64,000 nucleotides of DNA. Source: Halobacteriota archaeon. GTDB taxonomy: Archaea > Halobacteriota > Bog-38 > Methanoflorentales > Methanoflorentaceae. The DNA is taken from positions 8,316-72,315 of the forward strand of contig JBEKER010000004.1 of assembly GCA_050013755.1 (NCBI GenBank), read 5' to 3'. Position numbers and translations under genes: made by a program. Positions 1 through 64,000 of this stretch are shown here, piece by piece. Under the pieces are notes generated by a model. The model did not search any database and was not told the origin of the DNA. It worked only from the letters and a program-made list of their open reading frames with translations. The first letter of the stretch is position 1. Every line of letters begins with the position of its first letter.

Positions 1-2
1 CG

Positions 3-308
3 CTACAAGTCGTTCACAAGCCGACCCTTGTTATTCAGGAAATGCTCCGCGTAGGAAATAGGGCGATTGTGAGCTTCCCAAATTTTGGTTACTTCAGAAT
101 TCGGTGGTACATCCTCACCAAAGGGCAAATGCCGAAAGTCGATTTTTTGCCCCGCGACTGGTACGATACGCCTAATATCCACCTTTCTACTATCAGCGAT
201 TTCCAGGCGTTTTGCCGGACGCGAAACATCGCCATAGAACGACTCATCGGTTTGAAAAGCTGCGCGAGTGGCAAGACGGTGAGACATTTTCAGAACTTGT
301 TGTCTCAA
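3..308 (-). CDS. hypothetical protein, C-terminus runs off left edge
   Basis: 101-codon ORF still open at position 3; no motif recognised; alternative start at MSHRL. Confidence 0.3.
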   Translation of the reverse strand: MRQQVLKMSHRLATRAAFQTDESFYGDVSRPAKRLEIADSRKVDIRRIVPVAGQKIDFRHLPFGEDVPPNSEVTKIWEAHNRPISYAEHFLNNKGRLVNDL

Positions 309-625
309 GTCGGCATATTTGTGATTATGTCAGAACATGAGATTCCGAACTGACACTCGTGTCCAGGTTGGGCGAGTTTCTCTTAAAGTGCGGTTCCTGT
401 AGAATCGTTTTTTCCATAGGCCGCGGATTGTCCCAATTTGCCAAGACAGCCGCACTTCCGGCAAAGTGCGTATTTCTATTAAATATTCAGCACACAGAAG
501 TCTCGCGACCGCGCACTCTAATCCACACCTCCGTGGCATGTAGTTATCGAGTGCGCGAAGCAAAATAATGCCGACAAGACGCTGTCAGACCAAAAGCCTG
601 GCGCCAAAAAAGGGTCTTTAAAACG

Positions 626-1375
626 CTAAACGAGCCTCTCTGGATGTGAATAGGCCGCAAACTGACGCTCACTAGCAAAACATATGAGCGTCACCCCAGC
701 TTGAACTGCTGCCTCGACACCAGTGCTAATAGGTGCTGCTTTCGATAGGACCAACGGTATGCCTGCCCGAGCTGCTTTCAATACCATTCCTGCGGGTTGT
801 CTGCCTGATGACAACAGAAACGTGTAGGAGAAGTCGTTGCCTGCGTTTATGCCAATGACCTTATCAACAGCACTGTGTCTTCCAACGTCGACCGCTTGTG
901 CCAGCAGCTTGCCCGTTGCGTCAAATAGCGCGGCTACGTGGACGCCGTGCGTCTGTCTGCGCGCTTGAGTGTCGAGGTGGTTCAAGCTTTTTTTGAGGAC
1001 CACCTTTTCAAACGTTGCTGCAGACTCAACGCGCACATCTTCGTTCGTCCACCATTTCATCCCAATGCAGCCTGAAGAGCGCACTTCCTGCCAGAGCTCG
1101 ACCTGATCAAAGGACGAGACAACCATATAGGCCTCGTTCTTATCATCATCAACGTCAATGCTTTGAATCTCTTCAAAATTTGAGATGACTCCCTCAGAGA
1201 TCAAGTATCCGATGCAAAGTTCTTTCAGCTGTTCTGGCGTCGCGATGAGCGTCGCGATCCTGACATCGTTAACAAACAGTGTGAGGCTGTCCTCAACAGC
1301 TACGTCATCGTAGTCCGGATGTTGGCCGCCGTCATAGTCCATGATTACTCTGGGGAACCGTTTGCTATAGCTCAT
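626..1375 (-). CDS. fdhD: FdhD-family sulfurtransferase (formate dehydrogenase accessory protein)
   Basis: 249 aa; FdhD-like stretches GRHSAVDKVIG and SSGRQPAGMVLKAARAGIPLV, internal SSGC loop; typical length. Confidence 0.85.
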   Translation of the reverse strand: MSYSKRFPRVIMDYDGGQHPDYDDVAVEDSLTLFVNDVRIATLIATPEQLKELCIGYLISEGVISNFEEIQSIDVDDDKNEAYMVVSSFDQVELWQEVRSSGCIGMKWWTNEDVRVESAATFEKVVLKKSLNHLDTQARRQTHGVHVAALFDATGKLLAQAVDVGRHSAVDKVIGINAGNDFSYTFLLSSGRQPAGMVLKAARAGIPLVLSKAAPISTGVEAAVQAGVTLICFASERQFAAYSHPERLV

Positions 1376-1586
1376 AGCCGCCCTAATTATGTAGATACGA
1401 TACTTAAAGGCAACCGGTGATCTGCGGGGTGCCGATTGGCGTTCTTGGCGCGTTTAAAGTGCTCACACAGCCGGCTTTGTTGTTTGGCCAGTTGAACCGG
1501 AACTGAACAGCGGAAGGCAAAGCGATGAGGTCGCAATGTGTGAACGCCTGTCGAAGCGAGCCCCTGTATCGAATGATCTTCCCCAC

Positions 1587-2591
1587 CTATGGATGGCCGG
1601 AGGGCGTTAGGGTGAAGACCGTGATCTCCGGCGGGCAATTGATCCTCATACGGATTATGCTCGTCCCTATTCCACGGTTCGTGTAGTGCGTCATGTCGCC
1701 GACGCGATATCGTCCAAGGGGGTACTTTCGAGAGTACAGACCGCGAATTGGAGGCCCTATTCCCGGCACTATCCACTGCCCTCCGTGCGAGTGCCCCGAA
1801 ATCTGTAAGCTAAATCGCCCTGTACTCGCGCTTACATCCGCGAAATCGGGCTCGTGGGCCAGCAGGATTGCGGGTCCGATAGGCGGGAGCTTCTTCAGCA
1901 CCTTATCCAACCGATGTTTACGCGACGCTACGCTATCAACGCCAGCAACGTGCAACGTCGCTTGTCCCTTGTTCACCGTCATTACGTCGTTGCTTAGGTC
2001 GATAACGTTGCTTTCCCACAATACGTCGCGAACGGCTGTCGCTCCGACCAGGTGATCGTGATTGCCGAGCACCGCGACACTGCAGTCTTTCGGCCTCAAC
2101 TTGTTCAACGAGACGACCATCTGCTGAGACAGTCCGTCAACCTCGTACGAGAAGAGATCGCCTACAATTGCTACTAAGTCAGGATGTTGCTGGTTAATAA
2201 GGTCGATCACCTCGTCAAAACGCTGCGCGTTGAGCCATTCATCCAAATGAATGTCTGCAATACCTGCAATCCGGTATCCGCGAAACGCAGGATCGAGGTC
2301 GGGTATAGTCACCTCAACGTGGCCGATCTCAAACGCGCTCGGCTCAAATCCGCCTCGGTGCATCTTTTTCAGCAAGCGAATTACAGCGCGTTGTCTCTTG
2401 TTACGCCGGCGCAGCACTTTTGAATCGCTTGACTTTTTCATTAGTTGCTCCTTGAGCTCAACAACACGCAGTTCGCCGTTTTCTGGTACACTGCCTAAGA
2501 TAAGAGACAAATGCCGCTGCGCGCCGCTCAAGCGCAGGGGCCGAATTGCTGCAACTGAACGAGTACTTTCAGTAGCGAGATACTTAAACAT
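1587..2591 (-). CDS. calcineurin-like metallophosphoesterase (YkuE/YaeI type)
   Basis: Motifs IADIHLD, GDLFS, GNHDH, GHSHGG in canonical order; true start may be an internal Met (MKKSSD). Confidence 0.8.
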   Translation of the reverse strand: MFKYLATESTRSVAAIRPLRLSGAQRHLSLILGSVPENGELRVVELKEQLMKKSSDSKVLRRRNKRQRAVIRLLKKMHRGGFEPSAFEIGHVEVTIPDLDPAFRGYRIAGIADIHLDEWLNAQRFDEVIDLINQQHPDLVAIVGDLFSYEVDGLSQQMVVSLNKLRPKDCSVAVLGNHDHLVGATAVRDVLWESNVIDLSNDVMTVNKGQATLHVAGVDSVASRKHRLDKVLKKLPPIGPAILLAHEPDFADVSASTGRFSLQISGHSHGGQWIVPGIGPPIRGLYSRKYPLGRYRVGDMTHYTNRGIGTSIIRMRINCPPEITVFTLTPSGHP

Positions 2592-2769
2592 TTGGCGATT
2601 TTACAGCGTGGCGTCTCTGGCACCATTTCTTGCTCAGATTCTATTTCAATCAGCTGTCAGTATGCAAGTTGGAGCGGCGTAAATCGACGGAAAGGAGCGA
2701 GTGTAAGCAAACTTTGTCGCGATAAGACGTATTATTACGTGTGAGCGGCTACACTACAGTGTCGAGAAT

Positions 2770-2840
2770 GCCAGCCTGGCGGAATGGCTACGCAGCCGCC
2801 TGCAGAGCGGCGTATCCCGGTTCAATTCCGGGGACTGGCT
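2770..2840 (+). tRNA. tRNA-Cys (GCA), copy 1
   Basis: Hand-folded cloverleaf: acceptor GCCAGCC/GACTGGC (one C6-A67 mismatch), 3-bp D stem, anticodon stem GCCGC/GCGGC with loop CTGCAGA, T arm CCCGG-TTCAATT-CCGGG, discriminator T. T6 run follows at 2845-2850; AT-rich box GTATTATTA about 35 nt upstream. Confidence 0.8.
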
Positions 2841-3372
2841 CTCATTTTTTGTCCCTTCTGACACCCTAGTTTGCGTGTGTGTAGTCAATTCTGATCCTGA
2901 AACTCTATTTTTCTTATCTGTCGGTGCATTGAGTAGGTGTCGGTGGGCTAGTTTCTTGTTCGTTTCAGATGATGCACAAAGACTAGAGGGTAGTCCCTAG
3001 TTGTGCACGCACGGGCCGGATTTTTCCAAAGGAGCGGCCATCGATTAAGTCGCTCGGTGAACAACCCCGAGCAGAAAAGGGACGCCGCTCGTTTTGATCC
3101 TTGCTCGCTATGCGAAATCGTGTTCCGGAGTCAGCATTAATTAAGAGCGTATTCGTGTAAGTCTCAGCGACAAACGACGGATGTTCCTTCTTTCACCGCA
3201 GCCTGACCCTTATTATCGTCTCATAGCGGCATCTCCATATAGGAGCTAGCTTATCAAGCAGAACCTGCTTGTGGGGTTGGGGAGATCGCGACTGTGTGCA
3301 GTCTTTTTTTAGGTACACCTGCGGGTGGCAACCGAGTTCGTAATCGAGGGCAACCACTGGTCCGTACCCGGC

Positions 3373-4989
3373 CTACTCAAACAAATCACTCGTGCATAAC
3401 TGTTTTATCGTATCGAACAGAGCGTCCATAGAAGTATTCGTCTTTAGGGGCACATCCTCATCAAAAAGTATGTTCCCCTCAAGCGCCTTGGACCACTGGG
3501 CAGCAGTCGAACGCATTCCGACGTTTATTGCATAGTCGATTATAGAGGGAATCATTCGGACCGTGTTTTTTATGTGTGTCACGATCGAGTTGTCTCTCGC
3601 GATTTTGTTTCGTTCAAATCGTGTTTTCAGATCATTTTGCGTGCCGACGATAAACGCTATCTGCTCCTTAAAACCAGCAGCTTTCCTGGTTGCGATCGCA
3701 CGCTTTAGATTGTCTAATGCTGATATTGCCCCGTCGATATCCGCGAGAATAAGATCCAATTCGTTGCCGATGATTCCCGCGTCGCACGCAACGTCATTCC
3801 TCATAAGATCGTACTCTGATCTTACTCTTAGCAGCTCTAAAATCGCATCCAATTGCCCAACGCCTCCGTATATGTCTCCCGGTCTCCAAGTCGAAACGAC
3901 GGGAAATTGCATGCCGAGCTCTTCGGCTATCCTGCTCGCTCGGCTGAGGTAGTCGGCGCCGCCTTTGCCCCCAACATAAAATGTGATTCCGATGCCACTG
4001 AAAGCGATCAGCATAGACTCTGCCCTCAGCGATACGTTTGGCAACATCTGCTCTAGCGCTGGACGTATGCCTCCTTTGAACTCTACGCTTGTATTGCACG
4101 CGCGGCACGTCGCTACGAGCTTGTCGTCAGGTGAGTGGACCACCTCGACGTCAGCTTTACCATTGCAAGGGCAATGATACCAAATGGGGGTGGCGATCTT
4201 TGTAATTGGATCTTTCTGCGATTCGACCATCAATTTTGCGTACTGATCGACGTGTTCCAACATGAAAGCGATTTCGTCCTTGAACACCTGTTGGCACTGT
4301 GAAAACCGCGCGAAAGCCGTTTCATACCCGCATTCCTGAATCAGGTACGCGAAGAAAAATGCATTAAAATCAGCCGCGTTAGTACTTCTTTCGTTGGCTC
4401 GATCGATCACGTCAAACACATCATGGGTACAGAGATCAACATCGGGGGCCTGTAGTCCCAAATGCTTAGAATGCTTCCTGACTGAATCTCTTGACTCGAT
4501 CGCCCAGCGTTGAATCTCGCTTTTCATCTTCTCTACTTCGTTATTGTCTGGCTTTGGAACGGCGCGCATGATCTTATTGTTGTAAGTTTGAGCGACCGAT
4601 AAATGCAAGCTGAGCGTACCGTTTCGACTTCTGACACTCGGGAGCTGTGCCTCTCGGAACCACCGTTCTTCAGCGAAGTCTTGGTCCGCAAAACAAAAGA
4701 GCTCGGCGACTGGACAGTCGAGCTCGTTTCGCAATCGTTCGGCCACTGCGTGAACGAGCACTACCTTTCGCACGACGCCACTGTACGGGAAAAGATTTGG
4801 TTGGTGGGCCGACATCAACAAAATTCCTTCGTAGTCTACGCTAAGCGGGATGTTGGCATCGTTATGAAACGCAGCGACGTGTTCAGCGAACGCCTTGCGT
4901 CTGCCCAGCATCTTGCCATCCGGGTAAATGGCGTGACCTGCAACAACTCTTGTCAGCTCCTGCAGGTTTCTACATTGATCTCCTTTCAT
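3373..4989 (-). CDS. large uncharacterised protein with BshC/WbqC-like N-terminal motif and an internal zinc ribbon
   Basis: ORF 3373-5184; likely start at MKGDQ (ATG at 4989). SAHQPNLFPYSGVVRKV...FCFADQDF resembles the HQP..F.G..Y..K / DhD motif pair of BshC and WbqC-like proteins; WYHCPCNG...(20)...CRACN is a 4-Cys ribbon. Confidence 0.6.
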   Translation of the reverse strand: MKGDQCRNLQELTRVVAGHAIYPDGKMLGRRKAFAEHVAAFHNDANIPLSVDYEGILLMSAHQPNLFPYSGVVRKVVLVHAVAERLRNELDCPVAELFCFADQDFAEERWFREAQLPSVRSRNGTLSLHLSVAQTYNNKIMRAVPKPDNNEVEKMKSEIQRWAIESRDSVRKHSKHLGLQAPDVDLCTHDVFDVIDRANERSTNAADFNAFFFAYLIQECGYETAFARFSQCQQVFKDEIAFMLEHVDQYAKLMVESQKDPITKIATPIWYHCPCNGKADVEVVHSPDDKLVATCRACNTSVEFKGGIRPALEQMLPNVSLRAESMLIAFSGIGITFYVGGKGGADYLSRASRIAEELGMQFPVVSTWRPGDIYGGVGQLDAILELLRVRSEYDLMRNDVACDAGIIGNELDLILADIDGAISALDNLKRAIATRKAAGFKEQIAFIVGTQNDLKTRFERNKIARDNSIVTHIKNTVRMIPSIIDYAINVGMRSTAAQWSKALEGNILFDEDVPLKTNTSMDALFDTIKQLCTSDLFE

Positions 4990-5422
4990 GAGTAACTCTG
5001 AAATGCGGCTTGAAACGTGCAAAACCTCGCGCCTTTGCTCGGTGGGAGTAACGCGCACAACAATATGATAGTTTCTTTCGCGGCAAAAACTGGCGTAACA
5101 AGTGTGTCGGCAAGCGTAAGCTACCGAGCGCGACTCCAGGCTTGCTGAGGTGAGCTTCACTCGCAACGCAAATGGATGTAGCACAGAAGGCGTAGCCGGG
5201 GCCCCGAGCGTGAGGTTGGGCCAGTACGAAATGGCTTTGAAAAGAATGGGGGCTATGAGGCGCAGTCGCGCTCATACGCGCCGCACTTTGGCCGCTAAAA
5301 AGGAATACGAGACACTAGGAGTGAAGCCAAATTCACCAAAAAACAAGGCAAAACAAGGCGAACTACACATGAACGAACTGGACGACAAATTGCTTACGTA
5401 CCTGTACATTATCGTGACCAAA

Positions 5423-5683
5423 CTACTTAGCGAGGCGATAGAGGCTTTGCCGTGCATCTTCTATGTGAAAGATGCGCGCTACAAACCCCCCCTCTTTGAG
5501 TCGCTTAACTGCATATCTCACCGTTCTATACGGCAAATATGTCTCCTTTTCGATATCGCTCAAAGTCATTGTTCCGTTGTTCTCAAGCGTCTTAAAGACT
5601 AATTTCACACTCGGAGGATACTCTCTGAGCCGCTCTGTGAAGGGCTCGTTGTTCGAAATTGCTTCTGCAATCATACCGTTCAT
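5423..5683 (-). CDS. small winged-helix transcriptional regulator
   Basis: MTLSDIEKETYLPYRTVRYAVKRLKEGGFV is a typical wHTH recognition helix plus wing; start chosen at MNGMIAEA (ATG 5683); lies at the edge of the lower-GC islet. Confidence 0.6.
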   Translation of the reverse strand: MNGMIAEAISNNEPFTERLREYPPSVKLVFKTLENNGTMTLSDIEKETYLPYRTVRYAVKRLKEGGFVARIFHIEDARQSLYRLAK

Positions 5684-5742
5684 GGTATTCACCAAATAAA
5701 TTAACGGCGTTAACAATATAAATATGTTTCTCGACTGGGTTC

Positions 5743-5779
5743 TGTTAAAATGAGCGTTGTTAAAAGTGGGTTGTTAAAA
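5743..5779. promoter_or_regulatory. three direct TGTTAAAA repeats at 14-15 bp spacing in a divergent intergenic region
   Basis: TGTTAAAA at 5743-5750, 5758-5765 and 5772-5779; TTAACggcgTTAAC at 5701-5714; lies between the wHTH gene and ORF 5838. Confidence 0.35.
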
Positions 5780-5837
5780 AAGGGTTGGTCGCAGAGGTCA
5801 CTTTTTTTTAGTTTCTTAGTTTTTAGGAGGTGACAAA

Positions 5838-6059
5838 ATGAAAATCTGTATTGAATTAGATGAAAAGATGGAAGAGATGTGGGAGACTGTGAAAAGAAAC
5901 TTCGAGTTTGCTTTTCGGCGCACGCATGAAGTATCGGTTACTCTGCCTGATTACATAGTGTTCGAGGGCCTTCTCGAAGGCTTTGAGAATGAGATGGTTA
6001 CTATGTTTTTTCCAGCTAAGTTTACCGACGAACAAGTTCAGATTATGAGTAAACGATAA
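5838..6059 (+). CDS. small hypothetical protein (possible ribbon-helix-helix N-terminus)
   Basis: 73 aa; strong SD AGGAGGTGA 5 nt upstream of the ATG; N-terminus KICIELDEKMEEMWETVKRN has a beta-strand then helix pattern. Confidence 0.5.
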   Translation: MKICIELDEKMEEMWETVKRNFEFAFRRTHEVSVTLPDYIVFEGLLEGFENEMVTMFFPAKFTDEQVQIMSKR

Positions 6060-6066
6060 TAACACA

Positions 6067-6927
6067 TTACGCAGTAGCTCGGTATCGCTTCCAATTAAGC
6101 CATTTTTTTAAAAGGCATCTGATAAAGCTTTCTGCCTCTTGCAAATCCAAGATAGAGCCACTGCGAATTTTTTTTCCTTGCGCGATTCGTTCTAGTTTCT
6201 GTTGTTCGCATTCAACTCGCGCATGCCGGCCACCGTATAAGCCTCTGCGTCGCACAGCATCGTAGCAGTGTGCTGAATCCTTAAAGTCCATTATCTTATC
6301 GAATGTCGTCCACTGCAGAAGTTTGCCCTTAGTGGGGTCTTTATGTCCATCAACGTCTCGCTTGATAATTTCATATATTTTATACAAGCTATAAAAGGAG
6401 GTTTCTTGGGCGAAATAGTAGAGTGCGTCTAATACATTACTATTAATCTCATCATCGCACCGATTTAGGTAATAACCGTGCAGATGCTCTTTTCGTTCTG
6501 AAGGCTCTGTGCCACTTGTTTTGACTAAACCATTACCAGTTACTTCGACAGAACCGGCAGATGCAGCAACACCTTTTAGCGCCGGAAGAGTAAGAGCAAC
6601 ACTTTGCCAGCCATCTCCGCGCGTGATAATCGCAGCTACATTCTCATTGTCAACTACAATCTTGCCGCTACCAATGTTGATAGATTGAAAATCTCCGCCA
6701 AGTTCTAGCTTTGCGAATGCCTTTATCATTGTAATCAGTCTTTCAGCTGATTCGTGTACTTCGGCGGCTGTTAGGTTTGAAAAACGACAAGAGGTTAAAT
6801 AGCATCCTTCTGCGTCTTTGAGCTTTCCTAAAGTACAATTAGGGGAGTCTAAGAAATGGTGCAACCGTTTCAGTTCATTTTCATTCCCGAATACCCTTAC
6901 GTAAGCGTTGAATTTATTTTCTTCCAT
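6067..6927 (-). CDS. hypothetical protein (286 aa), lower-GC islet
   Basis: Long uninterrupted ORF in an AT-richer segment; no motif recognised. Confidence 0.55.
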   Translation of the reverse strand: MEENKFNAYVRVFGNENELKRLHHFLDSPNCTLGKLKDAEGCYLTSCRFSNLTAAEVHESAERLITMIKAFAKLELGGDFQSINIGSGKIVVDNENVAAIITRGDGWQSVALTLPALKGVAASAGSVEVTGNGLVKTSGTEPSERKEHLHGYYLNRCDDEINSNVLDALYYFAQETSFYSLYKIYEIIKRDVDGHKDPTKGKLLQWTTFDKIMDFKDSAHCYDAVRRRGLYGGRHARVECEQQKLERIAQGKKIRSGSILDLQEAESFIRCLLKKWLNWKRYRATA

Positions 6928-6974
6928 AAATTTTTCAACAGTAGTAAGAGTTCTTCAGCTATAAAAAATAGGCA

Positions 6975-7600
6975 TTAAGCCGAAAAGAACTCCGGCTCAA
7001 TCCCCAACTCAAACATTTCCTGTATCACAACGCAGATGTTGTGACACAACACTTTCAGCAACACCTCGTTAATCTGCGCCACCTCGGTCTTGCTCCTTAC
7101 CGAATCTCCAAACTTGCTCTTTATCATATGAAACGTCGTCTCTGCGTTGCTCCGCTTGTGGCAGTGCTCTAGGAATTCTTCATTCCTAAACTCGAAATAG
7201 TGGTACATCTTCTTCCACGTCGGCGCGTTTTTGGCCTTTCCTGTGGTTCCTTTCTTAAATGGAATATACGGCACAGCCCCTAACTCGTTTATCAATTCTA
7301 AATTGGCTCTTGAAGAATACGCCTTGTCTCCCGACCTCTTTGACGTTGAAATTCTGAGCAGTCTGCGTCACCAGTTCTGGTAGAAACTTACTATCGTGTT
7401 CGTTCGTCATCGTCAGCTCAACGGCAGTAACGATATTCGTCTTGACACCACAAGCTAGGTGCGCTTTTATCCACGTCCTAACGTCTTTGTCCTTCCCGTA
7501 TTTGTGGTCAAACCACTTCACGAACCTCGAAGTTCCGAATCCTGAACTGTCTATCGTGAAGTCGTTTTCGACAGAACTCGCGGGAGCGATACATGATTGA
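6975..7600 (-). mobile_element. degraded IS4/IS5-superfamily element: 5'-truncated, frameshifted DDE transposase
   Basis: Two overlapping frames (7255-7521 and 6975-7295). Reading across gives FTIDSSGF (D1), SGDKAYSS (D2, at the frameshift) and CHKRSNAETTFHMIKSKFG (Y(2)R(3)E(6)K signature with Y to C). N-terminal ~100+ aa are missing. Confidence 0.7.
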
Positions 7601-7657
7601 GGTAGAGAAAACTTACAGGTAAGTTTAAGCGCTTTGCAAGCGATTGTTTAAGATATT

Positions 7658-8137
7658 ATGGATAAGGCTACGGTATTTGCATTGAACGAGTATATGCTTA
7701 AGATTGGAGCAGCCATCCAATGTTCAAGTCGCGTTTCAGATTTCATGAGGCAGTACGAGACGCTTTATGGCGATGAAATTGGTGATATCTTCATTACAAA
7801 CTACGCTAAAGATGACAAAATCCGCTTTGAGAACTTATGGTTCTTTTCAGAAAAGCGCTGGTGGGAAATGCGGGACTTTCTTACCGAAGACCAGATAGCT
7901 CTGGTCAACCTGAAAAACCGAGTTCAATCTTGGACCGTGCAAAAAAATGACTACGATTTTAAAGATTTTGAGGGTGACTACTACAACAACACCGCCGCAT
8001 CCGCGTCATCAACACTCTCTCTGTCGGTAATACTGACAAACGAGCAGACTTTAAGATTTAAGGCTGCAGGAAAGAACTGTGACTTCGTTTATAAAATCCT
8101 AAAGGAACACATAACTAAGAACGAAAGGCTAGATTGA
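7658..8137 (+). CDS. hypothetical protein (159 aa) between the two IS remnants
   Basis: ORF only; AT-rich codon usage like the rest of the islet; no motif recognised. Confidence 0.45.
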   Translation: MDKATVFALNEYMLKIGAAIQCSSRVSDFMRQYETLYGDEIGDIFITNYAKDDKIRFENLWFFSEKRWWEMRDFLTEDQIALVNLKNRVQSWTVQKNDYDFKDFEGDYYNNTAASASSTLSLSVILTNEQTLRFKAAGKNCDFVYKILKEHITKNERLD

Positions 8138-8151
8138 GTAAGGAGCTAAAA

Positions 8152-8190
8152 GCTGAATTCAATCCCCAGCTCAAACATTCCTGAATAACG
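8152..8190 (-). repeat. second remnant of the same IS (last ~12 transposase codons plus 3' flank)
   Basis: TTCAATCCCCAGCTCAAACATTCCTG matches CTCAATCCCCAACTCAAACATTTCCTG at 6994-7022 (same orientation, 1-nt deletion). Confidence 0.55.
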
Positions 8191-8323
8191 CTGTGTCCAG
8201 GTCCGGAAGGGAATGTCAGGTACGCCCCCCCCAGATAAAAAAACGCATTTTTCGAAAGACTATCGTCTCTTTCTTCTCACTGTGCTAAGGTAACGCACTC
8301 AAATGCACTCCGTTTTCCGAGCG

Positions 8324-8354
8324 AAAAAAGAAGAAAAGGCGGGTGCGCCCCGCC
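8324..8354 (-). terminator. hairpin plus T-rich tract downstream of glnK
   Basis: Minus strand reads GGCGGGGCGCACCCGCC followed by TTTTCTTCTTTTTT, 15 nt after the glnK stop. Confidence 0.4.
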
Positions 8355-8368
8355 TGTGATGCCGCGCA

Positions 8369-8818
<450 letters not shown>

Positions 8819-10426
8819 TCAGAGTCCGTAGCCGCCATCGTATCCTCCTACACCCATTTCTGGGACGTCAAGGCCGTCTACTTCGGTCTGCGATCCGACC
8901 CTCAGTCCGACAACTTTGTCTATGAACGTGAAGATCGCAAGTGAGATCGCCGCTGTGTAAACGAAGCATGTCGCCACTCCGATGCACTGTGCAGCGAGCT
9001 GACTGGGATTTCCGTAGAGAAGACCGGTTACCGCGCCGGAAACGCCGTTCCAGCCCGCGCCGTACGTGCCATCTGCGAGGAGTCCTAGGCTGAGACATCC
9101 CCACGCACCGCACACGCCGTGTACGGCCACCGCTCCGACCGGGTCATCAACTTTTAGCCTTTTGTCAATGAAAAGCGCGGCTTCGACCACGAGAATGCCA
9201 GCGACTGATCCAATGAGGACAGCGCTTTGTGAGTTAACGAACGCACAAGGGCCGGTTATCGCAACGAGCCCGGCAAGTAACCCGTTGCACATAAAGCTGA
9301 CATCAGGCTTGTTGCTGCGGACCCGCCACATCCAGAACGTTGCCGCCGTCATGCCAGCAACCGACGCCAGCATCGTGTTAACGGCGACGACACTAATACG
9401 GAGATCGGTTCCTGCGAGCGTCGAGCCCGGATTAAACCCGAACCATCCGAATGCGAGGATGAGCGATCCGAGCACGGCCATAGGGATGCTGTGCGGTGGA
9501 ATGGCGCGGACCTTCCCGTTGACGTACTTGCCGATTCGAGGGCCGAGCATCCACGCGCCGACAAAGCCGATCGTACCACCTACCATGTGTACGACCGTCG
9601 AACCCGCAAAGTCTACGTACCCGTTGCCCAAGCCAAAGTTCGTGCCGAGTTGCGAAAGCCATCCACCGCCCCAAACCCAGTTGCCAAAGAGCGGGTAAAT
9701 GATCGTCCCGATGAAAAGACCGTAGATGCAAAATGCCACGAATTTCCATCGTTCAGCCATAGCCCCCGTCGGAATCGTGGCAGCGGTATCCATGAAGACG
9801 ACTTCGAAGAGGAACAGTGCAAACACGCCGACGTCATAAGCACCGGTCAGGGCAAAACCGTGAGTGCCGAACAGTCCGAACGGATGTCCCAGTATACTGA
9901 CTGCCACCTCGCTGTTAAGTCCGGTAAACCCGCCCAAGGTGGGAAGCGTCGCCAATCCGCCGAACATGAGGGCGAATCCGCAGAAATACCACCCGAGCAC
10001 GCCAAGCGCGTAGATCAATATGTTCATGCCCATCGTGTGAGCCACGTTCTTTGAGCGCGTGAAGCCGGTTTCAACGAGCGCAAACCCCGCCTGCATAAAG
10101 AAAACGAGGAAGCCGGCCATGAGCGTCCACACGAAGTTGATGGCCGTTGTATTATGGCCGACAGCATTGGCAAGCTCAGATAACGTCGGTTGGCCAGTTA
10201 CGTTAGCCGGGACGTTGGCCGAGCCAATGCTGCTGCCCGTTGCGTCGGGCTGACTTCTGTCAGGCAACGACTGCGTAGCGGCAATTGGCGTTGAGGCGTT
10301 CAGCGCTGAGTTTGTAGGCTGTTGGGCATTTCCTGTGATGTACCCCGATTTTGCCATCATCAAACTCACGAATACGAGTATCAAAAGGCAATTTATTATC
10401 AATTTTTTACTTGGTTTCCACGTCAT
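8819..10426 (-). CDS. amt: ammonium transporter Amt with signal-peptide-like N-terminus and ~80-aa low-complexity linker
   Basis: Amt signatures FVWTLMAGFLVFFMQAGFALVETG, DFAGSTVVHMVGG, AVHGVCGAWG; start chosen at MTWKPSKK (ATG 10426), ORF extends to 10498. Confidence 0.9.
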   Translation of the reverse strand: MTWKPSKKLIINCLLILVFVSLMMAKSGYITGNAQQPTNSALNASTPIAATQSLPDRSQPDATGSSIGSANVPANVTGQPTLSELANAVGHNTTAINFVWTLMAGFLVFFMQAGFALVETGFTRSKNVAHTMGMNILIYALGVLGWYFCGFALMFGGLATLPTLGGFTGLNSEVAVSILGHPFGLFGTHGFALTGAYDVGVFALFLFEVVFMDTAATIPTGAMAERWKFVAFCIYGLFIGTIIYPLFGNWVWGGGWLSQLGTNFGLGNGYVDFAGSTVVHMVGGTIGFVGAWMLGPRIGKYVNGKVRAIPPHSIPMAVLGSLILAFGWFGFNPGSTLAGTDLRISVVAVNTMLASVAGMTAATFWMWRVRSNKPDVSFMCNGLLAGLVAITGPCAFVNSQSAVLIGSVAGILVVEAALFIDKRLKVDDPVGAVAVHGVCGAWGCLSLGLLADGTYGAGWNGVSGAVTGLLYGNPSQLAAQCIGVATCFVYTAAISLAIFTFIDKVVGLRVGSQTEVDGLDVPEMGVGGYDGGYGL

Positions 10427-10543
10427 TTTGAAACCTCGCTTTGCCGGAAATGTGGGCCAGTTTTTGGCCTGTTTGACGTAAACGAGCGGGGAGCGCACAT
10501 GGAGGATCGAGGCGCTCTCGTTGGCGCAGTTCCGCGTCTGCGC

Positions 10544-10598
10544 TTGTTAGTAGGAAGTTATATGTAGAGGAAGTAGGTTTCCGGCTTCCTACTAACAA
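10544..10598. promoter_or_regulatory. NrpR-type operator candidate (GGAA-N6-TTCC) nested in a perfect 14-bp inverted repeat upstream of amt-glnK
   Basis: GGAAGTAGGTTTCC at 10569-10582; outer arms TTGTTAGTAGGAAG (10544-10557) and CTTCCTACTAACAA (10585-10598); TATA-like ACATATAA on the amt strand between them. Confidence 0.45.
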
Positions 10599-10817
10599 AA
10601 TGCGTAAAGCGATTATCATATTTAAAATTTTCGTGAAGCAAGCAAAATGAAATCAAACAATATTGCAAGTCAGTCGCGACGTAACGAAACTACCATCGCG
10701 TGTTCATACTAGTCGGCCTATCTTAGTGACAGATGGAGAAACAGTAACTAGCGATCACTACTTATTGTTCCACTTCAAAGTGTTCCACACCAATCCAAGG
10801 CCGGAGGAGACTAGTCG

Positions 10818-11399
10818 TTGAAGCCTAACGAAATCGATATGCGCGGGAAGATCGCTGTCGCCCTGGGTCTCGTGGAGGAATGCAAGGAGTTTGCAGCCTT
10901 GATTCCCGAGGTCAGGACCAACCTCGTGTACGCTCGACCCAATTCTAGAAGCAGAGATGATGTTCTAGGAATAGACGGGCGCATAACCGTCGTGAACGGC
11001 TTACCTCACGCAGCAGGCAAGCCCAGATTCGGCGCGTCGAGCCACATGGCCCGACTAATGGTAGAGCTGGGCAAAGCCGATTCGGCGTTTAGGGCAGGCG
11101 TGAACTTCGCCAACAATCCATCTCTGACGAAATGGCTCAAGGAGTATTGCAAAGCAAAAGGGTGGGTTTTCAGCGTGATCGACCGCAGTAACGAACCGGA
11201 AGAAATCAAGGAAGCGGAAGGCGCATCGATGCCTTGGAAAGTTCAGCAAGCGATAGATGCCGCCGGTGGCCGCGTCCCCAAGATCTTCTACGAAACGGGT
11301 GCCATCGGTAAAGAGCCCGTGTCGGTGCTTGTCGGGCGGGATCCTATAGAAGTAGCAGAGCAGATCTGTGAAATCGCGAGACGCTACCATGAGCGATAA
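10818..11399 (+). CDS. thiN: stand-alone ThiN-type thiamine-phosphate synthase domain protein
   Basis: Resembles the C-terminal ThiN domain of archaeal ThiDN (RTNLVYA..., GKPRFGASSHMARL, FYETGAIGKEP); TTG start at 10818 or ATG at 10839. Confidence 0.65.
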   Translation: MKPNEIDMRGKIAVALGLVEECKEFAALIPEVRTNLVYARPNSRSRDDVLGIDGRITVVNGLPHAAGKPRFGASSHMARLMVELGKADSAFRAGVNFANNPSLTKWLKEYCKAKGWVFSVIDRSNEPEEIKEAEGASMPWKVQQAIDAAGGRVPKIFYETGAIGKEPVSVLVGRDPIEVAEQICEIARRYHER

Positions 11400-12420
11400 G
11401 ATCGGAAAGATAGACCTCGAAGCCTTCACCTCTTTTCTGCTCCCGCGGCTCGGAAACAAGGATACATCGGTAATCGTGCCGCCGAGAACGGGTATCGATG
11501 CCGCAGTTATCGACATCGGCAACGACAGGGTGCTCATAATAGCGGAGGACCCGATCTTCGCTATCCCGCACCAGCCCCTGGAGATGTTTGGATGGTATAC
11601 CGTGCACATAGGCGCGAGCGACGTGGCGGTCATGGGCGTCAAGCCCAGATACATGACATATTCACTCTTGATGCCTCCCGAGACGAACGAAGAGGACTTC
11701 CACACCATCGTAGACGCCATCCACAGGGCTGCGGTGGAGCTTGGGATAGCGATCGTCGGTGGGCATACGGGGTACTATCCAGGGTTTGTATCACCCACCA
11801 TAGGCGGAGTCACCGTCTTTGCCATCGCAGACAACCACGGTTATGTTACGCCAGCCGGCGCGAAGGCGGGCGACGACGTGATTCTGACCAAAGGGCCGGC
11901 GATAGAGACAGCGGGAATCCTCTCGGTGATCAGGGAACCGGAGCTCTTAGAGAAATATCCGTCGCCTCTGGTCGAGAAAGCTAAGGCCCTCTGCATGCAA
12001 ATGACCGTGGTAAAAGACGCCTTGTTAGCTATGGAATCCGGGGGCGTAACTGCCATGCACGACGCGACTGAGGGCGGCGTTATCGGCGGGCTCTTCGAGA
12101 TAGCCAGCGCTAGCGGAACGGGGATGGAGATACATGAGGAGGCGTTTGTCTATCCAGAAGAGGTAAGGATGGTCTGTGAGGCATTTGGCATTGATCCCTT
12201 GGCAGCGATCGCCGAGGGCTCGCTCCTGATCACGGCAAGGCCGGACCATTCAAAGGCCATTCTCCACAAACTAAGTGCCAGCGGCATCGAGGCATCCGTT
12301 ATAGGAAAGGTGACGGATGATCCGAGAACAAAAACAATCAAGCGGCGCGACGGGACGCTCGTTCCCCTGGCAATCCCAACCCAAGATCCTTTCTGGCCAG
12401 TGTTTTTTGGCGCGTTGTGA
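11389..12420 (+). CDS. PurM/HypE/ThiL-superfamily AIR-synthase-related ATPase
   Basis: TGIDAAVIDIG...IIAEDPIF..., VHIGASDVAVMGVKP, VGGHTGYYPG, MHDATEGGV; ATG at 11389 overlaps the thiN stop by 11 nt. Confidence 0.7.
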   Translation: MSDKIGKIDLEAFTSFLLPRLGNKDTSVIVPPRTGIDAAVIDIGNDRVLIIAEDPIFAIPHQPLEMFGWYTVHIGASDVAVMGVKPRYMTYSLLMPPETNEEDFHTIVDAIHRAAVELGIAIVGGHTGYYPGFVSPTIGGVTVFAIADNHGYVTPAGAKAGDDVILTKGPAIETAGILSVIREPELLEKYPSPLVEKAKALCMQMTVVKDALLAMESGGVTAMHDATEGGVIGGLFEIASASGTGMEIHEEAFVYPEEVRMVCEAFGIDPLAAIAEGSLLITARPDHSKAILHKLSASGIEASVIGKVTDDPRTKTIKRRDGTLVPLAIPTQDPFWPVFFGAL

Positions 12421-13266
12421 CAGCTCATTTGGAGCCATGGCTGCATAACCGCTGACATGTTGTCGCCTAAAGTACAAACGAGCAGCCAAAGGGCGGCAGT
12501 TTGCAATCCACGCGCACAAAGCCCCGTTTGCACGCGCTCAGGCTGCGGGCAGAGTGAAGCATTTGAATGTGTTGGGAAAACTCGCGGAGGCGCAGTCTTG
12601 TAGAAAAGACGGCCGCAGAGTCATAATTACGCACCGGCAAGAAGGGTTGCAAATTCGGGGTTACAAATTTGGCGTTAAATGGACCCAGGGGAGGTGTCCA
12701 GCAAAAGGCTAAGTACAACCCTTCGTACACGAACCAGTGCGAACCCCACCAAGAATGTGTTTGAGGCGGATTGGGGGGTTGCCTATTTGCGACCATTTTC
12801 CATAAAAGCTGGGTAAGCGGTAATACTTGTCTTCATACGCGCGATGCACGTGTCTCTACTGAGAAAGCCTCGTCTCACTCATCTGTGAGCGTGTCAACAG
12901 CAATTCTTGCCATCATCTCAAACCATATCTGCGATTCTGACGATGTTCTAACTACCCGCTGGAGGGGTGCTGCCGATGAAGCGGTGCACGGGAAGAAGAA
13001 GTGCGTGACCGAGGTCGGATGTGATGAATACAGGACCAGCCTGTGTGAGTCGTTTTCGATGTGCGACCACGTGGCGTTCAAAGTATGGAACACGAAGACA
13101 AAGCGTTGGGAGCTGTAACAGCGACGTGTGGTGCGACGAAAACGGCACGTGGCGGCTCAGGCGATGTTTGGCAGAAGCGCAGACTTTCGCAGACTGCACG
13201 ACTCGGAAACTCGCGACATGCAGACGTGTAGGCGACATCTTGCTTGTTGACTAGGTCAACGACGCA

Positions 13267-14082
13267 TCAGTAGACGAGGAGTAACCCGTATGAGTTTAAG
13301 TTCGTGTGGGTGATCATTCCGTAGACATTCCCCTCGCATGGAATTACCTCTATTGGCAAGTCAAGCTTCCTTACCGTGGCAAACACGTCGACCCCGACTG
13401 CTTCCATTGAGGTTCGAACCCTCTCGGCGTGCCTGCAAGCCCTCTTCAGCGAGAGGTCCACGACGCCCTCTGACTGCTCAGCTACGCACTCGTCGCAGTA
13501 AACACACGGGTACGCCGCAAAGGCTAGGGCTTTGTAATAACCTTGATAGAACGCGTGTTGCTCGAGTTCGTACACCGTGTCGCCGATCCAACTTATCAGC
13601 CCTTTGAGAAACGGATGCCAATCTTCAGGTATACTCTTAGGGTCGATATCTCCCATTCCGGGTATTCCCTTGAAGTGCACGATATACGCTTTTGAATACT
13701 CTTTGAGAAGGTCTCTCGTCTCGGAAGGGCTTGGGACGTATGGGGGACAGCCGAGGTGCTTTGCGAAGCCCTTGCAACCAAACTTACAGCGCCATCTTAC
13801 CCATTCGCTCACCACAATTTCACGCGGGTCAATCTCATAAATTTGAGCGTTGTTTTTCTTAGCTAACGCCTTAAGCTCATTTTCTAACGTTTTATCGTCC
13901 ATATGTATCCCTTTGAAGCTTGTCAAAGAAATTTCGCGATCGTGAGGCCCCACGGTCATACTTTTGATAATATGCGCGCAATCCTTCATTCTCTTTGCTA
14001 TTTCCTCAAATCGTTCCTTTTTGCTATGGTTCTGAGCGATGCGTGAGGTATCTGCCGTGATTGCGATAAGCTGTTCAGACAT
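13267..14082 (-). CDS. DUF2284-like metal-binding protein
   Basis: EWVRWRCKFGCKGFAKHLGCPPYVP matches my recollection of the DUF2284 C..GC......CPP core, plus a CVYCDEC cluster; start uncertain (14082, or 13902 at MDDKTL). Confidence 0.6.
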   Translation of the reverse strand: MSEQLIAITADTSRIAQNHSKKERFEEIAKRMKDCAHIIKSMTVGPHDREISLTSFKGIHMDDKTLENELKALAKKNNAQIYEIDPREIVVSEWVRWRCKFGCKGFAKHLGCPPYVPSPSETRDLLKEYSKAYIVHFKGIPGMGDIDPKSIPEDWHPFLKGLISWIGDTVYELEQHAFYQGYYKALAFAAYPCVYCDECVAEQSEGVVDLSLKRACRHAERVRTSMEAVGVDVFATVRKLDLPIEVIPCEGNVYGMITHTNLNSYGLLLVY

Positions 14083-14270
14083 GGAGCGTTCAAAAAGAAC
14101 CGTCGGCGAATGCAAATTTCAACCGCGCTTGAGAAGATCTTTTATTCTTTGTTCGCCGCCGGCGATTTCCAGTTTTCGGAGGGCCCGCGCCAGTGTATCC
14201 TTGCCAGCAACGTCTGCGGCGTATTGATCGGCCGAATGCTCGTCGTTATACGGGACAAAAGTCAGAGAGC

Positions 14271-14504
14271 TTAACCCGCTAGAGACGATACCAGCTTGCT
14301 CGGGCTGTGCTTGACGTGGTATGCTTCGTGAGCTACCACAGCTGTTACCTCATCTTTATCGAGCCGTTCCAGGAGCCCGACGGACAGATAGGCGGCGCGC
14401 CGATGGGCAAATGCCCGTATTATTTGCGTGTCGATCACCCGTATGGGTATGCCAAACTGCGCCTCGAGCGTTGCGACGTACGACGAAATGCCTGCGTGTT
14501 TCAT
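14271..14504 (-). pseudogene. fragment of an M48/HtpX-type zinc metallopeptidase
   Basis: 77 aa containing ...AFAHRRAAYLSVGLLERLDKDEVTAVVAHEAYHVKH (HExxH) and then a stop; lacks the membrane N-terminus and the C-terminal half. Confidence 0.55.
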
Positions 14505-14606
14505 CTGGCCTGTGCGCGTGAGGCAGTATCGAACGAGGCTGAGCGTGGGTCCATCCTACAAAATAGCCACATGCGAGAGATGGATGGGGAAAGGAATCAT
14601 GAATAG

Positions 14607-15030
14607 TCAATGGGGCCTTCGACTTTGAGGTGACCTGGGACTCGTCCTAGGGCAAAGGTCGGCCCGGATGGCATATCGAGGACACGGCCATCATCGAGAA
14701 CTGCTTCGGAGCGCAATATGATATCCACGGCGGAGCTATGGATCTGCTTCCCTCACCACGAGGCGGAGATCGCCCGGATGGAGGCTGCCTCAGGAAAGAA
14801 GCCGCTGGTGAGATACTGGATGCACACCGGCTTTCTCAATGTCATGAGCGAGAAGATGGCCAAGTCTCTCGGAAACTTCACAACTGTCAGGGATATGCTG
14901 CGAGAATATGAGGCTAACGCCTTCCGATTCTTCGTTCTTCTGGCGCACTACAGAAGTCCCATCGACTTCTCAGAAAGGCTTTAGAGCAAGCTCGCAAGAG
15001 TCTGGAGCGGACACGTCAGGCCGCGAAGAT
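14607..15030 (+). pseudogene. cysS: decayed internal fragment of class-I cysteinyl-tRNA synthetase
   Basis: Reads [42 protein letters not shown], then a frameshift, FPHHEAEIA...[22 protein letters not shown]...[10 protein letters not shown], then a second frameshift, [12 protein letters not shown]-terminal ~200 aa and the C-terminus are absent. Confidence 0.75.
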
Positions 15031-15296
15031 TATCGAGGAGCAATCTCCCGAGCGATATCATCAGAGAACGTGCGGCTCATTGCAGCGTGATATTGTTCGA
15101 TCAGCGGATCGAAATACTCCGGCTTCTGCCGGTCTTTGAAATCAGATTCGTCGAGCGTCGGCTTGAAGTGCATTGCGTATAGGTCCGAGACCTGTACGGT
15201 GTGCCCCGCTTCAGTGAGTGTATCGACAGCTACAGTCCGCATCGTCGCATTAAACGAGTGCGGATTCGGATGTGCGTAGACGATTAGCACATTCAT
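15030..15296 (-). pseudogene. N-terminal fragment of a flavodoxin-fold NAD(P)H:quinone oxidoreductase (NQO1/MdaB-like)
   Basis: MNVLIVYAHPNPHSFNATM...SDLYAMHFKP... is a typical start, but the ORF ends after 88 aa where it abuts the cysS fragment. Confidence 0.55.
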
Positions 15297-15598
15297 CTAT
15301 TATCAACCCCCAGATAACCAGCGTAAGCAAGCGCGACTTAATCGCGCTTTAGTCTTGCATTCAACACATTTGCCATATCTTTACAGGTTTTTGCCAACAC
15401 TCGATTTTTTTTGTCGGAACGAGTCGAGGTCGTGACTGCTGGAGCTTTTTGAGGTTAAGCATTAGGTGTATTATTCGCAGCGCGGGGGCGGTTAGAACGT
15501 GCCAAAATTGTCGCAACAAGCACACTCAAGAGGCTCCACGTCCCATATAGTAATGTCGCACAATGCTATGTTGTCAGAGAAACGAACGGATCTTTCTC

Positions 15599-15715
15599 CT
15601 AGAATCCTCCCAGCAGACAGCAGTAACTACCTGAACCTGCGCATGCTGAGGCTGCATTCCAGCAGCAGCTGTAGCCTCTCGTGCACGTCAGGCAACAACG
15701 TTGTGCATTAGCCAT
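15599..15715 (-). CDS. candidate 38-aa cysteine-rich peptide (unverified small ORF)
   Basis: ATG 15715 to TAG 15599 gives MANAQRCCLTCTRGYSCCWNAASACAGSGSYCCLLGGF (8 Cys, three CC pairs). Divergent from tusA across an AT-rich box (GAAAATATTCC/GGAATATTTTC). No clear SD; below the ORF-track cutoff. Confidence 0.25.
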   Translation of the reverse strand: MANAQRCCLTCTRGYSCCWNAASACAGSGSYCCLLGGF

Positions 15716-15808
15716 TGCGTTTACAAAAGAGATTACCACGATTTCAATGTGGAAGGAATATTTTCTAGTAATACAACGCCCCTAGTAAGTTTCTGGAGAT
15801 GGATGATC

Positions 15809-16048
15809 ATGGCGGATCAGCTACCCGCAAAAAGTCTCGATATGGTTGGATTATACTGTCCTGTCCCGCTGTTTAAAACACGGGAGGGCATCGATAGTAT
15901 CAAAGTTGGTGAAGTGCTTGAGGTGATCGCAGACGATCCAGCTGCAGAGGAAGATATCACGCGGTTTGTGAAGCGGACCGGTCATGAACTGGTGAAATTC
16001 GAGAACAATGAAGGAGTTTTGCGTTTCTTAATCAGGAAAAAAAAGTAG
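15809..16048 (+). CDS. tusA: TusA/SirA-family sulfur carrier
   Basis: LDMVGLYCPVPLFKTREGI (CPxP persulfide cysteine), ~79 aa; SD GGAGA 9 nt upstream of the ATG at 15809. Confidence 0.8.
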   Translation: MADQLPAKSLDMVGLYCPVPLFKTREGIDSIKVGEVLEVIADDPAAEEDITRFVKRTGHELVKFENNEGVLRFLIRKKK

Positions 16049-16061
16049 AGGTGAGATGATT

Positions 16062-16424
16062 ATGACAAATGAAAAGATGTTGCTATACGTGCAGACAAGC
16101 GACAATCCAGAGCGCCAGTATTCCCCACTTGTGCTTGCACAAACGGCGAAGGCAATGGAATTGGAACCTGTGATTTACTTTCTAGGACAAGGATTGCGCA
16201 TTTTACTACCAGGAGCGGCTGAAAAAATAAAGTTGGGGTCATTCCCAAGTGTAAAAGAGATGCTCGATCAGACACTGCAAATGGGCATCACAGTGTACGT
16301 ATGTGAGGCATCGAAGCAGATGCTTGGCTGGGACAAGGTCGAGCTCATCGAGGGTCTAAAAATCGTGGGTGCGGGAACATTAAATGATTTGGTTCTCGAA
16401 GCAAAAGGCACCCTGTGGTTTTAA
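16062..16424 (+). CDS. DsrE/DsrF-like (DrsE_2 type) sulfur-relay protein
   Basis: ~120 aa Rossmann-like pattern LLYVQTS..., conserved Cys in VYVCEAS, C-terminal GAGTLNDLVLEAKGTLWF; SD GAGGTGA 7 nt before the ATG at 16062. Confidence 0.7.
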   Translation: MTNEKMLLYVQTSDNPERQYSPLVLAQTAKAMELEPVIYFLGQGLRILLPGAAEKIKLGSFPSVKEMLDQTLQMGITVYVCEASKQMLGWDKVELIEGLKIVGAGTLNDLVLEAKGTLWF

Positions 16425-16536
16425 AGTGTACTAATTTTTTTTCTTTATTTTCTGGCGGTGTTTATCGTAGGAAAAGAATAAAATGCACTACTGTACTATT
16501 TTTTCTAGGAGGTGATTTCTCGTAGCAAAAGAAATC

Positions 16537-17703
16537 GTGTACCTCGACTATCAATCTGCTAAGCCGGTTGATCCTGAAGTCATTGCCGCAATGACTCCAT
16601 ATATGGTCGAAAAGTTTGGAAATGCGTCGTCGTTGCACGAGGTGGGTGATTGGTCTACTGAAGCTCTTGATTCGTCACGTAGGATGATCGCACATTTTGT
16701 GAATGCTCGCGAACCAGAGGAAATCATCTTCACGTCTGGTGCGACTGAAGCGAACAACGTTGCGATTATCGGGTATGCGCTGCGGAACAAGCAGAAGGGT
16801 AAACATGTGATTATTAGCGAGGTTGAACACATTTCAATACTCAACATCGCCAAATATCTCAGAAAGAATGGTTTCGAGGTATCGACTGTCCCCGTTGATT
16901 ATACGGGCACCGTGCGTCTCGACAAACTCGAAGAGCGTATTAGACCCGATACGATCTTAATCTCAATCCAGCACGCCAATAACGAGATAGGAACGATTCA
17001 GCCAGTTATGTCGATTGGAAACATCGCCCGTGAAAACAATCTCGTGTTCCATGTCGATGCAGTCGCTTCAGAAGGTCAGATACCAATCGATGTGCAGCGG
17101 GACTTCATAGATATGCTCACCTTATCGTCAAATGACATTTACGGCCCACGGGGTGTTGGTGCCCTCTACGTACGGAAAGGATTTCTTCTCAATCCGCTGA
17201 TCATCGGTGGGGGTCAAGAGCGCGGATTACGTTCAGGAACTGAGGATGTGGCTGCCATTGTCGGTTTCGCGAAGGCAGCAGAACTGGCTTTACAGTATAT
17301 GCCCGAGGAAAGCAAACGGTTGCGGCAGCTGAGAGATAAAGCCATCAAAACGGTATTAGAAACCGTACCACGATCGTATCTCAATGGACATCCGACAAAC
17401 CGACTTCCGAACAACGCCCATTTCCGGTTCGATTTTATCGAAGGAGAATCGATATTACTCTCTTTTAAAGAACGGGGCATCGCCGTTTCAACGGGGTCCG
17501 CGTGTTCGTCACAGACACTCGAGCCGAGTCACACCTTGATGTCACTGGGATTGTTGCACGAGGAGGCACACGGGTCGTTGGAAATCACGATGGGACGATT
17601 CACGAGAGAAGCAGACGTCGACACATTCGTTGAAGCGCTGCCGGGTATCGTGAAACGACTCCGTGACATGTCGCCACTTACAAAGACAGAGGTGGGTATG
17701 TAA
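16537..17703 (+). CDS. iscS: IscS/MisS-like class-I cysteine desulfurase homolog lacking the PLP-binding lysine
   Basis: Full-length NifS/IscS fold (TSGATEANN, HANNEIG, HVDAV, STGSACSS), but the canonical SxHK reads LSSNDIYGPRG (H to N, K to D); GTG start; TAATG overlap with iscU. Confidence 0.85.
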   Translation: MYLDYQSAKPVDPEVIAAMTPYMVEKFGNASSLHEVGDWSTEALDSSRRMIAHFVNAREPEEIIFTSGATEANNVAIIGYALRNKQKGKHVIISEVEHISILNIAKYLRKNGFEVSTVPVDYTGTVRLDKLEERIRPDTILISIQHANNEIGTIQPVMSIGNIARENNLVFHVDAVASEGQIPIDVQRDFIDMLTLSSNDIYGPRGVGALYVRKGFLLNPLIIGGGQERGLRSGTEDVAAIVGFAKAAELALQYMPEESKRLRQLRDKAIKTVLETVPRSYLNGHPTNRLPNNAHFRFDFIEGESILLSFKERGIAVSTGSACSSQTLEPSHTLMSLGLLHEEAHGSLEITMGRFTREADVDTFVEALPGIVKRLRDMSPLTKTEVGM

Positions 17704-18497
17704 TGCCAAAGAGCACACAATATACACTGAAGGTGTTGGATCACTTCAAGAATCCGCGGAATGTCGGCACCCTCGAAGGCAAGGGTGTTGCCGTGGGACG
17801 GGTCGGAAACCCTGTATGCGGGGATTTGATGGACATCTACATCAAAGTCGACGATGACGGCAAGATCGAGGACATCAAGTTTAAGACGTTCGGGTGTGGT
17901 TCAGCAGTCGCAACGAGCAGTATGATTACCGAAATTGCAAAGGGAAAGACCCTCGATGAAGCAATGAAGATAACCCGACAAGATGTGGCTGACGAGCTCG
18001 AAGGGTTGCCCCCTATCAAGATGCACTGCTCCAACCTAGCCGCAGATGCGCTCCACGAGGCGATCAAAAACTTCCGGGAAGGGAAAAAAGGACCTATAGA
18101 GCTCGGTGAAACACGCTTCGCCTGCCCTGCCGGTGAGGTGAAGAACGTCATAGGCCTTGCGGAATTCGTGGGGAAAGGTGTATTCACTGGTTATGAGCAT
18201 CCTGAGCAGTTTCGTGACAAGCGCGTGCTGGTCGTGGAATTTGATCAAAACAGCGTTGAATTTGCGCTCGAATTAACGAAGGTAACAGGTCGGGTGATTT
18301 TATTGTCACCCTTGGAACAGCTCGCGGTGAATGATGAATTAAAGACTCAGGTAAAACGATCCGATATTAAACATTTGAAACAGGCAGAGCTTGTGGAAGT
18401 ATCCGGGGGTTCAGAGGTGGAAAAGGTGCGGATCCACGACCTTGACGAGGATGAAGAATATGACTTGGTTGTGGACGCCGTTGTGGTCCCTTCGTGA
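17703..18497 (+). CDS. iscU: IscU scaffold fused to a degenerate thioredoxin-reductase NADPH-domain-like module
   Basis: N-terminal 130 aa has NPVCGD, FGCGSAVATSS and MHCSNLA. The C-terminal ~130 aa follows the TrxR NADPH-domain pattern with the CxxC and GGGNSA motifs replaced (GYEHPEQF, VVEFDQNSVEFALEL). Confidence 0.85.
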   Translation: MPKSTQYTLKVLDHFKNPRNVGTLEGKGVAVGRVGNPVCGDLMDIYIKVDDDGKIEDIKFKTFGCGSAVATSSMITEIAKGKTLDEAMKITRQDVADELEGLPPIKMHCSNLAADALHEAIKNFREGKKGPIELGETRFACPAGEVKNVIGLAEFVGKGVFTGYEHPEQFRDKRVLVVEFDQNSVEFALELTKVTGRVILLSPLEQLAVNDELKTQVKRSDIKHLKQAELVEVSGGSEVEKVRIHDLDEDEEYDLVVDAVVVPS

Positions 18498-18506
18498 ACT
18501 ATCGTT

Positions 18507-18534
18507 GAATAAAGGCGATTTATTCCTCTTTTTT
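18507..18534 (+). terminator. hairpin plus T-run after iscU
   Basis: GAATAAA-GGCGA-TTTATTC followed by CTCTTTTTT, 10 nt after the stop. Confidence 0.45.
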
Positions 18535-19049
18535 AACAGCTCTTTGGAACTTCGGGCAGCCTACAAGTGATACGTCGGGCTTTGAGATAGTTAAGAAGAA
18601 ATCTCGTAGATTCTTTGTTCCTTTTTTCGATTTCCTTTGATTTCTAGCCGGTTTTTCTCGATGCCCCCCCCCTCAAAAAAATGCGGTGGGTCAACAAACT
18701 GCCATGGCTAAATCGCAAGAAGTGGTTGTTCACGACCAACAAGGAGACACGCGCGACCAAGCGGGCGATGGCTTGAACGATGTGGCGCAGTGCGTTGAGC
18801 AATATAGAAGCCCACACGGCGCTGTCGCCGGCTGGCGGATAGTTCCACTTCCATTCCGAAAGATCTCGCAACAGGTCCGGGCCATAAATACCCTGGAGCG
18901 TTGCGACCTGCCTTAAGCGACTCGGAGAGTGCATTTATCTGCACGTAGAAGGTCAATGGTGCGGGCAGTCTGTGTAAACTCAGTTTAGGAGCCATGCCGC
19001 TCTCTCCCCCCTTGTGCGCAGCACACATTTGGACGGATGTACGTCAGCG

Positions 19050-20126
19050 CTAGACGTCCCGGTGCGGTACAAGATCGCAGCCAGTACACGGCGCGCACAT
19101 CGTTTGCGCTACGTCAGCCCGCAACTCGTGTTTGTCTAGCAGTTCGCGTTCCTTTCGCGCTAATCGCAAGAGTCGTTCTGCGTCCGGTCGTCGCATGCCT
19201 GTTTGCGAGCGCAAGGGATGCTCGACAACTGCTCTGAGGATGGGGATCACGCCTATTCCAGTAAGTTCTTCCATGCCGTTGATGATCGTGTCGTCATCCT
19301 CTCCCAACCCGACGAGGATATTGGAAAAGACTTTGTTTCGGCCGAAGACCTCTACAGCGTCCTTGAGGGCTTCCATAATGAATTCAAGTGAAAGCTCTGG
19401 ACACATCGTCTTGAAGAGCAGACGATCCATCGTCTCCACGTTGTACTTTAGCTCGTCGGCTCCAGCGTCCTTCAATAGCTTTGTGGAGTTCTCGGTAGGA
19501 TAGACGGACACGCCGATGGGGAGATCGTACTTCGCCCTTAAGGCGCGAACGATAGCTGCGATTCTTTCAACTTCGCGCTCTGGTGACTCTTCGACACCGG
19601 AAGTCAACGCTATGGCTCTTAATTTATGAGCGAGCTTTGGATCGGCGAGAATTCTTGCTATCGCCGTTTCAACATCGCTCTGGTCTTTTACCGAACCTCC
19701 CAAAAGTGGCACCGGGCAGTACTGGCAGTCGAATATACACACCTCGCTTACCGTGATATACGCTTGTTCAGGGCAATGGGCAATGGCATCCTCAAGATAC
19801 CCGCGGACGATCTCTTTTTCGTGGTCGCGAATGACCACTTCATCTCCTTCAAGCGATGCCTTGAGACGGGAGCTGTGTTTTATTCCCAGGCGCACCCGGT
19901 GACCGTTAAATCGAAAGAAAAAAGACGTGAGTCCGGCACCAGGCCCGGACGCAGGAGTCGTAATGCGCCCAAGTATGCCCTCATCAATGTCCACGCTTCC
20001 CTCTGCAATAAGGAAAGCTTTCGTCTCCGCACTCTTATCCATCGTTTGTGCCCTCATTTGTGCCTTTGACCAGCCGCCCGCTGCAATGACGCGCGCAAGT
20101 TGTCCCCGTTTAATTGCCTTATTCAT
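19050..20126 (-). CDS. radical SAM enzyme (BioB/LipA-like core) with ~110-aa N-terminal domain and C-terminal CxxCxxC
   Basis: CIFDCQYC (Cx3Cx2C), NILVGLGEDDDT (BioB-like GxGE), C-terminal MCAPCTGCD; N-terminal TTPASGPGAGLTSFFFRFNGHRVRL domain not recognised. Confidence 0.8.
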   Translation of the reverse strand: MNKAIKRGQLARVIAAGGWSKAQMRAQTMDKSAETKAFLIAEGSVDIDEGILGRITTPASGPGAGLTSFFFRFNGHRVRLGIKHSSRLKASLEGDEVVIRDHEKEIVRGYLEDAIAHCPEQAYITVSEVCIFDCQYCPVPLLGGSVKDQSDVETAIARILADPKLAHKLRAIALTSGVEESPEREVERIAAIVRALRAKYDLPIGVSVYPTENSTKLLKDAGADELKYNVETMDRLLFKTMCPELSLEFIMEALKDAVEVFGRNKVFSNILVGLGEDDDTIINGMEELTGIGVIPILRAVVEHPLRSQTGMRRPDAERLLRLARKERELLDKHELRADVAQTMCAPCTGCDLVPHRDV

Positions 20127-20354
20127 TGTGCGCCGTGAGTCGAGGAGCCATCGACTTGCGCAGAGGCTGTGCAGTTACCTGTCACTGTGATTACCGTCAT
20201 CGTCACAGCGAGGATGTCGGCTGGCCTTCGTCATCACGTCTGCTCAAATTGTAAAAAGGTACTCGTGCATTGGAATATATATTTGCTAAGTTCTTTACAA
20301 GAATTGTTATCATCTGTAGCATTATATCAAGATCGTGTCGAGTGCAACTAGATA

Positions 20355-21218
20355 ATGTCAATCCGACTCACCAAAGAAACAGCGGGAAACTGCGCCCTTC
20401 AAGATATTGAACTTGAAAGGATCGTAGCATACATGCGCTCGCATGGCAGTGCAGTGATAGCCTTTTCAGGCGGAGCTGATAGCTCGGTCGTTGCTGCGCT
20501 TGCCAAACGGGCTTTCGGAGATGCAACAGTGGCCGTAACGATAGACAACGGTGCGCTTCATCACGGCGAGGTCGAGCACGCGGCTGCGATCGCCAACGAG
20601 ATCGGCATTCGCCACATTGTGATCACCCTCGATCCGTTGACTGTATTCGAAGTGAAGCAGAACGATCCTGAACGATGTTACTTCTGCAAGAAGTTGGTCT
20701 TTGGCGCGCTGCGCGACCTAGCTGAGGACCTACACTTCACTGCGGTCATGGACGGCACAAATGCGTCTGATCTTAATGGCTACAGACCCGGCCTGAAAGC
20801 TCTGCGAGAACTCGGCGTCGTGTCGCCGTTGCTCGATCTCACCAAAGATGAAGTGAGAAGCCTTGCGCGCAGACTCGGCTTATCGAACGCTGACGCGCCG
20901 TCCGTCGCTTGTCTCCTCACCTCATTTCCTTACGGCACGATTATGACGGGCGAGAGAATTGAAAGGCTTAGAGACGCTGAACGTGCGTTAAAGACGATTG
21001 GCATCACGCAAGTGAAAATCAGAGATCACGATCACTTCGCTCGCATTGAAGTGGACAGGGAAGAGGCCGGCAAGGTCCTCACGCATTCGTCTACTATAAC
21101 CAATAAGCTCTTGGAGCTTGGGTTTACCTACGTTACTTTGGATCTCCAGTGGCTGCGGTCAGGCAGCATGGACATTGCGCTGTGTTCCGGAAGAAAAAAG
21201 TCAGCAAATGACCGTTGA
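20355..21218 (+). CDS. LarE-like PP-loop ATP pyrophosphatase / sulfur transferase (three-cysteine type)
   Basis: SGGADSS PP-loop, NDPERCYFCKK, GTNASDLNGYRPG, SPLLDLTKDEVR, PSVACLLTSFPYG, ARIEV: the order matches my recollection of the TIGR00268/LarE family. Confidence 0.8.
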   Translation: MSIRLTKETAGNCALQDIELERIVAYMRSHGSAVIAFSGGADSSVVAALAKRAFGDATVAVTIDNGALHHGEVEHAAAIANEIGIRHIVITLDPLTVFEVKQNDPERCYFCKKLVFGALRDLAEDLHFTAVMDGTNASDLNGYRPGLKALRELGVVSPLLDLTKDEVRSLARRLGLSNADAPSVACLLTSFPYGTIMTGERIERLRDAERALKTIGITQVKIRDHDHFARIEVDREEAGKVLTHSSTITNKLLELGFTYVTLDLQWLRSGSMDIALCSGRKKSANDR

Positions 21219-21247
21219 CCGGCGCTTGCCGGGCGTCGGATTCATCA

Positions 21248-21862
21248 TTACAAAATCCGTATGTCCTCTAATCGGACGTGAATACCAGCTCGTTTCTTTA
21301 GTACCATGTTAACAACTGCGGTATGCGAGAGATTGAGCATGCAGTATCCAGGCAAGAAGCGTTGTCTCTTCCCAATAACCGGTGCGTGGTGAATGACCTC
21401 CGCAATACCCTCGAACGCGTGCACGTTATAGGCTTGAACGTCGTGTGACTTTTCTTTTCGAGCAGCAAGCGGGCCCAGCGTATGGCACTCGAGAACTCCT
21501 GTTATGGGATTTGCGGAGAGAACGCGGAGAGCGTGATACAACGGACATCCTGGACCGGCGGGACGACCAGTCACGAGGTCTCCTGCTGTAATGTTCCAGC
21601 GCTCCACCAAATCGGCGCGAAACGGAACGATGAATTTGCGCGCCGAGGGCTCGCCCGGCAAAGGGCGGAGCACGAAATCGTACTCATTCCCTAGCACGTC
21701 AGTCCCAGAGTAGCTTGGAGCTTCCCTTCGCACGCCCGCATCTATTTCGTAGTAAGGACAATCTTTGTACGATTTTTCTCCCGCGCGCACGTGCAAAAGA
21801 AATTGCTCGCACGTGGCCGTTCCGCAGGCTCCACAGTCTTTTCCGGCCGGCACCCAGGCCAC
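21248..21862 (-). CDS. Fe-S protein with N-terminal PF04060-type 4Fe-4S motif and unknown C-terminal domain
   Basis: DCGACGTATCEQF-(x)-DCP = Cx2Cx4Cx16C, as in the RnfB and CFeSP N-termini; remaining ~160 aa unrecognised; 2-nt gap from the upstream GTPase gene. Confidence 0.7.
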   Translation of the reverse strand: MAWVPAGKDCGACGTATCEQFLLHVRAGEKSYKDCPYYEIDAGVRREAPSYSGTDVLGNEYDFVLRPLPGEPSARKFIVPFRADLVERWNITAGDLVTGRPAGPGCPLYHALRVLSANPITGVLECHTLGPLAARKEKSHDVQAYNVHAFEGIAEVIHHAPVIGKRQRFLPGYCMLNLSHTAVVNMVLKKRAGIHVRLEDIRIL

Positions 21863-21864
21863 GC

Positions 21865-22572
21865 TTAGTCACCCCGATAAATATTATCGGCCTCCTCGAG
21901 CGGCCGTATCACGCCAAAATGGTGCTGCCATCCGATTTCCTTCTTCCCGACGCAGATGGTACAGACTCCAAGCGGAGGTGACCCGCGTAGGACGATTTGC
22001 GCGGCGTCGCTAAGATCAGGATATGCTGCGAGCGCTTTCATCAGATACCGCATACCCGTGCCCTGTGTCGCATTGGTTTCAATAATGTCGATTGAGAGGG
22101 CGACCTCCTTAATGTATTCGCGAAAAACTTCCTTCTCGGCCTGCGAAACGAGGTCAGTCTTCGTGACAACGGCCATGTCGGCCTGAGCAATCATCGGCGC
22201 CATTTTCAAAGGTGAGTTGCTTCCCGAGACTGCTGAAAGAACAGCGATACCGAATGACTGGGTCGTGTAGGGGGTGCATCGAAGACAGAGACCAGCGCTC
22301 TCGATGATGAGAAGGCCCGATCCTAAGTTCTGCGCCCACGAAATAGCGTCTTGGAGCACCATAATGCCCGCGTGATCCGGGCACAGGTCACCGGAGTACA
22401 CCTTGCGCGTCGGAATCCCAAATTCTTCTCTGAGCTCCTCGTCTTCAAACGCGCGAACGACGTCGATTTTCACATAAGCCGGATTGCTGCTCTCGCGAAA
22501 TTCACGGATGATCTGCCGAACGACCGCAGTCTTCCCGACGCTGGCGGGTCCCGCGATTATGGCGAGTTTCAC
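21865..22572 (-). CDS. G3E-family (UreG/HypB-like) metallochaperone GTPase with CxxC tail
   Basis: Walker A GPASVGKT, metal motif LCPDH (compare the UreG CPH motif), ExxG IIESAG, NKxD-like TKTD; C-terminal extension with CTIC. Confidence 0.8.
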   Translation of the reverse strand: MKLAIIAGPASVGKTAVVRQIIREFRESSNPAYVKIDVVRAFEDEELREEFGIPTRKVYSGDLCPDHAGIMVLQDAISWAQNLGSGLLIIESAGLCLRCTPYTTQSFGIAVLSAVSGSNSPLKMAPMIAQADMAVVTKTDLVSQAEKEVFREYIKEVALSIDIIETNATQGTGMRYLMKALAAYPDLSDAAQIVLRGSPPLGVCTICVGKKEIGWQHHFGVIRPLEEADNIYRGD

Positions 22573-23375
22573 GCCAGTACCCCTATCTCCTCGTCTATTG
22601 CGTCTTCTTCACCGATTAAATCTCCAGATCTGATTCTCTCGCGGAGGTCCCAGAGCAGATCATCGATCTCAGAAACACGTGCAATCGTCGCCCTCTCTCG
22701 TTCGCGAGGTTCAAGCACTTTGACTACAGCTCCATTGCTCATCACAATCCGCCGGTCCGTGCTCAGGGCGAGATAGGGATCGTGCGTCACGAAGATGACC
22801 GTTTTCCTGCACTCCTTTATGCACGAAATGACGCGTTCCTTGAAGATACCCGCGTTTTCCACTTCATCGAGGAGTAAGATCGGGGTCCTTCCGATGAGAA
22901 TCGCATCCGCGATCAGAAGCGCACGCGTCTGCCCCCCTGACAGGGCGGTCATGCGCATGGCCCCGGTAATCTGCTCTCCTGTGAACTCATTTGCTAGCCC
23001 AATCGTATTTTCAACGAGGTCTTTGATGTGCGTTTGCTTGCGCGCTTCGATGTGTAGCTCCAGAAAACGTGACACGTCCAGATCTGCAATCACACGCGTG
23101 CTCTGCGTAATAAGTGCAATCGGTTTTTTCGACGGATCTCGAGCCATCTCATCAGAAGGAGGAACGCCATTTACGAGAATACACCGGCCCGTAACCGTAT
23201 CAGCCTGCGCCAGCACTTCGATATCATTTATGAATGCCGATTTTCCAGACCCGGTTGGCCCCACGATCGAGAGGGTATCCCCAGGGCGGATGACTATTTG
23301 GTCAAACCCTTCTCTTTTGCCATTGCGGTTGGTTCCCGGGAGGACGGTAATTTCACTCATCTGATCACGGTGCAT
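22569..23375 (-). CDS. soluble ABC-type ATPase without a cognate permease
   Basis: GPTGSGKS, LSGGQ, ILLLDE, VTHD; acidic C-terminal tail; ATGA overlap with the GTPase gene; no membrane subunit gene nearby. Confidence 0.85.
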   Translation of the reverse strand: MHRDQMSEITVLPGTNRNGKREGFDQIVIRPGDTLSIVGPTGSGKSAFINDIEVLAQADTVTGRCILVNGVPPSDEMARDPSKKPIALITQSTRVIADLDVSRFLELHIEARKQTHIKDLVENTIGLANEFTGEQITGAMRMTALSGGQTRALLIADAILIGRTPILLLDEVENAGIFKERVISCIKECRKTVIFVTHDPYLALSTDRRIVMSNGAVVKVLEPRERERATIARVSEIDDLLWDLRERIRSGDLIGEEDAIDEEIGVLA

Positions 23376-23966
23376 ACATAACTCTTCATCTGGTGCCTAC
23401 AAATAAGTTTCGAAAGAGACAAAAAGTTATCCTCTAAGTAATAGAAATAATTATGATTTAACCTATTAAGGGAAAAAAGTAAGCAGAACGGATATGCGAA
23501 ACTAGGTTCGAAGCCAGTTTTAAGGCATTAGGAAGAAGGAATATGCTAGGCAGGACTAAGAATCACAGGAATTCGAGTATCCGCTTCCAGATAATCGGCA
23601 TGCGCGACCAGAAGGCGGTCGGCGGAAGAAAATCTGTTTGCTCTCACTCGCTTAGACGAGGTAGTTTCGCTCACTATTATTATGCATCAGGTGCCATTGA
23701 TTCGCGTGGGTTCACAAGCGTTTTCCACGGAAACTAGAGTGAGATCTGTTGTTTCTAAAATGCCGAAAGCGGACGATGCGCTATTCAAAGCACCGACGAG
23801 CCCTTTTTTCGTAAATCAGCTCGGGATAACTTGGTCTCGTTGCTCATGCTGCGATTTGATATCCAATGCTCTTCTTATGACTCGACGTCACAATTTCGTA
23901 ATTGTTCCGCTGATTTCCAATTCATTGTGACCAAAGGCGTAAATGTGAGCATGCACGTCTTAGAAA

Positions 23967-24953
23967 ATGCGATTAAGCAAGCGGAGGCGGATTTTGATAA
24001 AGGAAGATAATCATCTCGTACTCAGAATCGGGCATCTTCCCACTTTGTACCATACTTCGTTCCTCCTTATGGGTACAGCCCTGCTGAAGAATAATGACGT
24101 TGAGGCCGAGTGGACACTTTTCCCATCGGGCCCCGATCTTGTGAATGCCATGCGCGATGGACACCTCGACATCGGCTACGTCGGGCTTCCACCCGCTATC
24201 ATTGGCGTTGACAAAGGTACTAGGCTTATATGCATCGCTGGAGGGCACATTGAAGGAACTTTGATGGTCGGGGGAGAAGGTGTGAGAACGGTTGATCAGT
24301 GCAGGAGCATGCCAGCGTTTCTCAGCCAGTTTTCGGGGACAGCCATAGGCTGTCCACCACGGGGCTCGATTCACGATGTTATTGTCAACGAATTGCTGAA
24401 AGAGTATCATATCGAGGATGTCCATGTGAACAATTATGCTTGGGCGGATTTTCTTCCCGATGCGCTCGTGGAAGCTGAAATAGCAGCGGCTGCAGGCACG
24501 CCTGCCCTCGCCGTAGCAGCTCGGAGGTACTATGGGGCACACACGATAATGCCCCCCGCACGATTATGGCCCTTTAACCCAAGCTACGGAATTGTGGCAA
24601 TGAGAGACGATTTGGCTCGTCACGCGGATGTTCTCCGGAGGTTTCTCGTCGCTCACGAGATTGCGTGTGAGATGATTAGGCATCACCCGGGCAAATGCGC
24701 GCGCATCGTTGCTCGAACGACAGGGGTGGTGGATGCAGCTTTTGTGGCGGAAGCGTATCAGATCTCTCCAAAGTATTGCGCTTCTTTGCCTCCGGAATAC
24801 GTTTCATCGACGATGAAGTTCGTGAACGCGCTTGAAGCGTTCGGGTACATCTCGAGGCGAATGAGTGAGAGGGAGATTTTCGACGTATCGCTTATTAATG
24901 AGGTGCATACGGCGCCGCCACACTACGAGTGTGGGCTACAAGAGGCTTTGTAG
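23967..24953 (+). CDS. NMT1/THI5/SsuA-like periplasmic-binding-fold protein lacking a signal peptide
   Basis: LRIGHLPTLYHTSFLL..., PSGPDLVNAMRDGHLDIGYVGLPPAI is typical of the NMT1/SsuA fold; the N-terminus MRLSKRRRILIKEDNH has no hydrophobic h-region or lipobox. Confidence 0.6.
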   Translation: MRLSKRRRILIKEDNHLVLRIGHLPTLYHTSFLLMGTALLKNNDVEAEWTLFPSGPDLVNAMRDGHLDIGYVGLPPAIIGVDKGTRLICIAGGHIEGTLMVGGEGVRTVDQCRSMPAFLSQFSGTAIGCPPRGSIHDVIVNELLKEYHIEDVHVNNYAWADFLPDALVEAEIAAAAGTPALAVAARRYYGAHTIMPPARLWPFNPSYGIVAMRDDLARHADVLRRFLVAHEIACEMIRHHPGKCARIVARTTGVVDAAFVAEAYQISPKYCASLPPEYVSSTMKFVNALEAFGYISRRMSEREIFDVSLINEVHTAPPHYECGLQEAL

Positions 24954-25020
24954 TACGCCCGGAAAAATGCGAAATGCGCACAACGCAGTGGGATCCCTCT
25001 GGCGCATAGAGCAATCGTCC

Positions 25021-26097
25021 TTACCTGGCTACGTATCGAGCGTAAATGCTCTTGGCAGCTTCTGGATCGCGCGTACCCTTGATTATTGCGCGGCCGTCAC
25101 GGAAAAGGGTCATCTCGAAGTCGGTATGCGGGTCTTTGAACAGCAGAGTGTACTCGTTATGCTTAACCCGCCCGATCCGGTCGAGACTGCCGGCAAGCTC
25201 CGCTAATTTGATGGTGGCTTCTCGGGCTGGGGTAATCTGAACGGCATCGCGACCACAGAGTGTTGTGATCTTATCGCCCTTTTTGGCGTCCAAGAACTCA
25301 AATTGCGACTCGACACAGCATCGGCAGGAGGGATCCTTTACAACGTTCATTTTTTGCAGGGTTTGCTCCCAGACGTCATATATGATAAGTTTTGTATCGG
25401 TCGCCTGTTTGCCCAACAAGATCCTAATAGCTTCCGTGGTGGCAATTGATGCGATGATGGGGGGTATAGTATTGAGCACCCCGGCCAGATCGCACGTTTG
25501 GAGAACTCCTTGGGGCGGAATGTTTGGGATGAAACATCGTAGGCAAGGGGTTGCGCGAGGGATAATCGGCATCACCATCCCGTGAGTTCCAACCGCCCCG
25601 CAGTATACCCACGGGATTTCGTGCTTGGTGCAGACATCATTCACCAAAAAGCGCGTCTCCATATTGTCGGTGCCATCGACGATCAGATCCGAATGTCCGA
25701 GGATGTCTTCCGCATTGTTGAAGTTGAGATCCTTAATGATGTCGTGGACGACAATGTCTGAGTTTGCGTGTCTCACCTTCTCAGAAGCCACGAGCGCTTT
25801 AGGCAAGTCGAGGTCTCGCTCGTCAAACAAGACCTGTCGCTGGAGGTTCGTCAGCTCTACGAAGTCCCTGTCGATGACGGTCAGCTCACCGACGCCTGTC
25901 CGCGCCAATAAGTTAAGGACTATCGAGCCAGTGGCTCCGCATCCCACTACCGAAACGCTGCTGTTCTGCAGTGCGGACTGGCCCTCAGTCCCGATCTCGG
26001 GGAGAATCAGTTGTCTTGAATAGCGCGCATACTCGTGCCTGGTACTCACTACGGAGAAGTTAGCGTTGACGAGCTTATGGCAATCGTTAGGTGCCAT
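25021..26097 (-). CDS. long-form ThiF/MoeB-family E1-like adenylyltransferase
   Basis: RYSRQLILPEIG, VVGCGATGS, Zn cysteines PCLRC and CRCC, C-terminal LCGRDAVQI...TLFRDGRAIIKGT extension as in Bacillus ThiF/MoeB; start chosen at ATG 26097 (ORF open to 26289). Confidence 0.85.
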   Translation of the reverse strand: MAPNDCHKLVNANFSVVSTRHEYARYSRQLILPEIGTEGQSALQNSSVSVVGCGATGSIVLNLLARTGVGELTVIDRDFVELTNLQRQVLFDERDLDLPKALVASEKVRHANSDIVVHDIIKDLNFNNAEDILGHSDLIVDGTDNMETRFLVNDVCTKHEIPWVYCGAVGTHGMVMPIIPRATPCLRCFIPNIPPQGVLQTCDLAGVLNTIPPIIASIATTEAIRILLGKQATDTKLIIYDVWEQTLQKMNVVKDPSCRCCVESQFEFLDAKKGDKITTLCGRDAVQITPAREATIKLAELAGSLDRIGRVKHNEYTLLFKDPHTDFEMTLFRDGRAIIKGTRDPEAAKSIYARYVAR

Positions 26098-26328
26098 TTT
26101 TGCCCCAACCGCAAGGATTAAGTCCAATACTTTGCTGCGCGAGCTAGGTCGAGGTTGGTTAGAAATGCCTTGCCTGAGCGGCGTGGTCTGGTAGCCATGC
26201 ATCGAACCGTAATCATGGGCTTGCGAAGCTACGTTCTTTATTGCAAGAGGTGAGACCTTTGCAAGCGTGGTGCAGAGCCTTCTGTTCAACCCGTCTGCGC
26301 TCTCATTCTCTGTGCGACTGAATGCGGT

Positions 26329-26628
26329 CTACTTGAAGGATATTGCTATGCTGAGCAGCATCAAAAACAAGACTAAGATGCTTAAGAAACTATACAGTAA
26401 GCTCCTTTTCGTCGCGAAACTCACGAGTGCCACGCTGACCCAGACCAACGGAGAAACTATTGTTAGTAGGACTCCCAAAGCGGTGACGCTGGACGCACTA
26501 GGAGATTTGAGGCCCGTCACCGTGTCTTTGAGAGGTAGCGTCGTGTCACTATTTAAACCCGGGTTAGCAGCGAAAAGAAAAATGCCAATCAGACACACAG
26601 AAATGCTGACGGCAGAACAGACCGCCAA
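26329..26628 (-). CDS. possible small membrane protein
   Basis: 99 codons, TTG start, two or three hydrophobic segments; weak. Confidence 0.25.
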   Translation of the reverse strand: MAVCSAVSISVCLIGIFLFAANPGLNSDTTLPLKDTVTGLKSPSASSVTALGVLLTIVSPLVWVSVALVSFATKRSLLYSFLSILVLFLMLLSIAISFK

Positions 26629-26682
26629 TGTTCTGGCTAAACCTGAAGCTTCTCCTCCAATGATAGAACCACCTCTTTCACG

Positions 26683-27516
26683 TTATGACCTCAATAGCAT
26701 TAGCGACGCCAAAATGACTAATACCACAGCAAAGCTCGCAGTTAGCGCTTCGTTTCGAATCTTGCCCTGCAGACGCGGCCCGATCAGGGCCCCCAAAAAG
26801 ACCGCTTCAAGCACAATTGCGGCGAGCAGTGGCTGCACGAACCCGTTTGCATAGTAGATAATCGCACCGACTGCGGTCGTCAGCCCGATAATTAGTGCGC
26901 TTGTGCCGGTCGCTGCCTTGATAGGAACTCGCATGCCGAGCGTCATAACTGGTACGTTTATGATTCCCCCTCCAATGCCTAACAGTCCTGATGCGTTGCC
27001 CGCTACGAATCCGCTTAGCAGCCCTAAGAGCGGGTTTCTTACCTGATAGCTTACTAGTCGCTCACCCGTGGCGTTAGTATAGCTCCCGCCCAATTGGAAT
27101 CGATCGTACTGCGCGTCACGTAGTCTGGTAGATTGCACAGCGCCGACTTCCTTGCGTCGCAGAAACATAACGACAGCCGTCGCGACGAGGGCCGCAGCGA
27201 AGACCTCAGTAAGCAGTGTCCGGTTTATCTGCGCTGCTATTTGGGCCCCGATGATCGCCCCGGCGGTCGCGGTGATGGCAAACCACAGAGCAAGCCGTAG
27301 ATTTAACCTGCAATCTTTGACGTACGTCATCGACGCGGCGCTGGAGTTGGCTATCGTGCTGACAAGGCTTGTGGCAATTGCAATCTGTATCGGGATGCCT
27401 GCCGCGAGTGTTAGAAACGGAACCAAAAGAACTCCCTCTCCAATGCCAAGCATCGAGGTGATCACTCCGACGAACACAGAAACGAAGAAAATTATGAGCA
27501 GGCTTAGTGGATCCAT
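26683..27516 (-). CDS. TauE/SafE (DUF81) family anion (sulfite/sulfonate-type) exporter
   Basis: 277 aa, ~8 TM segments, duplicated GIGGG/GIGEG motifs (MLGIGEGVLLVP, LLGIGGGIINVP). Confidence 0.85.
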   Translation of the reverse strand: MDPLSLLIIFFVSVFVGVITSMLGIGEGVLLVPFLTLAAGIPIQIAIATSLVSTIANSSAASMTYVKDCRLNLRLALWFAITATAGAIIGAQIAAQINRTLLTEVFAAALVATAVVMFLRRKEVGAVQSTRLRDAQYDRFQLGGSYTNATGERLVSYQVRNPLLGLLSGFVAGNASGLLGIGGGIINVPVMTLGMRVPIKAATGTSALIIGLTTAVGAIIYYANGFVQPLLAAIVLEAVFLGALIGPRLQGKIRNEALTASFAVVLVILASLMLLRS

Positions 27517-27693
27517 CTGATCGCTCTTGCATAAGCAGCAGAAGCTTCGCCCAGCAACAAAGTATTACGTTGGACAGCGTAATGCGCGATAACGATCTGC
27601 ACGATGCAATATCTAAAACAGATCTTCAGTACCGTGCTGCTCCGTTGTCCACTTGCCGTCGACTATCCCCCGGAAGAGTAAATAAATACACGA

Positions 27694-27764
27694 AGCCGAC
27701 ACCCGGAATCGAACCGGGATAAGCCGCTCTGCAGGCGGCTGCGTAGCCGTTCCGCCATGTCGGC
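27694..27764 (-). tRNA. tRNA-Cys (GCA), copy 2
   Basis: Minus strand GCCGACA-TG-GCGGAACGGCTACGC-A-GCCGC-CTGCAGA-GCGGC-TTAT-CCCGG-TTCGATT-CCGGG-TGTCGGC-T; perfect acceptor stem, U73 discriminator. Confidence 0.9.
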
Positions 27765-28050
27765 ACAAGCCGATGCAACATAGACACTCGACCGTTGTAA
27801 CACAATTGACTTAACGGCTGCGATCAGGACAATATGTGCCCACATTTTAGGATCATTAGCCACGAGAATGGTGAAATGCGTCGCCAAGCGACTCTTTTTT
27901 TGCTACGTCGAGGTGCGTCTAATAGGGCGAAGAGCCGGACAAAAGACCGCAACGAGCCGAAATAACGGCAGGTCATTCTCCGAACGTGATAAGTAGCTTT
28001 GAGTTCATAAATCGGAGCAGAAAGACCCGAAACGCATCACTAAAGCTCCT

Positions 28051-28305
28051 ATGCCGCCAGAAGAAAAGTACAACGCGCGTTCAGTAAGGCCGTGCAAAGG
28101 AGGCGGCATTTTGGTCGAAGCAACGTTCGACAAGCCATTTTCAATGGAGGTGTTGTGTCGGATTCTGCGCGATACGGGGAAGTGCGCTGAAAAACTCGGC
28201 GTGGCGCGCTTCTTCCACAAAGGATGTGACATCACGTTATACCGAAATGGCAGGGTTGACGTCCACCGCGTCCAATCGACTGAAGAAGCCATACAGATTT
28301 CTTGA
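28051..28305 (+). CDS. small protein resembling the C-terminal domain of long-form ThiF/MoeB
   Basis: ...CDITLYRNGRVDVHRVQSTEEA parallels ...FEMTLFRDGRAIIKGTRDPEAA of ORF 25021-26097; possible TTG start after GGAGG; the opposite-strand ORF looks like junk. Confidence 0.4.
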   Translation: MPPEEKYNARSVRPCKGGGILVEATFDKPFSMEVLCRILRDTGKCAEKLGVARFFHKGCDITLYRNGRVDVHRVQSTEEAIQIS

Positions 28306-28398
28306 CGAGGTGAAAGTAATAGTCCGCGAGGCGTTCGTGCAGGGCGATCAAAGCAAGAGCTCTCCAGCCCCGTGGGGAGCTGAGTGAGCATGGCAAGA

Positions 28399-29502
28399 TT
28401 ATAAAGGTTCCCACGTCCACCACTGGTTTCCGCCATAGTTCCACACCATCGCGACGCCTATTCCGATGAGTTGCGACGTGAGATAGTAGACACCGAATAG
28501 ACTTGTCAAGAGCCACAAGATCAGTAGGTTGATTACAACCCCAACAACCCGCACGGCGTGATCTCTATACAGGGCCGTGAGTGTGTATCGAAGCCCGCTT
28601 GTCCCTCTGTCTCTGAATGTCCACGATCTGTTCAAGAAGAAGTTGGACAAAAGGCCTGCTTCTATACCGATAACTCCCGCTAGCAGATAGAAAACACCGA
28701 GTTCCGTAAGCGCATATAATACGGCTAAATTCAAAATAGCGCCTACGGCGCCTACGGCCACAAATTTCCAAAAACGATGAAACTCGCCCGATCGCAAGAA
28801 GAGACTCCACGTGTGCCGAAGATAATGTACCGCGTTTTTCACTCCGAATTTGCTTATGCCATTCTCGCGTTTGTCAAACGTATAGCCGACCTCTGAGACC
28901 GTGGTGTAATCTCCTTGCACAAGGATCTCAAGCAATATCTTATAGCCTACCGGGCTCAGGTTTGCGTGGGCAATGACACTCTTTTTGAAGGCGAAAAACC
29001 CGGACTCGGGATCGTTGATGCTGCGTATCTCTCTGAAAAGCGTTCGGGCGAGGAGGCCGGCACCTTTGGACAGTAATCGTCTTGACGGGCTGAACCCTTC
29101 CAAAGCGCCGTGCCCAGCAAAACGACTTCCTATCGCTATATCTGCTCCATTTTGCACGCGCGAGACTAATTCTGGTATCTTTTCGGGAGGATGTTGCAAG
29201 TCAGCATCCATAACGACTACGATGTCATACTTTGCTGCTTGAATCCCCGTCAGCACGGCGGTCGCGAGCCCCTTCTCGTCCTGTCTTCGTATGACCCGCA
29301 CCCGATCACCGTCTGGCTGCTGCGACGCGACCTTCCACGTTTCGTCAGGGCTGTCATCATCAACAATGACGATCTCAAAAGGATGGCCCAATGGTCCCAT
29401 CGAACGATGGATTCGTTCCAGGAGTTCAGGGATGTTTTCCCGCTCATTGTAGGTAGGGATTACTATGGACGTGTTGTTATTCGGCATTGATCCGGGAAGC
29501 AC
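28399..29502 (-). CDS. GT2 polyprenyl-phosphate glycosyltransferase (Dpm1-like) fused to a GtrA-like membrane domain
   Basis: SIVIPTYNERENI, VIVDDDSPD, MDADLQHPP; C-terminal FWKFVAVGAVGAILNLAVLY...NFFLNRSWTF (GtrA). Confidence 0.85.
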   Translation of the reverse strand: MLPGSMPNNNTSIVIPTYNERENIPELLERIHRSMGPLGHPFEIVIVDDDSPDETWKVASQQPDGDRVRVIRRQDEKGLATAVLTGIQAAKYDIVVVMDADLQHPPEKIPELVSRVQNGADIAIGSRFAGHGALEGFSPSRRLLSKGAGLLARTLFREIRSINDPESGFFAFKKSVIAHANLSPVGYKILLEILVQGDYTTVSEVGYTFDKRENGISKFGVKNAVHYLRHTWSLFLRSGEFHRFWKFVAVGAVGAILNLAVLYALTELGVFYLLAGVIGIEAGLLSNFFLNRSWTFRDRGTSGLRYTLTALYRDHAVRVVGVVINLLILWLLTSLFGVYYLTSQLIGIGVAMVWNYGGNQWWTWEPL

Positions 29503-29752
29503 GAAGCGAGCGCGGTTACGTTTCTTTCAGATGCAAGATTGTTATTCTCCCATATGAGCCTTTCATCGGGGCCGCTGAGAAGTCGCTGGCCTTTTCGGCA
29601 ACAGAGCTAAAACGATCCTGCTTAAAAACGGCAGCTATGCGTGTTCCGGCCCATTCACACCGTGACCTATCAATGCCAGCGCGCAACAGTAGGCCAAACG
29701 AGTAGCAGGCCGCCGAACGCCGATGTAAGGTCGTCGGTGGCTCCGTTAGCAA

Positions 29753-30931
29753 CTATTCGGGCTTTCCATAGCCCTCATCCCTGTACGCATAGAGGGGCGA
29801 CATCTGTCGCAGCTGATCAACGATTTCTGGGAGGACGTCGTTTACGTATTGAACATCTGCTTCCGTCGTCTCTCTCCCTAGGGTAAGCCTCAGACTGCCG
29901 TGAGCATCAACGGGGTCCAGGCCGATCGCCAGCAGCACGTGTGATGGTTCAAGTTTCTTTGACGAGCAGGCGGAACCAGTCGATCCAGCAATCCCCTTTG
30001 CGTTCAAGCGGAGCACAAGCGACTCCCCCTCGATATAGCTGAAGCTGAAATTGGTGTTGTTCGGAAGACGGCGCTCCTTTCCACCGTTGAGTCGAGTGTA
30101 AGGGATTTCTCGCAGTACGGCGTCGATTAGCTCATCCCTGAGCCTTTGTATGCGCACATTGTCTGCGAAATCTTCGATCGCCAGACGCATTGCCTCACTA
30201 AAGCCAACAATACCCGGCACGTTCTCGGTGCCGCTTCTGAGGCCGCGCTCGTGGCCGCCGCCGAAAATGAGCGGTTTTAATTTGGTGCCCTTCCGAATGT
30301 ACAGGCATCCGACCCCTTTCGGTCCGTATATCTTGTGTGATGAAATAGAGAGCATGTCCACATTGAGAGCGGCCACGTCCACTGGAATCTTCCCGACGCT
30401 CTGGACTGCATCGGTGTGCATGTAGACGCCGTGCGACGCTGCGATCGCTCCGACCTCAGCTATGGGCTGTATTGAGCCGATCTCGTTGTTAGCGTGCATG
30501 ATTGATATGAGTCGCGTGTTGTCCCGAATCGCCTCTTCCACTTCGCTAGGATTTATCCGGCCGTCAACATCAACAGAAACGTAAGTTACCTCGTGTCCAA
30601 GCTTTTCAAGAAACTTGCACGTCTCGAGGACCGCGGGATGTTCGATCGCGGAGGTGATGATATGATCGCTCTCGCCACTGCCATCGCGTAGTACTCCACG
30701 CAAAGCCATATTGTCCGATTCAGTTCCGCCTGACGTAAAAACGATCTCTGGCGGGGTCGCTCCAATCGAGTGCGCTATCTGTTCTCGCGCGTCCTCGATC
30801 GCCTTGCGTGCCTCAAGTCCATAGGTGTGGAGGCTCGAGGGGTTTCCGAAGCGCTCTAAAAAGTACGTGCGCATCACGTCGAGGATCTCAGGGCGCATCG
30901 GCGTGGTCGCGGCGTGATCAAGATAAATCAT
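29753..30931 (-). CDS. class-I cysteine desulfurase (NifS/IscS type, canonical)
   Basis: MIYLDHAATTP, TSGGTESDN, HANNEIG, SISSHKIYGPKG (PLP Lys present), STGSACSS. Confidence 0.9.
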   Translation of the reverse strand: MIYLDHAATTPMRPEILDVMRTYFLERFGNPSSLHTYGLEARKAIEDAREQIAHSIGATPPEIVFTSGGTESDNMALRGVLRDGSGESDHIITSAIEHPAVLETCKFLEKLGHEVTYVSVDVDGRINPSEVEEAIRDNTRLISIMHANNEIGSIQPIAEVGAIAASHGVYMHTDAVQSVGKIPVDVAALNVDMLSISSHKIYGPKGVGCLYIRKGTKLKPLIFGGGHERGLRSGTENVPGIVGFSEAMRLAIEDFADNVRIQRLRDELIDAVLREIPYTRLNGGKERRLPNNTNFSFSYIEGESLVLRLNAKGIAGSTGSACSSKKLEPSHVLLAIGLDPVDAHGSLRLTLGRETTEADVQYVNDVLPEIVDQLRQMSPLYAYRDEGYGKPE

Positions 30932-31046
30932 GGTATCACAATGTGTCGGTTATTGAACGTCGTACTTAACCTCTCTCTTTGAGACATAAGAATTTGGCAC
31001 GTTTAGGAGTAGCGAACGGTTCCTGCCCCCGCGAAAGCCGCTTGCG

Positions 31047-32822
31047 TTACGCCCCGACCACCTTGTAATAGTATGTGTATCCGTTAGTGTAAATCTTGTT
31101 AACTACGGCGTTGTTGTCAATCGCTTTGATGCGCCCGCTCCATTGCGTGGCGTTTTGTGGGCTGAGCTTCCATTGTCCGTTCAGAAGGTGCTCGTAGTAG
31201 TACTTTGGCGGCGTAGCTGTGAGGAACAGGTAGTTAATTCCGGTGTGACCTGCGCCGTTCCATTGCTGCAGGTATGCAGGATAGACGTAGTTGAGCACAG
31301 TATAGTTCGCCTGCCCACTATCATAAGGGTGCATCACCAAGGCGCCGGTATAGTACCAGTAAAGCATCTCGTCTCTATAGTCGGTCATCGTGGCATTGTC
31401 AGGGTCTCTTCCAACGGTCCAGACAGCGGCGGCGGTGACCCGGCCGTCGGGCGGCGCAGTCACGGTGAAGGTTGAGTTGTAGTTCACCGCAAGAACGGTC
31501 GCGCTCACGGCCGCTAATATGAGGAGCATCGCAGCTGCAGATGGAGCCAGCCACCTTTTTTTGACAGACGCACCTTGTGATATCAAGATCAAACCTACGG
31601 TGGCAATGATGCCATAGACAAAAGCAACCCAAACGATAATACGGCTGCCCAGATCCAGAGACGTGAGCGCTTCGATTGAGCTGGAGTAAGCGGGAAGTGT
31701 GTTTGCTGTCCCTGCGCTGAACTGCGAAACAAATCCCAGCGCAGTCACAGCCGCGAGCAAAATAAGACTTAGGAACAGGTATCGTAGATATGCAACGTCC
31801 ACCTGATCAGCTTCATAGCTGCGGAGAGATACCGAATACGCACCGGCGTAAACAACGAGGGGAGCCAGAGGCAGAAAGAAAGGCAGGTAACCTGACTGTA
31901 ATTGCGTTGCGAGGCAGTACACGACCGCTGCAGCTCCAAGCACAATCGTCAACGCCGCGACAGATCGTCGGTAATCGTTAGATCCCACGAGTAGGTTCGC
32001 CACACGCGTTAATGATTGCGTGGTGGCTGCACGCGAAGCTTCGGTACGCCAAAAAAGAGCGTAGCACAGCGCAAATATTGCATACAGCGCTGCCAGGCCT
32101 ACCGCCGTGTAAAAAAAGATACCGACATACACGCCGTTGTAGCCGTTAAGCACGTGGTAATAGCCCCACCAGGGCACAAATATAGCAGCGACGTAGGCGG
32201 GAGCCGCGTACTTGAGCGAGGATATGAGGAACGGCATCGTGAGTATCGCGATGAGCAGAAAGCTCAAATGATGGGTGAAGATGGTCGCGAGCAGTATCAC
32301 CGTGAGCATCGAAAACGTATACCCGCGCGAGGTTCGTCCGACGTAGTACAGGTAGAGGAACAGCAGGGCCCCGCAAAAGAGTATGAAGCCGACGTTCTCT
32401 TCGATCATGCGTGACTGTTGGTGCGTGAGGCCCTCGAATACGCCGATGAGAAGGATCATCACTGGGATTGCCCAGCTCGTGAGTCGACCTGAACGCGACG
32501 TTATCAGGTAGGCAACCACAACCATGACGATAGGCGTCGCTATTTGCAAGAAGTACTGCGCGAGCACGGTGAGATCAATGCCGGTAAAAACGGTGAGCGA
32601 CGCAAGCAGCGCTTCGAGGCCGACTGAGTAGGCACCGTAGTACATCGTCTGGGTCGCGGAGGGGGAATAGTGCCCGGTTATCACGTATTTGTTGGTATCG
32701 CCGAGGAGCTTCCACGGATCGGGGTCGACCGAACCGCCCCACACGGCCAGCGAGTATCCGACCCTGAAAATGACGAGCACAACAGTGATCGCGATCAGTG
32801 CGACGACGTACTTCCTGTTCAA
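31047..32822 (-). CDS. polytopic membrane protein with extracytoplasmic C-terminal domain (possible GT-C glycosyltransferase)
   Basis: 591 aa, more than 12 hydrophobic segments then a ~130-aa soluble tail rich in Y/N; sits between two GT2 genes. Confidence 0.65.
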   Translation of the reverse strand: MNRKYVVALIAITVVLVIFRVGYSLAVWGGSVDPDPWKLLGDTNKYVITGHYSPSATQTMYYGAYSVGLEALLASLTVFTGIDLTVLAQYFLQIATPIVMVVVAYLITSRSGRLTSWAIPVMILLIGVFEGLTHQQSRMIEENVGFILFCGALLFLYLYYVGRTSRGYTFSMLTVILLATIFTHHLSFLLIAILTMPFLISSLKYAAPAYVAAIFVPWWGYYHVLNGYNGVYVGIFFYTAVGLAALYAIFALCYALFWRTEASRAATTQSLTRVANLLVGSNDYRRSVAALTIVLGAAAVVYCLATQLQSGYLPFFLPLAPLVVYAGAYSVSLRSYEADQVDVAYLRYLFLSLILLAAVTALGFVSQFSAGTANTLPAYSSSIEALTSLDLGSRIIVWVAFVYGIIATVGLILISQGASVKKRWLAPSAAAMLLILAAVSATVLAVNYNSTFTVTAPPDGRVTAAAVWTVGRDPDNATMTDYRDEMLYWYYTGALVMHPYDSGQANYTVLNYVYPAYLQQWNGAGHTGINYLFLTATPPKYYYEHLLNGQWKLSPQNATQWSGRIKAIDNNAVVNKIYTNGYTYYYKVVGA

Positions 32823-32826
32823 GCGC

Positions 32827-33510
32827 TCACCCTCGTACCTCGGCGCGCGTTTTCAGGAGACACCTCAACATCGCCATAGTATGGCGCGTAAGGCTGACAT
32901 TGCTGTTCGCCTTATTGCTCCACGTTATGGGCACTTCGACGATGTTGAACCCCTCTCGGTGCGCTTTTGCGATCAACTCTGCGTCAAACGCAAATCCGTC
33001 GCAGGTGATAGTGATGGCGTCCCACACCTCGCGCCGAAACGCTTTGCAGCCGCACTGAAAATCGCGTATGGCAGTGTCGAGCAGTAGGTGGGCGAGCATG
33101 CGGTAAATGGATCCCGAGAGCCGTCTCGAGAAAGGTTGCGGGCACGCAATGATCGACCCGCGCAGCCGTCGTGACCCGACGGCGAGATCGGCCCCCTGCT
33201 CGATCGTTGCTGCGACGCGCATGAAGTCACGGGGATAAATCGATGCGTCGCCGTCGACGAACCCGAGCACTTCTCCCGTTGCCAAAGCAAGCCCGCGTCG
33301 CAGCGCTGCACCCTTACCGGCCAAGACCGGGCTGCTTGAGAGTATCACGTTGCTGTGGTGCGTCGCGAATTCTCGCACGATGTCGGGTGTGTGGTCAGTG
33401 GATGCATCTTCGGCAACGATGAGCTCTAGGCCTTCAAAGGCACTGAACTCGTCAAGCAATCTGCCTATCTCGTCGGCCTCATTATGCGCTAGAATCACGA
33501 CAGAAATCAT
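32827..33510 (-). CDS. GT2 glycosyltransferase (dolichyl-phosphate sugar synthase-like)
   Basis: ISVVILAHNEADEI, VAEDASTDHT, GKGAALRRG, VDGDAS. Confidence 0.85.
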   Translation of the reverse strand: MISVVILAHNEADEIGRLLDEFSAFEGLELIVAEDASTDHTPDIVREFATHHSNVILSSSPVLAGKGAALRRGLALATGEVLGFVDGDASIYPRDFMRVAATIEQGADLAVGSRRLRGSIIACPQPFSRRLSGSIYRMLAHLLLDTAIRDFQCGCKAFRREVWDAITITCDGFAFDAELIAKAHREGFNIVEVPITWSNKANSNVSLTRHTMAMLRCLLKTRAEVRG

Positions 33511-33708
33511 TCTATTTTCTTACACCGTGCTAGGGGGCTAAATATTGTTCTATTCCAACATTGAACGCACGCAGATCTAACCGCTCAACGAACCTCAATC
33601 AGCAACAGCGCACCGAAAAAAGCCGTATTTCAGAGTGCAACAAGAATAAATAATAGCTATCTCATACGATCACTGTTCACTCGGTGCAGTGAGCACTTTG
33701 GAGGAGCG

Positions 33709-35202
33709 GTGCCAAAAAGCTTAGAGGAGATCAACGAGCGCATTCGCGATGGGAGCGTTTACGTCGTGACAGCTGACGAAATGACTGCCGTCGTGGGCGA
33801 GCTGGGATCCGAGGACGCGGCACGAGAGGTCGATGTCGTGACCACGGGGACGTTTGGCGCGATGTGCTCGTCCGGCGTATGGATGAACTTCGGCCATTCA
33901 GATCCGCCGATCAAGATGAGTCAGGTGTGGCTCAACGATGTCGAGGCGTACACCGGCGTCGCTGCGGTTGATGCGTTCATAGGAGCGACCCAGCTTTCGG
34001 AGAAGCGGGGCCTCGAGTACGGCGGTGCACACGTTATCGAAGATCTGGTGGCCCGCAAAGAAGTCTATGTGAAGGCTGTTGGCTATGCCACCGACTGCTA
34101 TCCGCGCCGCAGCGTAGAAGCCCATATCTCCATCGTGGACCTTAACGAAGCGACGATGTTGAATCCGCGCAACGCTTACCAGCGGTACAACGTGGCAACC
34201 AACTCCACTGACAGAGTGCTCTACACATATATGGGAACGCTGCTTCCCCGGTTCGGAAACGCGACGTACTCTGGTTCGGGCACTCTCTCACCCATCTATA
34301 ACGATCCGGACTATGAAACCATCGGGATCGGGACGAGGATCTTTCTGTGCGGTGCACAGGGGTACGTCGTCGGCAACGGGACGCAGCACGACCCGACGAA
34401 CAGCTTTGGCACGCTTATGGTGTGCGGTGACCTCAAAGCTATGAGCACCGATTACCTGAGGGCGGCGATTCTCCACAACTACGGCACGTCGCTGTACGTG
34501 GGCATCGGCATCCCTATTCCCGTACTGAACGAGGGGATTGCGCGAAAAACTGCCATCAGCGATGCCGACATCAAGACGACGATCCTCGACTACGGCGTCG
34601 GTCGACGGTCGCGGCCAGAACTAAAGACGGTTAGTTATGGGGAGCTCAAATCCGGGATGATCGATCTAAATGGCAAGGAAGTGCGCACATCATCCATGTC
34701 GAGCTTCTTCAAGGCAAAAGAAATCGCTAGTGAACTCGCGGCGCGCATACAAAAAGGCGCGTTTGAGCTCGCCCTGCCGACAGCGCGGCTCCCGCGGCGG
34801 GCCACACAGAAGCCTATGAAGCAACTTTCTGCTGTGCCACTCGTGCGTGAAGTGATGCTGCCAAGCATTACCGTGCGTGAAGCGATCAGCGTGCAAGAGG
34901 CTGCCAAGATCATCGTCGGAAAGCAGGTGAATCACTTGCCGGTTGTCTCAGCCAGCAACAAGCTTATCGGCATAGTCACGGCGTACGATATCTCCAAAGC
35001 GGTTGCGCTAGACAAAGGCGATAGCCTGAAAGGCATAATGACGAGGCGCGTCGTGACGGCGACGCCTGATGAGCCGATCGACCTCGCAGCACGGCGTCTC
35101 GAGCGGCACAACATCTCGGCACTTCCTGTTATCGATCATGCGAATACCGTCATCGGCATCATCACCAGTGAGGATCTAAGCAAGCTCCTCGCGTGTAGGT
35201 AA
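33709..35202 (+). CDS. COG1900 (DUF39) + tandem CBS protein, homocysteine-biosynthesis sulfurtransferase type (MJ0100/MA1821-like)
   Basis: ~370-aa COG1900-like domain (VVTTGTFGAMCSSG, NPRNAYQRYNVATN, GTLSPI) followed by two CBS repeats; GTG start after GGAGGA. Confidence 0.8.
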   Translation: MPKSLEEINERIRDGSVYVVTADEMTAVVGELGSEDAAREVDVVTTGTFGAMCSSGVWMNFGHSDPPIKMSQVWLNDVEAYTGVAAVDAFIGATQLSEKRGLEYGGAHVIEDLVARKEVYVKAVGYATDCYPRRSVEAHISIVDLNEATMLNPRNAYQRYNVATNSTDRVLYTYMGTLLPRFGNATYSGSGTLSPIYNDPDYETIGIGTRIFLCGAQGYVVGNGTQHDPTNSFGTLMVCGDLKAMSTDYLRAAILHNYGTSLYVGIGIPIPVLNEGIARKTAISDADIKTTILDYGVGRRSRPELKTVSYGELKSGMIDLNGKEVRTSSMSSFFKAKEIASELAARIQKGAFELALPTARLPRRATQKPMKQLSAVPLVREVMLPSITVREAISVQEAAKIIVGKQVNHLPVVSASNKLIGIVTAYDISKAVALDKGDSLKGIMTRRVVTATPDEPIDLAARRLERHNISALPVIDHANTVIGIITSEDLSKLLACR

Positions 35203-35223
35203 GCGGAGGACAAGGAGGCATCC

Positions 35224-35613
35224 GTGAAGATCGTGTTGAAGTTTTCACAGAAGATTATGCAGGATCCGCTGCTTGCAGATGTCGTGCTCGAGACGGGCGT
35301 CCGCCTCAACATCGATCGGGCATTTGTTGACGCCTCTATCGGGGAAATCGTAATCGACGTGCCCGACGAACGCGTTGAAGAGGTTGCGGCAGCCTTCCGG
35401 AGACGTGGGACTGAGGTGCGCGAGATGGACACGCCAATCGTATTCGATGAAGCTGAGTGCGTGCAGTGTGGCGCGTGCGTGTCAGTCTGTCCTGTTGAGG
35501 TATTTGAGTACAAGGACGACAGGACGATTTCGATCAACCTCAAGCGGTGCGTGCTCTGCAAGACCTGTATTGCGATGTGTCCGCACGGCGCTCTGAAAAC
35601 TGCAGAGGAATGA
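35224..35613 (+). CDS. NIL domain + 2x[4Fe-4S] ferredoxin (MA1822-like)
   Basis: N-terminal NIL-like ~75 aa, then CVQCGACVSVCP and CVLCKTCIAMCP; GTG start after AGGAGG. Confidence 0.85.
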   Translation: MKIVLKFSQKIMQDPLLADVVLETGVRLNIDRAFVDASIGEIVIDVPDERVEEVAAAFRRRGTEVREMDTPIVFDEAECVQCGACVSVCPVEVFEYKDDRTISINLKRCVLCKTCIAMCPHGALKTAEE

Positions 35614-36311
35614 AGGAGAGTTTTCAGCTCAAGCAAACGGTCGTCACAATCGTCGCGGACGCACGTGCGCACATCGAAAACGCAAAAGAGGCGATACGCA
35701 GCCACCGACGCGAGCTTGAGCTTTTCATAGCACTCAATCCTTTTTTCCAGTACGCACTTGAACCTCTCGATGAGTGCGTCGGGGCGCCTCCTGAGATAGC
35801 GCGCCGAATGCTAGAGGCCTCCTCTGCGACGAACGTAGGCCCGATGGCTGCGGTTGCGGGTGTTATCGCGGATCTCGCGGTTGAGGCAATGGTTGACGCG
35901 GGCGCATCTTATGCCATCGTCGACAATGGGGGCGACATCGCGCTGTCAACTGACCGCGAGGTGACCGTTGGGATATATGCGGGCGAGTCAGCATTCAACG
36001 ACGTTGCATTCAAGATTAGGCCAACACCATTTCTCGGCGTGTGCACGTCCTCAGCGACGGTCGGCCCGTCGATAAGCTTCGGCACGGCAGATGTCGCGTG
36101 CGTCGTCGCCGAAAAGGCGTGTTTGGCTGACGCTGCTGCATCGGCGCTTGGGAATTTGAGCACTGATCCTGAAGCGGCCTTTGGCGCGATAAAGGACATT
36201 AACGGAATTCTTGGCGCCCTATTAATCGTGCAAGACAATCTCGCTACGTGGGGTACCCTGCCTACGCTCGTCCACGCCTCGTTTGACGAAGCGTGTGTAA
36301 CACACGCCTAG
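35610..36311 (+). CDS. COG2122/UPF0280 ApbE-like protein (MA1715-like)
   Basis: GPMAAVAGVIADLAVEAM, IVDNGGDIAL, VCTSSATVGPSISFG; ATGA overlap with the ferredoxin stop. Confidence 0.7.
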   Translation: MKESFQLKQTVVTIVADARAHIENAKEAIRSHRRELELFIALNPFFQYALEPLDECVGAPPEIARRMLEASSATNVGPMAAVAGVIADLAVEAMVDAGASYAIVDNGGDIALSTDREVTVGIYAGESAFNDVAFKIRPTPFLGVCTSSATVGPSISFGTADVACVVAEKACLADAAASALGNLSTDPEAAFGAIKDINGILGALLIVQDNLATWGTLPTLVHASFDEACVTHA

Positions 36312-36406
36312 CACGCCAGAATACTGAAACGATCACCAGCGCTTGCTAAGCGCGCTTTCGTGTCTAACAAAGCATCTGTGGCGAACTGCCGCTATCGCCT
36401 CTGGAA

Positions 36407-37318
36407 CTAAAGGTTTTCGCGCCACCACTCGATCGTCCTGGTTAACCCCTCACTCAGGCCAACGTGGGGTTGCCATCCGAGCGCAGTGATGCGCGAGATA
36501 TCTGCCCACATCCTGTCTATTTCGATGGCCGCTGATCGGCGCCGTGCGCGCTGAGATGCTACGGTTATGCGTTTACCAAGGATCTGCGCCACGCGTGTAA
36601 CCAGTGCTTCAATGCTTACCTCGACTCCCGATGCGACGTTGTAGATCCCTTGGCCAGCATCAGCGAGTCGCAGCAGAGCCTCGATGACATCATCTACGTA
36701 GGTAAAGTCCCGCGTCGGGGCCAGATTACCCATCGTGAGCGAGTCGTGGGTGAGCGCCTGCCTGATAATCGAGGGTACGACAAAGTCAGGATGTTGACGA
36801 GGGCCGTACGTGTTAAAAAGTCGCGCGATCGCTGTCGGTATGCCGTACGCAGTACTGTATGCGGATATGAACGCTTCTGCAGCTAGCTTGCTTGCCGCGT
36901 AGGGCTCTTGAGCGTGAACGGGGTGCTCTTCGTCGATAGGAACGTACCTGGGAGTGCCATACACGTGGGCAGTGCTCACGAATACGAATTTCTCGACAGA
37001 TGGTGATCGCCGCACGGCATCAAGAACGGTTATGGTGCCGGCCGTGTTGGTCTCGAACGTTCGGCTTGGATCATCGAGGGCGTGCCCGACGTGGGCTTGG
37101 GCGGCCAAGTGAAACACGGTCGAAGCGTCGCTGATCGAGAATGCGTGGCTGAGGTCGCCACGCACGACATTCAAGCGGGGGATTTCTTGGGAAAGCCGGT
37201 CAGGCCGTCCCCGCGCGAGAATGCTGATGGCGGCCCCGCGATGCGCTAGGCATTCGACCAAGTGCGAGCCGAGGAAGCCCGTAGCGCCTGTTACAAAGAC
37301 CGTTTCCACTTTATCCAT
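36407..37318 (-). CDS. NAD-dependent sugar-nucleotide epimerase/dehydratase (SDR)
   Basis: VFVTGATGFLGSHL, YAASKLAAE (YxxxK); start at 37318 (GGAG upstream) or 37330. Confidence 0.85.
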   Translation of the reverse strand: MDKVETVFVTGATGFLGSHLVECLAHRGAAISILARGRPDRLSQEIPRLNVVRGDLSHAFSISDASTVFHLAAQAHVGHALDDPSRTFETNTAGTITVLDAVRRSPSVEKFVFVSTAHVYGTPRYVPIDEEHPVHAQEPYAASKLAAEAFISAYSTAYGIPTAIARLFNTYGPRQHPDFVVPSIIRQALTHDSLTMGNLAPTRDFTYVDDVIEALLRLADAGQGIYNVASGVEVSIEALVTRVAQILGKRITVASQRARRRSAAIEIDRMWADISRITALGWQPHVGLSEGLTRTIEWWRENL

Positions 37319-37381
37319 CTCAAACTCCATTGGATGCCATCGAACAGAGGGGGTGCAGCCGCGTCACACGTGGACAGCTTC

Positions 37382-38623
37382 TTACCGGAGTCTGCATCCA
37401 ATTCCGGCGAGCAGCTCCGTCACGTCGCGGTGCAGCTGTCCGACGTTGCCGTCTCGATAAGTGGAGACGCGGAAGGTGTAGCTTGCGCGCGGCGCGTAGT
37501 GATCGATGACGTTCACCGCAGTAACCCCTGGGACGGTGGAAAGCACGCGGGCCACAACATCGGGATCCGCCCCGGCAGGAAACACCGCGGAAAAATCCTG
37601 GTACCGCTGGCCGCGCGCTAGTCGGTACTGCTTGAGCTCTTCTTCCGTCATCAGTTGCACGTTTTCCGTCTTTAAGGTAACCTCCATGGATCCCTCTTCT
37701 ACGGCGATTTCGTCCGACGCAGCTCTTTTTATAATGCCGACGTGCACGGCTCCGGTGTAGACATTTCGGAGCCCGCGCGTACTCCCGATGGATCGCTTAA
37801 ACTCTTCCAGCTCTTTGATGTTGGCCATAATAAGCTTGTTGGAGCGTTTTAGGGCCGGCTCGGCGTCCCCGAAGTGCTTTGCCGCGCGCTTCATGCTCGC
37901 AACGAACCCGTCGCGATCCTTCGCGTTAATAATGTCAACGAGTGTCGCGCATTGCGTGAGAAAAGCTTCGCGGACGGATCGATCGGCGCTCATTTGGATT
38001 GAGGCATAGAGTGCGGGGTCCTGCCCCAGGATTCGTCCGACGAAATCTATGAGAATCTGGTAAACGGGGCTCATGAAGCGGCGCGAGCTTTTGATATCAA
38101 AGCGGAGGGCTTCAAGTGTAGCGCCCGTGGCGATGTAGCCGAAGTGGGTTAGTCCTTGAATCACTGACATGAGGCGGTCGTGCTCGTCAGCTGAGAGCTC
38201 CTCGACACGAGCGCCAGCGCTCTCAAAGAGATTGACGAGAAACTGACGTCCGCGTTCTCCGCGCACCGGCGTGACGATGACGGTCTGCCCCTCCATATCG
38301 GGCATGCTCGGACCAAAAAGGGGATGGACACTCACGAGCTCGACGCCTTGGGGGGCGCTGGCCAGCATCTGTTTGACGGGGTCTCGCTTGATGGACGTTA
38401 TGTCGAAGAGCACCGCGTCTGGTTTCAGGTAGGGTGCCACTTGTGCAATCACGTCGCAGGTGACGTCGATGGGCACAGCGACCATAACCACGTCGTAGTC
38501 CGCGTAGCGGACGCGCGATGATCGCCCAACAAGCGTGACATCCACGCCTCGTTGCACAAAAAATCGTTCGAACCAGCGCCCCATTTCTCCGTGGCCGCCC
38601 ACGATTGCCGCTTTGAGTGACAT
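37382..38623 (-). CDS. tyrA: prephenate dehydrogenase with C-terminal ACT-like region
   Basis: AIVGGHGEMG, VHPLFGP, HDRLMSVIQGLTHF; TAATG overlap with the aroE stop. Confidence 0.85.
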   Translation of the reverse strand: MSLKAAIVGGHGEMGRWFERFFVQRGVDVTLVGRSSRVRYADYDVVMVAVPIDVTCDVIAQVAPYLKPDAVLFDITSIKRDPVKQMLASAPQGVELVSVHPLFGPSMPDMEGQTVIVTPVRGERGRQFLVNLFESAGARVEELSADEHDRLMSVIQGLTHFGYIATGATLEALRFDIKSSRRFMSPVYQILIDFVGRILGQDPALYASIQMSADRSVREAFLTQCATLVDIINAKDRDGFVASMKRAAKHFGDAEPALKRSNKLIMANIKELEEFKRSIGSTRGLRNVYTGAVHVGIIKRAASDEIAVEEGSMEVTLKTENVQLMTEEELKQYRLARGQRYQDFSAVFPAGADPDVVARVLSTVPGVTAVNVIDHYAPRASYTFRVSTYRDGNVGQLHRDVTELLAGIGCRLR

Positions 38624-39495
38624 TACTGCCCTCCCTCGTCGTCCGTCCCATTCGCGCTTCGGAGTGCTTCGCGAACTGCCGCCTCCATAGTCTGTACGGG
38701 CGGGTCTAGCGCGGTCCACAGGGCGAAGGAGGCCGCCCCTTGGTGCACCAACATCTTCACGCCGTCAATTGTCTGTAATCCTGCTGCGCGGGCCTCGCGT
38801 AACAAGGGAGTCTCGAGCGGGTGATAGACGATGTCGAAGACCACGAGACCGGGATGCATTTGGGCTGCGGTTACGAGCGTATGTCCTTCAAGCACGCCGC
38901 GCATTCCCACGGTGGTGGCGTTGATAAGCACGCGTGCCTCGCGGAGCAGGCTATCGACTTCATCTAGGCTGTGTGCCTCTATGTCGCCACAACCACAGTC
39001 GATGTTCTCAACGGTCATTTGCCGGGCCAAGATGAGCGACCTGCTCACCGTCCGATTGGCAACGAGTACGCGTGCTCCGTTGAGCAGCAGTTGTGCCGCG
39101 ATCGCCTTTGCAGCGCCCCCTGCGCCAAGGAGCATGATGCTCGCGTCTTTGACCGTGACGCCGGCCTCTTCGAGCGCCCTGACCGCTCCAACGCCGTCGG
39201 TGTTGTAGCCCGCTCCCGCGCGGTCGATTGTGTTCACCGCGCCGATTCGTTGTGATAATACATCAGGCTTGCAGTGATGCAAAGCGGCTTCTTTGAGGGG
39301 AAAGGTGATGTTGAGTCCGCCAAACCCGAGCGCCCGCGCCCCGCGTATTGCTGTTTCGGCGCGCCCCTTGTCTACGTCGAAGGCGATGTACGCTGCGTCG
39401 AGGTCCAGCGCGGCGAACGCGGCGTTATGCATGACCGGCGAAAGCGAATGAGCTATCGGGCTGCCAAGCACGCCATAAACGGTCGTTACTGCCAT
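38623..39495 (-). CDS. aroE: shikimate dehydrogenase
   Basis: YGVLGSPIAHSLSPVMHNAAF, NITFPLK, NTDGVG, LGAGGAAKA. Confidence 0.9.
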   Translation of the reverse strand: MAVTTVYGVLGSPIAHSLSPVMHNAAFAALDLDAAYIAFDVDKGRAETAIRGARALGFGGLNITFPLKEAALHHCKPDVLSQRIGAVNTIDRAGAGYNTDGVGAVRALEEAGVTVKDASIMLLGAGGAAKAIAAQLLLNGARVLVANRTVSRSLILARQMTVENIDCGCGDIEAHSLDEVDSLLREARVLINATTVGMRGVLEGHTLVTAAQMHPGLVVFDIVYHPLETPLLREARAAGLQTIDGVKMLVHQGAASFALWTALDPPVQTMEAAVREALRSANGTDDEGGQ

Positions 39496-40214
39496 GAACG
39501 GATCTCTTCAATTGCACTCTTTAGCCGTGAAACGCTGAGCATCCCGGGTGACGCGCGCTTTCCGGTGAACCCGTACGGCCGCATCTTGGGGGAGATATGC
39601 TTCCCTACGTACCCGTACAGCAGCGATGAACCGTAAATTCCCATAAGTGGCCTGATATGCGACCCAAGGGCACCCATGGGCACCAAGCAGAAAGTCACGC
39701 CCTCTTCTCGCACGGCAAGGCTCACGTCAAGCACCCTCGGCACGTCCCGCAGGTGCTCAATGGTGACCGCCAGCTTGACGACGTCGCCGTAGCCATTTGC
39801 CGTTCGCATGATTTCAAGCATTGTCGTTTCTGCAGGCGTTCCGTCGAGGTCGTGATAAGAGAGCAACGTGGGACGACCGTGCGTCGCCGCTTCAGCAATC
39901 AGGTCGTCCCTATCCGGCGCCATGAGCTCAATGTCGACGATCGACGCGTATGAGATGAGGGGGGTGAGCTGCTCGCGGCGGTTCATCGCGGCGTTACCGC
40001 CCTCTTCGACTCGACGATTCGTGAGAATGACGGGTAGCGAGACCTCGTCGAGATCGCGCAGTACGCCGTTCGTGTCATCAGCGAGATCGACGCGAAATTC
40101 GATGATATCCGCTCCCTCTTCGACGGCCTGTCGCGCTTGGCCTGGCTCGTATATGACCCCGACGATCTTTGGTCCTTCGTCTCCTCCGATAATCACATCG
40201 CCTAGCTGAATCAC
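39486..40214 (-). CDS. aroD: type I 3-dehydroquinate dehydratase
   Basis: ADIIEFRVD, ILTNR, LLSYHD, VVKLAV (catalytic Lys context); overlaps aroE by 10 nt. Confidence 0.8.
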   Translation of the reverse strand: MIQLGDVIIGGDEGPKIVGVIYEPGQARQAVEEGADIIEFRVDLADDTNGVLRDLDEVSLPVILTNRRVEEGGNAAMNRREQLTPLISYASIVDIELMAPDRDDLIAEAATHGRPTLLSYHDLDGTPAETTMLEIMRTANGYGDVVKLAVTIEHLRDVPRVLDVSLAVREEGVTFCLVPMGALGSHIRPLMGIYGSSLLYGYVGKHISPKMRPYGFTGKRASPGMLSVSRLKSAIEEIRSWQ

Positions 40215-40218
40215 CTCA

Positions 40219-41340
40219 TCACCTCTCGATGAGCGTCTCCTCGACGCCTATGCCGAAATGCCGTCCTGCTCGCTCGCAGTGCGTGAGGACCACATCTCCT
40301 GGTTTCAATTCGGTAACGGCGACGGCTGTGCCTCCTTTCGCGACAAGCTTGATGGTCTCGGCGTTCTGAAGCAGTGTCTTGATCGTCGTACCGTCCACGT
40401 CAGCCTCAATCAGAATGAGCGGGCGCCGCTCAATCTTTACGCGGCCGATCACGCCTAGACGCGTCTCCCCGTCACTGCGCACGATCATCACGTCGTCTCC
40501 TGCCTGTAGCTCCGAAAGGTAGCGCGTCTTCTCCTCTCCATAGATATACGCGTGCACCGGCCCGGCATTTACGCGAAACGGCCTCGGCGCGACGTAAGGG
40601 CTCTCTTCGGTCTCAGCGTGGACGAGGAAAAAGCCGTTGGCGCCTGACCCGATAAGCATGCCCTCGCCGCTGACCATGAGTGAACACGTGTCGATGCAGA
40701 CGCGATCGCCCATGCCGACAGGCTTCACGGTCGTTACGGTGGCGGGCACCAGCTCGATGACGTGCTCGGATTTATGCGCAAATTCGATCGTTTTTGCGAT
40801 TTGTGACAGATCGTCGGTATCGAGGAGCACGCCGTCCGCACCGTGTTCCAAGGTCTCAAGCGCGGTTTTTGCCTCTTCGAACGATTTTACGCCTGCGATA
40901 ATATCGACCGTTCCCTGCAACGCGGCGATGAGATTCTCAAGGGGGATGACCTTCCAATCCGTTCCGATGATGATAAGGTGGCTGCACGCCGTTGCGACCT
41001 CTTGTGCGAATCGCTCGTGGGCTTTATCGGAGATCACGACATAGGCCGCCGTCTCAGCGGCCAGCGAGCTTAGCCGCGTGTAGTCGGTCGCGTCGGTTGT
41101 CGTGCTTGGAAGAAGGAGTGTTCCGTCGCCTTCTCCGCCTTTTCCCACGACGCGAATGTCCGCGTTATCGTCTCGCCCCTCGTCAAAGGCCGCCACCGTT
41201 ATGCTGCCAAGTTGCTTCACGGCATCCACGTCAGTTTCGCTGACCAACACGCAATCGGCGCCCGATTCGAGCGCGAAGGTAATGATCGGCTTTCGTTCCT
41301 CCCAGGGTCCCGCGTCCGCCTTAATCCACACGCTCTTCAT
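40219..41340 (-). CDS. aroB': 3-dehydroquinate synthase II (archaeal, ADH-dependent)
   Basis: 373 aa; N-terminus KSVWIKAD...W; strong resemblance to the MJ1249-type DHQS-II family; operon position. Confidence 0.85.
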   Translation of the reverse strand: MKSVWIKADAGPWEERKPIITFALESGADCVLVSETDVDAVKQLGSITVAAFDEGRDDNADIRVVGKGGEGDGTLLLPSTTTDATDYTRLSSLAAETAAYVVISDKAHERFAQEVATACSHLIIIGTDWKVIPLENLIAALQGTVDIIAGVKSFEEAKTALETLEHGADGVLLDTDDLSQIAKTIEFAHKSEHVIELVPATVTTVKPVGMGDRVCIDTCSLMVSGEGMLIGSGANGFFLVHAETEESPYVAPRPFRVNAGPVHAYIYGEEKTRYLSELQAGDDVMIVRSDGETRLGVIGRVKIERRPLILIEADVDGTTIKTLLQNAETIKLVAKGGTAVAVTELKPGDVVLTHCERAGRHFGIGVEETLIER

Positions 41341-41378
41341 GATTTCCCACCATGCACATCGCCCTCAGTCATTTAACG

Positions 41379-42176
41379 TTAACGCTCTACTTCTTGGAGC
41401 GCCTCTTTGACGGAAGCGTTGTCGTGCACGATGTGCGCTATCGCGCGAACGATGTGAGTCGGCTTGTCGTGCTGGAACACGTTGCGCCCAATGGCCACGC
41501 CTCGTGCGCCTACCGCGATCGCGTCTGAGATCATCTGAAGGAGCTCAGTGTCCGTCTCCACTTTGGGGCCTCCGGCGATGATGACCGGCACCGGACAACT
41601 CTCGACCACGCGTGCAAACGAATCAGGGTCGCCGGTGTAGTTCGTCTTGATCATGTCGGCGCCAAGCTCTGCGCCCGCTCGCGCGGCGTGGGCGACGACC
41701 TCCTCGCCGTACTGGTCCGAGACCTTGGCACCGCGGGGGTACATCATGGCGAGGAGGGGCATGCTCCATTCGTTGCAGCGTTCCGCAACGTGACCGAGCT
41801 TTTGAAGCTGGTTTGCTTCCGTCTCCGAGCCGACGTTTATGTGCACGCTGACCGCGTCCGCGCCTACTTTGAGAGCCTCCTCGACCGTACACACGAGCAC
41901 CTTGTCGTTCGGGTCGGGGCCCAACGAGGTCGATGCGCTCATGTGGACGATCAACCCGATATCGCGGCCGTACCCGCGATGACCGTGTGCCACCATTCCC
42001 TTTTGCATCAAAACGGCGTTTGCTCCTCCAGCGGCCACCTTGTTCACGATGTCGGAAAGGTTTACAAGGCCTTTGACCGGGCCTATGGAGATTCCGTGAT
42101 CCATCGGGATGATAACGATGTTGCCGCTGTCGCGATTGGTGATACGCTCTAGTCGTACTACTTTACCTGTTTCCAT
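41379..42176 (-). CDS. aroA': 2-amino-3,7-dideoxy-D-threo-hept-6-ulosonate synthase / class-I aldolase (DhnA family)
   Basis: RLERI...[27 protein letters not shown] (Schiff-base Lys), AIGRNVFQ; first gene of the aro operon. Confidence 0.85.
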
Positions 42177-42277
42177 GTCAATTCTTCCACATTGTTAAAG
42201 TGTAACACTGTAACGCGGCTACCGATATAAACTTTTTTGAAGAACCCTTATTACGCAAGCGACCAGAAGGTCAACGT

Positions 42278-43093
42278 ATGCTCGTAGGCGTGCTCGGACC
42301 AGAAGGGACTTACAGTGAGATGGCCGCGCTGGCCATGGGCTTTCGGGAAGACGCGCTGTGTTACTTCACCACCGTAGAAGACGTCGCAAGCGACCTTATC
42401 GGGCGTCGGCTTGACTGCGGCGTCATCCCCTTAGAGAACTCGATCGAGGGGTCGGTCGGAACCACGCTCGACGTGCTCCTCACCATGCCGCTGCAGATCG
42501 CCCGCGAGATCATCTTGCCCATACGCCACTTTCTTGCGGCCCTCGAGGGCGCAGACGTTCAAGTGGTGTACTCTCATTGGCAAGCAATCGCTCAGTGCAA
42601 CGCGTTTTTGCGCGCGTTTGGGCGGCAAGTGGTCGCGGTGAGCAGTACGTCACAGGCTGCGCACATGGCGAGCGAGGATCGACGCGCGGCAGCGATTGCC
42701 TCATCTCGCGCTGTGGAACGCTACCACCTGCAGATCGTTGAGGAGGACATTCAGGATGTCAAGGATAACTTCACCCGATTCGTCGTCGTGACGCGGCGTG
42801 GTGGACAGCCGCCGGCTCAAGAGGATTTGAAGACGTCAATCGTGCTCGAGCTGAAACGGGATAGGCCAGGAGCCCTCTATGAGGTGCTCCACGTGTTTGC
42901 GGAACGGCAGCTGAACCTCACGAAGATTGAGTCGCGGCCCGCAAAGCGGTCGCTCGGTGAGTACATCTTCTACATCGATCTTGAGGGCAGCGCGTCCGAC
43001 GCCGTGGTTCTGGATGCGTTAGGTGCGCTACAAGAGCACGTATCGCGACTAAAGGTGCTTGGATCGTACACTTCAACCCATTTCAGCCCATAG
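42278..43093 (+). CDS. pheA: prephenate dehydratase with ACT domain
   Basis: LGPEGTYSE, IPLENSIEGSV, TRFVVV, ESRP...YIFYIDLEG. Confidence 0.9.
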   Translation: MLVGVLGPEGTYSEMAALAMGFREDALCYFTTVEDVASDLIGRRLDCGVIPLENSIEGSVGTTLDVLLTMPLQIAREIILPIRHFLAALEGADVQVVYSHWQAIAQCNAFLRAFGRQVVAVSSTSQAAHMASEDRRAAAIASSRAVERYHLQIVEEDIQDVKDNFTRFVVVTRRGGQPPAQEDLKTSIVLELKRDRPGALYEVLHVFAERQLNLTKIESRPAKRSLGEYIFYIDLEGSASDAVVLDALGALQEHVSRLKVLGSYTSTHFSP

Positions 43094-43374
43094 TGCAACA
43101 GGGCCACAAAGCACCCGGATACGGCTCTTCTCGCAACAGCGTTTATCGGATCAAGGGCGTTCACTGTCGTTCGTATCGCCTGCTTCGCATGCCATCGTGT
43201 TCGTCTTTCTCGCAATAATCCCGTTTCTGTTGCGTCCGCAAGGCGGTTTCCCGGTTAGGCGCGACGCGTCGTGTGGGTGGCGCGGGGTCGACCGGCGGTA
43301 TGACTTCCTTCCGTGCGACGGCACGCCTTTGGTTCACAGATGCTAAATACGACGGGACGCAATGAGAAGAGAGT

Positions 43375-44091
43375 ATGAAGCTGCTCGCCACCGACGTCGA
43401 TAACACGCTGACGGGTGACCGCGCCGCCTACTCAAGCCTGGTCGCCCTGCTCTCGATGCATCGTGACGTCACTATCGCTTACGTCACGGGCCGCGATAAG
43501 ATCCAAATGTTTGAGATCATGGTCGCCGAGTGCTTGCGCGAGCCGGATTACTTGCTGTGTAACGTCGGCACCGAAGTCTATGAGGGGCCCGATTACCGGC
43601 GGGATGACGCATGGACGCGGCATATCGATCGTCAGTGGGATCGCCTTGAGCTACCCCAGGCACTCGCGACGATACCGCATCTTTTCCAGCAGTCGCGCCA
43701 GTTTGAGTTTAAGCAGAGCTACCATCTTTTTCGCAAAGCCGATGTCGTCATACCAGAGATTCATAAGCGGCTCAATGAAATCGGCATCGAACACAAGGTT
43801 GTCTACTCGAGCGGGACCGACCTAGACGTCATTCCGAAACGAGCGGGAAAGGGAGAAGCGGTCGACTACGTTAGGAAGAGGCTTCGAATTCGTCCACGCA
43901 GCGTCCTCGCAGCCGGCGATAGTGGGAACGACATCGAGCTGCTCTCTGCCGGGTTTTTGGCGGTCGTCGTCGGCAACCACAAATCGGAGCTCAACGCTGA
44001 CGCGCTGCCTGAGGACGTGTACTGGGCGCGCGAAAACTACGCGGCCGGCATCATCGAAGGAATAGCGCACTTCGGATTCTTAAAACCCTAA
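43375..44091 (+). CDS. HAD-IIB hydrolase, sucrose-phosphate-phosphatase-like
   Basis: LLATDVDNTL, YVTGR, LDVIPKRAGKGEAV, AAGDSGNDIELL. Confidence 0.75.
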   Translation: MKLLATDVDNTLTGDRAAYSSLVALLSMHRDVTIAYVTGRDKIQMFEIMVAECLREPDYLLCNVGTEVYEGPDYRRDDAWTRHIDRQWDRLELPQALATIPHLFQQSRQFEFKQSYHLFRKADVVIPEIHKRLNEIGIEHKVVYSSGTDLDVIPKRAGKGEAVDYVRKRLRIRPRSVLAAGDSGNDIELLSAGFLAVVVGNHKSELNADALPEDVYWARENYAAGIIEGIAHFGFLKP

Positions 44092-44129
44092 TGAGTTGGA
44101 GGCGCACGCGCCTATGTGGCGCGCGTTAA

Positions 44130-44582
44130 TCAGTCGATTGGGATCTTTCGAAGAGAGCCTTTGACGCGATCTTTTTTGCTTTCGCGCTCGTCAGCTACGC
44201 GTTCCGTAAAGTAGTCAAGCGCGGCTGGACAGTTGACCGCCAGTTGTTCGTAGAAGCGTCGCGTTACCGAAACGTCACCAATTTCGATCTCGTGCTGATA
44301 AGCGTCTGCGAGCACCTTTGGAAGGGCCCCGAAACGTTTGAGGATAACGGCAATGGCTACGACCGCTTGATTGGCATCTTCGGTAGACCAGCTTTCAACC
44401 ATCTCGGCATACAGTCTTGCTGCAATTACAAAAAACTTACGCAGCCGTTTGGGTTTTATTTGCTTGTTTTTGCTCAACAGGGGCTTTTCGTCGTGCGTCC
44501 AGAGCATTTGCGGTACGTCCGCGAAGGCGAGCACGAGTGACGAGGTGCGCGCCGCCAGTTCATTTTCGCTCAGCACTCGCAA
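44130..44582 (-). CDS. hypothetical protein (150 aa)
   Basis: ORF only; divergent from the small wHTH gene with a 35-bp gap. Confidence 0.45.
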   Translation of the reverse strand: MRVLSENELAARTSSLVLAFADVPQMLWTHDEKPLLSKNKQIKPKRLRKFFVIAARLYAEMVESWSTEDANQAVVAIAVILKRFGALPKVLADAYQHEIEIGDVSVTRRFYEQLAVNCPAALDYFTERVADERESKKDRVKGSLRKIPID

Positions 44583-44616
44583 CGTTTTTCCCTTCAGGTT
44601 TGTATTGCATTACGCG

Positions 44617-44865
44617 ATGACCTTTGCAGCTGAGATGAAGGAGAAAAAGCAACTGTTCTTGCGCGAAATGTACACCATTGCACAGGGTCGATTCGGGGTC
44701 TTAATTGATTCGTATGACGTCGGCGAAAAGCACGGGTTTGATTGGGAGACACTCGACACGATCATCGAGTACTTGGAGGCAAAAGGGCTTATCGCTTCGT
44801 ATGAGGGCACGCTGTATGCATCGCTTACGCTCAAAGGAGTTGAACGCATCGAAAGCCCTCAGTGA
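44617..44865 (+). CDS. small wHTH-like protein
   Basis: MTFAAEMKEKKQLFLREMYTIAQG...IIEYLEAKGLIAS...LTLKGVERIE; same pattern as ORF 56131-56523. Confidence 0.5.
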   Translation: MTFAAEMKEKKQLFLREMYTIAQGRFGVLIDSYDVGEKHGFDWETLDTIIEYLEAKGLIASYEGTLYASLTLKGVERIESPQ

Positions 44866-45028
44866 TTCACTACCACATTACTCAGATTGAGCTCCTACTT
44901 CACGTTAGCTCGTTTCCTTGGTAATTGAACTGCTGACCATCGATCGCGAGCACACGCCTCTGCCAAGTTGAACGCCTAAAGAAAGGCATTAATAGTCTGC
45001 GCGCGTTGACGATCTGGAGGCGAATCCC

Positions 45029-45244
45029 GTGAAAGTTCCACTTAATCAAGACACCATGATGAAGTGCGTCTGCCCCGGCTGTCCGACCTTTCAAAAAAAC
45101 GAACTTACCGATGGCACGTACTGCGCAATGGGCGTGAGCGAAAAGAAGCCCGAAATGAAGGGGTGTAACTGCTTGAGCTGCCCCCTCTACGCGGAATATA
45201 ACCTAAGTGGCGCCTACTTCTGCATACACGGTGCGGCAGATTGA
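45029..45244 (+). CDS. DUF2769-like small cysteine-rich protein
   Basis: CVCPGCPTF...YCAMG...CNCLSCPLY...YFCIHG matches my recollection of the DUF2769 duplicated C.C..CP pattern; GTG start. Confidence 0.6.
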   Translation: MKVPLNQDTMMKCVCPGCPTFQKNELTDGTYCAMGVSEKKPEMKGCNCLSCPLYAEYNLSGAYFCIHGAAD

Positions 45245-45522
45245 GACGCTTACATTGAACGAGCGACGCCGTCGCACACATCTCTACTTTCTGGTTCGAC
45301 ACTGTCGTCAGCGGACGAGCGCACGGGCGCTAATAAGTAAAACCATGTCCGGCCGCTTTTTTTGCAGTTTTGGCCGTGTGACTATGAAATCGTCCATGCT
45401 TCGCGCTAAGCCCAATTGATGCCGAGCGCGAGGCTGCAGGCGAACGATCAGGTAGATTAACGGAGCGGCGTATGTGGCCAAACGTCCTTGGTCATGCCTA
45501 GCCACTAGTCGGTCTTCTTTAA

Positions 45523-46665
45523 TCACGTGGTTCCGAGTGCTTGCGATAGACGCTGAAGCGCGTCAAGTGGCAGCACGTTAGTTGGTAAGACTGCCACGCA
45601 GTAAAGATAGGACGCCACGCAGAGTAGTGCGAGAGGGATAAGGAAATAGACTCGCTTTTTTGGGATGATCTCGTCGAACCCGATGATGAGTGCGAACGGT
45701 GCAATAGGTAGCAAATACCGGCTAATGTCTTCGTGGAAAACAAACAGCAGCGGGAGAAACATAACGAGCGCGTAGAGAAAGAGCTCTCGGAAACGCTTTT
45801 CATAAAGCTTGACGATACCGAGGCCATAAAGGAAAAAGAGCACGACGTACCACTCGCCGGCAAAAGCACTGCTGCTCTCAGGAAGAACGGTGCTTGCGGG
45901 GATGAGCAGCAGGGGAATCTGGAGGAGGCCGCTGTTCACCGCAAAGTAGGCGAAGAAGTTTCCTAGCGAATACGCGTAAAACGTGAACAGCAGCAACAAG
46001 GAAGCAGGGACCGCGAGGGCTAATACGACTCTTTTTGGTGTTAGTTTCTTATTCCAGAGCCAGGAACCTACCAGCACAAAAAAACTGAGCACGCCCCATA
46101 TCCGTGTCAGCGAAGCCGCGACGCCGTAGAGCGTCGCCTTGCCCGGCGCATCTTTTTTCAAAGCGTAGAGCATCAGTAAGCTTACGAGCATGAAAAGCGG
46201 TTCGGATGCGCCAACGCTCCGGTACAAGAACCAACGCGGTGGGAAGAAAAGGAATAACAGGGAGGAGGAAAATGGATCGTGCACCAGTTTGAATCGTGTC
46301 GTGAACACGTAAAAAGTGACCACTGCCCCGGCGGAGATCACAAGGTTCGCCACCACCATCGCGGTCAGCGGAGCAGTTACGAGCGAAAAGAGCCATATCA
46401 CGGACGGGTAGCCAGGCAAGTGCGCCGCATAGTACGCGGCCGGCAAGCCAAGCGCACCGTAGATATTGGCGTTCGGGGTGTAGAACGTTTTTGAAACCAC
46501 GGCGTAGAGCGGTCCGTCGTAGTACCGCTCAATCACGGTGATCCCCGTGGCTGGCAGTTGTACCCCCAGAATGGCGTGAACGTTTAACGCAAAGGGCAGG
46601 TACAAGAGCAGAGATGAAACGATGGAGACAGCGACCAGTATGGCGATCTCACTTTTTTCGTTCAT
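45523..46665 (-). CDS. polytopic membrane protein, GT-C/PIG-V-like mannosyltransferase candidate
   Basis: 380 aa, ~10 TM; ERYYDGPLYAVVSKTFY...HLPGYPSVIW resembles the W/YDG..Y..IA..GY...FPLYP loop of this family. Confidence 0.65.
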   Translation of the reverse strand: MNEKSEIAILVAVSIVSSLLLYLPFALNVHAILGVQLPATGITVIERYYDGPLYAVVSKTFYTPNANIYGALGLPAAYYAAHLPGYPSVIWLFSLVTAPLTAMVVANLVISAGAVVTFYVFTTRFKLVHDPFSSSLLFLFFPPRWFLYRSVGASEPLFMLVSLLMLYALKKDAPGKATLYGVAASLTRIWGVLSFFVLVGSWLWNKKLTPKRVVLALAVPASLLLLFTFYAYSLGNFFAYFAVNSGLLQIPLLLIPASTVLPESSSAFAGEWYVVLFFLYGLGIVKLYEKRFRELFLYALVMFLPLLFVFHEDISRYLLPIAPFALIIGFDEIIPKKRVYFLIPLALLCVASYLYCVAVLPTNVLPLDALQRLSQALGTT

Positions 46666-46980
46666 CGCCTCATGTTTCGCATTTTCCTATAAACGGCTGG
46701 CGATAAGCGAAGAACAGACGCTGCCCATGGGCGTTCCCTTCTGTTGTTTCGCTGATCGTCATTCAGTGCGGCCACAGAGTGTGCCTGCAGCCAACACGCT
46801 TGCGTCGCTCGCTCTTGGCTGACTGATGAGCGCTAGGTCCAATCTCGCGGATGCCTCACGTTATTCTCGTCTTTCCGCGTCCTCAGTTGATGGGCAGGCG
46901 TTCGAAGTCAACAATGGAAAACGTTTATCTCTGGCTGTGACGTCCTTGTAAACGACGTACTGTCGTACGCGAGGTGAAGG

Positions 46981-47139
46981 ATGTTAGGCAAACTGGCGCT
47001 CATGAAAATTCTGCTGATATTAGGTTTCATAATCGTCTTGTTACACGTCGTTGTATTGGCCGTGACCGTATTGATACACGTTATGGTGTTTGTCCCTCGG
47101 CTCCGAAAGACCATGATGAAGCGTGGTTCGTGCTGTTAA
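46981..47139 (+). CDS. candidate 52-aa hydrophobic peptide ending in CC (unverified)
   Basis: MLGKLALMKILLILGFIIVLLHVVVLAVTVLIHVMVFVPRLRKTMMKRGSCC; SD GAGGTGA 3 nt upstream of the ATG; below the ORF-track cutoff. Confidence 0.3.
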   Translation: MLGKLALMKILLILGFIIVLLHVVVLAVTVLIHVMVFVPRLRKTMMKRGSCC

Positions 47140-47405
47140 AGCGACTGAATGCTCTCTGATTCACTGGCGACCTCGCAAAGATGGCCGTTATAGGGCTTTC
47201 TGCGTCGCGCGTGGCAAACGGGACACGCCTTACACACCTGGAGCGTGCGGCATGAGGATCGTAGCAAATAGACCCATTCTGGCTCCAAATCTATACTCTT
47301 CTTGTTGGTTTCTGTCGTGATCCGTCCGGAGTCGCGAACACAGCAAAGTGGGGAGATTAAGCGTTTGTCGTCGTAAAATCTGCGCGGTCAGGAGACCGAT
47401 ATCAT

Positions 47406-47624
47406 ATGGAGCAAGCGGGGGACAAGGGCGCCCGTGTTCGACAGGGGCGCAAAGGGCTTGCTATAGCTGCGATAGTCACGATTTCTGGCATAGTTCTCAT
47501 CTACGTAGCCAACAACACATTGAGCGCTGCCACCCCGAGCCAAGCACTTGTTGCCTATGTCGGTGTATTTGTGGTCGCAGCGGGGATTCTATACGGCGCA
47601 AGCACGCTGCTAGTCCCCGAGTGA
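47406..47624 (+). CDS. small two-TM membrane protein
   Basis: 72 aa; AGGAGA about 10 nt upstream; two hydrophobic helices. Confidence 0.4.
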   Translation: MEQAGDKGARVRQGRKGLAIAAIVTISGIVLIYVANNTLSAATPSQALVAYVGVFVVAAGILYGASTLLVPE

Positions 47625-47951
47625 GTTCATTGCCTTTCGCAGACCTCCTAGGTTAGCCAGAGGGTGAGCTTCCGGAGCACGTCTGTACACGCCTGTTCGA
47701 TAGGATAGGTGCCTGACCGTCCCCTCAAATAAGGTGTCAGAGTGTCGTTTGTGCACGTGCCAGCCAGGTCTTCAGTAGAGCCACGCGCCGGTAATCCAAA
47801 TGAACATGTTCTGGATCGCGATGACGACGGCAATTATGCCGATCACGATATTTTTGTGCCAGTTGTCTGAGAGCATGAGGCCGAAAACGAATATGAGCGC
47901 CTCGGACCCCCTCAATTAACAACCTTTTAATACGATCCTCATTTCTTACAC

Positions 47952-48230
47952 TTGTTTGATGTTCAGGGGCCTTTAATGAGGATTGAAACATCTCAGATCG
48001 TGATTACGACCGAAGAGCGACTCGATGGTGACAAAGCGCGCGCCGTTCGGGGTTTCTTCGGCACGTTATTCAAAACGGTCCATGCCTTCCACGGACACGA
48101 TGGAAGGGGGTTCGTCTACCTGATCCCGGTCCTGATATTAAATCTGATCGCGGCGGTCGGCGAGGCAGTTGTTACGGGCTTCATTATTGAGCATTTGAGC
48201 AAGGTCCGGCCCGATCTTCTTGTACAATGA
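47952..48230 (+). CDS. small hypothetical protein coupled to the downstream GT gene
   Basis: 92 aa; its stop overlaps the ATG at 48227 (ATGA); one hydrophobic segment. Confidence 0.35.
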   Translation: MFDVQGPLMRIETSQIVITTEERLDGDKARAVRGFFGTLFKTVHAFHGHDGRGFVYLIPVLILNLIAAVGEAVVTGFIIEHLSKVRPDLLVQ

Positions 48231-49504
48231 AAACTCCACCAAGCTTAAACGGGGCGATCAATCACTTCAGAAACTTTCTGGTATCTGGAGGAGGGCTCAC
48301 TCTCGCGCTTTTTATTCTGATTCACGGTTTTATTTTTGGGTTCTTATTTCACCTTTATTTGACCGGGAACATAGATATTAACATATATTTTGCGGACGCC
48401 TCAAAACTCGCAAGCGGTTTGTTGCCGTACCGCGATTTTACCCTCGAATACCCTCCATTATCTCTGATCTTTTTTGGTTTACCCAGAATAATAACTTCTT
48501 CTGATGCACTCTATACCAAGATTTTCCAATACGAAGTCCTGGTTTTCGATATTATCGGACTCCTTCTGATATTTGATATCGCCCGTCGGTTAGGAGAGCC
48601 CCGTTGGAAAGCACTGTCAATTTATACCCTGGGTGTGTTGGCGGTTGGGCCGATCATCATTCAAACGTTTGACATCATCCCGGCCGTCATGACGCTCGCA
48701 GCTATCTATCTCTTCTGGCTTGGGAAGCATAATGCCAGCTGGGCCGTGTTAGCCTTGGGTACATTGACTATGATATACCCGATAGTGATTGCACCTATCT
48801 TTTTGCTCATCTATTTCAAAAACCGTCAACTCAAACAAATCCGCGATGGGGTGGTCACCTTTCTCGCCGTTTGCGTGATCACGATCCTGCCTTTTGTTAT
48901 TCTGGGATCTGGCAGCATCCTGAATTTGGTAAGCTATCATAGCCAGAGAGGAGTTCAGATAGAAAGCACGTATAGCGCAATTGTACTCGCTCTGGCTAAG
49001 TTGGGCTTCACTACAGTTAGAGCAGAGTCCTCGTTCGGTTCGCTGAATATCGTGAACCCGGCGGCCACGGTTCTTGCTAGATTCTCACCCTACATTATGG
49101 TGGTCAGTTTGCTGATAGTTTACTGGTTTATCTACCGACAGGTGAAACCGGGCAAAAGCCAATTTACCCGTTTCGGTGCTTATGCCTTACTGACACTAGC
49201 GACCACGATGGCCACCAGCAAAATCCTTTCGCCGCAGTATTTCATTTGGCTAATACCCATTTTTCCGCTAATATGCGGCCGATGGCGCACACCGATTTTA
49301 GCGACTTTTGTTCTCATCGGTGGACTCACCTACGATATTTTTCCCTTGCATTACTCTGAGCTGGGGAATTTTCAAGCCACCATGGTGGCTATCCTCGTGG
49401 CCCGCGACATCCTGTTAGTCCTGCTTGCAGTCTTGGCGGTGGTCTCCTTGAAGCGTATGAAAGCTTCGAATGAGCCATCGAGGCCGCTTAACGCACGGCG
49501 TTGA
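48227..49504 (+). CDS. DUF2029/GT87-like polyprenol-phosphate-dependent glycosyltransferase
   Basis: 425 aa polytopic; LPYRDFTLEYPPLSLIFF is the hallmark loop as I recall it. Confidence 0.75.
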   Translation: MKTPPSLNGAINHFRNFLVSGGGLTLALFILIHGFIFGFLFHLYLTGNIDINIYFADASKLASGLLPYRDFTLEYPPLSLIFFGLPRIITSSDALYTKIFQYEVLVFDIIGLLLIFDIARRLGEPRWKALSIYTLGVLAVGPIIIQTFDIIPAVMTLAAIYLFWLGKHNASWAVLALGTLTMIYPIVIAPIFLLIYFKNRQLKQIRDGVVTFLAVCVITILPFVILGSGSILNLVSYHSQRGVQIESTYSAIVLALAKLGFTTVRAESSFGSLNIVNPAATVLARFSPYIMVVSLLIVYWFIYRQVKPGKSQFTRFGAYALLTLATTMATSKILSPQYFIWLIPIFPLICGRWRTPILATFVLIGGLTYDIFPLHYSELGNFQATMVAILVARDILLVLLAVLAVVSLKRMKASNEPSRPLNARR

Positions 49505-49544
49505 AAGGCTTCTTTGGAGTAACTGATAGGGGTAAGCCGGGGGT

Positions 49545-49751
49545 TTATTTCGAGCGTATCACCACTGCTGTTCCGTTTGCCAAGATCTCGTGCATGCAGT
49601 CGGAAATCTCCGACGAATCAAAATAAGCGCTTATTACGCCGTTAGCACCGACTGCTTTAGCGTGCTCAACAAGTCGATACAAGGCCTCGTCTCTTGTGTG
49701 TTGCATTATCTCGACGTACTCGCGAATCTCTCCTCCTGCGAGAGACCTCAA
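49545..49751 (-). pseudogene. N-terminally disrupted YbjQ/UPF0145 family remnant
   Basis: ...LAGGEIREYVEIMQHTRDEALYRLVEHAKAVGANGVISAYFDSSEI...GTAVV aligns with the YbjQ C-terminal two thirds; in-frame TAA immediately upstream. Confidence 0.5.
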
Positions 49752-49869
49752 CCCAGCAGTGATTTAACGGAGCGTTGGCCGGTCCACTGATCGCGATCGC
49801 GATACTGATTGTTGCCGGAGCGATTTACTAACTGAGGCACCGATCGTAAAACGTCTTACGCCTTACATG

Positions 49870-50401
49870 TCAGTCCGCACGCTGCACAGATCCGTTCGTG
49901 TTTGTCCTGCGAGAGGAGAATCCGGGTAAAGGGCGCCAGCACAAAAAAGCCGATAAGGAGCGCGTCAAGCGCGAACTATGAGCTCTGTTATCTGCACCAA
50001 TAAGCGCGAGGAGCATCCCGACGATCGTGAGCGCGTTGATGGAAAAACGGCGCACTGGTCCCTGAGCGTCGGATGGTCTAAGCTAAAGATCTTGATAAAG
50101 AGGGGGTATACGGTGGAAACGCCGCCGAATTCGGATAGCTAAAGGCATATCCCTGGTACGCGATGTCTTGATACCATTTCCCGTCCCAGTTTGCCAGGAA
50201 TACGGGATTTTGAAACAACCCCGAAGGCTGATAGCGCAGGCTTAATAGTATCGCGCCTAAAAGAACGATAATTTTGATAGCCGCGTACACAACGAGGGTG
50301 TTGAGCGGCGTATCTTTCGTGTAGTTATGGAGAGCGCGCGTTACGAGCGCTTGAGCCCTATTCTCCGCTGTCCGATAAGCGGACGATAATTCTCTACGCA
50401 T
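49870..50401 (-). pseudogene. frameshifted/truncated GT-C (PIG-V-like) mannosyltransferase remnant
   Basis: 50078-50401 encodes a TM helix plus ANWDGKWYQDIAYQGY...AAFPPYTP, then stops; a further hydrophobic fragment continues in another frame (49870-50055). Confidence 0.5.
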
Positions 50402-50536
50402 ACGAGGTTTGTTATACGATCGGCGACGCTAAATGTGTTTAGGCTCTCACATAAATCATCTTCTCTAGATCGATGACGCGCCTCTCACGCACAACGACAA
50501 CTGAACCTATCTCTGGCCGATCGCACACGGCTCTCG

Positions 50537-51058
50537 TTAAAATACCGCACCTTCGAGCTTGACCCCGGCGAGCACGGCGTACGTCAAGTCGGCGTGTGCC
50601 ATGTTTGTCCCTCTGAGGTCCGCGCCGGTGAGATCAGCTCCGATGAGCACCGCGAAGCGCACGTCGGCGCCGTGTAAATCGGCATCTACGAGCAGGGTAC
50701 CCTTGAGATTCGAGTTACTAAGATTTGCGTGCGCCAAGTTCGCGCCATTGAGCTGCGCTCTTTCTACTGTTGCACGCTCGAGCGTCACTCGAGCGAGGTC
50801 GGCGCCTGTCAGGTTAGCCCCGTAGAGCGTTGCCCGCTCCATAGATGCGCCGGCCAGGTTCGCATCGCACAACGTACTGAAGCTCAAATCGGCGGCGGTA
50901 AGATCTGCGCTACGAAGGTCGGCACCACTGAGATCGACCCAGCCTAACTCCGCCTCGGGCAATTCGGCATTTCGCAAGTGCGCCCTGCTCCCGCCCCGCT
51001 GTCCCAGCCGCCATTTCTTGTGGCGATCGACGACGGCTCGTATTGCTGCGGCGTCCAT
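50537..51058 (-). CDS. pentapeptide-repeat protein
   Basis: About 25 consecutive A(D/N)LxG-type pentapeptides (ADLRSADLTAADLSF...). Confidence 0.85.
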   Translation of the reverse strand: MDAAAIRAVVDRHKKWRLGQRGGSRAHLRNAELPEAELGWVDLSGADLRSADLTAADLSFSTLCDANLAGASMERATLYGANLTGADLARVTLERATVERAQLNGANLAHANLSNSNLKGTLLVDADLHGADVRFAVLIGADLTGADLRGTNMAHADLTYAVLAGVKLEGAVF

Positions 51059-51310
51059 GGCCTACCCCGTTGCTGTCAGAAGGACGCTGCGATATGCCGG
51101 CACGATGCTTGCGAGCAGCGCCAACGCCGGGCCCACGTAGAGCCCCGTCCACGCTAGAACCACGAATAAGATGATAAGTGTGCGTCTCATGGTACCCCGT
51201 TTCAGCGTTCTCAGCAAGAGTTTTTTTCCCTTGGAGGCTATTCACAGCGCGGCCACAAAGACCCTTATGCGATATCCCGGTCTGCCGTGAATAATAATCT
51301 CAAGCCGCGC

Positions 51311-51607
51311 CTACTCGTTAAGCTCTTTGATAATATCGAGTGCTTTTGCAATATGCACCGCGGACATTGTTTGAGATTTTGCCATTCCGGTGCCGGCGAT
51401 CGTGAGCAGCGCTTTCATCATAACCTCTTCGCTGGGGGCCTCAACAATTCCTGTCCAGTCGTCTGTGCCCATGGTGATGTAGAGGTCTTTCAACTCTGCC
51501 CCTGCCGATTTGAACGCATTTTGGGTCATCTCGTATCGCTGAGGCAGGTCATTGATCTTCTCCATTCCTTTTGCGGTCCAGGTGCCTCGCCATATATACG
51601 TGGCCAT
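51311..51607 (-). CDS. GYD-domain protein
   Basis: MATYIWRGTWTAKGMEKI...YITMGTDDWTGIVEAPSEE; SD GGAGGTGA 7 nt upstream of the ATG at 51607. Confidence 0.75.
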   Translation of the reverse strand: MATYIWRGTWTAKGMEKINDLPQRYEMTQNAFKSAGAELKDLYITMGTDDWTGIVEAPSEEVMMKALLTIAGTGMAKSQTMSAVHIAKALDIIKELNE

Positions 51608-51740
51608 AGCGGTCTCACCTCCTACCATTATAATTCGAAAGGGGTTGAATTTTACTAGTTAGTTCCTACCTAGTTCCTTCCCGTACTTAAAGCGCTTCTT
51701 TCTGCTCCGTCTAGGCCTTTGGTGCGGCTCTGCACTGTGC

Positions 51741-51935
51741 GTGGGCGCCTATGACGCAAATGGGCAGGCCAACTGCTATGAGGCCGCCCTGCGGGTATTT
51801 GCCAACAAGCCGTGGTTTGCGGGGATGTTCTGGTGGTCGTGGTACCCCAACCCAAAGGCGGGAGGTGCCGGCAATAGCGACTACACGCCGCAGCATAAGC
51901 CCGCGCAGGGCGTCTTAACCGCGCATTGGCTGTAG
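51741..51935 (+). pseudogene. C-terminal remnant of a glycoside-hydrolase-like protein
   Basis: ...WFAGMFWWSWYPNPKAGGAGNSDYTPQHKPAQGVL resembles the C-terminus of (beta/alpha)8 glycosidases; no upstream coding continuity. Confidence 0.35.
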
Positions 51936-52113
51936 CTGGGTCGGGCGCTCGACTACACAGGCCTCGCGTTGTCGACCGGTGGAAATGCAGTGTGGTTCGG
52001 CAAGACAGCTACGTCGTCTGTCGCGTGACGTTGGGAATGCCACCACAGACAATCGTCGCACGCCTGACGACAAAAAAGCAGCCTACAGTGACGTTGTCCA
52101 GACAGCCGGGCTA

Positions 52114-52971
52114 TCATGGGCGCGTGTAATCGACTGCCCCCTGCGCCTGCATTATGCCATCCGCTTCTGTTTTGGAGGTAACGTCCGTAATGCCCATCTC
52201 GTTGCGCAGCCAAAACCCGCTCACCACAACGTCATTGTAGAGACAGTGATAGTTCTCGCACGGCCTCCTTGTCCTCACGCTGCCCTCGCACACGTCGAGA
52301 AATGAATAGAAACCGCGAAGGAGCGTCACGTTTCTCTTCCATCGCGAGCAAAAAGCTCTCTCATGTTTGTGTGTGCGTGCCCACGTTACTTCACCCCGCA
52401 GTTCTGCTTGTCGGCGGCCTCTCTCGGCGCGGTAGAGCTTCACCGCTTGTCCTACTCGCTGACCGAGCAGCGCCGCGAGGGCGTCTGAAGCCGCCTCGCT
52501 CACGTCGTCGTGCGCGTCTGCCAACGCATCGATAAGCGGCTCGACCGCCCTGCTGTCTCCCAACGCTCCGAGGGCTCGGGCGGCCTCTGTGCGAACGACG
52601 TTATCGGCGTCGTCGCGCAGCACCCGAATAAGCGGTTCGACCCCCGCCCGAACGCCGAGCGCTCCGAGGGCGCCCGCCGCCGCGTAGCGAACGTTTGCAC
52701 CGGCGTCGTCGAGCGCTCGAACGAGCGGTTCAACCGCGCGGCCATCGCCTAACCGGCCGAGCGCCTCGGCCGCCCGCGCGCGAACGGTTACTGCCTCATC
52801 ACGGAGCGCGTTCGTGAGCGGCCAGACGGCTCTCAAATCTCTCAGCTCGTCTAGGGCCTGCGCCGCCCGATAGCGAACCGTCGCGTCATCATCCTTGAGC
52901 GCGATGATCAGCCCCTTGACGTCTTTTTGATCCTTCATCTCGTCAACGTTCGGTGCAGGCACAATAGCCAC
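52114..52971 (-). CDS. HEAT/PBS-lyase repeat protein with unrelated C-terminal region
   Basis: About 6 repeats of VR..AA.ALG.LGD.RAVEPLI.AL.D. Confidence 0.8.
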   Translation of the reverse strand: MAIVPAPNVDEMKDQKDVKGLIIALKDDDATVRYRAAQALDELRDLRAVWPLTNALRDEAVTVRARAAEALGRLGDGRAVEPLVRALDDAGANVRYAAAGALGALGVRAGVEPLIRVLRDDADNVVRTEAARALGALGDSRAVEPLIDALADAHDDVSEAASDALAALLGQRVGQAVKLYRAERGRRQAELRGEVTWARTHKHERAFCSRWKRNVTLLRGFYSFLDVCEGSVRTRRPCENYHCLYNDVVVSGFWLRNEMGITDVTSKTEADGIMQAQGAVDYTRP

Positions 52972-53084
52972 CTCTCATCGCGCGTTAGGTCGCAGCGATC
53001 TAAGAGGGATTGGCGCGCCCTTGTTAAAACCGTTGTGCTTGAGAAGCGTCGAGTCGGCGCGTTGACACTCCGAAAAGGCAAAAA

Positions 53085-54614
53085 GTGAGGAGTTACGTTA
53101 CTCAAACGCACGGTAGACCAACAACACACCTACGCGTGCGGCTTACTCCGCGGCGGCGCCCGAGAGGTAGACACGTGATCACGTCGTCGCACGGCAACGG
53201 GAAGGTGGACGGTTTGGGGCCCCCGGGAGATACCGATACACAAACGCTCGCTGTCGCGGATCGCACGCTCGTGCTCATCGTCGTTGCGCTCGCCTCCTTC
53301 CTCACGCCCTTCGACGTGTCCGCCGTGAATATCGCGCTTCCGTCGATCGCAAGTGAGTTCGCGATGGACGCCGTCGCGCTCGCCTGGGTCGCGACCGCGT
53401 ACCTTCTCACCCTGGCGATTTTTCTCGTTCCGTTCGGCAAGCTCGCCGATATCTATGGCCAAAAGCGCGTCTTTGCCTACGGGGCGTTCCTGTTTGCCGT
53501 CGCGTCATTTCTCATCTCGCTCTCATTTTCAAGCGCGTCGGTTATCGCATTTCGGGCATTCCAGGGCTTCACAGCGGCTATGATAACCGGCACGGGCGTT
53601 GCTATCCTCACGTCAGCGTATCCAGCGGGTGAGAAGGGCAAGGCGATCGGCATAAGCGTTGCCGCCGTCTATCTCGGTCTTTCGGTCGGCCCGTTCCTCG
53701 GCGGCCTCATGACGCAGTACATCGGGTGGCGCAGCATCTTTTACATCAATATCCCGCTGGGGATCATCATTGCCCTCGTGAGCATGCGCAAGCTCAAGGT
53801 GGAGTGGGCCGACGCGCGGGGCGAACGGTTCGACCTCGTCGGGTCGGTCGTCTACGGGATCGCCCTCTTTTCACTGGTGGTCGGTCTCACGCAGATTCCC
53901 GCGTTGAGCAGCCTTGGGCTCATCGTCGTTGGCGTCGCTGCGGCCGCGTCGTTTGTTGTCTGGGAGATGCGGGTGCGATTTCCTGTCTTTAATGTCAATC
54001 TCCTCGTCAGAAATTGGGCGTTTGCCTTTTCTAACGTGGCCGCGCTGATCAGCTACAGCGCGACGTTTGCCGTAACCCTGTTGCTGAGCATCTACTTGCA
54101 GAGCGTGCAGGGATTCAGCCCTGAGATAGCGGGGGTCATCCTGATAGCGCAGCCCATCGTGCTGGTTGCCGTGTCGCCGGTGGCTGGACGGCTCTCGGAC
54201 AGGACCGAACCGCGGGTCGTCGCATCGGCCGGGATGGTAATAACCACGGCCGGTCTCGCTCCCTTCATTTTTTTGACGGCGACGACGCCCATACCGCTGG
54301 TCATCGCGAGTTTGGCTATTCTCGGATTCGGGTTTGGCCTCTTCAATTCTCCGAACACAAACGCCGTTATGAGCTCCGTTGAAAGCCGCTTCTACGGGCT
54401 CGCAGCAGGAACGGTCGCGACCATGCGCACGATCGGGCAAGTGGTGAGCGTGGCACTCGTTGAGCTCATTTTCGCGCTCATCATCGGACAGGAAGTGATT
54501 ACGCCGAGTTCCTCGCAGCTGTTCCTCCAGAGCAATCAACTCGCGTTTTCGCTCTTCACGGTGCTCTGTATCCTCGGTATCTTTGCGTCGCTGGTGCGCG
54601 GGAAGGTGCGGTAG
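53085..54614 (+). CDS. MFS transporter, 14-TM DHA2/EmrB-like
   Basis: FLTPFDVSAVNIALPSI, GKLADIYGQKRVF, 14 hydrophobic segments; the true start is probably downstream (for example GTG at 53175). Confidence 0.85.
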   Translation: MRSYVTQTHGRPTTHLRVRLTPRRRPRGRHVITSSHGNGKVDGLGPPGDTDTQTLAVADRTLVLIVVALASFLTPFDVSAVNIALPSIASEFAMDAVALAWVATAYLLTLAIFLVPFGKLADIYGQKRVFAYGAFLFAVASFLISLSFSSASVIAFRAFQGFTAAMITGTGVAILTSAYPAGEKGKAIGISVAAVYLGLSVGPFLGGLMTQYIGWRSIFYINIPLGIIIALVSMRKLKVEWADARGERFDLVGSVVYGIALFSLVVGLTQIPALSSLGLIVVGVAAAASFVVWEMRVRFPVFNVNLLVRNWAFAFSNVAALISYSATFAVTLLLSIYLQSVQGFSPEIAGVILIAQPIVLVAVSPVAGRLSDRTEPRVVASAGMVITTAGLAPFIFLTATTPIPLVIASLAILGFGFGLFNSPNTNAVMSSVESRFYGLAAGTVATMRTIGQVVSVALVELIFALIIGQEVITPSSSQLFLQSNQLAFSLFTVLCILGIFASLVRGKVR

Positions 54615-54684
54615 CGCGCGCAAAAGAGAATCTCTGCGCCGTTTCTGAAAAAAAAGCCTTAAGCGACGCTCACGAGAAATTAAA

Positions 54685-55185
54685 CTACGCGAAGTAACTC
54701 GCGCTCGATCGATCAAAATCTTCTACGAGCTTGATTTTGAGATCCTTCGGTTGGTACGAGACGTTCGGGTACGCGAGGTGCGGGATGAACCGCTCGGTAT
54801 TTGCCGCGAGAAGGGTCGCGGGGTGCTCGTCACCGAAGGCGTTCTTCGTAATCGCGTGGACGCGCTGTCTGACGACGCGCTCGCTCAGGTAGCCCAACGA
54901 GTGCATGTACTCGTGGAGCTGCACGTGAAACACGTAGGGCTTCCACAGCGTGGGGTCGGTCTCCTTGATCCGCTGAAGGGGCACCTGGTTCATGACGATG
55001 ATGTTCGAGCCGACCGGGTAGAAGGCGCCGAAGAAGCCGTTTGGTTGGTTGCCGAGGTTGGCCAAGCCGAGCATTATGCCGCCTCTGCTCATGCCCGTTG
55101 ACCTCTCGACGGTTGCCTTGACCACTTCGAAGATATCCGACAGCGTTTCAGCGTTTTCAAGAAATTTGATTAAATAGTCGTCCAT
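54685..55185 (-). CDS. putative HExxH zinc metallopeptidase-like protein
   Basis: VQLHEYMHSLGY; start chosen at MDDYLIKF (ORF open to 55272). Confidence 0.5.
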   Translation of the reverse strand: MDDYLIKFLENAETLSDIFEVVKATVERSTGMSRGGIMLGLANLGNQPNGFFGAFYPVGSNIIVMNQVPLQRIKETDPTLWKPYVFHVQLHEYMHSLGYLSERVVRQRVHAITKNAFGDEHPATLLAANTERFIPHLAYPNVSYQPKDLKIKLVEDFDRSSASYFA

Positions 55186-55400
55186 AGTGCTCCGTTGGAT
55201 CGGTTTGCAAAGGGTGCTTAACTCGATGTCTTTAGATATATATTCAGATATAATCGTACTTAAGCATTTCACTACGAAAGTGCGGCGTCAACGGTCGGCT
55301 TCCAGCACAACTCTGACTCGTGAATAGTGGTAGCAAACGTGCGGTTTACAATCCGGGTGGCAGCGCCCTCTCGAAGCGGTGCGCTCCGGTCGACGTGACA

Positions 55401-55910
55401 TCACCATACGTTTGAGTGGACCCTGTCCTTGCTGAACCTGTGTTGTGCGGGCGACTCTTCTGCCGGATGGCCGACCACCACAAATGCCAGCGGAATCACG
55501 CCTTCGGGGAGCTGGCAGTGCTTGGCAAATCCTGCCACGTGCCCGTCCATCGGATAGACGCCGGTCCATACGGCTCCCAATCCACGCGCGCGAGCAGCAA
55601 GGAGCAGGTTCTGCGTCGCCGCTGAACAGTCTTGCACCCAGAATCCCGGAACGATGACGTTCCTCGTATCAGCGCAGACGAGTATGCCAAGGTGCGCGCT
55701 CTTCACCATGCTCGCAAACGGGCTAAACGTCGGAATAGCATCGAGCATTGCCCGGTCCCTGATAACAATGAACTCCCAGGGCTGCTCGTTCGCCGCTGAA
55801 GGCGCATTCATCGCCGCCTCAAGGAGCTTTTGTGTCGTCTCATCATCAATTTGCTCGTCTGTGTATCGTCGAACACTTCTTCGCGTCAGAATAGCTTCTA
55901 ATGCATCCAT
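55401..55910 (-). CDS. nitroreductase-family FMN oxidoreductase
   Basis: ILTRRSVRRY, APSAANEQPWEFIV, typical 169 aa. Confidence 0.85.
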   Translation of the reverse strand: MDALEAILTRRSVRRYTDEQIDDETTQKLLEAAMNAPSAANEQPWEFIVIRDRAMLDAIPTFSPFASMVKSAHLGILVCADTRNVIVPGFWVQDCSAATQNLLLAARARGLGAVWTGVYPMDGHVAGFAKHCQLPEGVIPLAFVVVGHPAEESPAQHRFSKDRVHSNVW

Positions 55911-56130
55911 TTTTTTGTCCCTCCACCCGTCACTTGTGTGCGCTCAGATGGCATCATGTGTGTCACGTCGCGCCGCAGTGAATGCTACTTTCGCCAAGCT
56001 CATCGTTAAGAGTCACTCAGAGCACTTGCACGGCCTTTGCTTCGGTCGTCCGCTGATACTTGTAACCCTTGAAACCTAGCGGTCCGTGATGCTTCTGAGT
56101 TCACGCTTTCGCTCAATCGTGGAACCGAGT

Positions 56131-56523
56131 TTAGGCTGTTTTTCTTCGTGACTTCGTAAGTGCGGGCGAATTCTGCGCTTCAAACACACACGCGGCGCCA
56201 TCGGCGCAATCGTTCAACTTCGTTTCAAACACGTGGGTGACGGCAGAAAACGTTACCTCCACAAAGTCGATGCCCCTTGAAGTCAACTGTACGAGGTGAG
56301 AAAGGGATTCGTGGCGCTGCTCGATAATTCCTTTGTTCATAAAATAGCTGACTACAGACACGCACGTGTGGTGATCGAAACCCAGTTTTCGTCTGATCGT
56401 ACGAACGTCCCCGCAGGTGCAGGTGTCGCCTTGCGTCACTGAATAGAGCGTATGGATAAACTGGTCTTGCTTGCATCGCAAGTCGTCTAGGTGCCGTTGC
56501 ATAAGCTCTCCTTTGTCATGCAT
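56131..56523 (-). CDS. small wHTH-like protein (paralog type of 44617-44865) with C-terminal extension
   Basis: KQDQFIHTLYSVTQG...VVSYFMNKGIIEQ...LTSRGIDFVE parallels ORF 44617. Confidence 0.45.
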   Translation of the reverse strand: MHDKGELMQRHLDDLRCKQDQFIHTLYSVTQGDTCTCGDVRTIRRKLGFDHHTCVSVVSYFMNKGIIEQRHESLSHLVQLTSRGIDFVEVTFSAVTHVFETKLNDCADGAACVFEAQNSPALTKSRRKTA

Positions 56524-56706
56524 TTATTATTCATTCCAAAGCTCAAATAACTTCGTCAGGGAAAAATGTTAATACACTTTTTAGGCGAATCCTCCAGCCA
56601 AACTCCTTCTCGCGCCTCGAAATCTCGGTACGGTGGTTGCGTCATGAGCTTTGGCGTTGATCGGCTGCTTCCTCGCGCGGCGCAAGGGCGGTGGCAATCG
56701 GGGACA

Positions 56707-56925
56707 CTAACGCGATGACTTGCTTAGGCTGCAAGATCGCGTGCGTGCCGGTGTGGCGCGTTTCTTGAACCGTATTCCGCCATCTCCGGGATAGGGGTCG
56801 CGATGATCGTGCTCCCCGTAGCGGATATCCGCAGGAATCCCCGTAGGAAACGCTTCGCACGTAGTCGTTAAGTTCAGGTACCGGTGAGCGCATTGAAAGC
56901 AGCGCGGAATATGAGCGAGCAGCAT
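56707..56925 (-). CDS. small Cys/His-containing hypothetical protein
   Basis: CFQC...[31 protein letters not shown]; pattern looks conserved-protein-like but unverified. Confidence 0.3.
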
Positions 56926-57140
56926 CTATGGTCCCCATGCGTCTTAAAGCGCACTACGTCAATGAAGCCTCGCCGAGAGCGTGGCGAAATAACTCGGAGC
57001 GAGCGGTACCTCGTCTTTGGATAATTACTCAAGCGCTCAAGCGGCCATTGCGCTGCGTCGAGTTTGATCCTCTATAGCAACGCAGGCGGTTTGAAAAGCG
57101 GCACATAAGCTTATAACCCCCGCGCTGTAATCTCGGCTAT

Positions 57141-57929
57141 ATGCACATCGGTAAGTCAGTGCGCCTTGAGCGTATTTTTAACCGCGACACGAGCAATACT
57201 ATCATCGTGCCGATGGACCACGGCGTCAGCGTAGGCCCCATCAGAGGCCTCGAAGATCTCCGCGTCGCCGTCAACAGGGTCGCCGAGGGCGGGGCCAATG
57301 CCGTGCTCGGGCATATCGGCCTGGCAAAACACGGATACCGAGGCTATGGTCGTGACGTGGGGCTGATAATGCATCTCTCAGCGAGCACCTCGCTTGCTCC
57401 CGATCCAAATCGCAAGGTGCTCGTAAAGACCGTTGAAGAGGCCATCAAATTTGGCGCGGACGCCGTCAGCGTTCACGTGAACGTTGGGGCGCAGAATGAA
57501 TCTGAAATGCTCGCCACACTTGGACATATTTCGGAACGGTGCGACTATTGGGGCATGCCTCTGCTTGCGATGATGTACCCGCGAGGCGACAAGGTCGATG
57601 ATGAACACGACGTTGAGCACGTGAAACTCGCCGCGCGCGTTGGCGCAGAACTGGGGGCCGATATCGTCAAGACGAATTATACGGGCGAGGTCGATACCTT
57701 CAAGGAAGTCATCGCCGGATGCCCCGTGCCGGTGGTGGTCGCGGGTGGTCCGCAAATGGACACTGAGCTCGAGCTGCTGCAGATGGTGAGAGACTCGATC
57801 GATGCAGGGGGGCGTGGCGTCTCGATAGGCAGGAACATATTTCAGGCGAAGGATCCGACCAGCTTAGTGAGAAAAATCGCGCGTGTGGTGCACGAAGGTT
57901 ACGACGTCGACGAGGCCGTGCGACGGTAG
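57141..57929 (+). CDS. second DhnA-family class-I aldolase / ADH-synthase paralog
   Basis: About two thirds identical by eye to ORF 41379-42176 ([33 protein letters not shown]). Confidence 0.85.
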
Positions 57930-58069
57930 TCCGGCGTCGCTGTTCAACTCCAGCGACGGCCCCGCTATCTTAGGATGGGCCGCATCACGTCCGCCGACGG
58001 TTTGCAGATTCGTGGCGTACGCTCCTCGTTTTTCAAAATCTAACAGGCGCTGCCGCGGCCAACATGAGT

Positions 58070-58537
58070 TCAGTCCAAATACTGGCTGACGAATCGCTTA
58101 AGCCACGTTTTTGCACCAGAGAGTGTCAACAACATAAGAACGCCTCCTGACACACCTCGCCGCAAGGCCGTCCGCGTGAGGAGCCACATCAACGTGAAGC
58201 GCGCGACGTGACGCTCGAGGATAGCGACCATCCGGGTGGTCGCCCAAGTGGCAACGATCGTGATCCACAGCAAGGCAAGAGCAAAGAGACTTAACGGGAA
58301 CGAAATCAGTCGGTCGATAAACAGCGTGCCACAAATGCCGACAGCAAGAAGAATTGCCGTCGTGCGCCAAAGAGCAAATCGGCGCTTTCGGCGACGCAGC
58401 ATCTGGTCGATGAACCCGTCTATAATCTGTTCTCGGTACTCAGGGGTTTCGTTCACCGCCATAATGACGGCTTCGAGGTCCTCAGAGACTTGACCGGCTT
58501 GCATACTAAACCATAGCACAGAGAGGTATATATACAC
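58070..58537 (-). CDS. hypothetical membrane protein
   Basis: 155 aa, three or four hydrophobic segments. Confidence 0.45.
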   Translation of the reverse strand: MYIYLSVLWFSMQAGQVSEDLEAVIMAVNETPEYREQIIDGFIDQMLRRRKRRFALWRTTAILLAVGICGTLFIDRLISFPLSLFALALLWITIVATWATTRMVAILERHVARFTLMWLLTRTALRRGVSGGVLMLLTLSGAKTWLKRFVSQYLD

Positions 58538-58555
58538 ACCTTAACGTGCGACGGG

Positions 58556-59824
58556 CTACCGCCTTCTGCTTGCGACGTACGCGACGATTACCAGTCCGAC
58601 GACAGCTAAGGGCACCTCGAAGCCGGGTATCGGGCTTCCGCTCTTGGCCGCAGCGACGGTCGGGTTGCCGATTTGGATGGGAATCGTTCGATTTTCGCTC
58701 GTGAGGTTTCCGCTGGTCGCGTGGAAGTTAAGGTCGTAGTTGCCTGAAGCGCCACTCGCTGCGGTGATATTCACCAAGAAGACCGCTGTTGAATTGGATG
58801 CGATATCAGAAGCGCCTCCGTTGTCGACGCTGATGTCTTTTGGCAGGTCCTGGAAGACGAGGTATGTGGAGCTTGCGGTGTCGGCGCCTCGGTTAAGCAC
58901 CGTAACATTGACCGCGACGGTGCTGTTTTGGTAGGAGGGCGCAGAGATCGCCGTGATGGTTAGCGTGGTGTTGCTCTTCGTGGCGTTGGTTTCGTTCAAA
59001 ATGTTTGTCGCTTTGGTGGCATTGCTAGTGGCATTATTGCCTTGGGTCGCGTTGTGACTCGATATGGTTAAATTCGCCTGGGTCACTTGGATATAGACCT
59101 GGCCGACGGCGCCCTCGGGCAAGTTTGGCGAGAGCTGCACATTCCAACCGACGAGGCCGTGTCCGAGCAGCATCTCAGCAGGTACCGCGGTGTCGTTTGG
59201 ATTGTCGGTGAGGCCACTCAAGTCCGCCGTTACGTGCGTTTTCATCTTCTGCTGATCGAAACTGGCGTTCGAGGCACTCCACGTCGACGGGTCGCCACTA
59301 TGACAAAGCGCGCAGTTGTTGAGGACGTCTGCCTGAACCTGAACGAATCCGGCGGGGCTGATGCGAGTAGTGGCCTTGCCGTCGACCAGGAACGAAATCT
59401 GCGGGGTCGCCGGATTGGTGATAGTGACGGGGGCAACCTTGGGGGTGGAGTTGTCTGAATCGGTCACCCGAATCAGGTACTGGCCTGTAGTCAGGTTGAC
59501 CTGTGGGACCCAGCGGTACTCGATTGCACCGCTCGTGCCTTGGATCATGTTGTTCGTGCCGCCGTCTTTGACAACTGCGATGGACGTCCACACACTTCCA
59601 TCATCGTCGATGCCGTTTTTATTCGCGTCATAGTAGTACTCGATCTTTGCCGTATCGCCTGGCTTGCCGAGATTGGACTGTATGAGGACAGCGCCTCCGG
59701 CATTGACCTGCTTCTTGTCAACAGAAACCATGGTCGTCGCGGCGATCGGAGCGGCAATAAAGGCAGCGATAAGCGTGGCGACTATGAAAATAGGTATACA
59801 CCAACGTACGCGCTCTCTCTTCAT
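58556..59824 (-). CDS. secreted, heavily N-glycosylatable surface protein with PGF-CTERM anchor
   Basis: N-terminal signal peptide; dense N-x-S/T sequons (NATQGNNATSNATKATNILNETNATKSNTT); C-terminus SPIPGFEVPLAVVGLVIVAYVASRRR. Confidence 0.8.
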   Translation of the reverse strand: MKRERVRWCIPIFIVATLIAAFIAAPIAATTMVSVDKKQVNAGGAVLIQSNLGKPGDTAKIEYYYDANKNGIDDDGSVWTSIAVVKDGGTNNMIQGTSGAIEYRWVPQVNLTTGQYLIRVTDSDNSTPKVAPVTITNPATPQISFLVDGKATTRISPAGFVQVQADVLNNCALCHSGDPSTWSASNASFDQQKMKTHVTADLSGLTDNPNDTAVPAEMLLGHGLVGWNVQLSPNLPEGAVGQVYIQVTQANLTISSHNATQGNNATSNATKATNILNETNATKSNTTLTITAISAPSYQNSTVAVNVTVLNRGADTASSTYLVFQDLPKDISVDNGGASDIASNSTAVFLVNITAASGASGNYDLNFHATSGNLTSENRTIPIQIGNPTVAAAKSGSPIPGFEVPLAVVGLVIVAYVASRRR

Positions 59825-59925
59825 GAGACATCACATCGCAAAAACGGACGGCTCAGCCCTGCACGCATGGTGAAACGTATAGCTATAAAAACGCTTCGAA
59901 CCTGACGTATCGGCGCACACGCGAG

Positions 59926-60786
59926 CTAAGGGCTATTTTTGGCTGCGTTTAGCTGCCCCCTCTGTGTATCCGCGAGCACGTGGTCAATGCGCTGCATGGC
60001 GTCGACGGAGTTGTCCCACAGAAGCTCGAAGCTGGCCTCGAGATATTGTGCATATTCGGGGCTATTCGTCCAGAACGCGGTATCAGCTGCGTCTTTTCCG
60101 TGGCGGAGCGTATCAAACGTTATGGTCGTCAGACTTTCGTGGCCGTCGGCGACAAGAAAGCGCATCCCAGCGTAGTCGTCGTGGTGGCGGACCTCGATGC
60201 CCCCTGCAAGAGCCTCTCGGACCGAATCGATGTTGCGCTGCAGGATTTCGGTGATGTACCGCACGCGAACGCCTTTAGTTGTCGCGTCGATAAAACACTC
60301 GAGCAGCCCGCTTAAAGAGAGTATTGGAATGCCGCCGAGTGACGAAATGAATGCGACGCGTTCTTCGGCGGTCTTAACAAGCTGCTCCATGGAGGCGAGC
60401 GTGCTAGAACGGCCCTTTATCACTTTGAACGTATGAAGGTCGTTCGCGAGGACGTCACTGGACAAGTACTCGTGTGCGAGCTTTGACACTTCATCCCGAT
60501 TCTCTTCCATCCAGCGAAGCTCATACGCGTGGCGCATCATAGCGGCCTCGAGCGCCGCTTCGATTGAAACCGCCGCGTATTTTGTCGGCTTCTCGACCGA
60601 CTCTTCGACCATTCCTTTTTCAGCAAGCGTTTCCAGGATCCGATACACGTCGACGCGATAGCTGTGCAGGAGCTTGGCCAGCTCGCCCGTCGTTTTCGGA
60701 CCGTACTTCAGCAACAATGCGTACAGGTGAGCCTCTTTCGCGCTAAGGCCGAAAGCTTCTAGCTTTTCAATTAACGCCTGCTGCAT
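59926..60786 (-). CDS. TrmB-family transcriptional regulator
   Basis: LIEKLEAFGLSAKEAHLYALLLKYGPKTTGELAKLLHSYRVDVYRILETLAEKGMV plus a TrmB C-terminal domain; start chosen at MQQALIEK. Confidence 0.8.
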   Translation of the reverse strand: MQQALIEKLEAFGLSAKEAHLYALLLKYGPKTTGELAKLLHSYRVDVYRILETLAEKGMVEESVEKPTKYAAVSIEAALEAAMMRHAYELRWMEENRDEVSKLAHEYLSSDVLANDLHTFKVIKGRSSTLASMEQLVKTAEERVAFISSLGGIPILSLSGLLECFIDATTKGVRVRYITEILQRNIDSVREALAGGIEVRHHDDYAGMRFLVADGHESLTTITFDTLRHGKDAADTAFWTNSPEYAQYLEASFELLWDNSVDAMQRIDHVLADTQRGQLNAAKNSP

Positions 60787-61171
60787 AGGCGGGAATACGT
60801 AGCGGTTGGACTTATGCCTTTGGGTCGCACTTTGCGCGCTGGGGACGCTCCTTGTTCGATACGCTCGCAAGAGGGAGCCTGGCTCATTTTTGCTGAGCGA
60901 AGCGAAAAAAGCTCTCGCAATTTCTTGGGAAAGGCGCCGGTCCACTGTGTTCAAAGAGGTCGCGTGTAGCTCCTGTCGCTAAGGTGATTCGTGAAGCTTT
61001 CAGCCCGTTCGCGCTTAAAAAAACGCAGCGCCTAGGCTTCGAAAAAGAACACAAACGTTATAGCGTTACTCTTCATTGTATGCTTTAGGATAAGCTGCGA
61101 GCAGTCCCGTCACGCAGTGTGCGTGAATTGGGCAACCTGATCTTCTGCTGAAGTGGTGTTAGCGAGGTCGA

Positions 61172-61402
61172 ATGAGCGACATTAAATGGCAGATCTTTGA
61201 TACCGGGTACCTTCCGCTGCGTCGTTGTTCGCTGTGCAAAAACGAGACAAAATTTGATGCCTCGGCGACAGCGTGCTACTACTGCGCGCGTTTGAAGCAG
61301 TGGACCCTACCGATGTTCGAATGCCCTTTTTGGGAAGCTCAAGGCGATTGGATACAGTGGTACAGCTACTGCACCGAATCAAGGGCCCACAAAAGCCTCT
61401 AG
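61172..61402 (+). CDS. possible small zinc-ribbon protein
   Basis: CSLC-(13)-CYYC; no SD seen; weak. Confidence 0.25.
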   Translation: MSDIKWQIFDTGYLPLRRCSLCKNETKFDASATACYYCARLKQWTLPMFECPFWEAQGDWIQWYSYCTESRAHKSL

Positions 61403-61507
61403 CGCTTCTCTAAGTTTTGAGAGCAGGGGCGCCTTTGCGGCCTTCACCTGGTCACCACGAAACGACTCAGCAGCGACGGTGTTCAGCAGCCCAGTTGCGC
61501 AAACAGC

Positions 61508-62080
61508 CTAAAGTATCCCCTTTGTGCTCCGCACGCCCTCTCGGGGCTGTAGCGCGTCATTGAGGGCGACGCCAAGCGCTTTGAAAATAGCCTCGATCGT
61601 GTGATGATCATCGGTGCCGTAGGCGTTCACATGAATCGTTAGCATGGCGTGAGACGCGAGCGATTGGATGAAGTGTTTCACCAAGCTGGCATCGATGCCG
61701 TCGACGCCTGAGGCGATCGTCGTATTAAAAACCAGGTAGCTCCGTCCAGCTGCATCGACGGCGATGGTCGCGAGCGAATCGTCCATGGGAATAGTGGCAC
61801 TTCCGAACCGTTTGATGCCCTCCATGTTCGTGATCACACTTCTAAGAGCCATTCCGAGCGCGATGCCCACGTCCTCGACGACGTGATGGGGATTGCCGTC
61901 GCTTTGCACGGTAAGGCGCATCCCGATGCCACCATGCAGGGATAGCGCCTCGAGCATGTGCGTAAAAAATGGCACGCCGGTGTCAATGGCTCTCTCGGAA
62001 GCATCATCGAGATTAAGATGAAGGTCAATTTTGGTCTCTCTAGTCTTTCTCGCGACGTCAGCCGTGCGCATATCGATCAT
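61508..62080 (-). CDS. hisB: imidazoleglycerol-phosphate dehydratase
   Basis: RKTRETKIDL, TGVPFFTHMLE, HHVVEDVGIALG, DDHHTIEAIFKA, RSTKGIL. Confidence 0.9.
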   Translation of the reverse strand: MIDMRTADVARKTRETKIDLHLNLDDASERAIDTGVPFFTHMLEALSLHGGIGMRLTVQSDGNPHHVVEDVGIALGMALRSVITNMEGIKRFGSATIPMDDSLATIAVDAAGRSYLVFNTTIASGVDGIDASLVKHFIQSLASHAMLTIHVNAYGTDDHHTIEAIFKALGVALNDALQPREGVRSTKGIL

Positions 62081-62085
62081 ATACC

Positions 62086-62808
62086 CTAAACGTCACTCAC
62101 TATGTTAAACGCTTCGTTGAGGGTGAACTTGCCGGTGTATATTGCAGAGCCGATCACTACGCCAGCTGCGCCCGTCTGAGCAACCTCTCTGATGTCATCC
62201 AGAACGCCGATGCCGCCAGAAGCGATGACGGGGATGTCTACGTATTCCACGAGAGCACGGATGACGTCGCTACGTACCCCATTCATCCTCCCCTCCGTTT
62301 CCACGTCCGTAAAGAGCAGTGAACCTGCGCCTAGCTCTTGAAAGAGCAGGCCGAGCTCCTGTGGCCTCAAGCCGGAGCTTCGGGTCCAGCCCTCAATGAC
62401 CACCTCACCGCCCCGCGCGTCGACGGCCACCATAATGGATTCGCTGCCAAACTCACCACTCATGCTGTGGACAATGGTCGGATCTCGTACAGCAGCGGTG
62501 CCCAGAATCACCCTGTTTGCGCCGATCTGAAGCAAATCAGCGACGTCTTCATAGGCGCGAATCCCGCCGCCAACCTCGATAAACGCGTCGAGTTTTGCTA
62601 GCTTATAGATAAGCTTCAGGTTCCGCGGCTTTCCGAATGCGCCATCAAGATCGATGATGTGAAGGCGGTCAGCGCCACTATTGATCCAGTGTTCTGCGAC
62701 AGCAAGCGGGTCGTCGAGCGAAACGAGGACATCATCAGGGACCCCTCCGACAAGCTGGACACAGCGACCATTCTTGATATCAATGGCAGGAATAACCTCG
62801 AATGGCAC
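62086..62808 (-). CDS. hisA: ProFAR isomerase
   Basis: VIPAIDIKNGRCVQLVGG, HIIDLDGA, VGGGIR, ASGGIG. Confidence 0.9.
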   Translation of the reverse strand: MPFEVIPAIDIKNGRCVQLVGGVPDDVLVSLDDPLAVAEHWINSGADRLHIIDLDGAFGKPRNLKLIYKLAKLDAFIEVGGGIRAYEDVADLLQIGANRVILGTAAVRDPTIVHSMSGEFGSESIMVAVDARGGEVVIEGWTRSSGLRPQELGLLFQELGAGSLLFTDVETEGRMNGVRSDVIRALVEYVDIPVIASGGIGVLDDIREVAQTGAAGVVIGSAIYTGKFTLNEAFNIVSDV

Positions 62809-63046
62809 GATTTCAGCACATCCCTACGATAAGTCAATGCAATCGGTCTGTTTTGTATCGTATTAACTGTTTGTTAGCACGCACCGCTTGCCACAACGAG
62901 AGCGCAAAGCGATCAGGTGCCTTCTTATCTGCTACCTGGCTAGGGATCAGAAGGTGAACCGTAATACGTGGTGAGCCGGAACGCGATCAGCAAGACCACC
63001 AAGAGCTGCTTTGAGTCGAACGCCCGGGTGTAGTTCGGAGTGCGTC

Positions 63047-64000
63047 TTATCTGTTGGAGGTAACGGACGCCATATTCGCAAGCTGTTCGAGCACGACGAT
63101 TGCGGCCTGCTTGTCGAGCGGCTTGTTGTCATTTCCGCATTTCGGGGAGTAGATACACGCCGGGCATCCGATGTCACAGGAGCACTCTGCGACAAGCTCA
63201 CGGGTGACGGTGAAAATTTCAGCAATTAGCTCTACGGCTTTTTCCGCCAGGCCGATCCCCCCCTTAAAACCGTCGTAGATGAAGATCGTTGGGGCCGCGG
63301 TATCTGGGTGGCACGTGGTCGAAACGCCACCGATGTCCCACCTGTCGCACATAACGTGCAGCGGCATCATAGCGATCAGCGCGTGCTCGGCGCCGTGCAG
63401 ACCGCCGCCGATGTCGAGCTGCTCATTTGCCACGTGCGTGACGGCCTCATCCGGGACCGTGAACCACAGCGCCATCGTGGTGAAGCGGAGCGGCGGCAAA
63501 TCAAGGCTCTCGATTCCCACGACTTGATCGTAGCGGAGCGTCTTGTATCCAACGTACTGCTCAACGACTTCGACGATGCCGAATGACACCACGAGCGCAC
63601 TTTGAGCCCTTTTTTCGAGTTCTTTGACGATGCGAAGATCAACGGTTTTCATCGGTTCTGTGTGGTAATCCACGTTTTTCTTGCTCACAGAAACGATGCG
63701 GTTGGTCAAATCGAGCTGTTCGACGACGTAGGTCTCACCTTCGTGAAGCAGCACCGCCCCCGCGTGAACCTCTCGGTATGCGCGAGTCTTGTCGAGCGTT
63801 TCGAGGAGCCGCCCCTCGCAGAGCACTTTGAATATCTGAGAGGAGAGCGCGTTCAGGGGGACCGCCTCGGTGGCCCTGCCCCTGCCCGAGTACACCCACC
63901 CGTTTGAAGTGTCCTCGGCTAGGCCTTGTCGCTGCAGCTCCTCAAGCGATTCTGAGAGGAGACCAGGAAAGTACGCTGCGTCGTCAGGTAGCCGAAGCGG
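63047..64000 (-). CDS. C-terminal part of a large DEAD/DEAH-type helicase with DUF1998/MZB zinc domain (N-terminus beyond right edge)
   Basis: The frame stays open from 63895 to 64000 (PLRLPDDAAYFPGLL...); C-terminus CSCDIGCPACIYSPKCGNDNKPLDK is the DUF1998 4-Cys motif. Confidence 0.8.
   Translation of the reverse strand, partial: PLRLPDDAAYFPGLLSESLEELQRQGLAEDTSNGWVYSGRGRATEAVPLNALSSQIFKVLCEGRLLETLDKTRAYREVHAGAVLLHEGETYVVEQLDLTNRIVSVSKKNVDYHTEPMKTVDLRIVKELEKRAQSALVVSFGIVEVVEQYVGYKTLRYDQVVGIESLDLPPLRFTTMALWFTVPDEAVTHVANEQLDIGGGLHGAEHALIAMMPLHVMCDRWDIGGVSTTCHPDTAAPTIFIYDGFKGGIGLAEKAVELIAEIFTVTRELVAECSCDIGCPACIYSPKCGNDNKPLDKQAAIVVLEQLANMASVTSNR

Follow-up and report, generated by a model that had tools for sequence, protein, structure and literature searches.

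Our analysis revealed a 3.2-kb cassette of four plus-strand genes, tusA, dsrE, iscS and iscU, in a methanogen of the Halobacteriota. It lies in a stretch of 64,000 nucleotides, here called the window, and its IscS lacks the PLP lysine. With moderate confidence, we regard the cassette as a self-contained, horizontally mobile Fe-S assembly module in which a protein persulfide relay takes the place of cysteine desulfuration.

Organization of the cassette

The initial annotation of this DNA had placed four same-strand genes here. All are indeed on the plus strand at those positions, and Pfam searches confirmed them (Table 1). Their spacing is uneven: an AT-rich gap of 112 nt with a T8 run separates dsrE from iscS, and iscS and iscU share a single base at 17703, where the stop codon of the former runs into the start codon of the latter. 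The unit 15493–18655 contains no hscAB, fdx or iscA. At the 17703 junction, as in MIS-type systems, an iscS-type gene stands beside an iscU-type gene without chaperones or carriers. The other mark of MIS, an active desulfurase in a system of two components, was not found, the lysine being absent and tusA and dsrE being constant extras. The initial annotation was right to class the system with the A. fulgidus type and with the minimal IscS/IscU pairs.

We infer that the four genes in the window share one transcript. The sequence of the dsrE–iscS gap, with its T8 run and TATA-like box, makes two transcripts possible. The 66-nt segment that holds these two elements is missing from another copy of the cassette (G149), which indicates an indel rather than a fixed part of the cassette. 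Upstream of tusA, position 15758 is where the homology common to the genus's four copies of the cassette has its left edge. A hairpin/T-run terminator had also been proposed at 18507–18534. An AT-rich hairpin and a T-run are present there, within the unit common to the copies G048 and G122, but this element was not picked up by a scan for bacterial-type, G+C-rich terminators. Since the host is an archaeon, bacterial promoter and terminator scans are uninformative here.

Table 1. Positions of the features discussed, numbered from the first nucleotide of the window.
Feature	Position	Strand	Evidence or remark
Mobile unit, common to a same-genus genome with the cassette at another genomic site	15493..18655	+	blastn
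AT-rich TATA-like box, candidate archaeal promoter	15757..15775	+	Read from sequence; ~35–50 nt upstream of tusA
TusA-family sulfur carrier, 79 aa	15809..16048	+	PF01206, E 8.8e-25, 86.8 bits; Cys17 in CPVP
DsrE3-like sulfur carrier, 122 aa	16056..16424	+	PF02635, E 2.3e-15, 57.2 bits; conserved Cys in VYVCEAS
dsrE–iscS intergenic gap, 112 nt	16425..16536	+	T8 run, TATA-like AAAAGAATAAAATG, GGAGGTGA box; read from sequence
Lysine-less IscS, 388 aa, GTG start	16537..17703	+	PF00266 full length, E 1.7e-73
iscU gene, scaffold and TrxR-like tail	17703..18497	+	NifU_N residues 6–127; TrxR-like residues 148–262
IscU scaffold domain	17703..18107	+	PF01592 (NifU_N), E 2.5e-49; three Cys, Asp, His, LPPIK
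Degenerate TrxR/FNR-type NADPH-domain tail of IscU	18144..18497	+	TIGR01292 residues 151–261, E 2.4e-10
AT-rich hairpin GAATAAA/TTTATTC then CTCTTTTTT, candidate archaeal terminator	18507..18534	+	Read from sequence
Canonical IscS paralog SSHKIYGP, context only	29753..30931	-	TIGR03402 539.6 bits, above cut-off

The lysine-less IscS

The IscS of the cassette matches the class-V aminotransferase family (PF00266) along its full length and scores 479.8 bits against TIGR03402, under the curated cut-off of 530.75. It carries Asp200 in place of the PLP lysine, Asn199 in place of His, and Ala177 in place of Gln, so that its motif reads DMLTLSSNDIYGPRG against DMLSISSHKIYGPKG in the canonical paralog, and AVAS against AVQS, exactly as the initial annotation had quoted them. 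An alignment of 156 sequences placed Asp in the lysine column and Ala in the Gln column, which bears out the proposed change from Lys to Asp. In pairwise alignment, too, Asp200 of SSNDIYGP stands opposite the lysine of the paralog. At the Gln-contact position, most lysine-less sequences have Ala, and every lysine-bearing one listed has Gln. The PLP-contacting His98 and Asp174 are retained. The persulfide loop STGSACSS is intact, as described before, and its cysteine, Cys323, is invariant among the alignment columns examined.

The window IscS and A. fulgidus IscS2 (PDB 4EB5) share 57% identity (phmmer E 1.8e-141), and both have SSNDIYGP. In a tree built without the diagnostic site columns, the window protein falls within a lysine-less clade of 56 rows (SH-aLRT 97). 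Its identity with the canonical paralog is 50%. The latter sits on the minus strand, a correction to the initial annotation, and is adjoined by no iscU, tusA or dsrE.

For A. fulgidus IscS2, and for it alone, a lack of cysteine desulfurase activity is known, as is the ligation of the [2Fe-2S] cluster on IscU by its Cys loop (PMC8918507, PMC7585200), which serves as the fourth ligand in the IscS–IscU crystal structure. Asp at the lysine site, taken with the published inactivity of this orthologue, implies that no PLP Schiff base forms and hence that no sulfur is drawn from cysteine; the window IscS is thus predicted to be inactive as a cysteine desulfurase. The earlier statement that A. fulgidus IscS binds no PLP was not upheld, as the protein is reported to hold PMP or PLP non-covalently (PMC8918507).

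The TusA and DsrE-like carriers

The TusA of the window, whose CPxP motif reads LYCPVP, lies above the PF01206 cut-off of 28.6 bits and below that of the NCBIfam TusA equivalog (63.4 bits; cut-off 78). The best solved relative of the DsrE-like protein is 3MC3 (DsrE/DsrF-like, E 2.2e-13), with whose MYVCVQS the VYVCEAS cysteine lines up. Judged by this alignment, the protein appears to resemble a DsrE3-type carrier with its active cysteine kept. Of the 50 TusA proteins whose genes lie next to a lysine-less iscS, 49 retain the CPxP cysteine; the DsrE active cysteine is retained in 40 of 41 homologues.

IscU and its C-terminal tail

The ligand motifs CGD, FGCGS and MHCS and the LPPIK motif were all found in IscU, and its model matched IscU structures with TM scores of 0.85–0.91, normalised to target. 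The model of the tail matched 2ZBW, 3F8D and 4ZN0 in Foldseek (rmsd ~2 Å over ~125 columns). Complete IscU–flavoprotein fusions from related loci have an NADPH domain to which the tail is homologous. The tail is not itself a TrxR: GGGNSA has become EFDQNS, and neither CxxC nor an FAD domain is present. Among the related loci there are fusions of IscU with a complete Pyr_redox_2 flavoprotein, and neighbouring genes for flavodoxin or a CoADR–TusA–rhodanese protein. The tail in the window is probably a structural or docking domain. As only a degenerate remnant of the NADPH domain is left here, electrons must have another origin, and we infer that the donor to this system comes from elsewhere.

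Linkage of carriers to lysine-less IscS in other genomes

We sampled 62 lysine-less loci from Halobacteriota, Asgard archaea, Bathyarchaeia, Methanomethylicia, Actinomycetota and Spirochaetota. In 60 of them tusA and/or dsrE stands directly upstream of iscS; this link was absent from all 99 lysine-bearing loci sampled, and any flanking tusA or dsrE was found at one of 92 lysine-only loci. The exceptions, L133 and L137, have no carriers nearby. The order is invariably tusA-(dsrE)-iscS-iscU, with gaps that are often 4 nt or overlapping. This survey supports the reading in the initial annotation, that the carriers are plausible sulfur donors to the IscS Cys loop, and its expectation that the linkage extends to other genomes.

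In A. fulgidus there are two IscS-type matches, both lysine-less; tusA and dsrE lie upstream at the IscS1 locus and dsrE at that of the crystallised IscS2. Of the 18 genomes sampled from the A. fulgidus family, 17 have one IscS-type match (E<=1e-60); where the locus was read, in 15 of them, this match lacks the lysine. With the IscS-type genes read in this family lysine-less, sulfur must enter these systems by another way.

Carriers also accompany other lysine losses, namely K to T in Methanosarcina and K to Q in an actinobacterial MAG. Our best trees need three losses, and independent contrasts gave 3/3 (p 0.25). Convergence was considered and is not claimed, because the AU test did not reject a single clade of the Asp and Thr (Methanosarcina) types (p 0.42). 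The alignments and trees thus suggest that lysine-less IscS proteins may have only one to three origins. With so few origins and a main clade of 56 rows, the 60/62 reflects mostly retention after one event.

These counts would also suit a frozen accident, in which an ancestral tusA-dsrE operon was inherited or transferred as a block without functional coupling and the lysine-less IscS is a decaying relic. The lysine-less proteins are essentially one clade, the independent contrasts are too few for significance, and in one copy from the genus (G082) IscU is split and tusA is missing. We consider such an accident very improbable, since across two domains, at 45–60% protein identity, the gene order stays the same, and so do the cysteines of the carriers, the Cys loop of IscS and the ligands of IscU. 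Some sublineages have lost dsrE and still have tusA adjacent, an outcome that selection acting on the pair would predict. Moreover, the AfIscS–IscU complex binds a cluster (PDB 4EB5), and the two further lysine-loss lineages have carriers as well.

Mobility within the genus

The cassette moves as one unit and occupies different sites within the genus. In blastn, the unit 15493–18655 matched G048:C34:5197-8362 with 96.7% identity over 3167 nt, and the genes that flank the cassette in the window (DUF2284 and radical SAM) are adjacent in G048 and G005. No meaningful direct or inverted repeats were found beside the insertion. A minus-strand ORF of 38 aa, Cys-rich, at 15599–15715 was rejected as a gene: homology starts at 15659 (G149) or 15758 (G122), which leaves it outside the conserved unit.

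The cassette is carried by five of 18 genomes of the genus, alongside native IscS, native IscU and McrA-type metabolism. Across the genus, tusA is confined to the cassette, and genomes without the cassette lack it. This accessory distribution would fit a system for stress or repair rather than general biogenesis, in which IscS–IscU holds or repairs clusters and TusA/DsrE buffer reactive sulfane sulfur under oxidative or sulfide stress. Several related loci adjoin genes with desulfoferrodoxin-, rubrerythrin-, flavodiiron- or peroxiredoxin-like N-termini or a Pfam-confirmed flavodoxin gene, and proteomes of M. acetivorans did not show IscS1/IscU1 consistently (PMC7585200). A stress role of this kind seems doubtful, however, because the lysine-less copy is the sole IscS-type gene at the A. 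fulgidus family loci read and is thus no mere back-up there; the stress-gene neighbourhood is an unquantified observation at a few loci only.

Comparison with known systems

The nearest characterised system is A. fulgidus IscS2–IscU (AF0564/AF0565; PDB 4EB5, 4EB7, 4HVK; D199K variant 4R5F), in which, as in the window protein, Asp replaces the PLP lysine and the Cys loop is the same. It also belongs to the same lysine-less clade, with iscU directly downstream and a DsrE-like gene directly upstream. The IscU tail differs, being short and helical in A. fulgidus and a 130-aa remnant of a TrxR NADPH domain in the window. Moreover, published accounts treat it as a system of two proteins with sulfide as the presumed source, whereas the window cassette adds two carriers. 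The carrier genes go unmentioned in the searchable papers on this pair.

The gene order of the window is also that of M. acetivorans isc1 (MA0810 'SirA-like', MA0809 'DrsE superfamily', MA0808 IscS1, MA0807 IscU1), an arrangement that we confirmed in five Methanosarcina-like genomes. M. acetivorans IscS1 lacks the PLP lysine, and the isc1 drawing shows the 'SirA-like' and 'DrsE superfamily' genes, termed of unknown function (PMC7585200). The Methanosarcina IscS has Thr for lysine with the preceding His kept (SAHTIHGP), whereas the window has Asn-Asp; its IscU is fused to a DUF59/FeS_assembly_P domain rather than a TrxR-like one. In the best tree it stands outside the Asp clade, although a common clade is not rejected. 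The initial annotation had taken the linkage to be undescribed. This stands for the searchable literature, with the isc1 drawing as an exception; an earlier mention elsewhere is possible. Beyond that drawing, the linkage of carriers to lysine-less IscS–IscU holds as new within the searchable literature.

MIS (MisS–MisU) likewise has IscS/NifS-type and IscU-type genes side by side in an anaerobic archaeon and, like the window cassette, lacks chaperones, ferredoxin and A-type carriers. [quoted passage not shown] In the DsrE3A/TusA relays of Metallosphaera cuprina and Hyphomicrobium denitrificans, a CPxP TusA and a single-cysteine DsrE3 hand on sulfane sulfur, as proposed here. In sulfur oxidisers the relay supplies sHdr or Dsr; the partner in the window is instead an inactive IscS with IscU. 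TusA binds IscS physically in E. coli, and the passing of sulfane sulfur from protein to protein by TusA/DsrE3 has been described (PMC11094781, PMC13066941). The active E. coli IscS loads TusA for tRNA thiolation and Moco, whereas our proposal has sulfur flowing towards an inactive IscS with IscU. The E. coli flow from IscS to TusA runs opposite to the proposed direction.

Proposed route of sulfur

In the proposed relay, Cys17 of TusA would acquire sulfane sulfur, in most lineages with the aid of the DsrE3-like protein. The carriers would hand the sulfur to Cys323 of IscS, from which it would pass to the IscU cysteines, to be reduced there and joined with iron. Some relatives would have the reducing power built in, through the fusion of a complete TrxR/FNR-like flavoprotein to IscU. 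The direction from carriers to the IscS cysteine appears the likely one from the evidence above, and TusA would presumably be loaded from polysulfide or S0, or by the resident lysine-bearing IscS.

The sulfur source of AfIscS–IscU is an acknowledged open question, and sulfide has been proposed for it (PMC8918507); the SMS system is sulfide-fed (PMC12192291). Free sulfide might therefore feed IscS–IscU in the window as well, with TusA/DsrE acting downstream or alongside to carry sulfur, drawn from the complex or from sulfide, to other acceptors such as tRNA thiolation, the molybdenum cofactor or SepCysS instead of supplying cluster assembly. The known E. coli direction from IscS to TusA (PMC13066941) and a SepCysS-like gene near the A. 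fulgidus IscS1 locus agree with such a scheme. We think it unlikely, because without the lysine IscS has no self-made persulfide to give, and the confinement of tusA to the cassette in this genus means that no housekeeping thiolation pathway depends on it. The link is also specific to lysine-less IscS and missing from active IscS, where a downstream-acceptor role predicts the reverse. Finally, Af iscS2U2 alone failed to complement an E. coli mutant, even when Na2S was supplied; the lysine-bearing Methanothrix iscSU likewise failed (bioRxiv 10.1101/2024.03.20.586028), so the Af result does not point specifically to missing carriers.

A broader form of the persulfide relay can be put forward tentatively, at a little short of an even chance: that lysine-less IscS with its constant TusA/DsrE is a distinct and widespread third sulfur route for Fe-S clusters, drawing on neither cysteine desulfuration nor free sulfide. 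It would account for every 'inactive' IscS, among them that of the crystallised A. fulgidus pair, and would spread through archaea and bacteria as a 3-kb cassette. Such a route may have had more than one origin (K to D, K to T, K to Q), and the IscU-fused reductase would have been added in some lineages.

How AfIscS–IscU is supplied with sulfur without desulfurase activity has been a question since the structures of 2012–2015, and reviews still list it (PMC8918507). The carrier pair beside every sampled type of lysine-less IscS offers concrete candidates for the missing sulfur step, and the lack of the carrier genes may bear on the failure of Af iscS2U2 alone in E. coli. MIS has so far been described as two proteins; here the carriers are constant additional members. 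The finding is relevant to the way in which strict anaerobes make Fe-S clusters out of sulfur from their environment, and to the exchange of this capacity, in the form of a small cassette, between archaea and bacteria.

Gene content and the substituted lysine

Four plus-strand genes of the window, tusA-dsrE-iscS-iscU, make up the cassette, whose IscS lacks the Schiff-base lysine for PLP. Against the NifS equivalog TIGR03402 this lysine-less IscS reached 479.8 bits, under the curated cut-off of 530.75. The Cys/Asp/His ligands and LPPIK are retained in IscU, and its residues 148-262 resemble a thioredoxin reductase NADPH domain (TIGR01292, E 2.4e-10). McrA is encoded in the window's genome, and the host is therefore a methanogen or closely related to methanogens.

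Features of the window and IscU fusions at related loci (L, fetched IscS-type locus; G, genome)
Feature	Position	Strand	Evidence or genome
DUF2284 gene, cassette flank	13267-14115		
TusA	15809-16048	+	PF01206, E 8.8e-25 (ORF listing and profile search)
DsrE-family protein	16056-16424	+	PF02635, E 2.3e-15 (ORF listing and profile search)
IscS/NifS-type protein	16537-17703	+	PF00266, E 1.7e-73
IscU, 264 aa	17703-18497	+	residues 6-127 NifU_N, E 2.5e-49
Radical SAM gene, cassette flank	19050-20126		
Canonical IscS paralog	29753-30931	-	539.6 bits, above TIGR03402 NifS cut-off
IscU-flavoprotein fusion	L118:1857-3257		G342
IscU-flavoprotein fusion	L119:1700-3085	-	G262
IscU-flavoprotein fusion	L122:1678-3060	-	G227

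Pairwise BLASTP of the two IscS paralogs of the window (50% identity) paired DMLTLSSNDIYGPRG of the lysine-less protein with DMLSISSHKIYGPKG of the canonical, lysine-bearing one. It also placed AVAS opposite AVQS and found STGSACSS common to both, which upheld the Gln-to-Ala change and the intact STGSACSS described in the initial annotation. The canonical paralog was present where that annotation had put it, but its strand is corrected to minus. The closest solved relative is Archaeoglobus fulgidus IscS2 (4EB5/4EB7/4HVK; E 1.8e-141, 57% identity), which reads DMLTISSNDIYGPKG at the lysine site, in agreement with the earlier statement that A. fulgidus IscS has Asp there. SSNDIYGP was found in all aligned homologues down to 78% identity among the matches listed, and in a 156-sequence alignment the window protein has Asp in the lysine column and Ala in the Gln column. 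This indicates that the substitution is real: it characterises the family and does not stem from a sequencing error; the K-to-D reading was thus confirmed by the paralog comparison, the A. fulgidus match and the alignment.

A cysteine-rich 38-aa ORF on the minus strand (15599-15715, MANAQRCCLTCTRGYSCCWNAASACAGSGSYCCLLGGF) is probably not a gene, because part of it falls beyond the stretch that the cassette copies have in common.

Linkage of tusA and dsrE to lysine-less iscS genes

Three samples were surveyed: 80 IscS-type loci from Bacteria and Archaea, one genome per species; the best 30 matches of 401 genomes in the window's phylum; and 45 more matches lower in the same ranking, together with five Methanosarcina-like genomes. 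TusA, DsrE and IscU of the window supplied the profiles against which ORFs were scanned; residues in the lysine column came from an alignment, and duplicates were then dropped. Linkage was defined as tusA and/or dsrE at most 1.5 kb upstream in the same orientation. Such linkage, which the initial annotation had set as a test of its inference, was found in 60 of the 62 lysine-less iscS genes, whereas none of the 99 lysine-bearing genes had either carrier upstream; the inference passed this test. Any tusA or dsrE in the flanks was seen at only 1 of 92 lysine-only loci. The raw Fisher test gave p ~2e-42, on rows that are not phylogenetically independent.

Among 57 lysine-less loci in the first set, both carriers were found at 36, tusA only at 14, dsrE only at 5 (several lying at the end of a contig) and neither at 2. 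The Methanosarcina-type loci had both (5/5). The order tusA-(dsrE)-iscS-iscU was kept without exception in the surveyed linked loci, and the gaps were often 4 nt or overlapping. Linked loci occur in the A. fulgidus family, several methanogen and Methanoperedens-like families, Promethearchaeota, Thorarchaeota, Bathyarchaeales and Methanomethyliaceae, and, among bacteria, in Actinomycetota and one Spirochaetota MAG.

The carriers themselves are conserved at their cysteines. The CPxP cysteine was kept in 49/50 linked TusA proteins, and the DsrE-like proteins kept their one conserved cysteine in 40/41 cases; that cysteine is aligned in the nearest solved structure, 3MC3, which has been placed in the DsrE3A type (PMC11094781). 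In 41 of the 50 TusA proteins another cysteine precedes the CPxP one by five residues (DCxGxxCP); the window's TusA subclade has Met at this position (Met12 in the window).

Several neighbouring genes were also recorded. Just downstream of the cassette, two Promethearchaeota loci (L008:9363-11744 and L010:9753-12185) encode a protein of ~800 aa; that of L008 has 793 aa, with a CoA-disulfide-reductase-like domain, a TusA domain and two rhodanese domains. Judged from its sequence, this protein is a candidate for making or handling the sulfane sulfur of the relay. Genes beside several cassettes (L019:323-2959, L133:1173-2481, L169:1718-3450) have oxidative-stress-like N-termini, by which they are candidates for desulfoferrodoxin, rubrerythrin or ferritin, flavodiiron protein, peroxiredoxin, flavodoxin and nitroreductase.

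Site columns were taken out before tree building. The Asp-type proteins formed one clade (56 rows, SH-aLRT 97) beside archaeal lysine-bearing IscS. Two more lysine-less types, the Methanosarcina type (SAHTIHGP) and one actinobacterial sequence (SAQQLYGP, with dsrE upstream), fell outside it in the best tree, on which lysine was thus lost three times. A single clade of Asp and Thr types was not rejected by the AU test (p 0.42), and independent contrasts of linkage gave 3/3 (p 0.25). The statistical weight therefore comes from an arrangement kept over very deep divergence rather than from repeated origin.

Mobility and transcript structure of the cassette

The cassette was found in only 5 of the 18 genomes of the window's genus. 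The DUF2284 and radical SAM genes that flank it in the window are adjacent to each other in two same-genus genomes, G005 and G048. In G048 the cassette is on a different contig, where homology to window 15493-18655 (96.7% identity) covers the four genes plus a little sequence on either side. All cassette copies share a left edge at 15758, coincident with the AT-rich box noted as a candidate promoter in the initial annotation. With the Pfam TusA model, tusA was found in the genus and its sister genus solely in cassette-bearing genomes and solely inside the cassette; a native stand-alone IscU exists outside it. The shared unit, the different sites and the cassette-only tusA indicate that the four genes travel and persist as one unit.

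Within the insertion between the two flanking genes, the cassette is embedded in ~2 kb of additional DNA (13914-15492, 18656-19048). A bigger insertion occupies the same site in G122, of the same genus, with the radical SAM gene in three pieces. Another same-genus copy (L085, G082:C58) has IscU split in two ORFs, and G082 has no tusA within 1 kb upstream of dsrE at L085 or elsewhere in the genome; this would reflect either decay or an assembly error. Within this genus no iscU adjoins the native lysine-bearing IscS. The native stand-alone IscU lies ~37 kb from it on the window's contig (G000:C4:1255-1620, ~7 kb ahead of the window) and ~20 kb from it in G005.

The dsrE-iscS gap of the window is 112 nt, with a T8 run and a TATA-like sequence; the same-genus G149 copy is without the 66-nt segment that holds both, and the gap is almost nil in most other lineages. 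Co-transcription of the cassette is likely as a general rule; in the window's copy the four genes may form one transcript or two.

The IscU tail and flavoprotein fusions

An AlphaFold model of IscU from eight sequences (mean pLDDT 80) predicted two domains, IscU itself and a further one, with a disordered linker between them. Foldseek matches for the further domain were NADPH domains of TrxR and TrxR-like FNR (2ZBW, 3F8D, 4ZN0; rmsd ~2 Å). Downstream of lysine-less IscS in three related, Methanoperedens-like genomes, IscU is fused with a complete TrxR/FNR-like flavoprotein of ~445 aa, which Pyr_redox_2 spans completely and which has glycine motifs for FAD and NADPH but no CxxC. In the G227 fusion the match takes in Pyr_redox_2 positions 1-291 of 291, and the motifs are GxGxxG and GGGNSA. 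A flavodoxin gene follows this fusion. The fused flavoprotein could serve as an in-built source of electrons for reducing persulfide.

The window IscU tail aligns with the NADPH domain of these fusions; its glycine motif is lost (EFDQNS stands there) and neither FAD segment remains. The tail is common to a strongly supported subclade of 10 rows, comprising the window's genus, Spirochaetota, Asgard archaea and Actinomycetota. Methanosarcina IscU1, in contrast, carries a DUF59/FeS_assembly_P domain.

Archaeoglobus fulgidus and the likely function

Genome G172 encodes a protein containing the 4EB5 sequence and is thus A. fulgidus. Its gene for the crystallised IscS2 follows a DsrE-like gene at a distance of 4 nt, and the gene for the paralog IscS1 has tusA and dsrE upstream. 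A single IscS-type match (E<=1e-60) was found in 17 of the 18 sampled genomes of this family, and it was lysine-less in all 15 with a fetched locus; A. fulgidus has two matches, both lysine-less. In these organisms, to judge by the loci read, sulfur cannot reach IscS-IscU via an IscS-type desulfurase. Downstream of iscU1 in A. fulgidus (L115:89-3585) are a second DsrE-family gene (DrsE_2), an unassigned ORF of 346 aa, a SepCysS/SepSecS-family gene and a DUF169 gene, which is suggestive of a link of the IscS1 locus to tRNA-dependent cysteine synthesis.

A. fulgidus IscS has been called an inactive paralog, with cluster assembly without desulfurase function posed as an open question and sulfide suggested as the sulfur source (PMC8918507). 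In a preprint, A. fulgidus iscS2U2 alone is reported to have failed to complement an E. coli mutant, even when Na2S was supplied, and a lysine-bearing Methanothrix pair likewise failed (bioRxiv 10.1101/2024.03.20.586028). The minimal ISC-type system (MIS) is presented as desulfurase and scaffold, with no carriers, in recent reviews and in work of its defining group (PMC13066941, PMC12192291). M. acetivorans IscS1 has been noted as lacking the lysine; a supplementary legend of the same paper names its neighbours MA0809 ('DrsE superfamily') and MA0810 ('SirA-like'), the text calling them genes of unknown function (PMC7585200). No paper connecting TusA/DsrE to lysine-less IscS was found in the literature searched, of which coverage was incomplete; the earlier view of the linkage as undescribed therefore holds to this extent, but the M. 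acetivorans neighbours had already been listed.

The function that we consider most likely, with moderate confidence, is Fe-S cluster assembly on the lysine-less IscS-IscU pair, to which a TusA/DsrE persulfide relay would supply the sulfur. Four parts of this reading are inferred: which way the sulfur passes, what loads TusA, where the electrons come from and how the genes are transcribed. The interest of the cassette is that the acknowledged question of how A. fulgidus IscS could serve cluster assembly without desulfurase function becomes a simple experiment.

Follow-up and report, generated by a model that had tools for sequence, protein, structure and literature searches.

SufC is a soluble ABC-type ATPase of Fe-S cluster assembly. 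Another soluble ABC ATPase, component A2, provides a precedent in methanogen metalloenzyme activation, namely that of MCR (PMC12176620). A description of the three genes considered here is found in Chadwick et al. 2025 (PLoS Genet), where Fig. 2B presents an "ATPase, Ni-binding GTPase, COG2000 Fe-S protein" colocalized with genes for coenzyme M (CoM; 2-mercaptoethanesulfonate) and the legend reads "role unknown". According to the same paper ComDE is the one enzyme common to both archaeal CoM pathways, the thiolation step needs 2-4 electrons (Fig. 1 legend), and MMP16 bears a ferredoxin domain of its own. Among the rows of its S1 table covered here, MMP16 is absent from 15 of 15 Methanoregula genomes, four of which (Methanoregula boonei and three others) have cysteate synthase (CS) and ComDE. 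Yu et al. (2018) describe it as unclear where the sulfite used in making CoM comes from.

Organization of the locus

The window (the whole stretch of 64,000 nucleotides, or 64 kb, that was analysed) contains three intact, closely spaced genes on the minus strand, hereafter the trio, and a divergent gene across a spacer. All four open reading frames were found where the first-pass annotation of this DNA had placed them:

21248-21862, minus strand, FeS gene (COG2000-type)
21865-22572, minus strand, GTPase gene (G3E family)
22569-23375, minus strand, ABC-type ATPase gene
23376-23966, no strand, divergent intergenic spacer, 591 bp, GC 0.43
23967-24953, plus strand, NMT1/SsuA-like gene

The ABC and GTPase genes overlap by 4 nt, as had been claimed, but the letters at 22569-22572 are GTGA rather than ATGA, the GTG start of the GTPase gene lying over the TGA stop of the ABC gene. 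The 2-nt gap between the GTPase and FeS genes was read from the sequence as before, and the spacer, put earlier at ~590 bp and AT-rich, compares with a GC content of ~0.50-0.53 in the surrounding 2-kb windows. Re-reading the translations recovered the motifs previously ascribed to the ABC ATPase (GPTGSGKS, LSGGQ, ILLLDE, VTHD and an acidic tail), to the GTPase (GPASVGKT, LCPDH, ESAG, TKTD and CTIC) and to the FeS protein (Cx2Cx4Cx16C, that is, C10-x2-C13-x4-C18-x16-C35). Profile searches placed each of the four proteins above the cut-off of its expected family (PF00005, PF02492, PF04060 and PF13379).

The trio proteins

The ABC protein (268 aa, the acidic tail being C-terminal) has a single nucleotide-binding domain and is an orphan, soluble, ABC-type ATPase. 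It scores 48 bits against PF00005 ABC_tran (cut-off 25) and reaches the cut-off of no NCBIfam subfamily (best ~52 bits); by sequence, its strongest match in the PDB scores 58.6 bits. Walker A, the Q-loop, LSGGQ, Walker B and the H-loop (THD) are invariant in archaeal and bacterial copies, in which ENAGI directly follows Walker B, the usual site of the D-loop in ABC proteins. The type of job that we propose for it resembles those of SufC and MCR component A2.

The GTPase (235 aa) scores 45.7 bits against PF02492 cobW (cut-off 20.7). It belongs to the G3E family and is UreG/HypB-like, yet it forms a subfamily of its own: it shares the metal motif CPDH with UreG and HypB and has UreG structures (5xkt and 4hi0) as its best PDB matches, but falls below the cut-offs of both HypB TIGR00073 (59.2 bits, cut-off 121.2) and UreG TIGR00101 (27.1 bits, cut-off 204.2). 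Invariant in archaea and bacteria are the P-loop, C64-P-D-H67, E91xAGLC96xRC99xP, TK(T/G)D, C204TxC207 and H218. Because the protein keeps the CPDH motif together with these further Cys and His residues, a metallochaperone role is plausible from its sequence.

The FeS protein (204 aa, COG2000-type) begins with a [4Fe-4S] domain of the corrinoid iron-sulfur protein (CFeSP) / RnfB type (PF04060 FeS, 34 bits, cut-off 23), and its PDB sequence match, to the CFeSP large subunit 4djd_C, is limited to the first ~40 aa. The remaining ~150 aa are all-beta, bear Cys, His and Arg, and are unclassified, with no Pfam family over this domain in 15 diverse members. Foldseek searches of the PDB with the AF2 model (pLDDT 83.6) returned no fold neighbour with an E-value under 0.1 and no TM exceeding 0.21. 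All 15 proteins, or the majority of them, retain the four cluster cysteines, R75, R100 and R197, as well as C106, H110, C174 and H180.

Conservation and gene context

We surveyed 69 trio loci from genomes and 80 from metagenomes, counting gene order over the 126 loci with upstream sequence and gene context over the 95 with both flanks. The sample is phylogenetically redundant (many Methanoregula and Methanobacteriaceae), and some CoM-making methanogens, for example Methanococcales, lie outside it. The order ABC-GTPase-FeS holds in 120/126 loci by strict geometry and in about 125/126 by inspection, and thus the arrangement is far beyond chance. The first-pass annotation had left it to comparison whether the trio recurs elsewhere; it does so in Methanomicrobiales, Methanosarcinales, Methanotrichales, Methanobacteriales, ANME-1 and anaerobic Bacteroidales. 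Neither its composition nor its order varies over five archaeal orders and some Bacteroidales. Moreover, comparison of the two main clades shows that the three proteins have diverged in parallel, with identities of about 42-46% (ABC), 38-40% (GTPase) and about 26-32% (FeS). We read the module as autonomous and as inherited both vertically and horizontally. In Bacteroidales no CoM gene adjoins the trio, which twice lies inside conjugative elements; we know of no CoM synthesis in these bacteria.

ComA, CS or MMP16/ComF directly adjoins the trio in 74 of the 95 loci, a figure that overstates the number of independent events because the sample is rich in Methanoregula and Methanobacteriaceae; the real evidence is the variety of arrangements, which come from at least five lineages. 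Those seen were ComA-trio, CS-trio-ComD-ComE, trio-CS-ComDE (the Methanoregula loci of our scan), trio-MMP16-CS-ComDE and radical SAM-trio-MMP16, with ComDE further along in CoM operons that contain the trio. The neighbours score above the cut-offs of their families: 437-618 bits for CS (TIGR03844, cut-off 325), 492-521 bits for MMP16 (TIGR03287, cut-off 364) and 324-336 bits for ComA (TIGR03849, cut-off 280). Translational coupling of the trio to these CoM genes is frequent, and start and stop codons overlap at the ComA/ABC, CS/ABC and FeS/MMP16 junctions. In every Methanoregula locus that reaches that far, CS is followed by a fused TPP decarboxylase (phosphonopyruvate / sulfopyruvate type); the same holds for L042 and L053.

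The first-pass annotation had seen in the genes a candidate metallocentre-assembly module; their position in the ComA, CS, ComDE and MMP16 operons of most methanogens makes CoM biosynthesis the decisive context and speaks against a generic metallocentre pathway. A general machine in which the GTPase and ABC ATPase would furnish a client with a metal or cluster, the NMT1-like protein perhaps contributing a bound ligand, and in which the link to CoM would be incidental or confined to the maturation of MMP16, is in our judgement unlikely. The G3E fold, CPDH motif and extra invariant Cys and His of the GTPase fit such a machine, as do the precedent of SufC and the fact that in Methanosarcina the gene right after the trio encodes MMP16, an Fe-S 'metalloprotein'. 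However, the direct neighbours vary by lineage (ComA, CS, MMP16), which argues for a tie to the pathway rather than to a single client enzyme, and ComA and CS have no known need for special metal centres. In addition, the trio is still joined to a CS-ComDE operon in Methanoregula, a genus lacking MMP16 in the rows covered here of the table by Chadwick et al.; most trio loci have no NMT1-fold protein; and the bacterial trio, alone with a pair of regulators, suggests that the COG2000 protein is itself the end product or effector. What stood of the earlier claim is a soluble, conserved module that uses ATP and GTP; the loading of a metal or cluster is still conjecture.

The SsuA-fold protein and regulators

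The divergent gene encodes a cytoplasmic SsuA/NMT1-fold protein. It scores 39.1 bits against PF13379 NMT1_2 (cut-off 24.7) and 69.2 bits, under the cut-off of 163.5, against TIGR01728 SsuA_fam. The top Foldseek matches of its AF2 model (pLDDT 85.6) are 3un6, E. coli SsuA 2x26 (TM 0.74/0.79), TauA and Thi5, along with the regulatory domain, likewise cytoplasmic, of the bicarbonate transporter CmpBCD (9uak). Consistent with the earlier statement that it has no signal peptide or lipobox, the reading frame cannot be extended upstream, and a signal peptide, lipobox or hydrophobic N-terminus is absent from all orthologs (~313 aa), which share many invariant His and Cys (H29, C89, H94, H136, C271, H314 and H319). 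In Methanoregula, Methanospirillum and Methanomicrobium the gene is next to the trio; it is missing from the Methanosarcina, Methanothrix, Methanobacteriales and bacterial loci, and most trio loci lack it. It is therefore not the general ligand holder that it had been suggested to be, and is a lineage-specific neighbour in Methanomicrobiales and the lineage of this window.

We regard it as extremely unlikely that the locus is a sulfonate or oxyanion transporter, either a remnant or an unconventional one (an Ssu/Tau-type importer minus its permease, or now working with TauE). SsuA is among the best structural matches of the NMT1-like protein, TauE-family permeases recur near the trio, and in some loci (for example L072) SsuA-type transporters of the canonical kind, equipped with a permease and ATPase of their own, are found near it. 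Nevertheless, the NMT1-like orthologs lack export signals; no ABC permease gene adjoins the trio in the 64-kb window, as had been noted, and 82 of 95 related loci have no open reading frame with at least four predicted TM segments within 2 kb; and the ATPase, above the cut-off of no importer subfamily, is always coupled to the GTPase and FeS genes rather than to a binding protein, which most loci lack altogether. The idea of an importer that lost a gene is effectively refuted by these comparative data (order kept, no cognate permease, binding protein mostly absent).

The site of the spacer is occupied by an XRE-type HTH regulator gene in Methanoregula, Methanosphaerula and Methanothrix. (Note that in the 591-bp spacer itself tblastn found no remnant of such a regulator, and Rfam was likewise negative up to an E-value of 1.) In bacterial loci a HisKA_3 / GerE two-component pair adjoins the trio. 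These regulators argue for a self-contained function. They would also suit a device in which the SsuA-fold protein senses CoM or a sulfonate and tunes the ATPase, the trio serving CoM homeostasis through signalling or feedback instead of catalysis, with the regulatory domain of CmpBCD, one of the structural matches, as the model. We consider this very improbable, as two NTPases and a redox metalloprotein would be a heavy apparatus for sensing, the SsuA-fold protein is absent from most trio loci, and its invariant His and Cys look catalytic or metal-binding, unlike a simple binding site.

The sulfur-relay neighbourhood

Around the trio the window carries the following genes of a sulfur-relay island:

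15701-16048, plus strand, TusA-like, sulfur-relay / Fe-S assembly block (whole block 15701-18497)
16056-16424, plus strand, DsrE-like, same block
16537-17703, plus strand, NifS, same block
17703-18497, plus strand, NifU fusion, same block
19050-20126, minus strand, radical SAM protein, PF04055 51.4 bits, CxxxCxxC and C-terminal CxxCxxC
20355-21218, plus strand, LarE-type PP-loop ATP-dependent sulfur transferase, TIGR00268 268.3 bits (cut-off 150)
25021-26289, minus strand, ThiF/MoeB-type E1-like adenylyltransferase, PF00899 246.6 bits, PRK12475 307.6 bits
26683-27516, minus strand, TauE/SafE-family anion permease (sulfite / sulfonate exporter family), PF01925 164 bits

Several of these recur at other trio loci. 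Orthologs of the radical SAM protein (~300-410 bits), which has no PDB sequence match and only sub-threshold likeness to the MSMEG_0568, LipS2, BioB and LipA families, are the next genes upstream of the trio in Methanosarcina and lie within 1-5 kb of it in Methanospirillum. The LarE-type gene is convergent with the FeS gene, and LarE-like genes occur 2-8 kb from the trio in Methanosarcinaceae, Methanoregula and Methanobacteriales. The ThiF/MoeB-type protein has a C-terminal extension, and its real start probably lies downstream of the listed TTG; the large type is also found near the NMT1-like gene in four Methanoregula loci (L010, L019, L021 and L041), and a small ThiF plus ThiS follow that gene in Methanospirillum and Methanomicrobium. 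No ThiS gene was found in the 64-kb window. TauE, set aside by the first-pass annotation as unrelated to ABC systems, recurs in several genera, beside the cluster in the same four Methanoregula loci and, in Methanospirillum (L022 and L025), immediately 5' of the ABC gene. These relatives score low against the window protein and thus represent different subfamilies; a tie between TauE and the trio is possible.

The homocysteine enzyme L-ASST lies ~10 kb from the trio, and no CoM gene (ComA-E, CS or MMP16) is present within the 64-kb window, so the link to CoM in this genome is through homology of the trio only. In the lineage of the window the trio is detached from CoM genes and sits in a sulfur-relay island (TusA, DsrE, NifS/U, radical SAM, LarE, ThiF, TauE and L-ASST). 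The presence of the SsuA-fold protein, ThiF, TauE, LarE, radical SAM and NifS/U beside it is consistent with a sulfur-handling role.

Proposed role of the trio

We put the probability that the trio functionally belongs to CoM biosynthesis at roughly 0.65, gene clustering being a sign of pathway association and not of mechanism. In the mechanism that we propose, the COG2000 protein would be the effector: a small metalloprotein active in redox chemistry, carrying a CFeSP-type [4Fe-4S] cluster of low potential and, beside three invariant arginines that suggest an anionic ligand (sulfite or sulfonate), a Cys2His2 site. Loading or gating of the metal site of the COG2000 protein would fall to the UreG/HypB-like GTPase, which has the CPDH motif and additional CxxC pairs; the ABC ATPase, dimerising in the manner of ABC nucleotide-binding domains, would provide an ATP-driven conformational or electron-gating step; and the trio would thereby feed inorganic sulfur into the CoM pathway. 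As to what is delivered, the option that we rate highest, though well below even odds, is that the trio makes sulfite or passes it to CS or ComA. No trio protein resembles a sulfite-forming enzyme. A supply of activated sulfur and/or low-potential electrons to sulfoacetaldehyde thiolation (by MMP16/ComF or an MMP16-independent route) is slightly less likely, maturation or reductive reactivation of a pathway enzyme (MMP16 or ComDE) a little less likely again, and some other role takes up the remainder.

Alternatively, ATP hydrolysis by the ABC protein could drive low-potential electrons from the [4Fe-4S] cluster of the COG2000 protein into the reductive thiolation assigned to ComF (whether this is MMP16, a different COG1900 enzyme or some alternative) or into reactivation of ComDE, much as component A2 serves in MCR activation. 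ComDE of M. jannaschii is reportedly inactivated by oxygen and reactivated by dithionite, which would fit, as would the CFeSP-type N-terminal domain of the COG2000 protein. The 2-4 electrons given for thiolation in the Fig. 1 legend of Chadwick et al., the presence in trio operons of ComDE, the enzyme common to both pathways in that paper, and the precedent of a soluble ABC ATPase (PMC12176620) point the same way. This is nonetheless quite unlikely: it leaves the G3E metallochaperone and the Cys2His2/Arg-rich domain unexplained, MMP16 as described by Chadwick et al. already has its own ferredoxin domain, and neither MMP16 nor ComDE adjoins the trio in bacterial hosts.

The trio is a real, uncharacterised system. 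The earlier view that it matches no named system stands in that it is unnamed, but Chadwick et al. (2025, Fig. 2B) had drawn attention to the system before, and it is not a new discovery. On the best reading of these findings, the trio is an NTP-driven metalloprotein module that serves sulfur chemistry in the biosynthesis of CoM and sulfonates.

Three coupled genes and a divergent neighbour

The locus comprises three intact minus-strand genes, referred to here as the trio, that face a single gene on the plus strand.

Genes of the trio and its divergent neighbour
22569-23375 (-), ABC-type ATPase, 268 aa, intact ORF, Pfam ABC_tran
21865-22572 (-), G3E GTPase, 235 aa, intact ORF, Pfam cobW
21248-21862 (-), FeS (COG2000) protein, 204 aa, with an N-terminal Cx2Cx4Cx16C motif, intact ORF, Pfam FeS PF04060
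23967-24953 (+), NMT1_2/SsuA-like ORF, 328 aa, across a 591-bp spacer from the ABC gene

Re-reading of the ORFs, motifs and spacing bore out what the first-pass annotation had observed, with one small correction. All of the trio motifs that it quoted are present in the translated ORFs, and the 2-nt gap it described does separate the GTPase stop from the FeS start; the 4-nt overlap between the ABC stop and the GTPase start is real, but reads GTGA rather than ATGA. The divergent spacer, which had been called AT-rich, measures 591 bp with a GC content of 0.43, and the NMT1-like protein does lack a signal peptide, as no upstream extension of its ORF is possible and its N-terminus is not hydrophobic. 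The finding is real, and its structural description was right. All three trio proteins exceed the Pfam gathering scores of their families (ABC_tran, cobW and FeS PF04060), none of the three reaches the cut-off of a named NCBIfam subfamily, and an NCBIfam search gave no match between the trio proteins and methanogenesis-marker families. The closest relatives of the window locus are in peat-bog MAGs labelled Halobacteriota or Methanomicrobia archaeon (95-96% protein identity).

The trio is conserved as a permease-less module

Close relatives of the FeS protein number 408 and belong to Methanoregula, Methanospirillum, Methanomicrobium and Methanolobus; identity is 68% or more throughout the best 120 of the 408. 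With distant members as queries, 1663 relatives were returned, from Methanobacterium, Methanothrix and, among anaerobic Bacteroidales, Mangrovibacterium, Maribellus and Draconibacterium, and ANME-1 contributed one further member. We assembled 69 genome loci, 80 metagenome loci (gathered with a narrower alignment) and 11 annotated contexts. Wherever upstream sequence exists, the GTPase and ABC genes lie upstream of the FeS gene on the same strand. The gene neighbourhood, whose conservation the first-pass annotation had proposed to check, is strongly maintained: by a strictly geometric criterion the trio order is kept in 120 of 126 loci, and by inspection in about 125. Moreover, the ABC, GTPase and FeS proteins diverge in parallel between two main clades.

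These comparisons bear on the possibility that the trio is what remains of an ordinary importer that lost a gene. No cognate permease is encoded in the window, so that the ATPase is not part of a complete ABC transporter there, and the earlier remark that no permease is adjacent extends to the family: an ORF with at least four TM segments is absent within 2 kb in 82 of 95 related loci. The exceptions are heterogeneous (TauE, for example), and no BPD_transp or ABC2 permease adjoins the trio in the Pfam-annotated contexts. Given the parallel divergence of the three proteins, the lack of an ABC permease and the scarcity of nearby polytopic ORFs, we rejected the importer-remnant reading.

The trio is linked to coenzyme M biosynthesis genes

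ComA, cysteate synthase (CS) or MMP16, all proteins of coenzyme M (CoM) biosynthesis, directly adjoins the trio in 74 of the 95 loci with both flanks, a phylogenetically redundant sample in which these neighbours score above their NCBIfam cut-offs. The evidential weight lies not in this count but in five or more arrangements, each of which ties the trio to a different CoM gene. In Methanosarcina the order is radical SAM-ABC-GTPase-FeS-MMP16 (MMP16 scoring 499 bits against the TIGR03287 cut-off of 364), and in Methanolobus MMP16 overlaps the FeS stop. Methanobacteriales (about 45 loci) have ComA-ABC-GTPase-FeS, with ComA overlapping the ABC start and scoring 324-336 bits (TIGR03849, cut-off 280). 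Methanothrix-type loci read CS-ABC-GTPase-FeS-ComD-ComE, with MMP16 on the opposite strand. In Methanosphaerula and a related MAG the trio is followed by MMP16-CS-ComDE, that is, by the entire type-2 pathway. In every Methanoregula locus that reaches far enough, CS (618 bits, cut-off 325) lies 3 nt downstream of the trio and is followed by a fused TPP decarboxylase of the phosphonopyruvate/sulfopyruvate decarboxylase type, which is ComDE. The idea that Methanoregula lacks a sulfite-using partner, which would have counted against a sulfite role, was overturned by re-annotation, with CS placed 3 nt downstream of the FeS gene. The window itself differs from the family in this respect, with none of ComA, CS, ComDE and MMP16 found within its 64 kb. 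The trio is a permease-less three-gene module that is co-inherited and probably co-transcribed with CoM genes and has its own regulators. The first-pass annotation had read the locus as a metallocentre-assembly module; part of that reading finds support, but in its generic form it missed the CoM biosynthesis context.

In Methanobacteriales (loci L075 and L080 to about L130) the ComA-trio genes are always followed by a CofE-like PF01996 'F420 ligase' paralog and always preceded, divergently, by a 187-aa protein whose sole domain is pyruvate-kinase C-terminal-like; we know of no role for either in CoM synthesis.

The GTPase resembles HypB and UreG and is distinct from both

The GTPase belongs to the G3E superfamily (CobW/HypB/UreG), scoring 45.7 bits against PF02492 (gathering score 20.7), and its GPASVGKT, ESAG and TKTD motifs are invariant or conservatively varied across 8 archaeal and bacterial copies. 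Its only sequence relatives in the PDB are UreG and HypB. Like the GTPases of the HypB/HypA and UreG/UreEFD systems, it has the P-loop G3E fold with ExxG and NKxD-like motifs and a Cys-Pro-(Asp)-His motif; the latter, C64-P-D-H67, is invariant in archaeal and bacterial copies and lies at the position of UreG CPH and HypB CH. However, the protein scores far below the equivalog cut-offs of both HypB (TIGR00073, 59.2 bits against 121.2) and UreG (TIGR00101, 27.1 bits against 204.2). Also invariant in archaeal and bacterial copies are E91xAGLC96xRC99xP, C204TxC207 and H218, of which the CxRC and CTxC...H motifs are extra relative to HypB and UreG. C64-P-D-H67 and C96/C99, as candidate metal ligands, match in sequence position the Cys/His ligands at the dimer interface of UreG (CPH) and HypB (CH plus Cys). 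The partners differ too, being an ABC ATPase and a COG2000 protein rather than HypA or UreE/F/D, and hydrogenase and urease genes are absent near the trio. Judged by sequence, the trio GTPase represents a distinct, new G3E subfamily.

The COG2000 protein joins a [4Fe-4S] domain to an unclassified domain

The FeS protein scores 34 bits against PF04060 (gathering score 23); 15 of 15 diverse family members match PF04060, with all four Cys invariant, and the profile matches residues 12-52 of the large subunit of the corrinoid iron-sulfur protein, CFeSP (4djd_C). The Cx2Cx4Cx16C motif is that of the N-terminal [4Fe-4S] domains of CFeSP and RnfB, but the likeness is confined to the first ~40 residues. 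The remaining ~150 residues form a predicted all-beta domain (pLDDT 83.6, pTM 0.78). For this C-terminal domain Foldseek found no fold neighbour in the PDB (best E 0.2, TM at most 0.21), a PDB profile search gave no match, and no Pfam family was found among 15 members at E up to 5. Across 15 diverse members, most or all keep C106, H110, C174, H180, R75, R100 and R197, and we infer that the domain may hold a putative metal site beside an anion-binding pocket, wired to the [4Fe-4S] cluster. No informative domain fusion was found in the longer family members P0123, P0128, P0140, P0210 and P0146; the sole extra in P0140 is a sub-threshold dockerin match.

The ATPase is a soluble ABC protein outside the SufC group

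The ABC protein has an ABC transporter nucleotide-binding domain (48 bits against PF00005, gathering score 25) in which Walker A, Q-loop, LSGGQ, Walker B and H-loop are all invariant. Walker B is followed by ENAGI, at the position that we take to be normally occupied by the D-loop, and the C-terminus is a helical, acidic tail. The best NCBIfam ABC family scores about 52 bits.

Two permease-less systems invite comparison. As in SufBC2D, the gene for an ABC ATPase keeps company with that for a putative scaffold or effector rich in Cys, and the neighbourhood is one of sulfur and Fe-S genes. However, the ATPase has 138 NCBIfam matches, all far below their cut-offs, and SufC does not appear in the top 25; none of the annotated loci has SufB or SufD next to the trio, and the obligate third partner of the trio is a GTPase. 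Component A2 of the MCR activation complex has two nucleotide-binding domains, and its partners are McrC and Mmp proteins. Like the trio ATPase, A2 is a soluble ABC-type ATPase; it is methanogen-specific and works with Fe-S proteins on a metalloenzyme, in a step that depends on ATP (Ramirez-Amador et al., Nature 2025, PMC12176620). The genomic context of the trio differs, being CoM biosynthesis and not mcr.

A cytoplasmic SsuA-fold protein accompanies the trio in some lineages

The best superpositions of the NMT1-like protein model (pLDDT 85.6) are with 3un6, with SsuA of E. coli and Xanthomonas, and with TauA and Thi5; TM values are 0.68-0.80 for the E. coli and Xanthomonas SsuA structures (0.74-0.79 in the SsuA family comparison), 0.72-0.80 for SsuA and 3un6 in the fold comparison, and about 0.65 for Thi5. 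It shares with SsuA and TauA the type II binding-protein fold. However, it scores below the SsuA cut-off (TIGR01728, 69.2 bits against 163.5) and below the gathering score of the THI5/NMT1 HMP-P synthase family (PF09084, 17.2 bits against 20.5); none of 35 orthologs has a signal peptide, no permease is nearby, and the fold is all that it has in common with SsuA. Its orthologs also carry many invariant His and Cys, unexpected for a plain binding protein, within the motifs YHT29, C89xAGGH94, GSxHD137, SPKYC271, H314 and H319, which by sequence would seem to exceed the needs of ligand binding alone. A further structural match is the regulatory domain of the bicarbonate transporter CmpBCD, which sets a precedent for this fold occurring in the cytoplasm next to an ABC ATPase; the NMT1-like protein, however, is a separate polypeptide rather than fused to the ATPase.

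The NMT1-like gene accompanies the trio only in Methanoregula, Methanospirillum, Methanomicrobium and the window lineage. It is divergent in Methanoregula, behind a 162-aa XRE-type regulator, so that trio-CS-ComDE faces the regulator and the SsuA-fold protein; it is downstream of the trio in Methanospirillum and divergent in Methanomicrobium, followed in both by ThiF and ThiS. Some Methanoregula loci carry the string regulator-NMT1-ThiS-TauE-NifS-ThiF, of which the window shares NMT1, ThiF, TauE and NifS and lacks ThiS (none was found in the window) and the regulator, as well as any CoM gene.

The XRE-type regulator (162-171 aa, an HTH plus an uncharacterised C-terminal domain) fills the apparent NMT1-ABC spacer in Methanoregula (for example at 7899-8387(-) of locus L003). 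Orthologs occur in all Methanoregula loci and in two further loci, L053 and L079 (6576-7091), and the regulator also adjoins the trio in Methanosphaerula and Methanothrix. The window lineage lacks it and has at that place the GC-poor spacer (23376-23966), in which we found neither an Rfam match nor a remnant of the HTH regulator.

Sulfur genes flank the trio in the window

Nearly all of the genes flanking the trio in the window are sulfur-handling.

Genes flanking the trio
15701-16048 (+), TusA-like
16056-16424 (+), DsrE-like
16537-17703 (+), NifS
17703-18497 (+), NifU fusion
19050-20126 (-), radical SAM protein
20355-21218 (+), LarE, above the equivalog cut-off
25021-26289 (-), ThiF/MoeB E1-like enzyme
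26683-27516 (-), TauE/SafE permease
29753-30931, second NifS
33709-35610, L-aspartate-semialdehyde sulfurtransferase-like HcyBio+CBS protein and NIL-ferredoxin partner

The first four form a single plus-strand block (15701-18497), and the NifU fusion has an unusual architecture, a NifU_N domain joined to a thioredoxin-reductase-like half. The radical SAM and DsrE-like proteins match TIGR04043 and TIGR04044, respectively, weakly and below the cut-offs; these are families of the uncharacterised MSMEG_0568/MSMEG_0572 (Sll0783) gene cluster. At 33709-35610 a HcyBio (COG1900) protein with two CBS domains is followed by a NIL/ferredoxin protein, and this pair is the L-ASST (MA1821/MA1822-type) homocysteine enzyme, a proposed MMP16 backup in M. 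acetivorans.

Other features of the window include apparent gene remnants at 14100-15600, among them an 88-aa ORF (14718-14984(+)) that carries the class-I aminoacyl-tRNA synthetase motif KMAKSLGN and resembles a CysRS fragment, and a truncated flavodoxin-like NAD(P)H dehydrogenase ORF (15030-15296(-)). The DUF2284-like protein at 13267-14115 has its best matches in selenoprotein families (ArsM/DUF2284 selenoprotein and MbdU). ADH synthase of the archaeal DHQ pathway is encoded by two paralogous genes 15 kb apart (41379-42176 and 57141-57929), and the remaining aromatic amino-acid pathway (DHQ synthase II, AroD, AroE, prephenate dehydrogenase and prephenate dehydratase) lies at 37.4-43.1 kb.

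Bacterial copies stand alone

The trio has no other companions in Mangrovibacterium and Bacteroidales MAGs than a HisKA_3 kinase and a GerE response regulator, which precede it. This shows that a function needs no more than the three proteins; the same copies, with no CoM gene adjacent, weaken any model that is strictly tied to CoM. Two Mangrovibacterium copies lie among conjugative-transposon or relaxase genes, suggestive of horizontal spread. The HisKA_3-GerE pair was upstream in all of the Bacteroidales loci L074, L076, L077, L078, L146 and L147. Since Bacteroidetes make cysteate for sulfonolipids by means of a cysteate synthase, sulfonate biosynthesis is a possible common denominator.

Previous notice of the trio and its possible role

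The trio families had already been flagged beside CoM genes by Chadwick, Williams, Shalvarjian and Nayak (PLoS Genet 2025, Fig 2B), who list an ATPase, a Ni2+-binding GTPase and a COG2000 Fe-S protein, matching the window in families and in gene order, and the colocalization with MMP16, CS, ComDE and ComA that they describe is reproduced in our loci. That paper assigns the trio no function and does not analyse its proteins, and the passages considered here do not mention bacterial copies or dedicated regulators; in the window lineage the trio adjoins not CoM genes but those for the SsuA-fold protein, ThiF, TauE, LarE and the radical SAM enzyme. No further relevant paper came up in a full-text search for COG2000, and the trio has therefore been noticed but not studied. 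Searches of the literature on the sulfite source, on capnine and on GTPase/ATPase/CoM found no paper assigning it a function, and no mutant or expression data were found. (The 'GTP-binding protein' MA4556 of M. acetivorans, strongly induced in the S4 table of Chadwick et al., was considered as the trio GTPase and rejected as a different gene, since it neighbours those for RuBisCO and a cobalamin protein.) The trio is thus an uncharacterised system made of known superfamilies plus one unclassified domain, flagged in print before.

Inorganic sulfur substrate supply is the role that we favour. Delivery of sulfite to CS and ComA we put at a probability of roughly 0.3. That figure reflects the fact that the most frequent neighbours of the trio, coupled to it translationally, are two enzymes that use sulfite and are not homologous to each other, that the trio survives without MMP16, and that TauE and an oxyanion-binding fold recur nearby. 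The sulfite source for CoM biosynthesis has been called unclear (Yu et al. 2018). Supply of sulfur or electrons to the thiolation step strikes us as slightly less likely. The main CoM synthase, MMP16, can be dispensed with if sulfide is available, which implies backup routes (Chadwick et al. 2025). In the portion of their S1 Table examined, mmp16 is scored 0 in 15 of 15 Methanoregula genomes, four of which have CS and ComDE and about half of which lack both, so that this genus may include CoM auxotrophs alongside species that make CoM independently of MMP16. We consider it less likely again that the trio matures MMP16 or ComDE or reactivates either by reduction.

Mechanistically, the COG2000 protein would be the effector, the GTPase may metallate or gate it, and the ABC ATPase could drive a conformational or electron-gating step, for which SufC and MCR component A2 (PMC12176620) are precedents. 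Returning to sulfite supply, a wider conjecture, rather improbable, is that the trio is the missing inorganic-sulfur entry system for strict-anaerobe sulfonate biosynthesis, generating sulfite for CS and ComA or passing it to them in protected form, and that where MMP16 is lacking, as in Methanoregula, the divergently encoded SsuA-fold protein of the cytoplasm joins ThiS, ThiF and NifS to make CoM without MMP16.

Neither biological methane formation nor anaerobic alkane oxidation can do without coenzyme M. The trio, which includes one protein domain for which no fold relative was found in the PDB and a new G3E GTPase subfamily, bears on where ComA and CS obtain sulfite in sulfidic, sulfite-free cells, and on sulfur and electron delivery in the final thiolation, a step for which MMP16 is conditionally dispensable and 'backup pathways' have been invoked. 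Found in CoM operons of at least four methanogen orders and kept in a genus that lacks MMP16 in the genomes tabulated, it is the obvious unassigned candidate for a sulfite or thiolation role, one that is genetically tractable in Methanosarcina or Methanothermobacter. If true, sulfur entry would also explain the presence of the trio in anaerobic Bacteroidales, given that their phylum makes cysteate-derived sulfonolipids.
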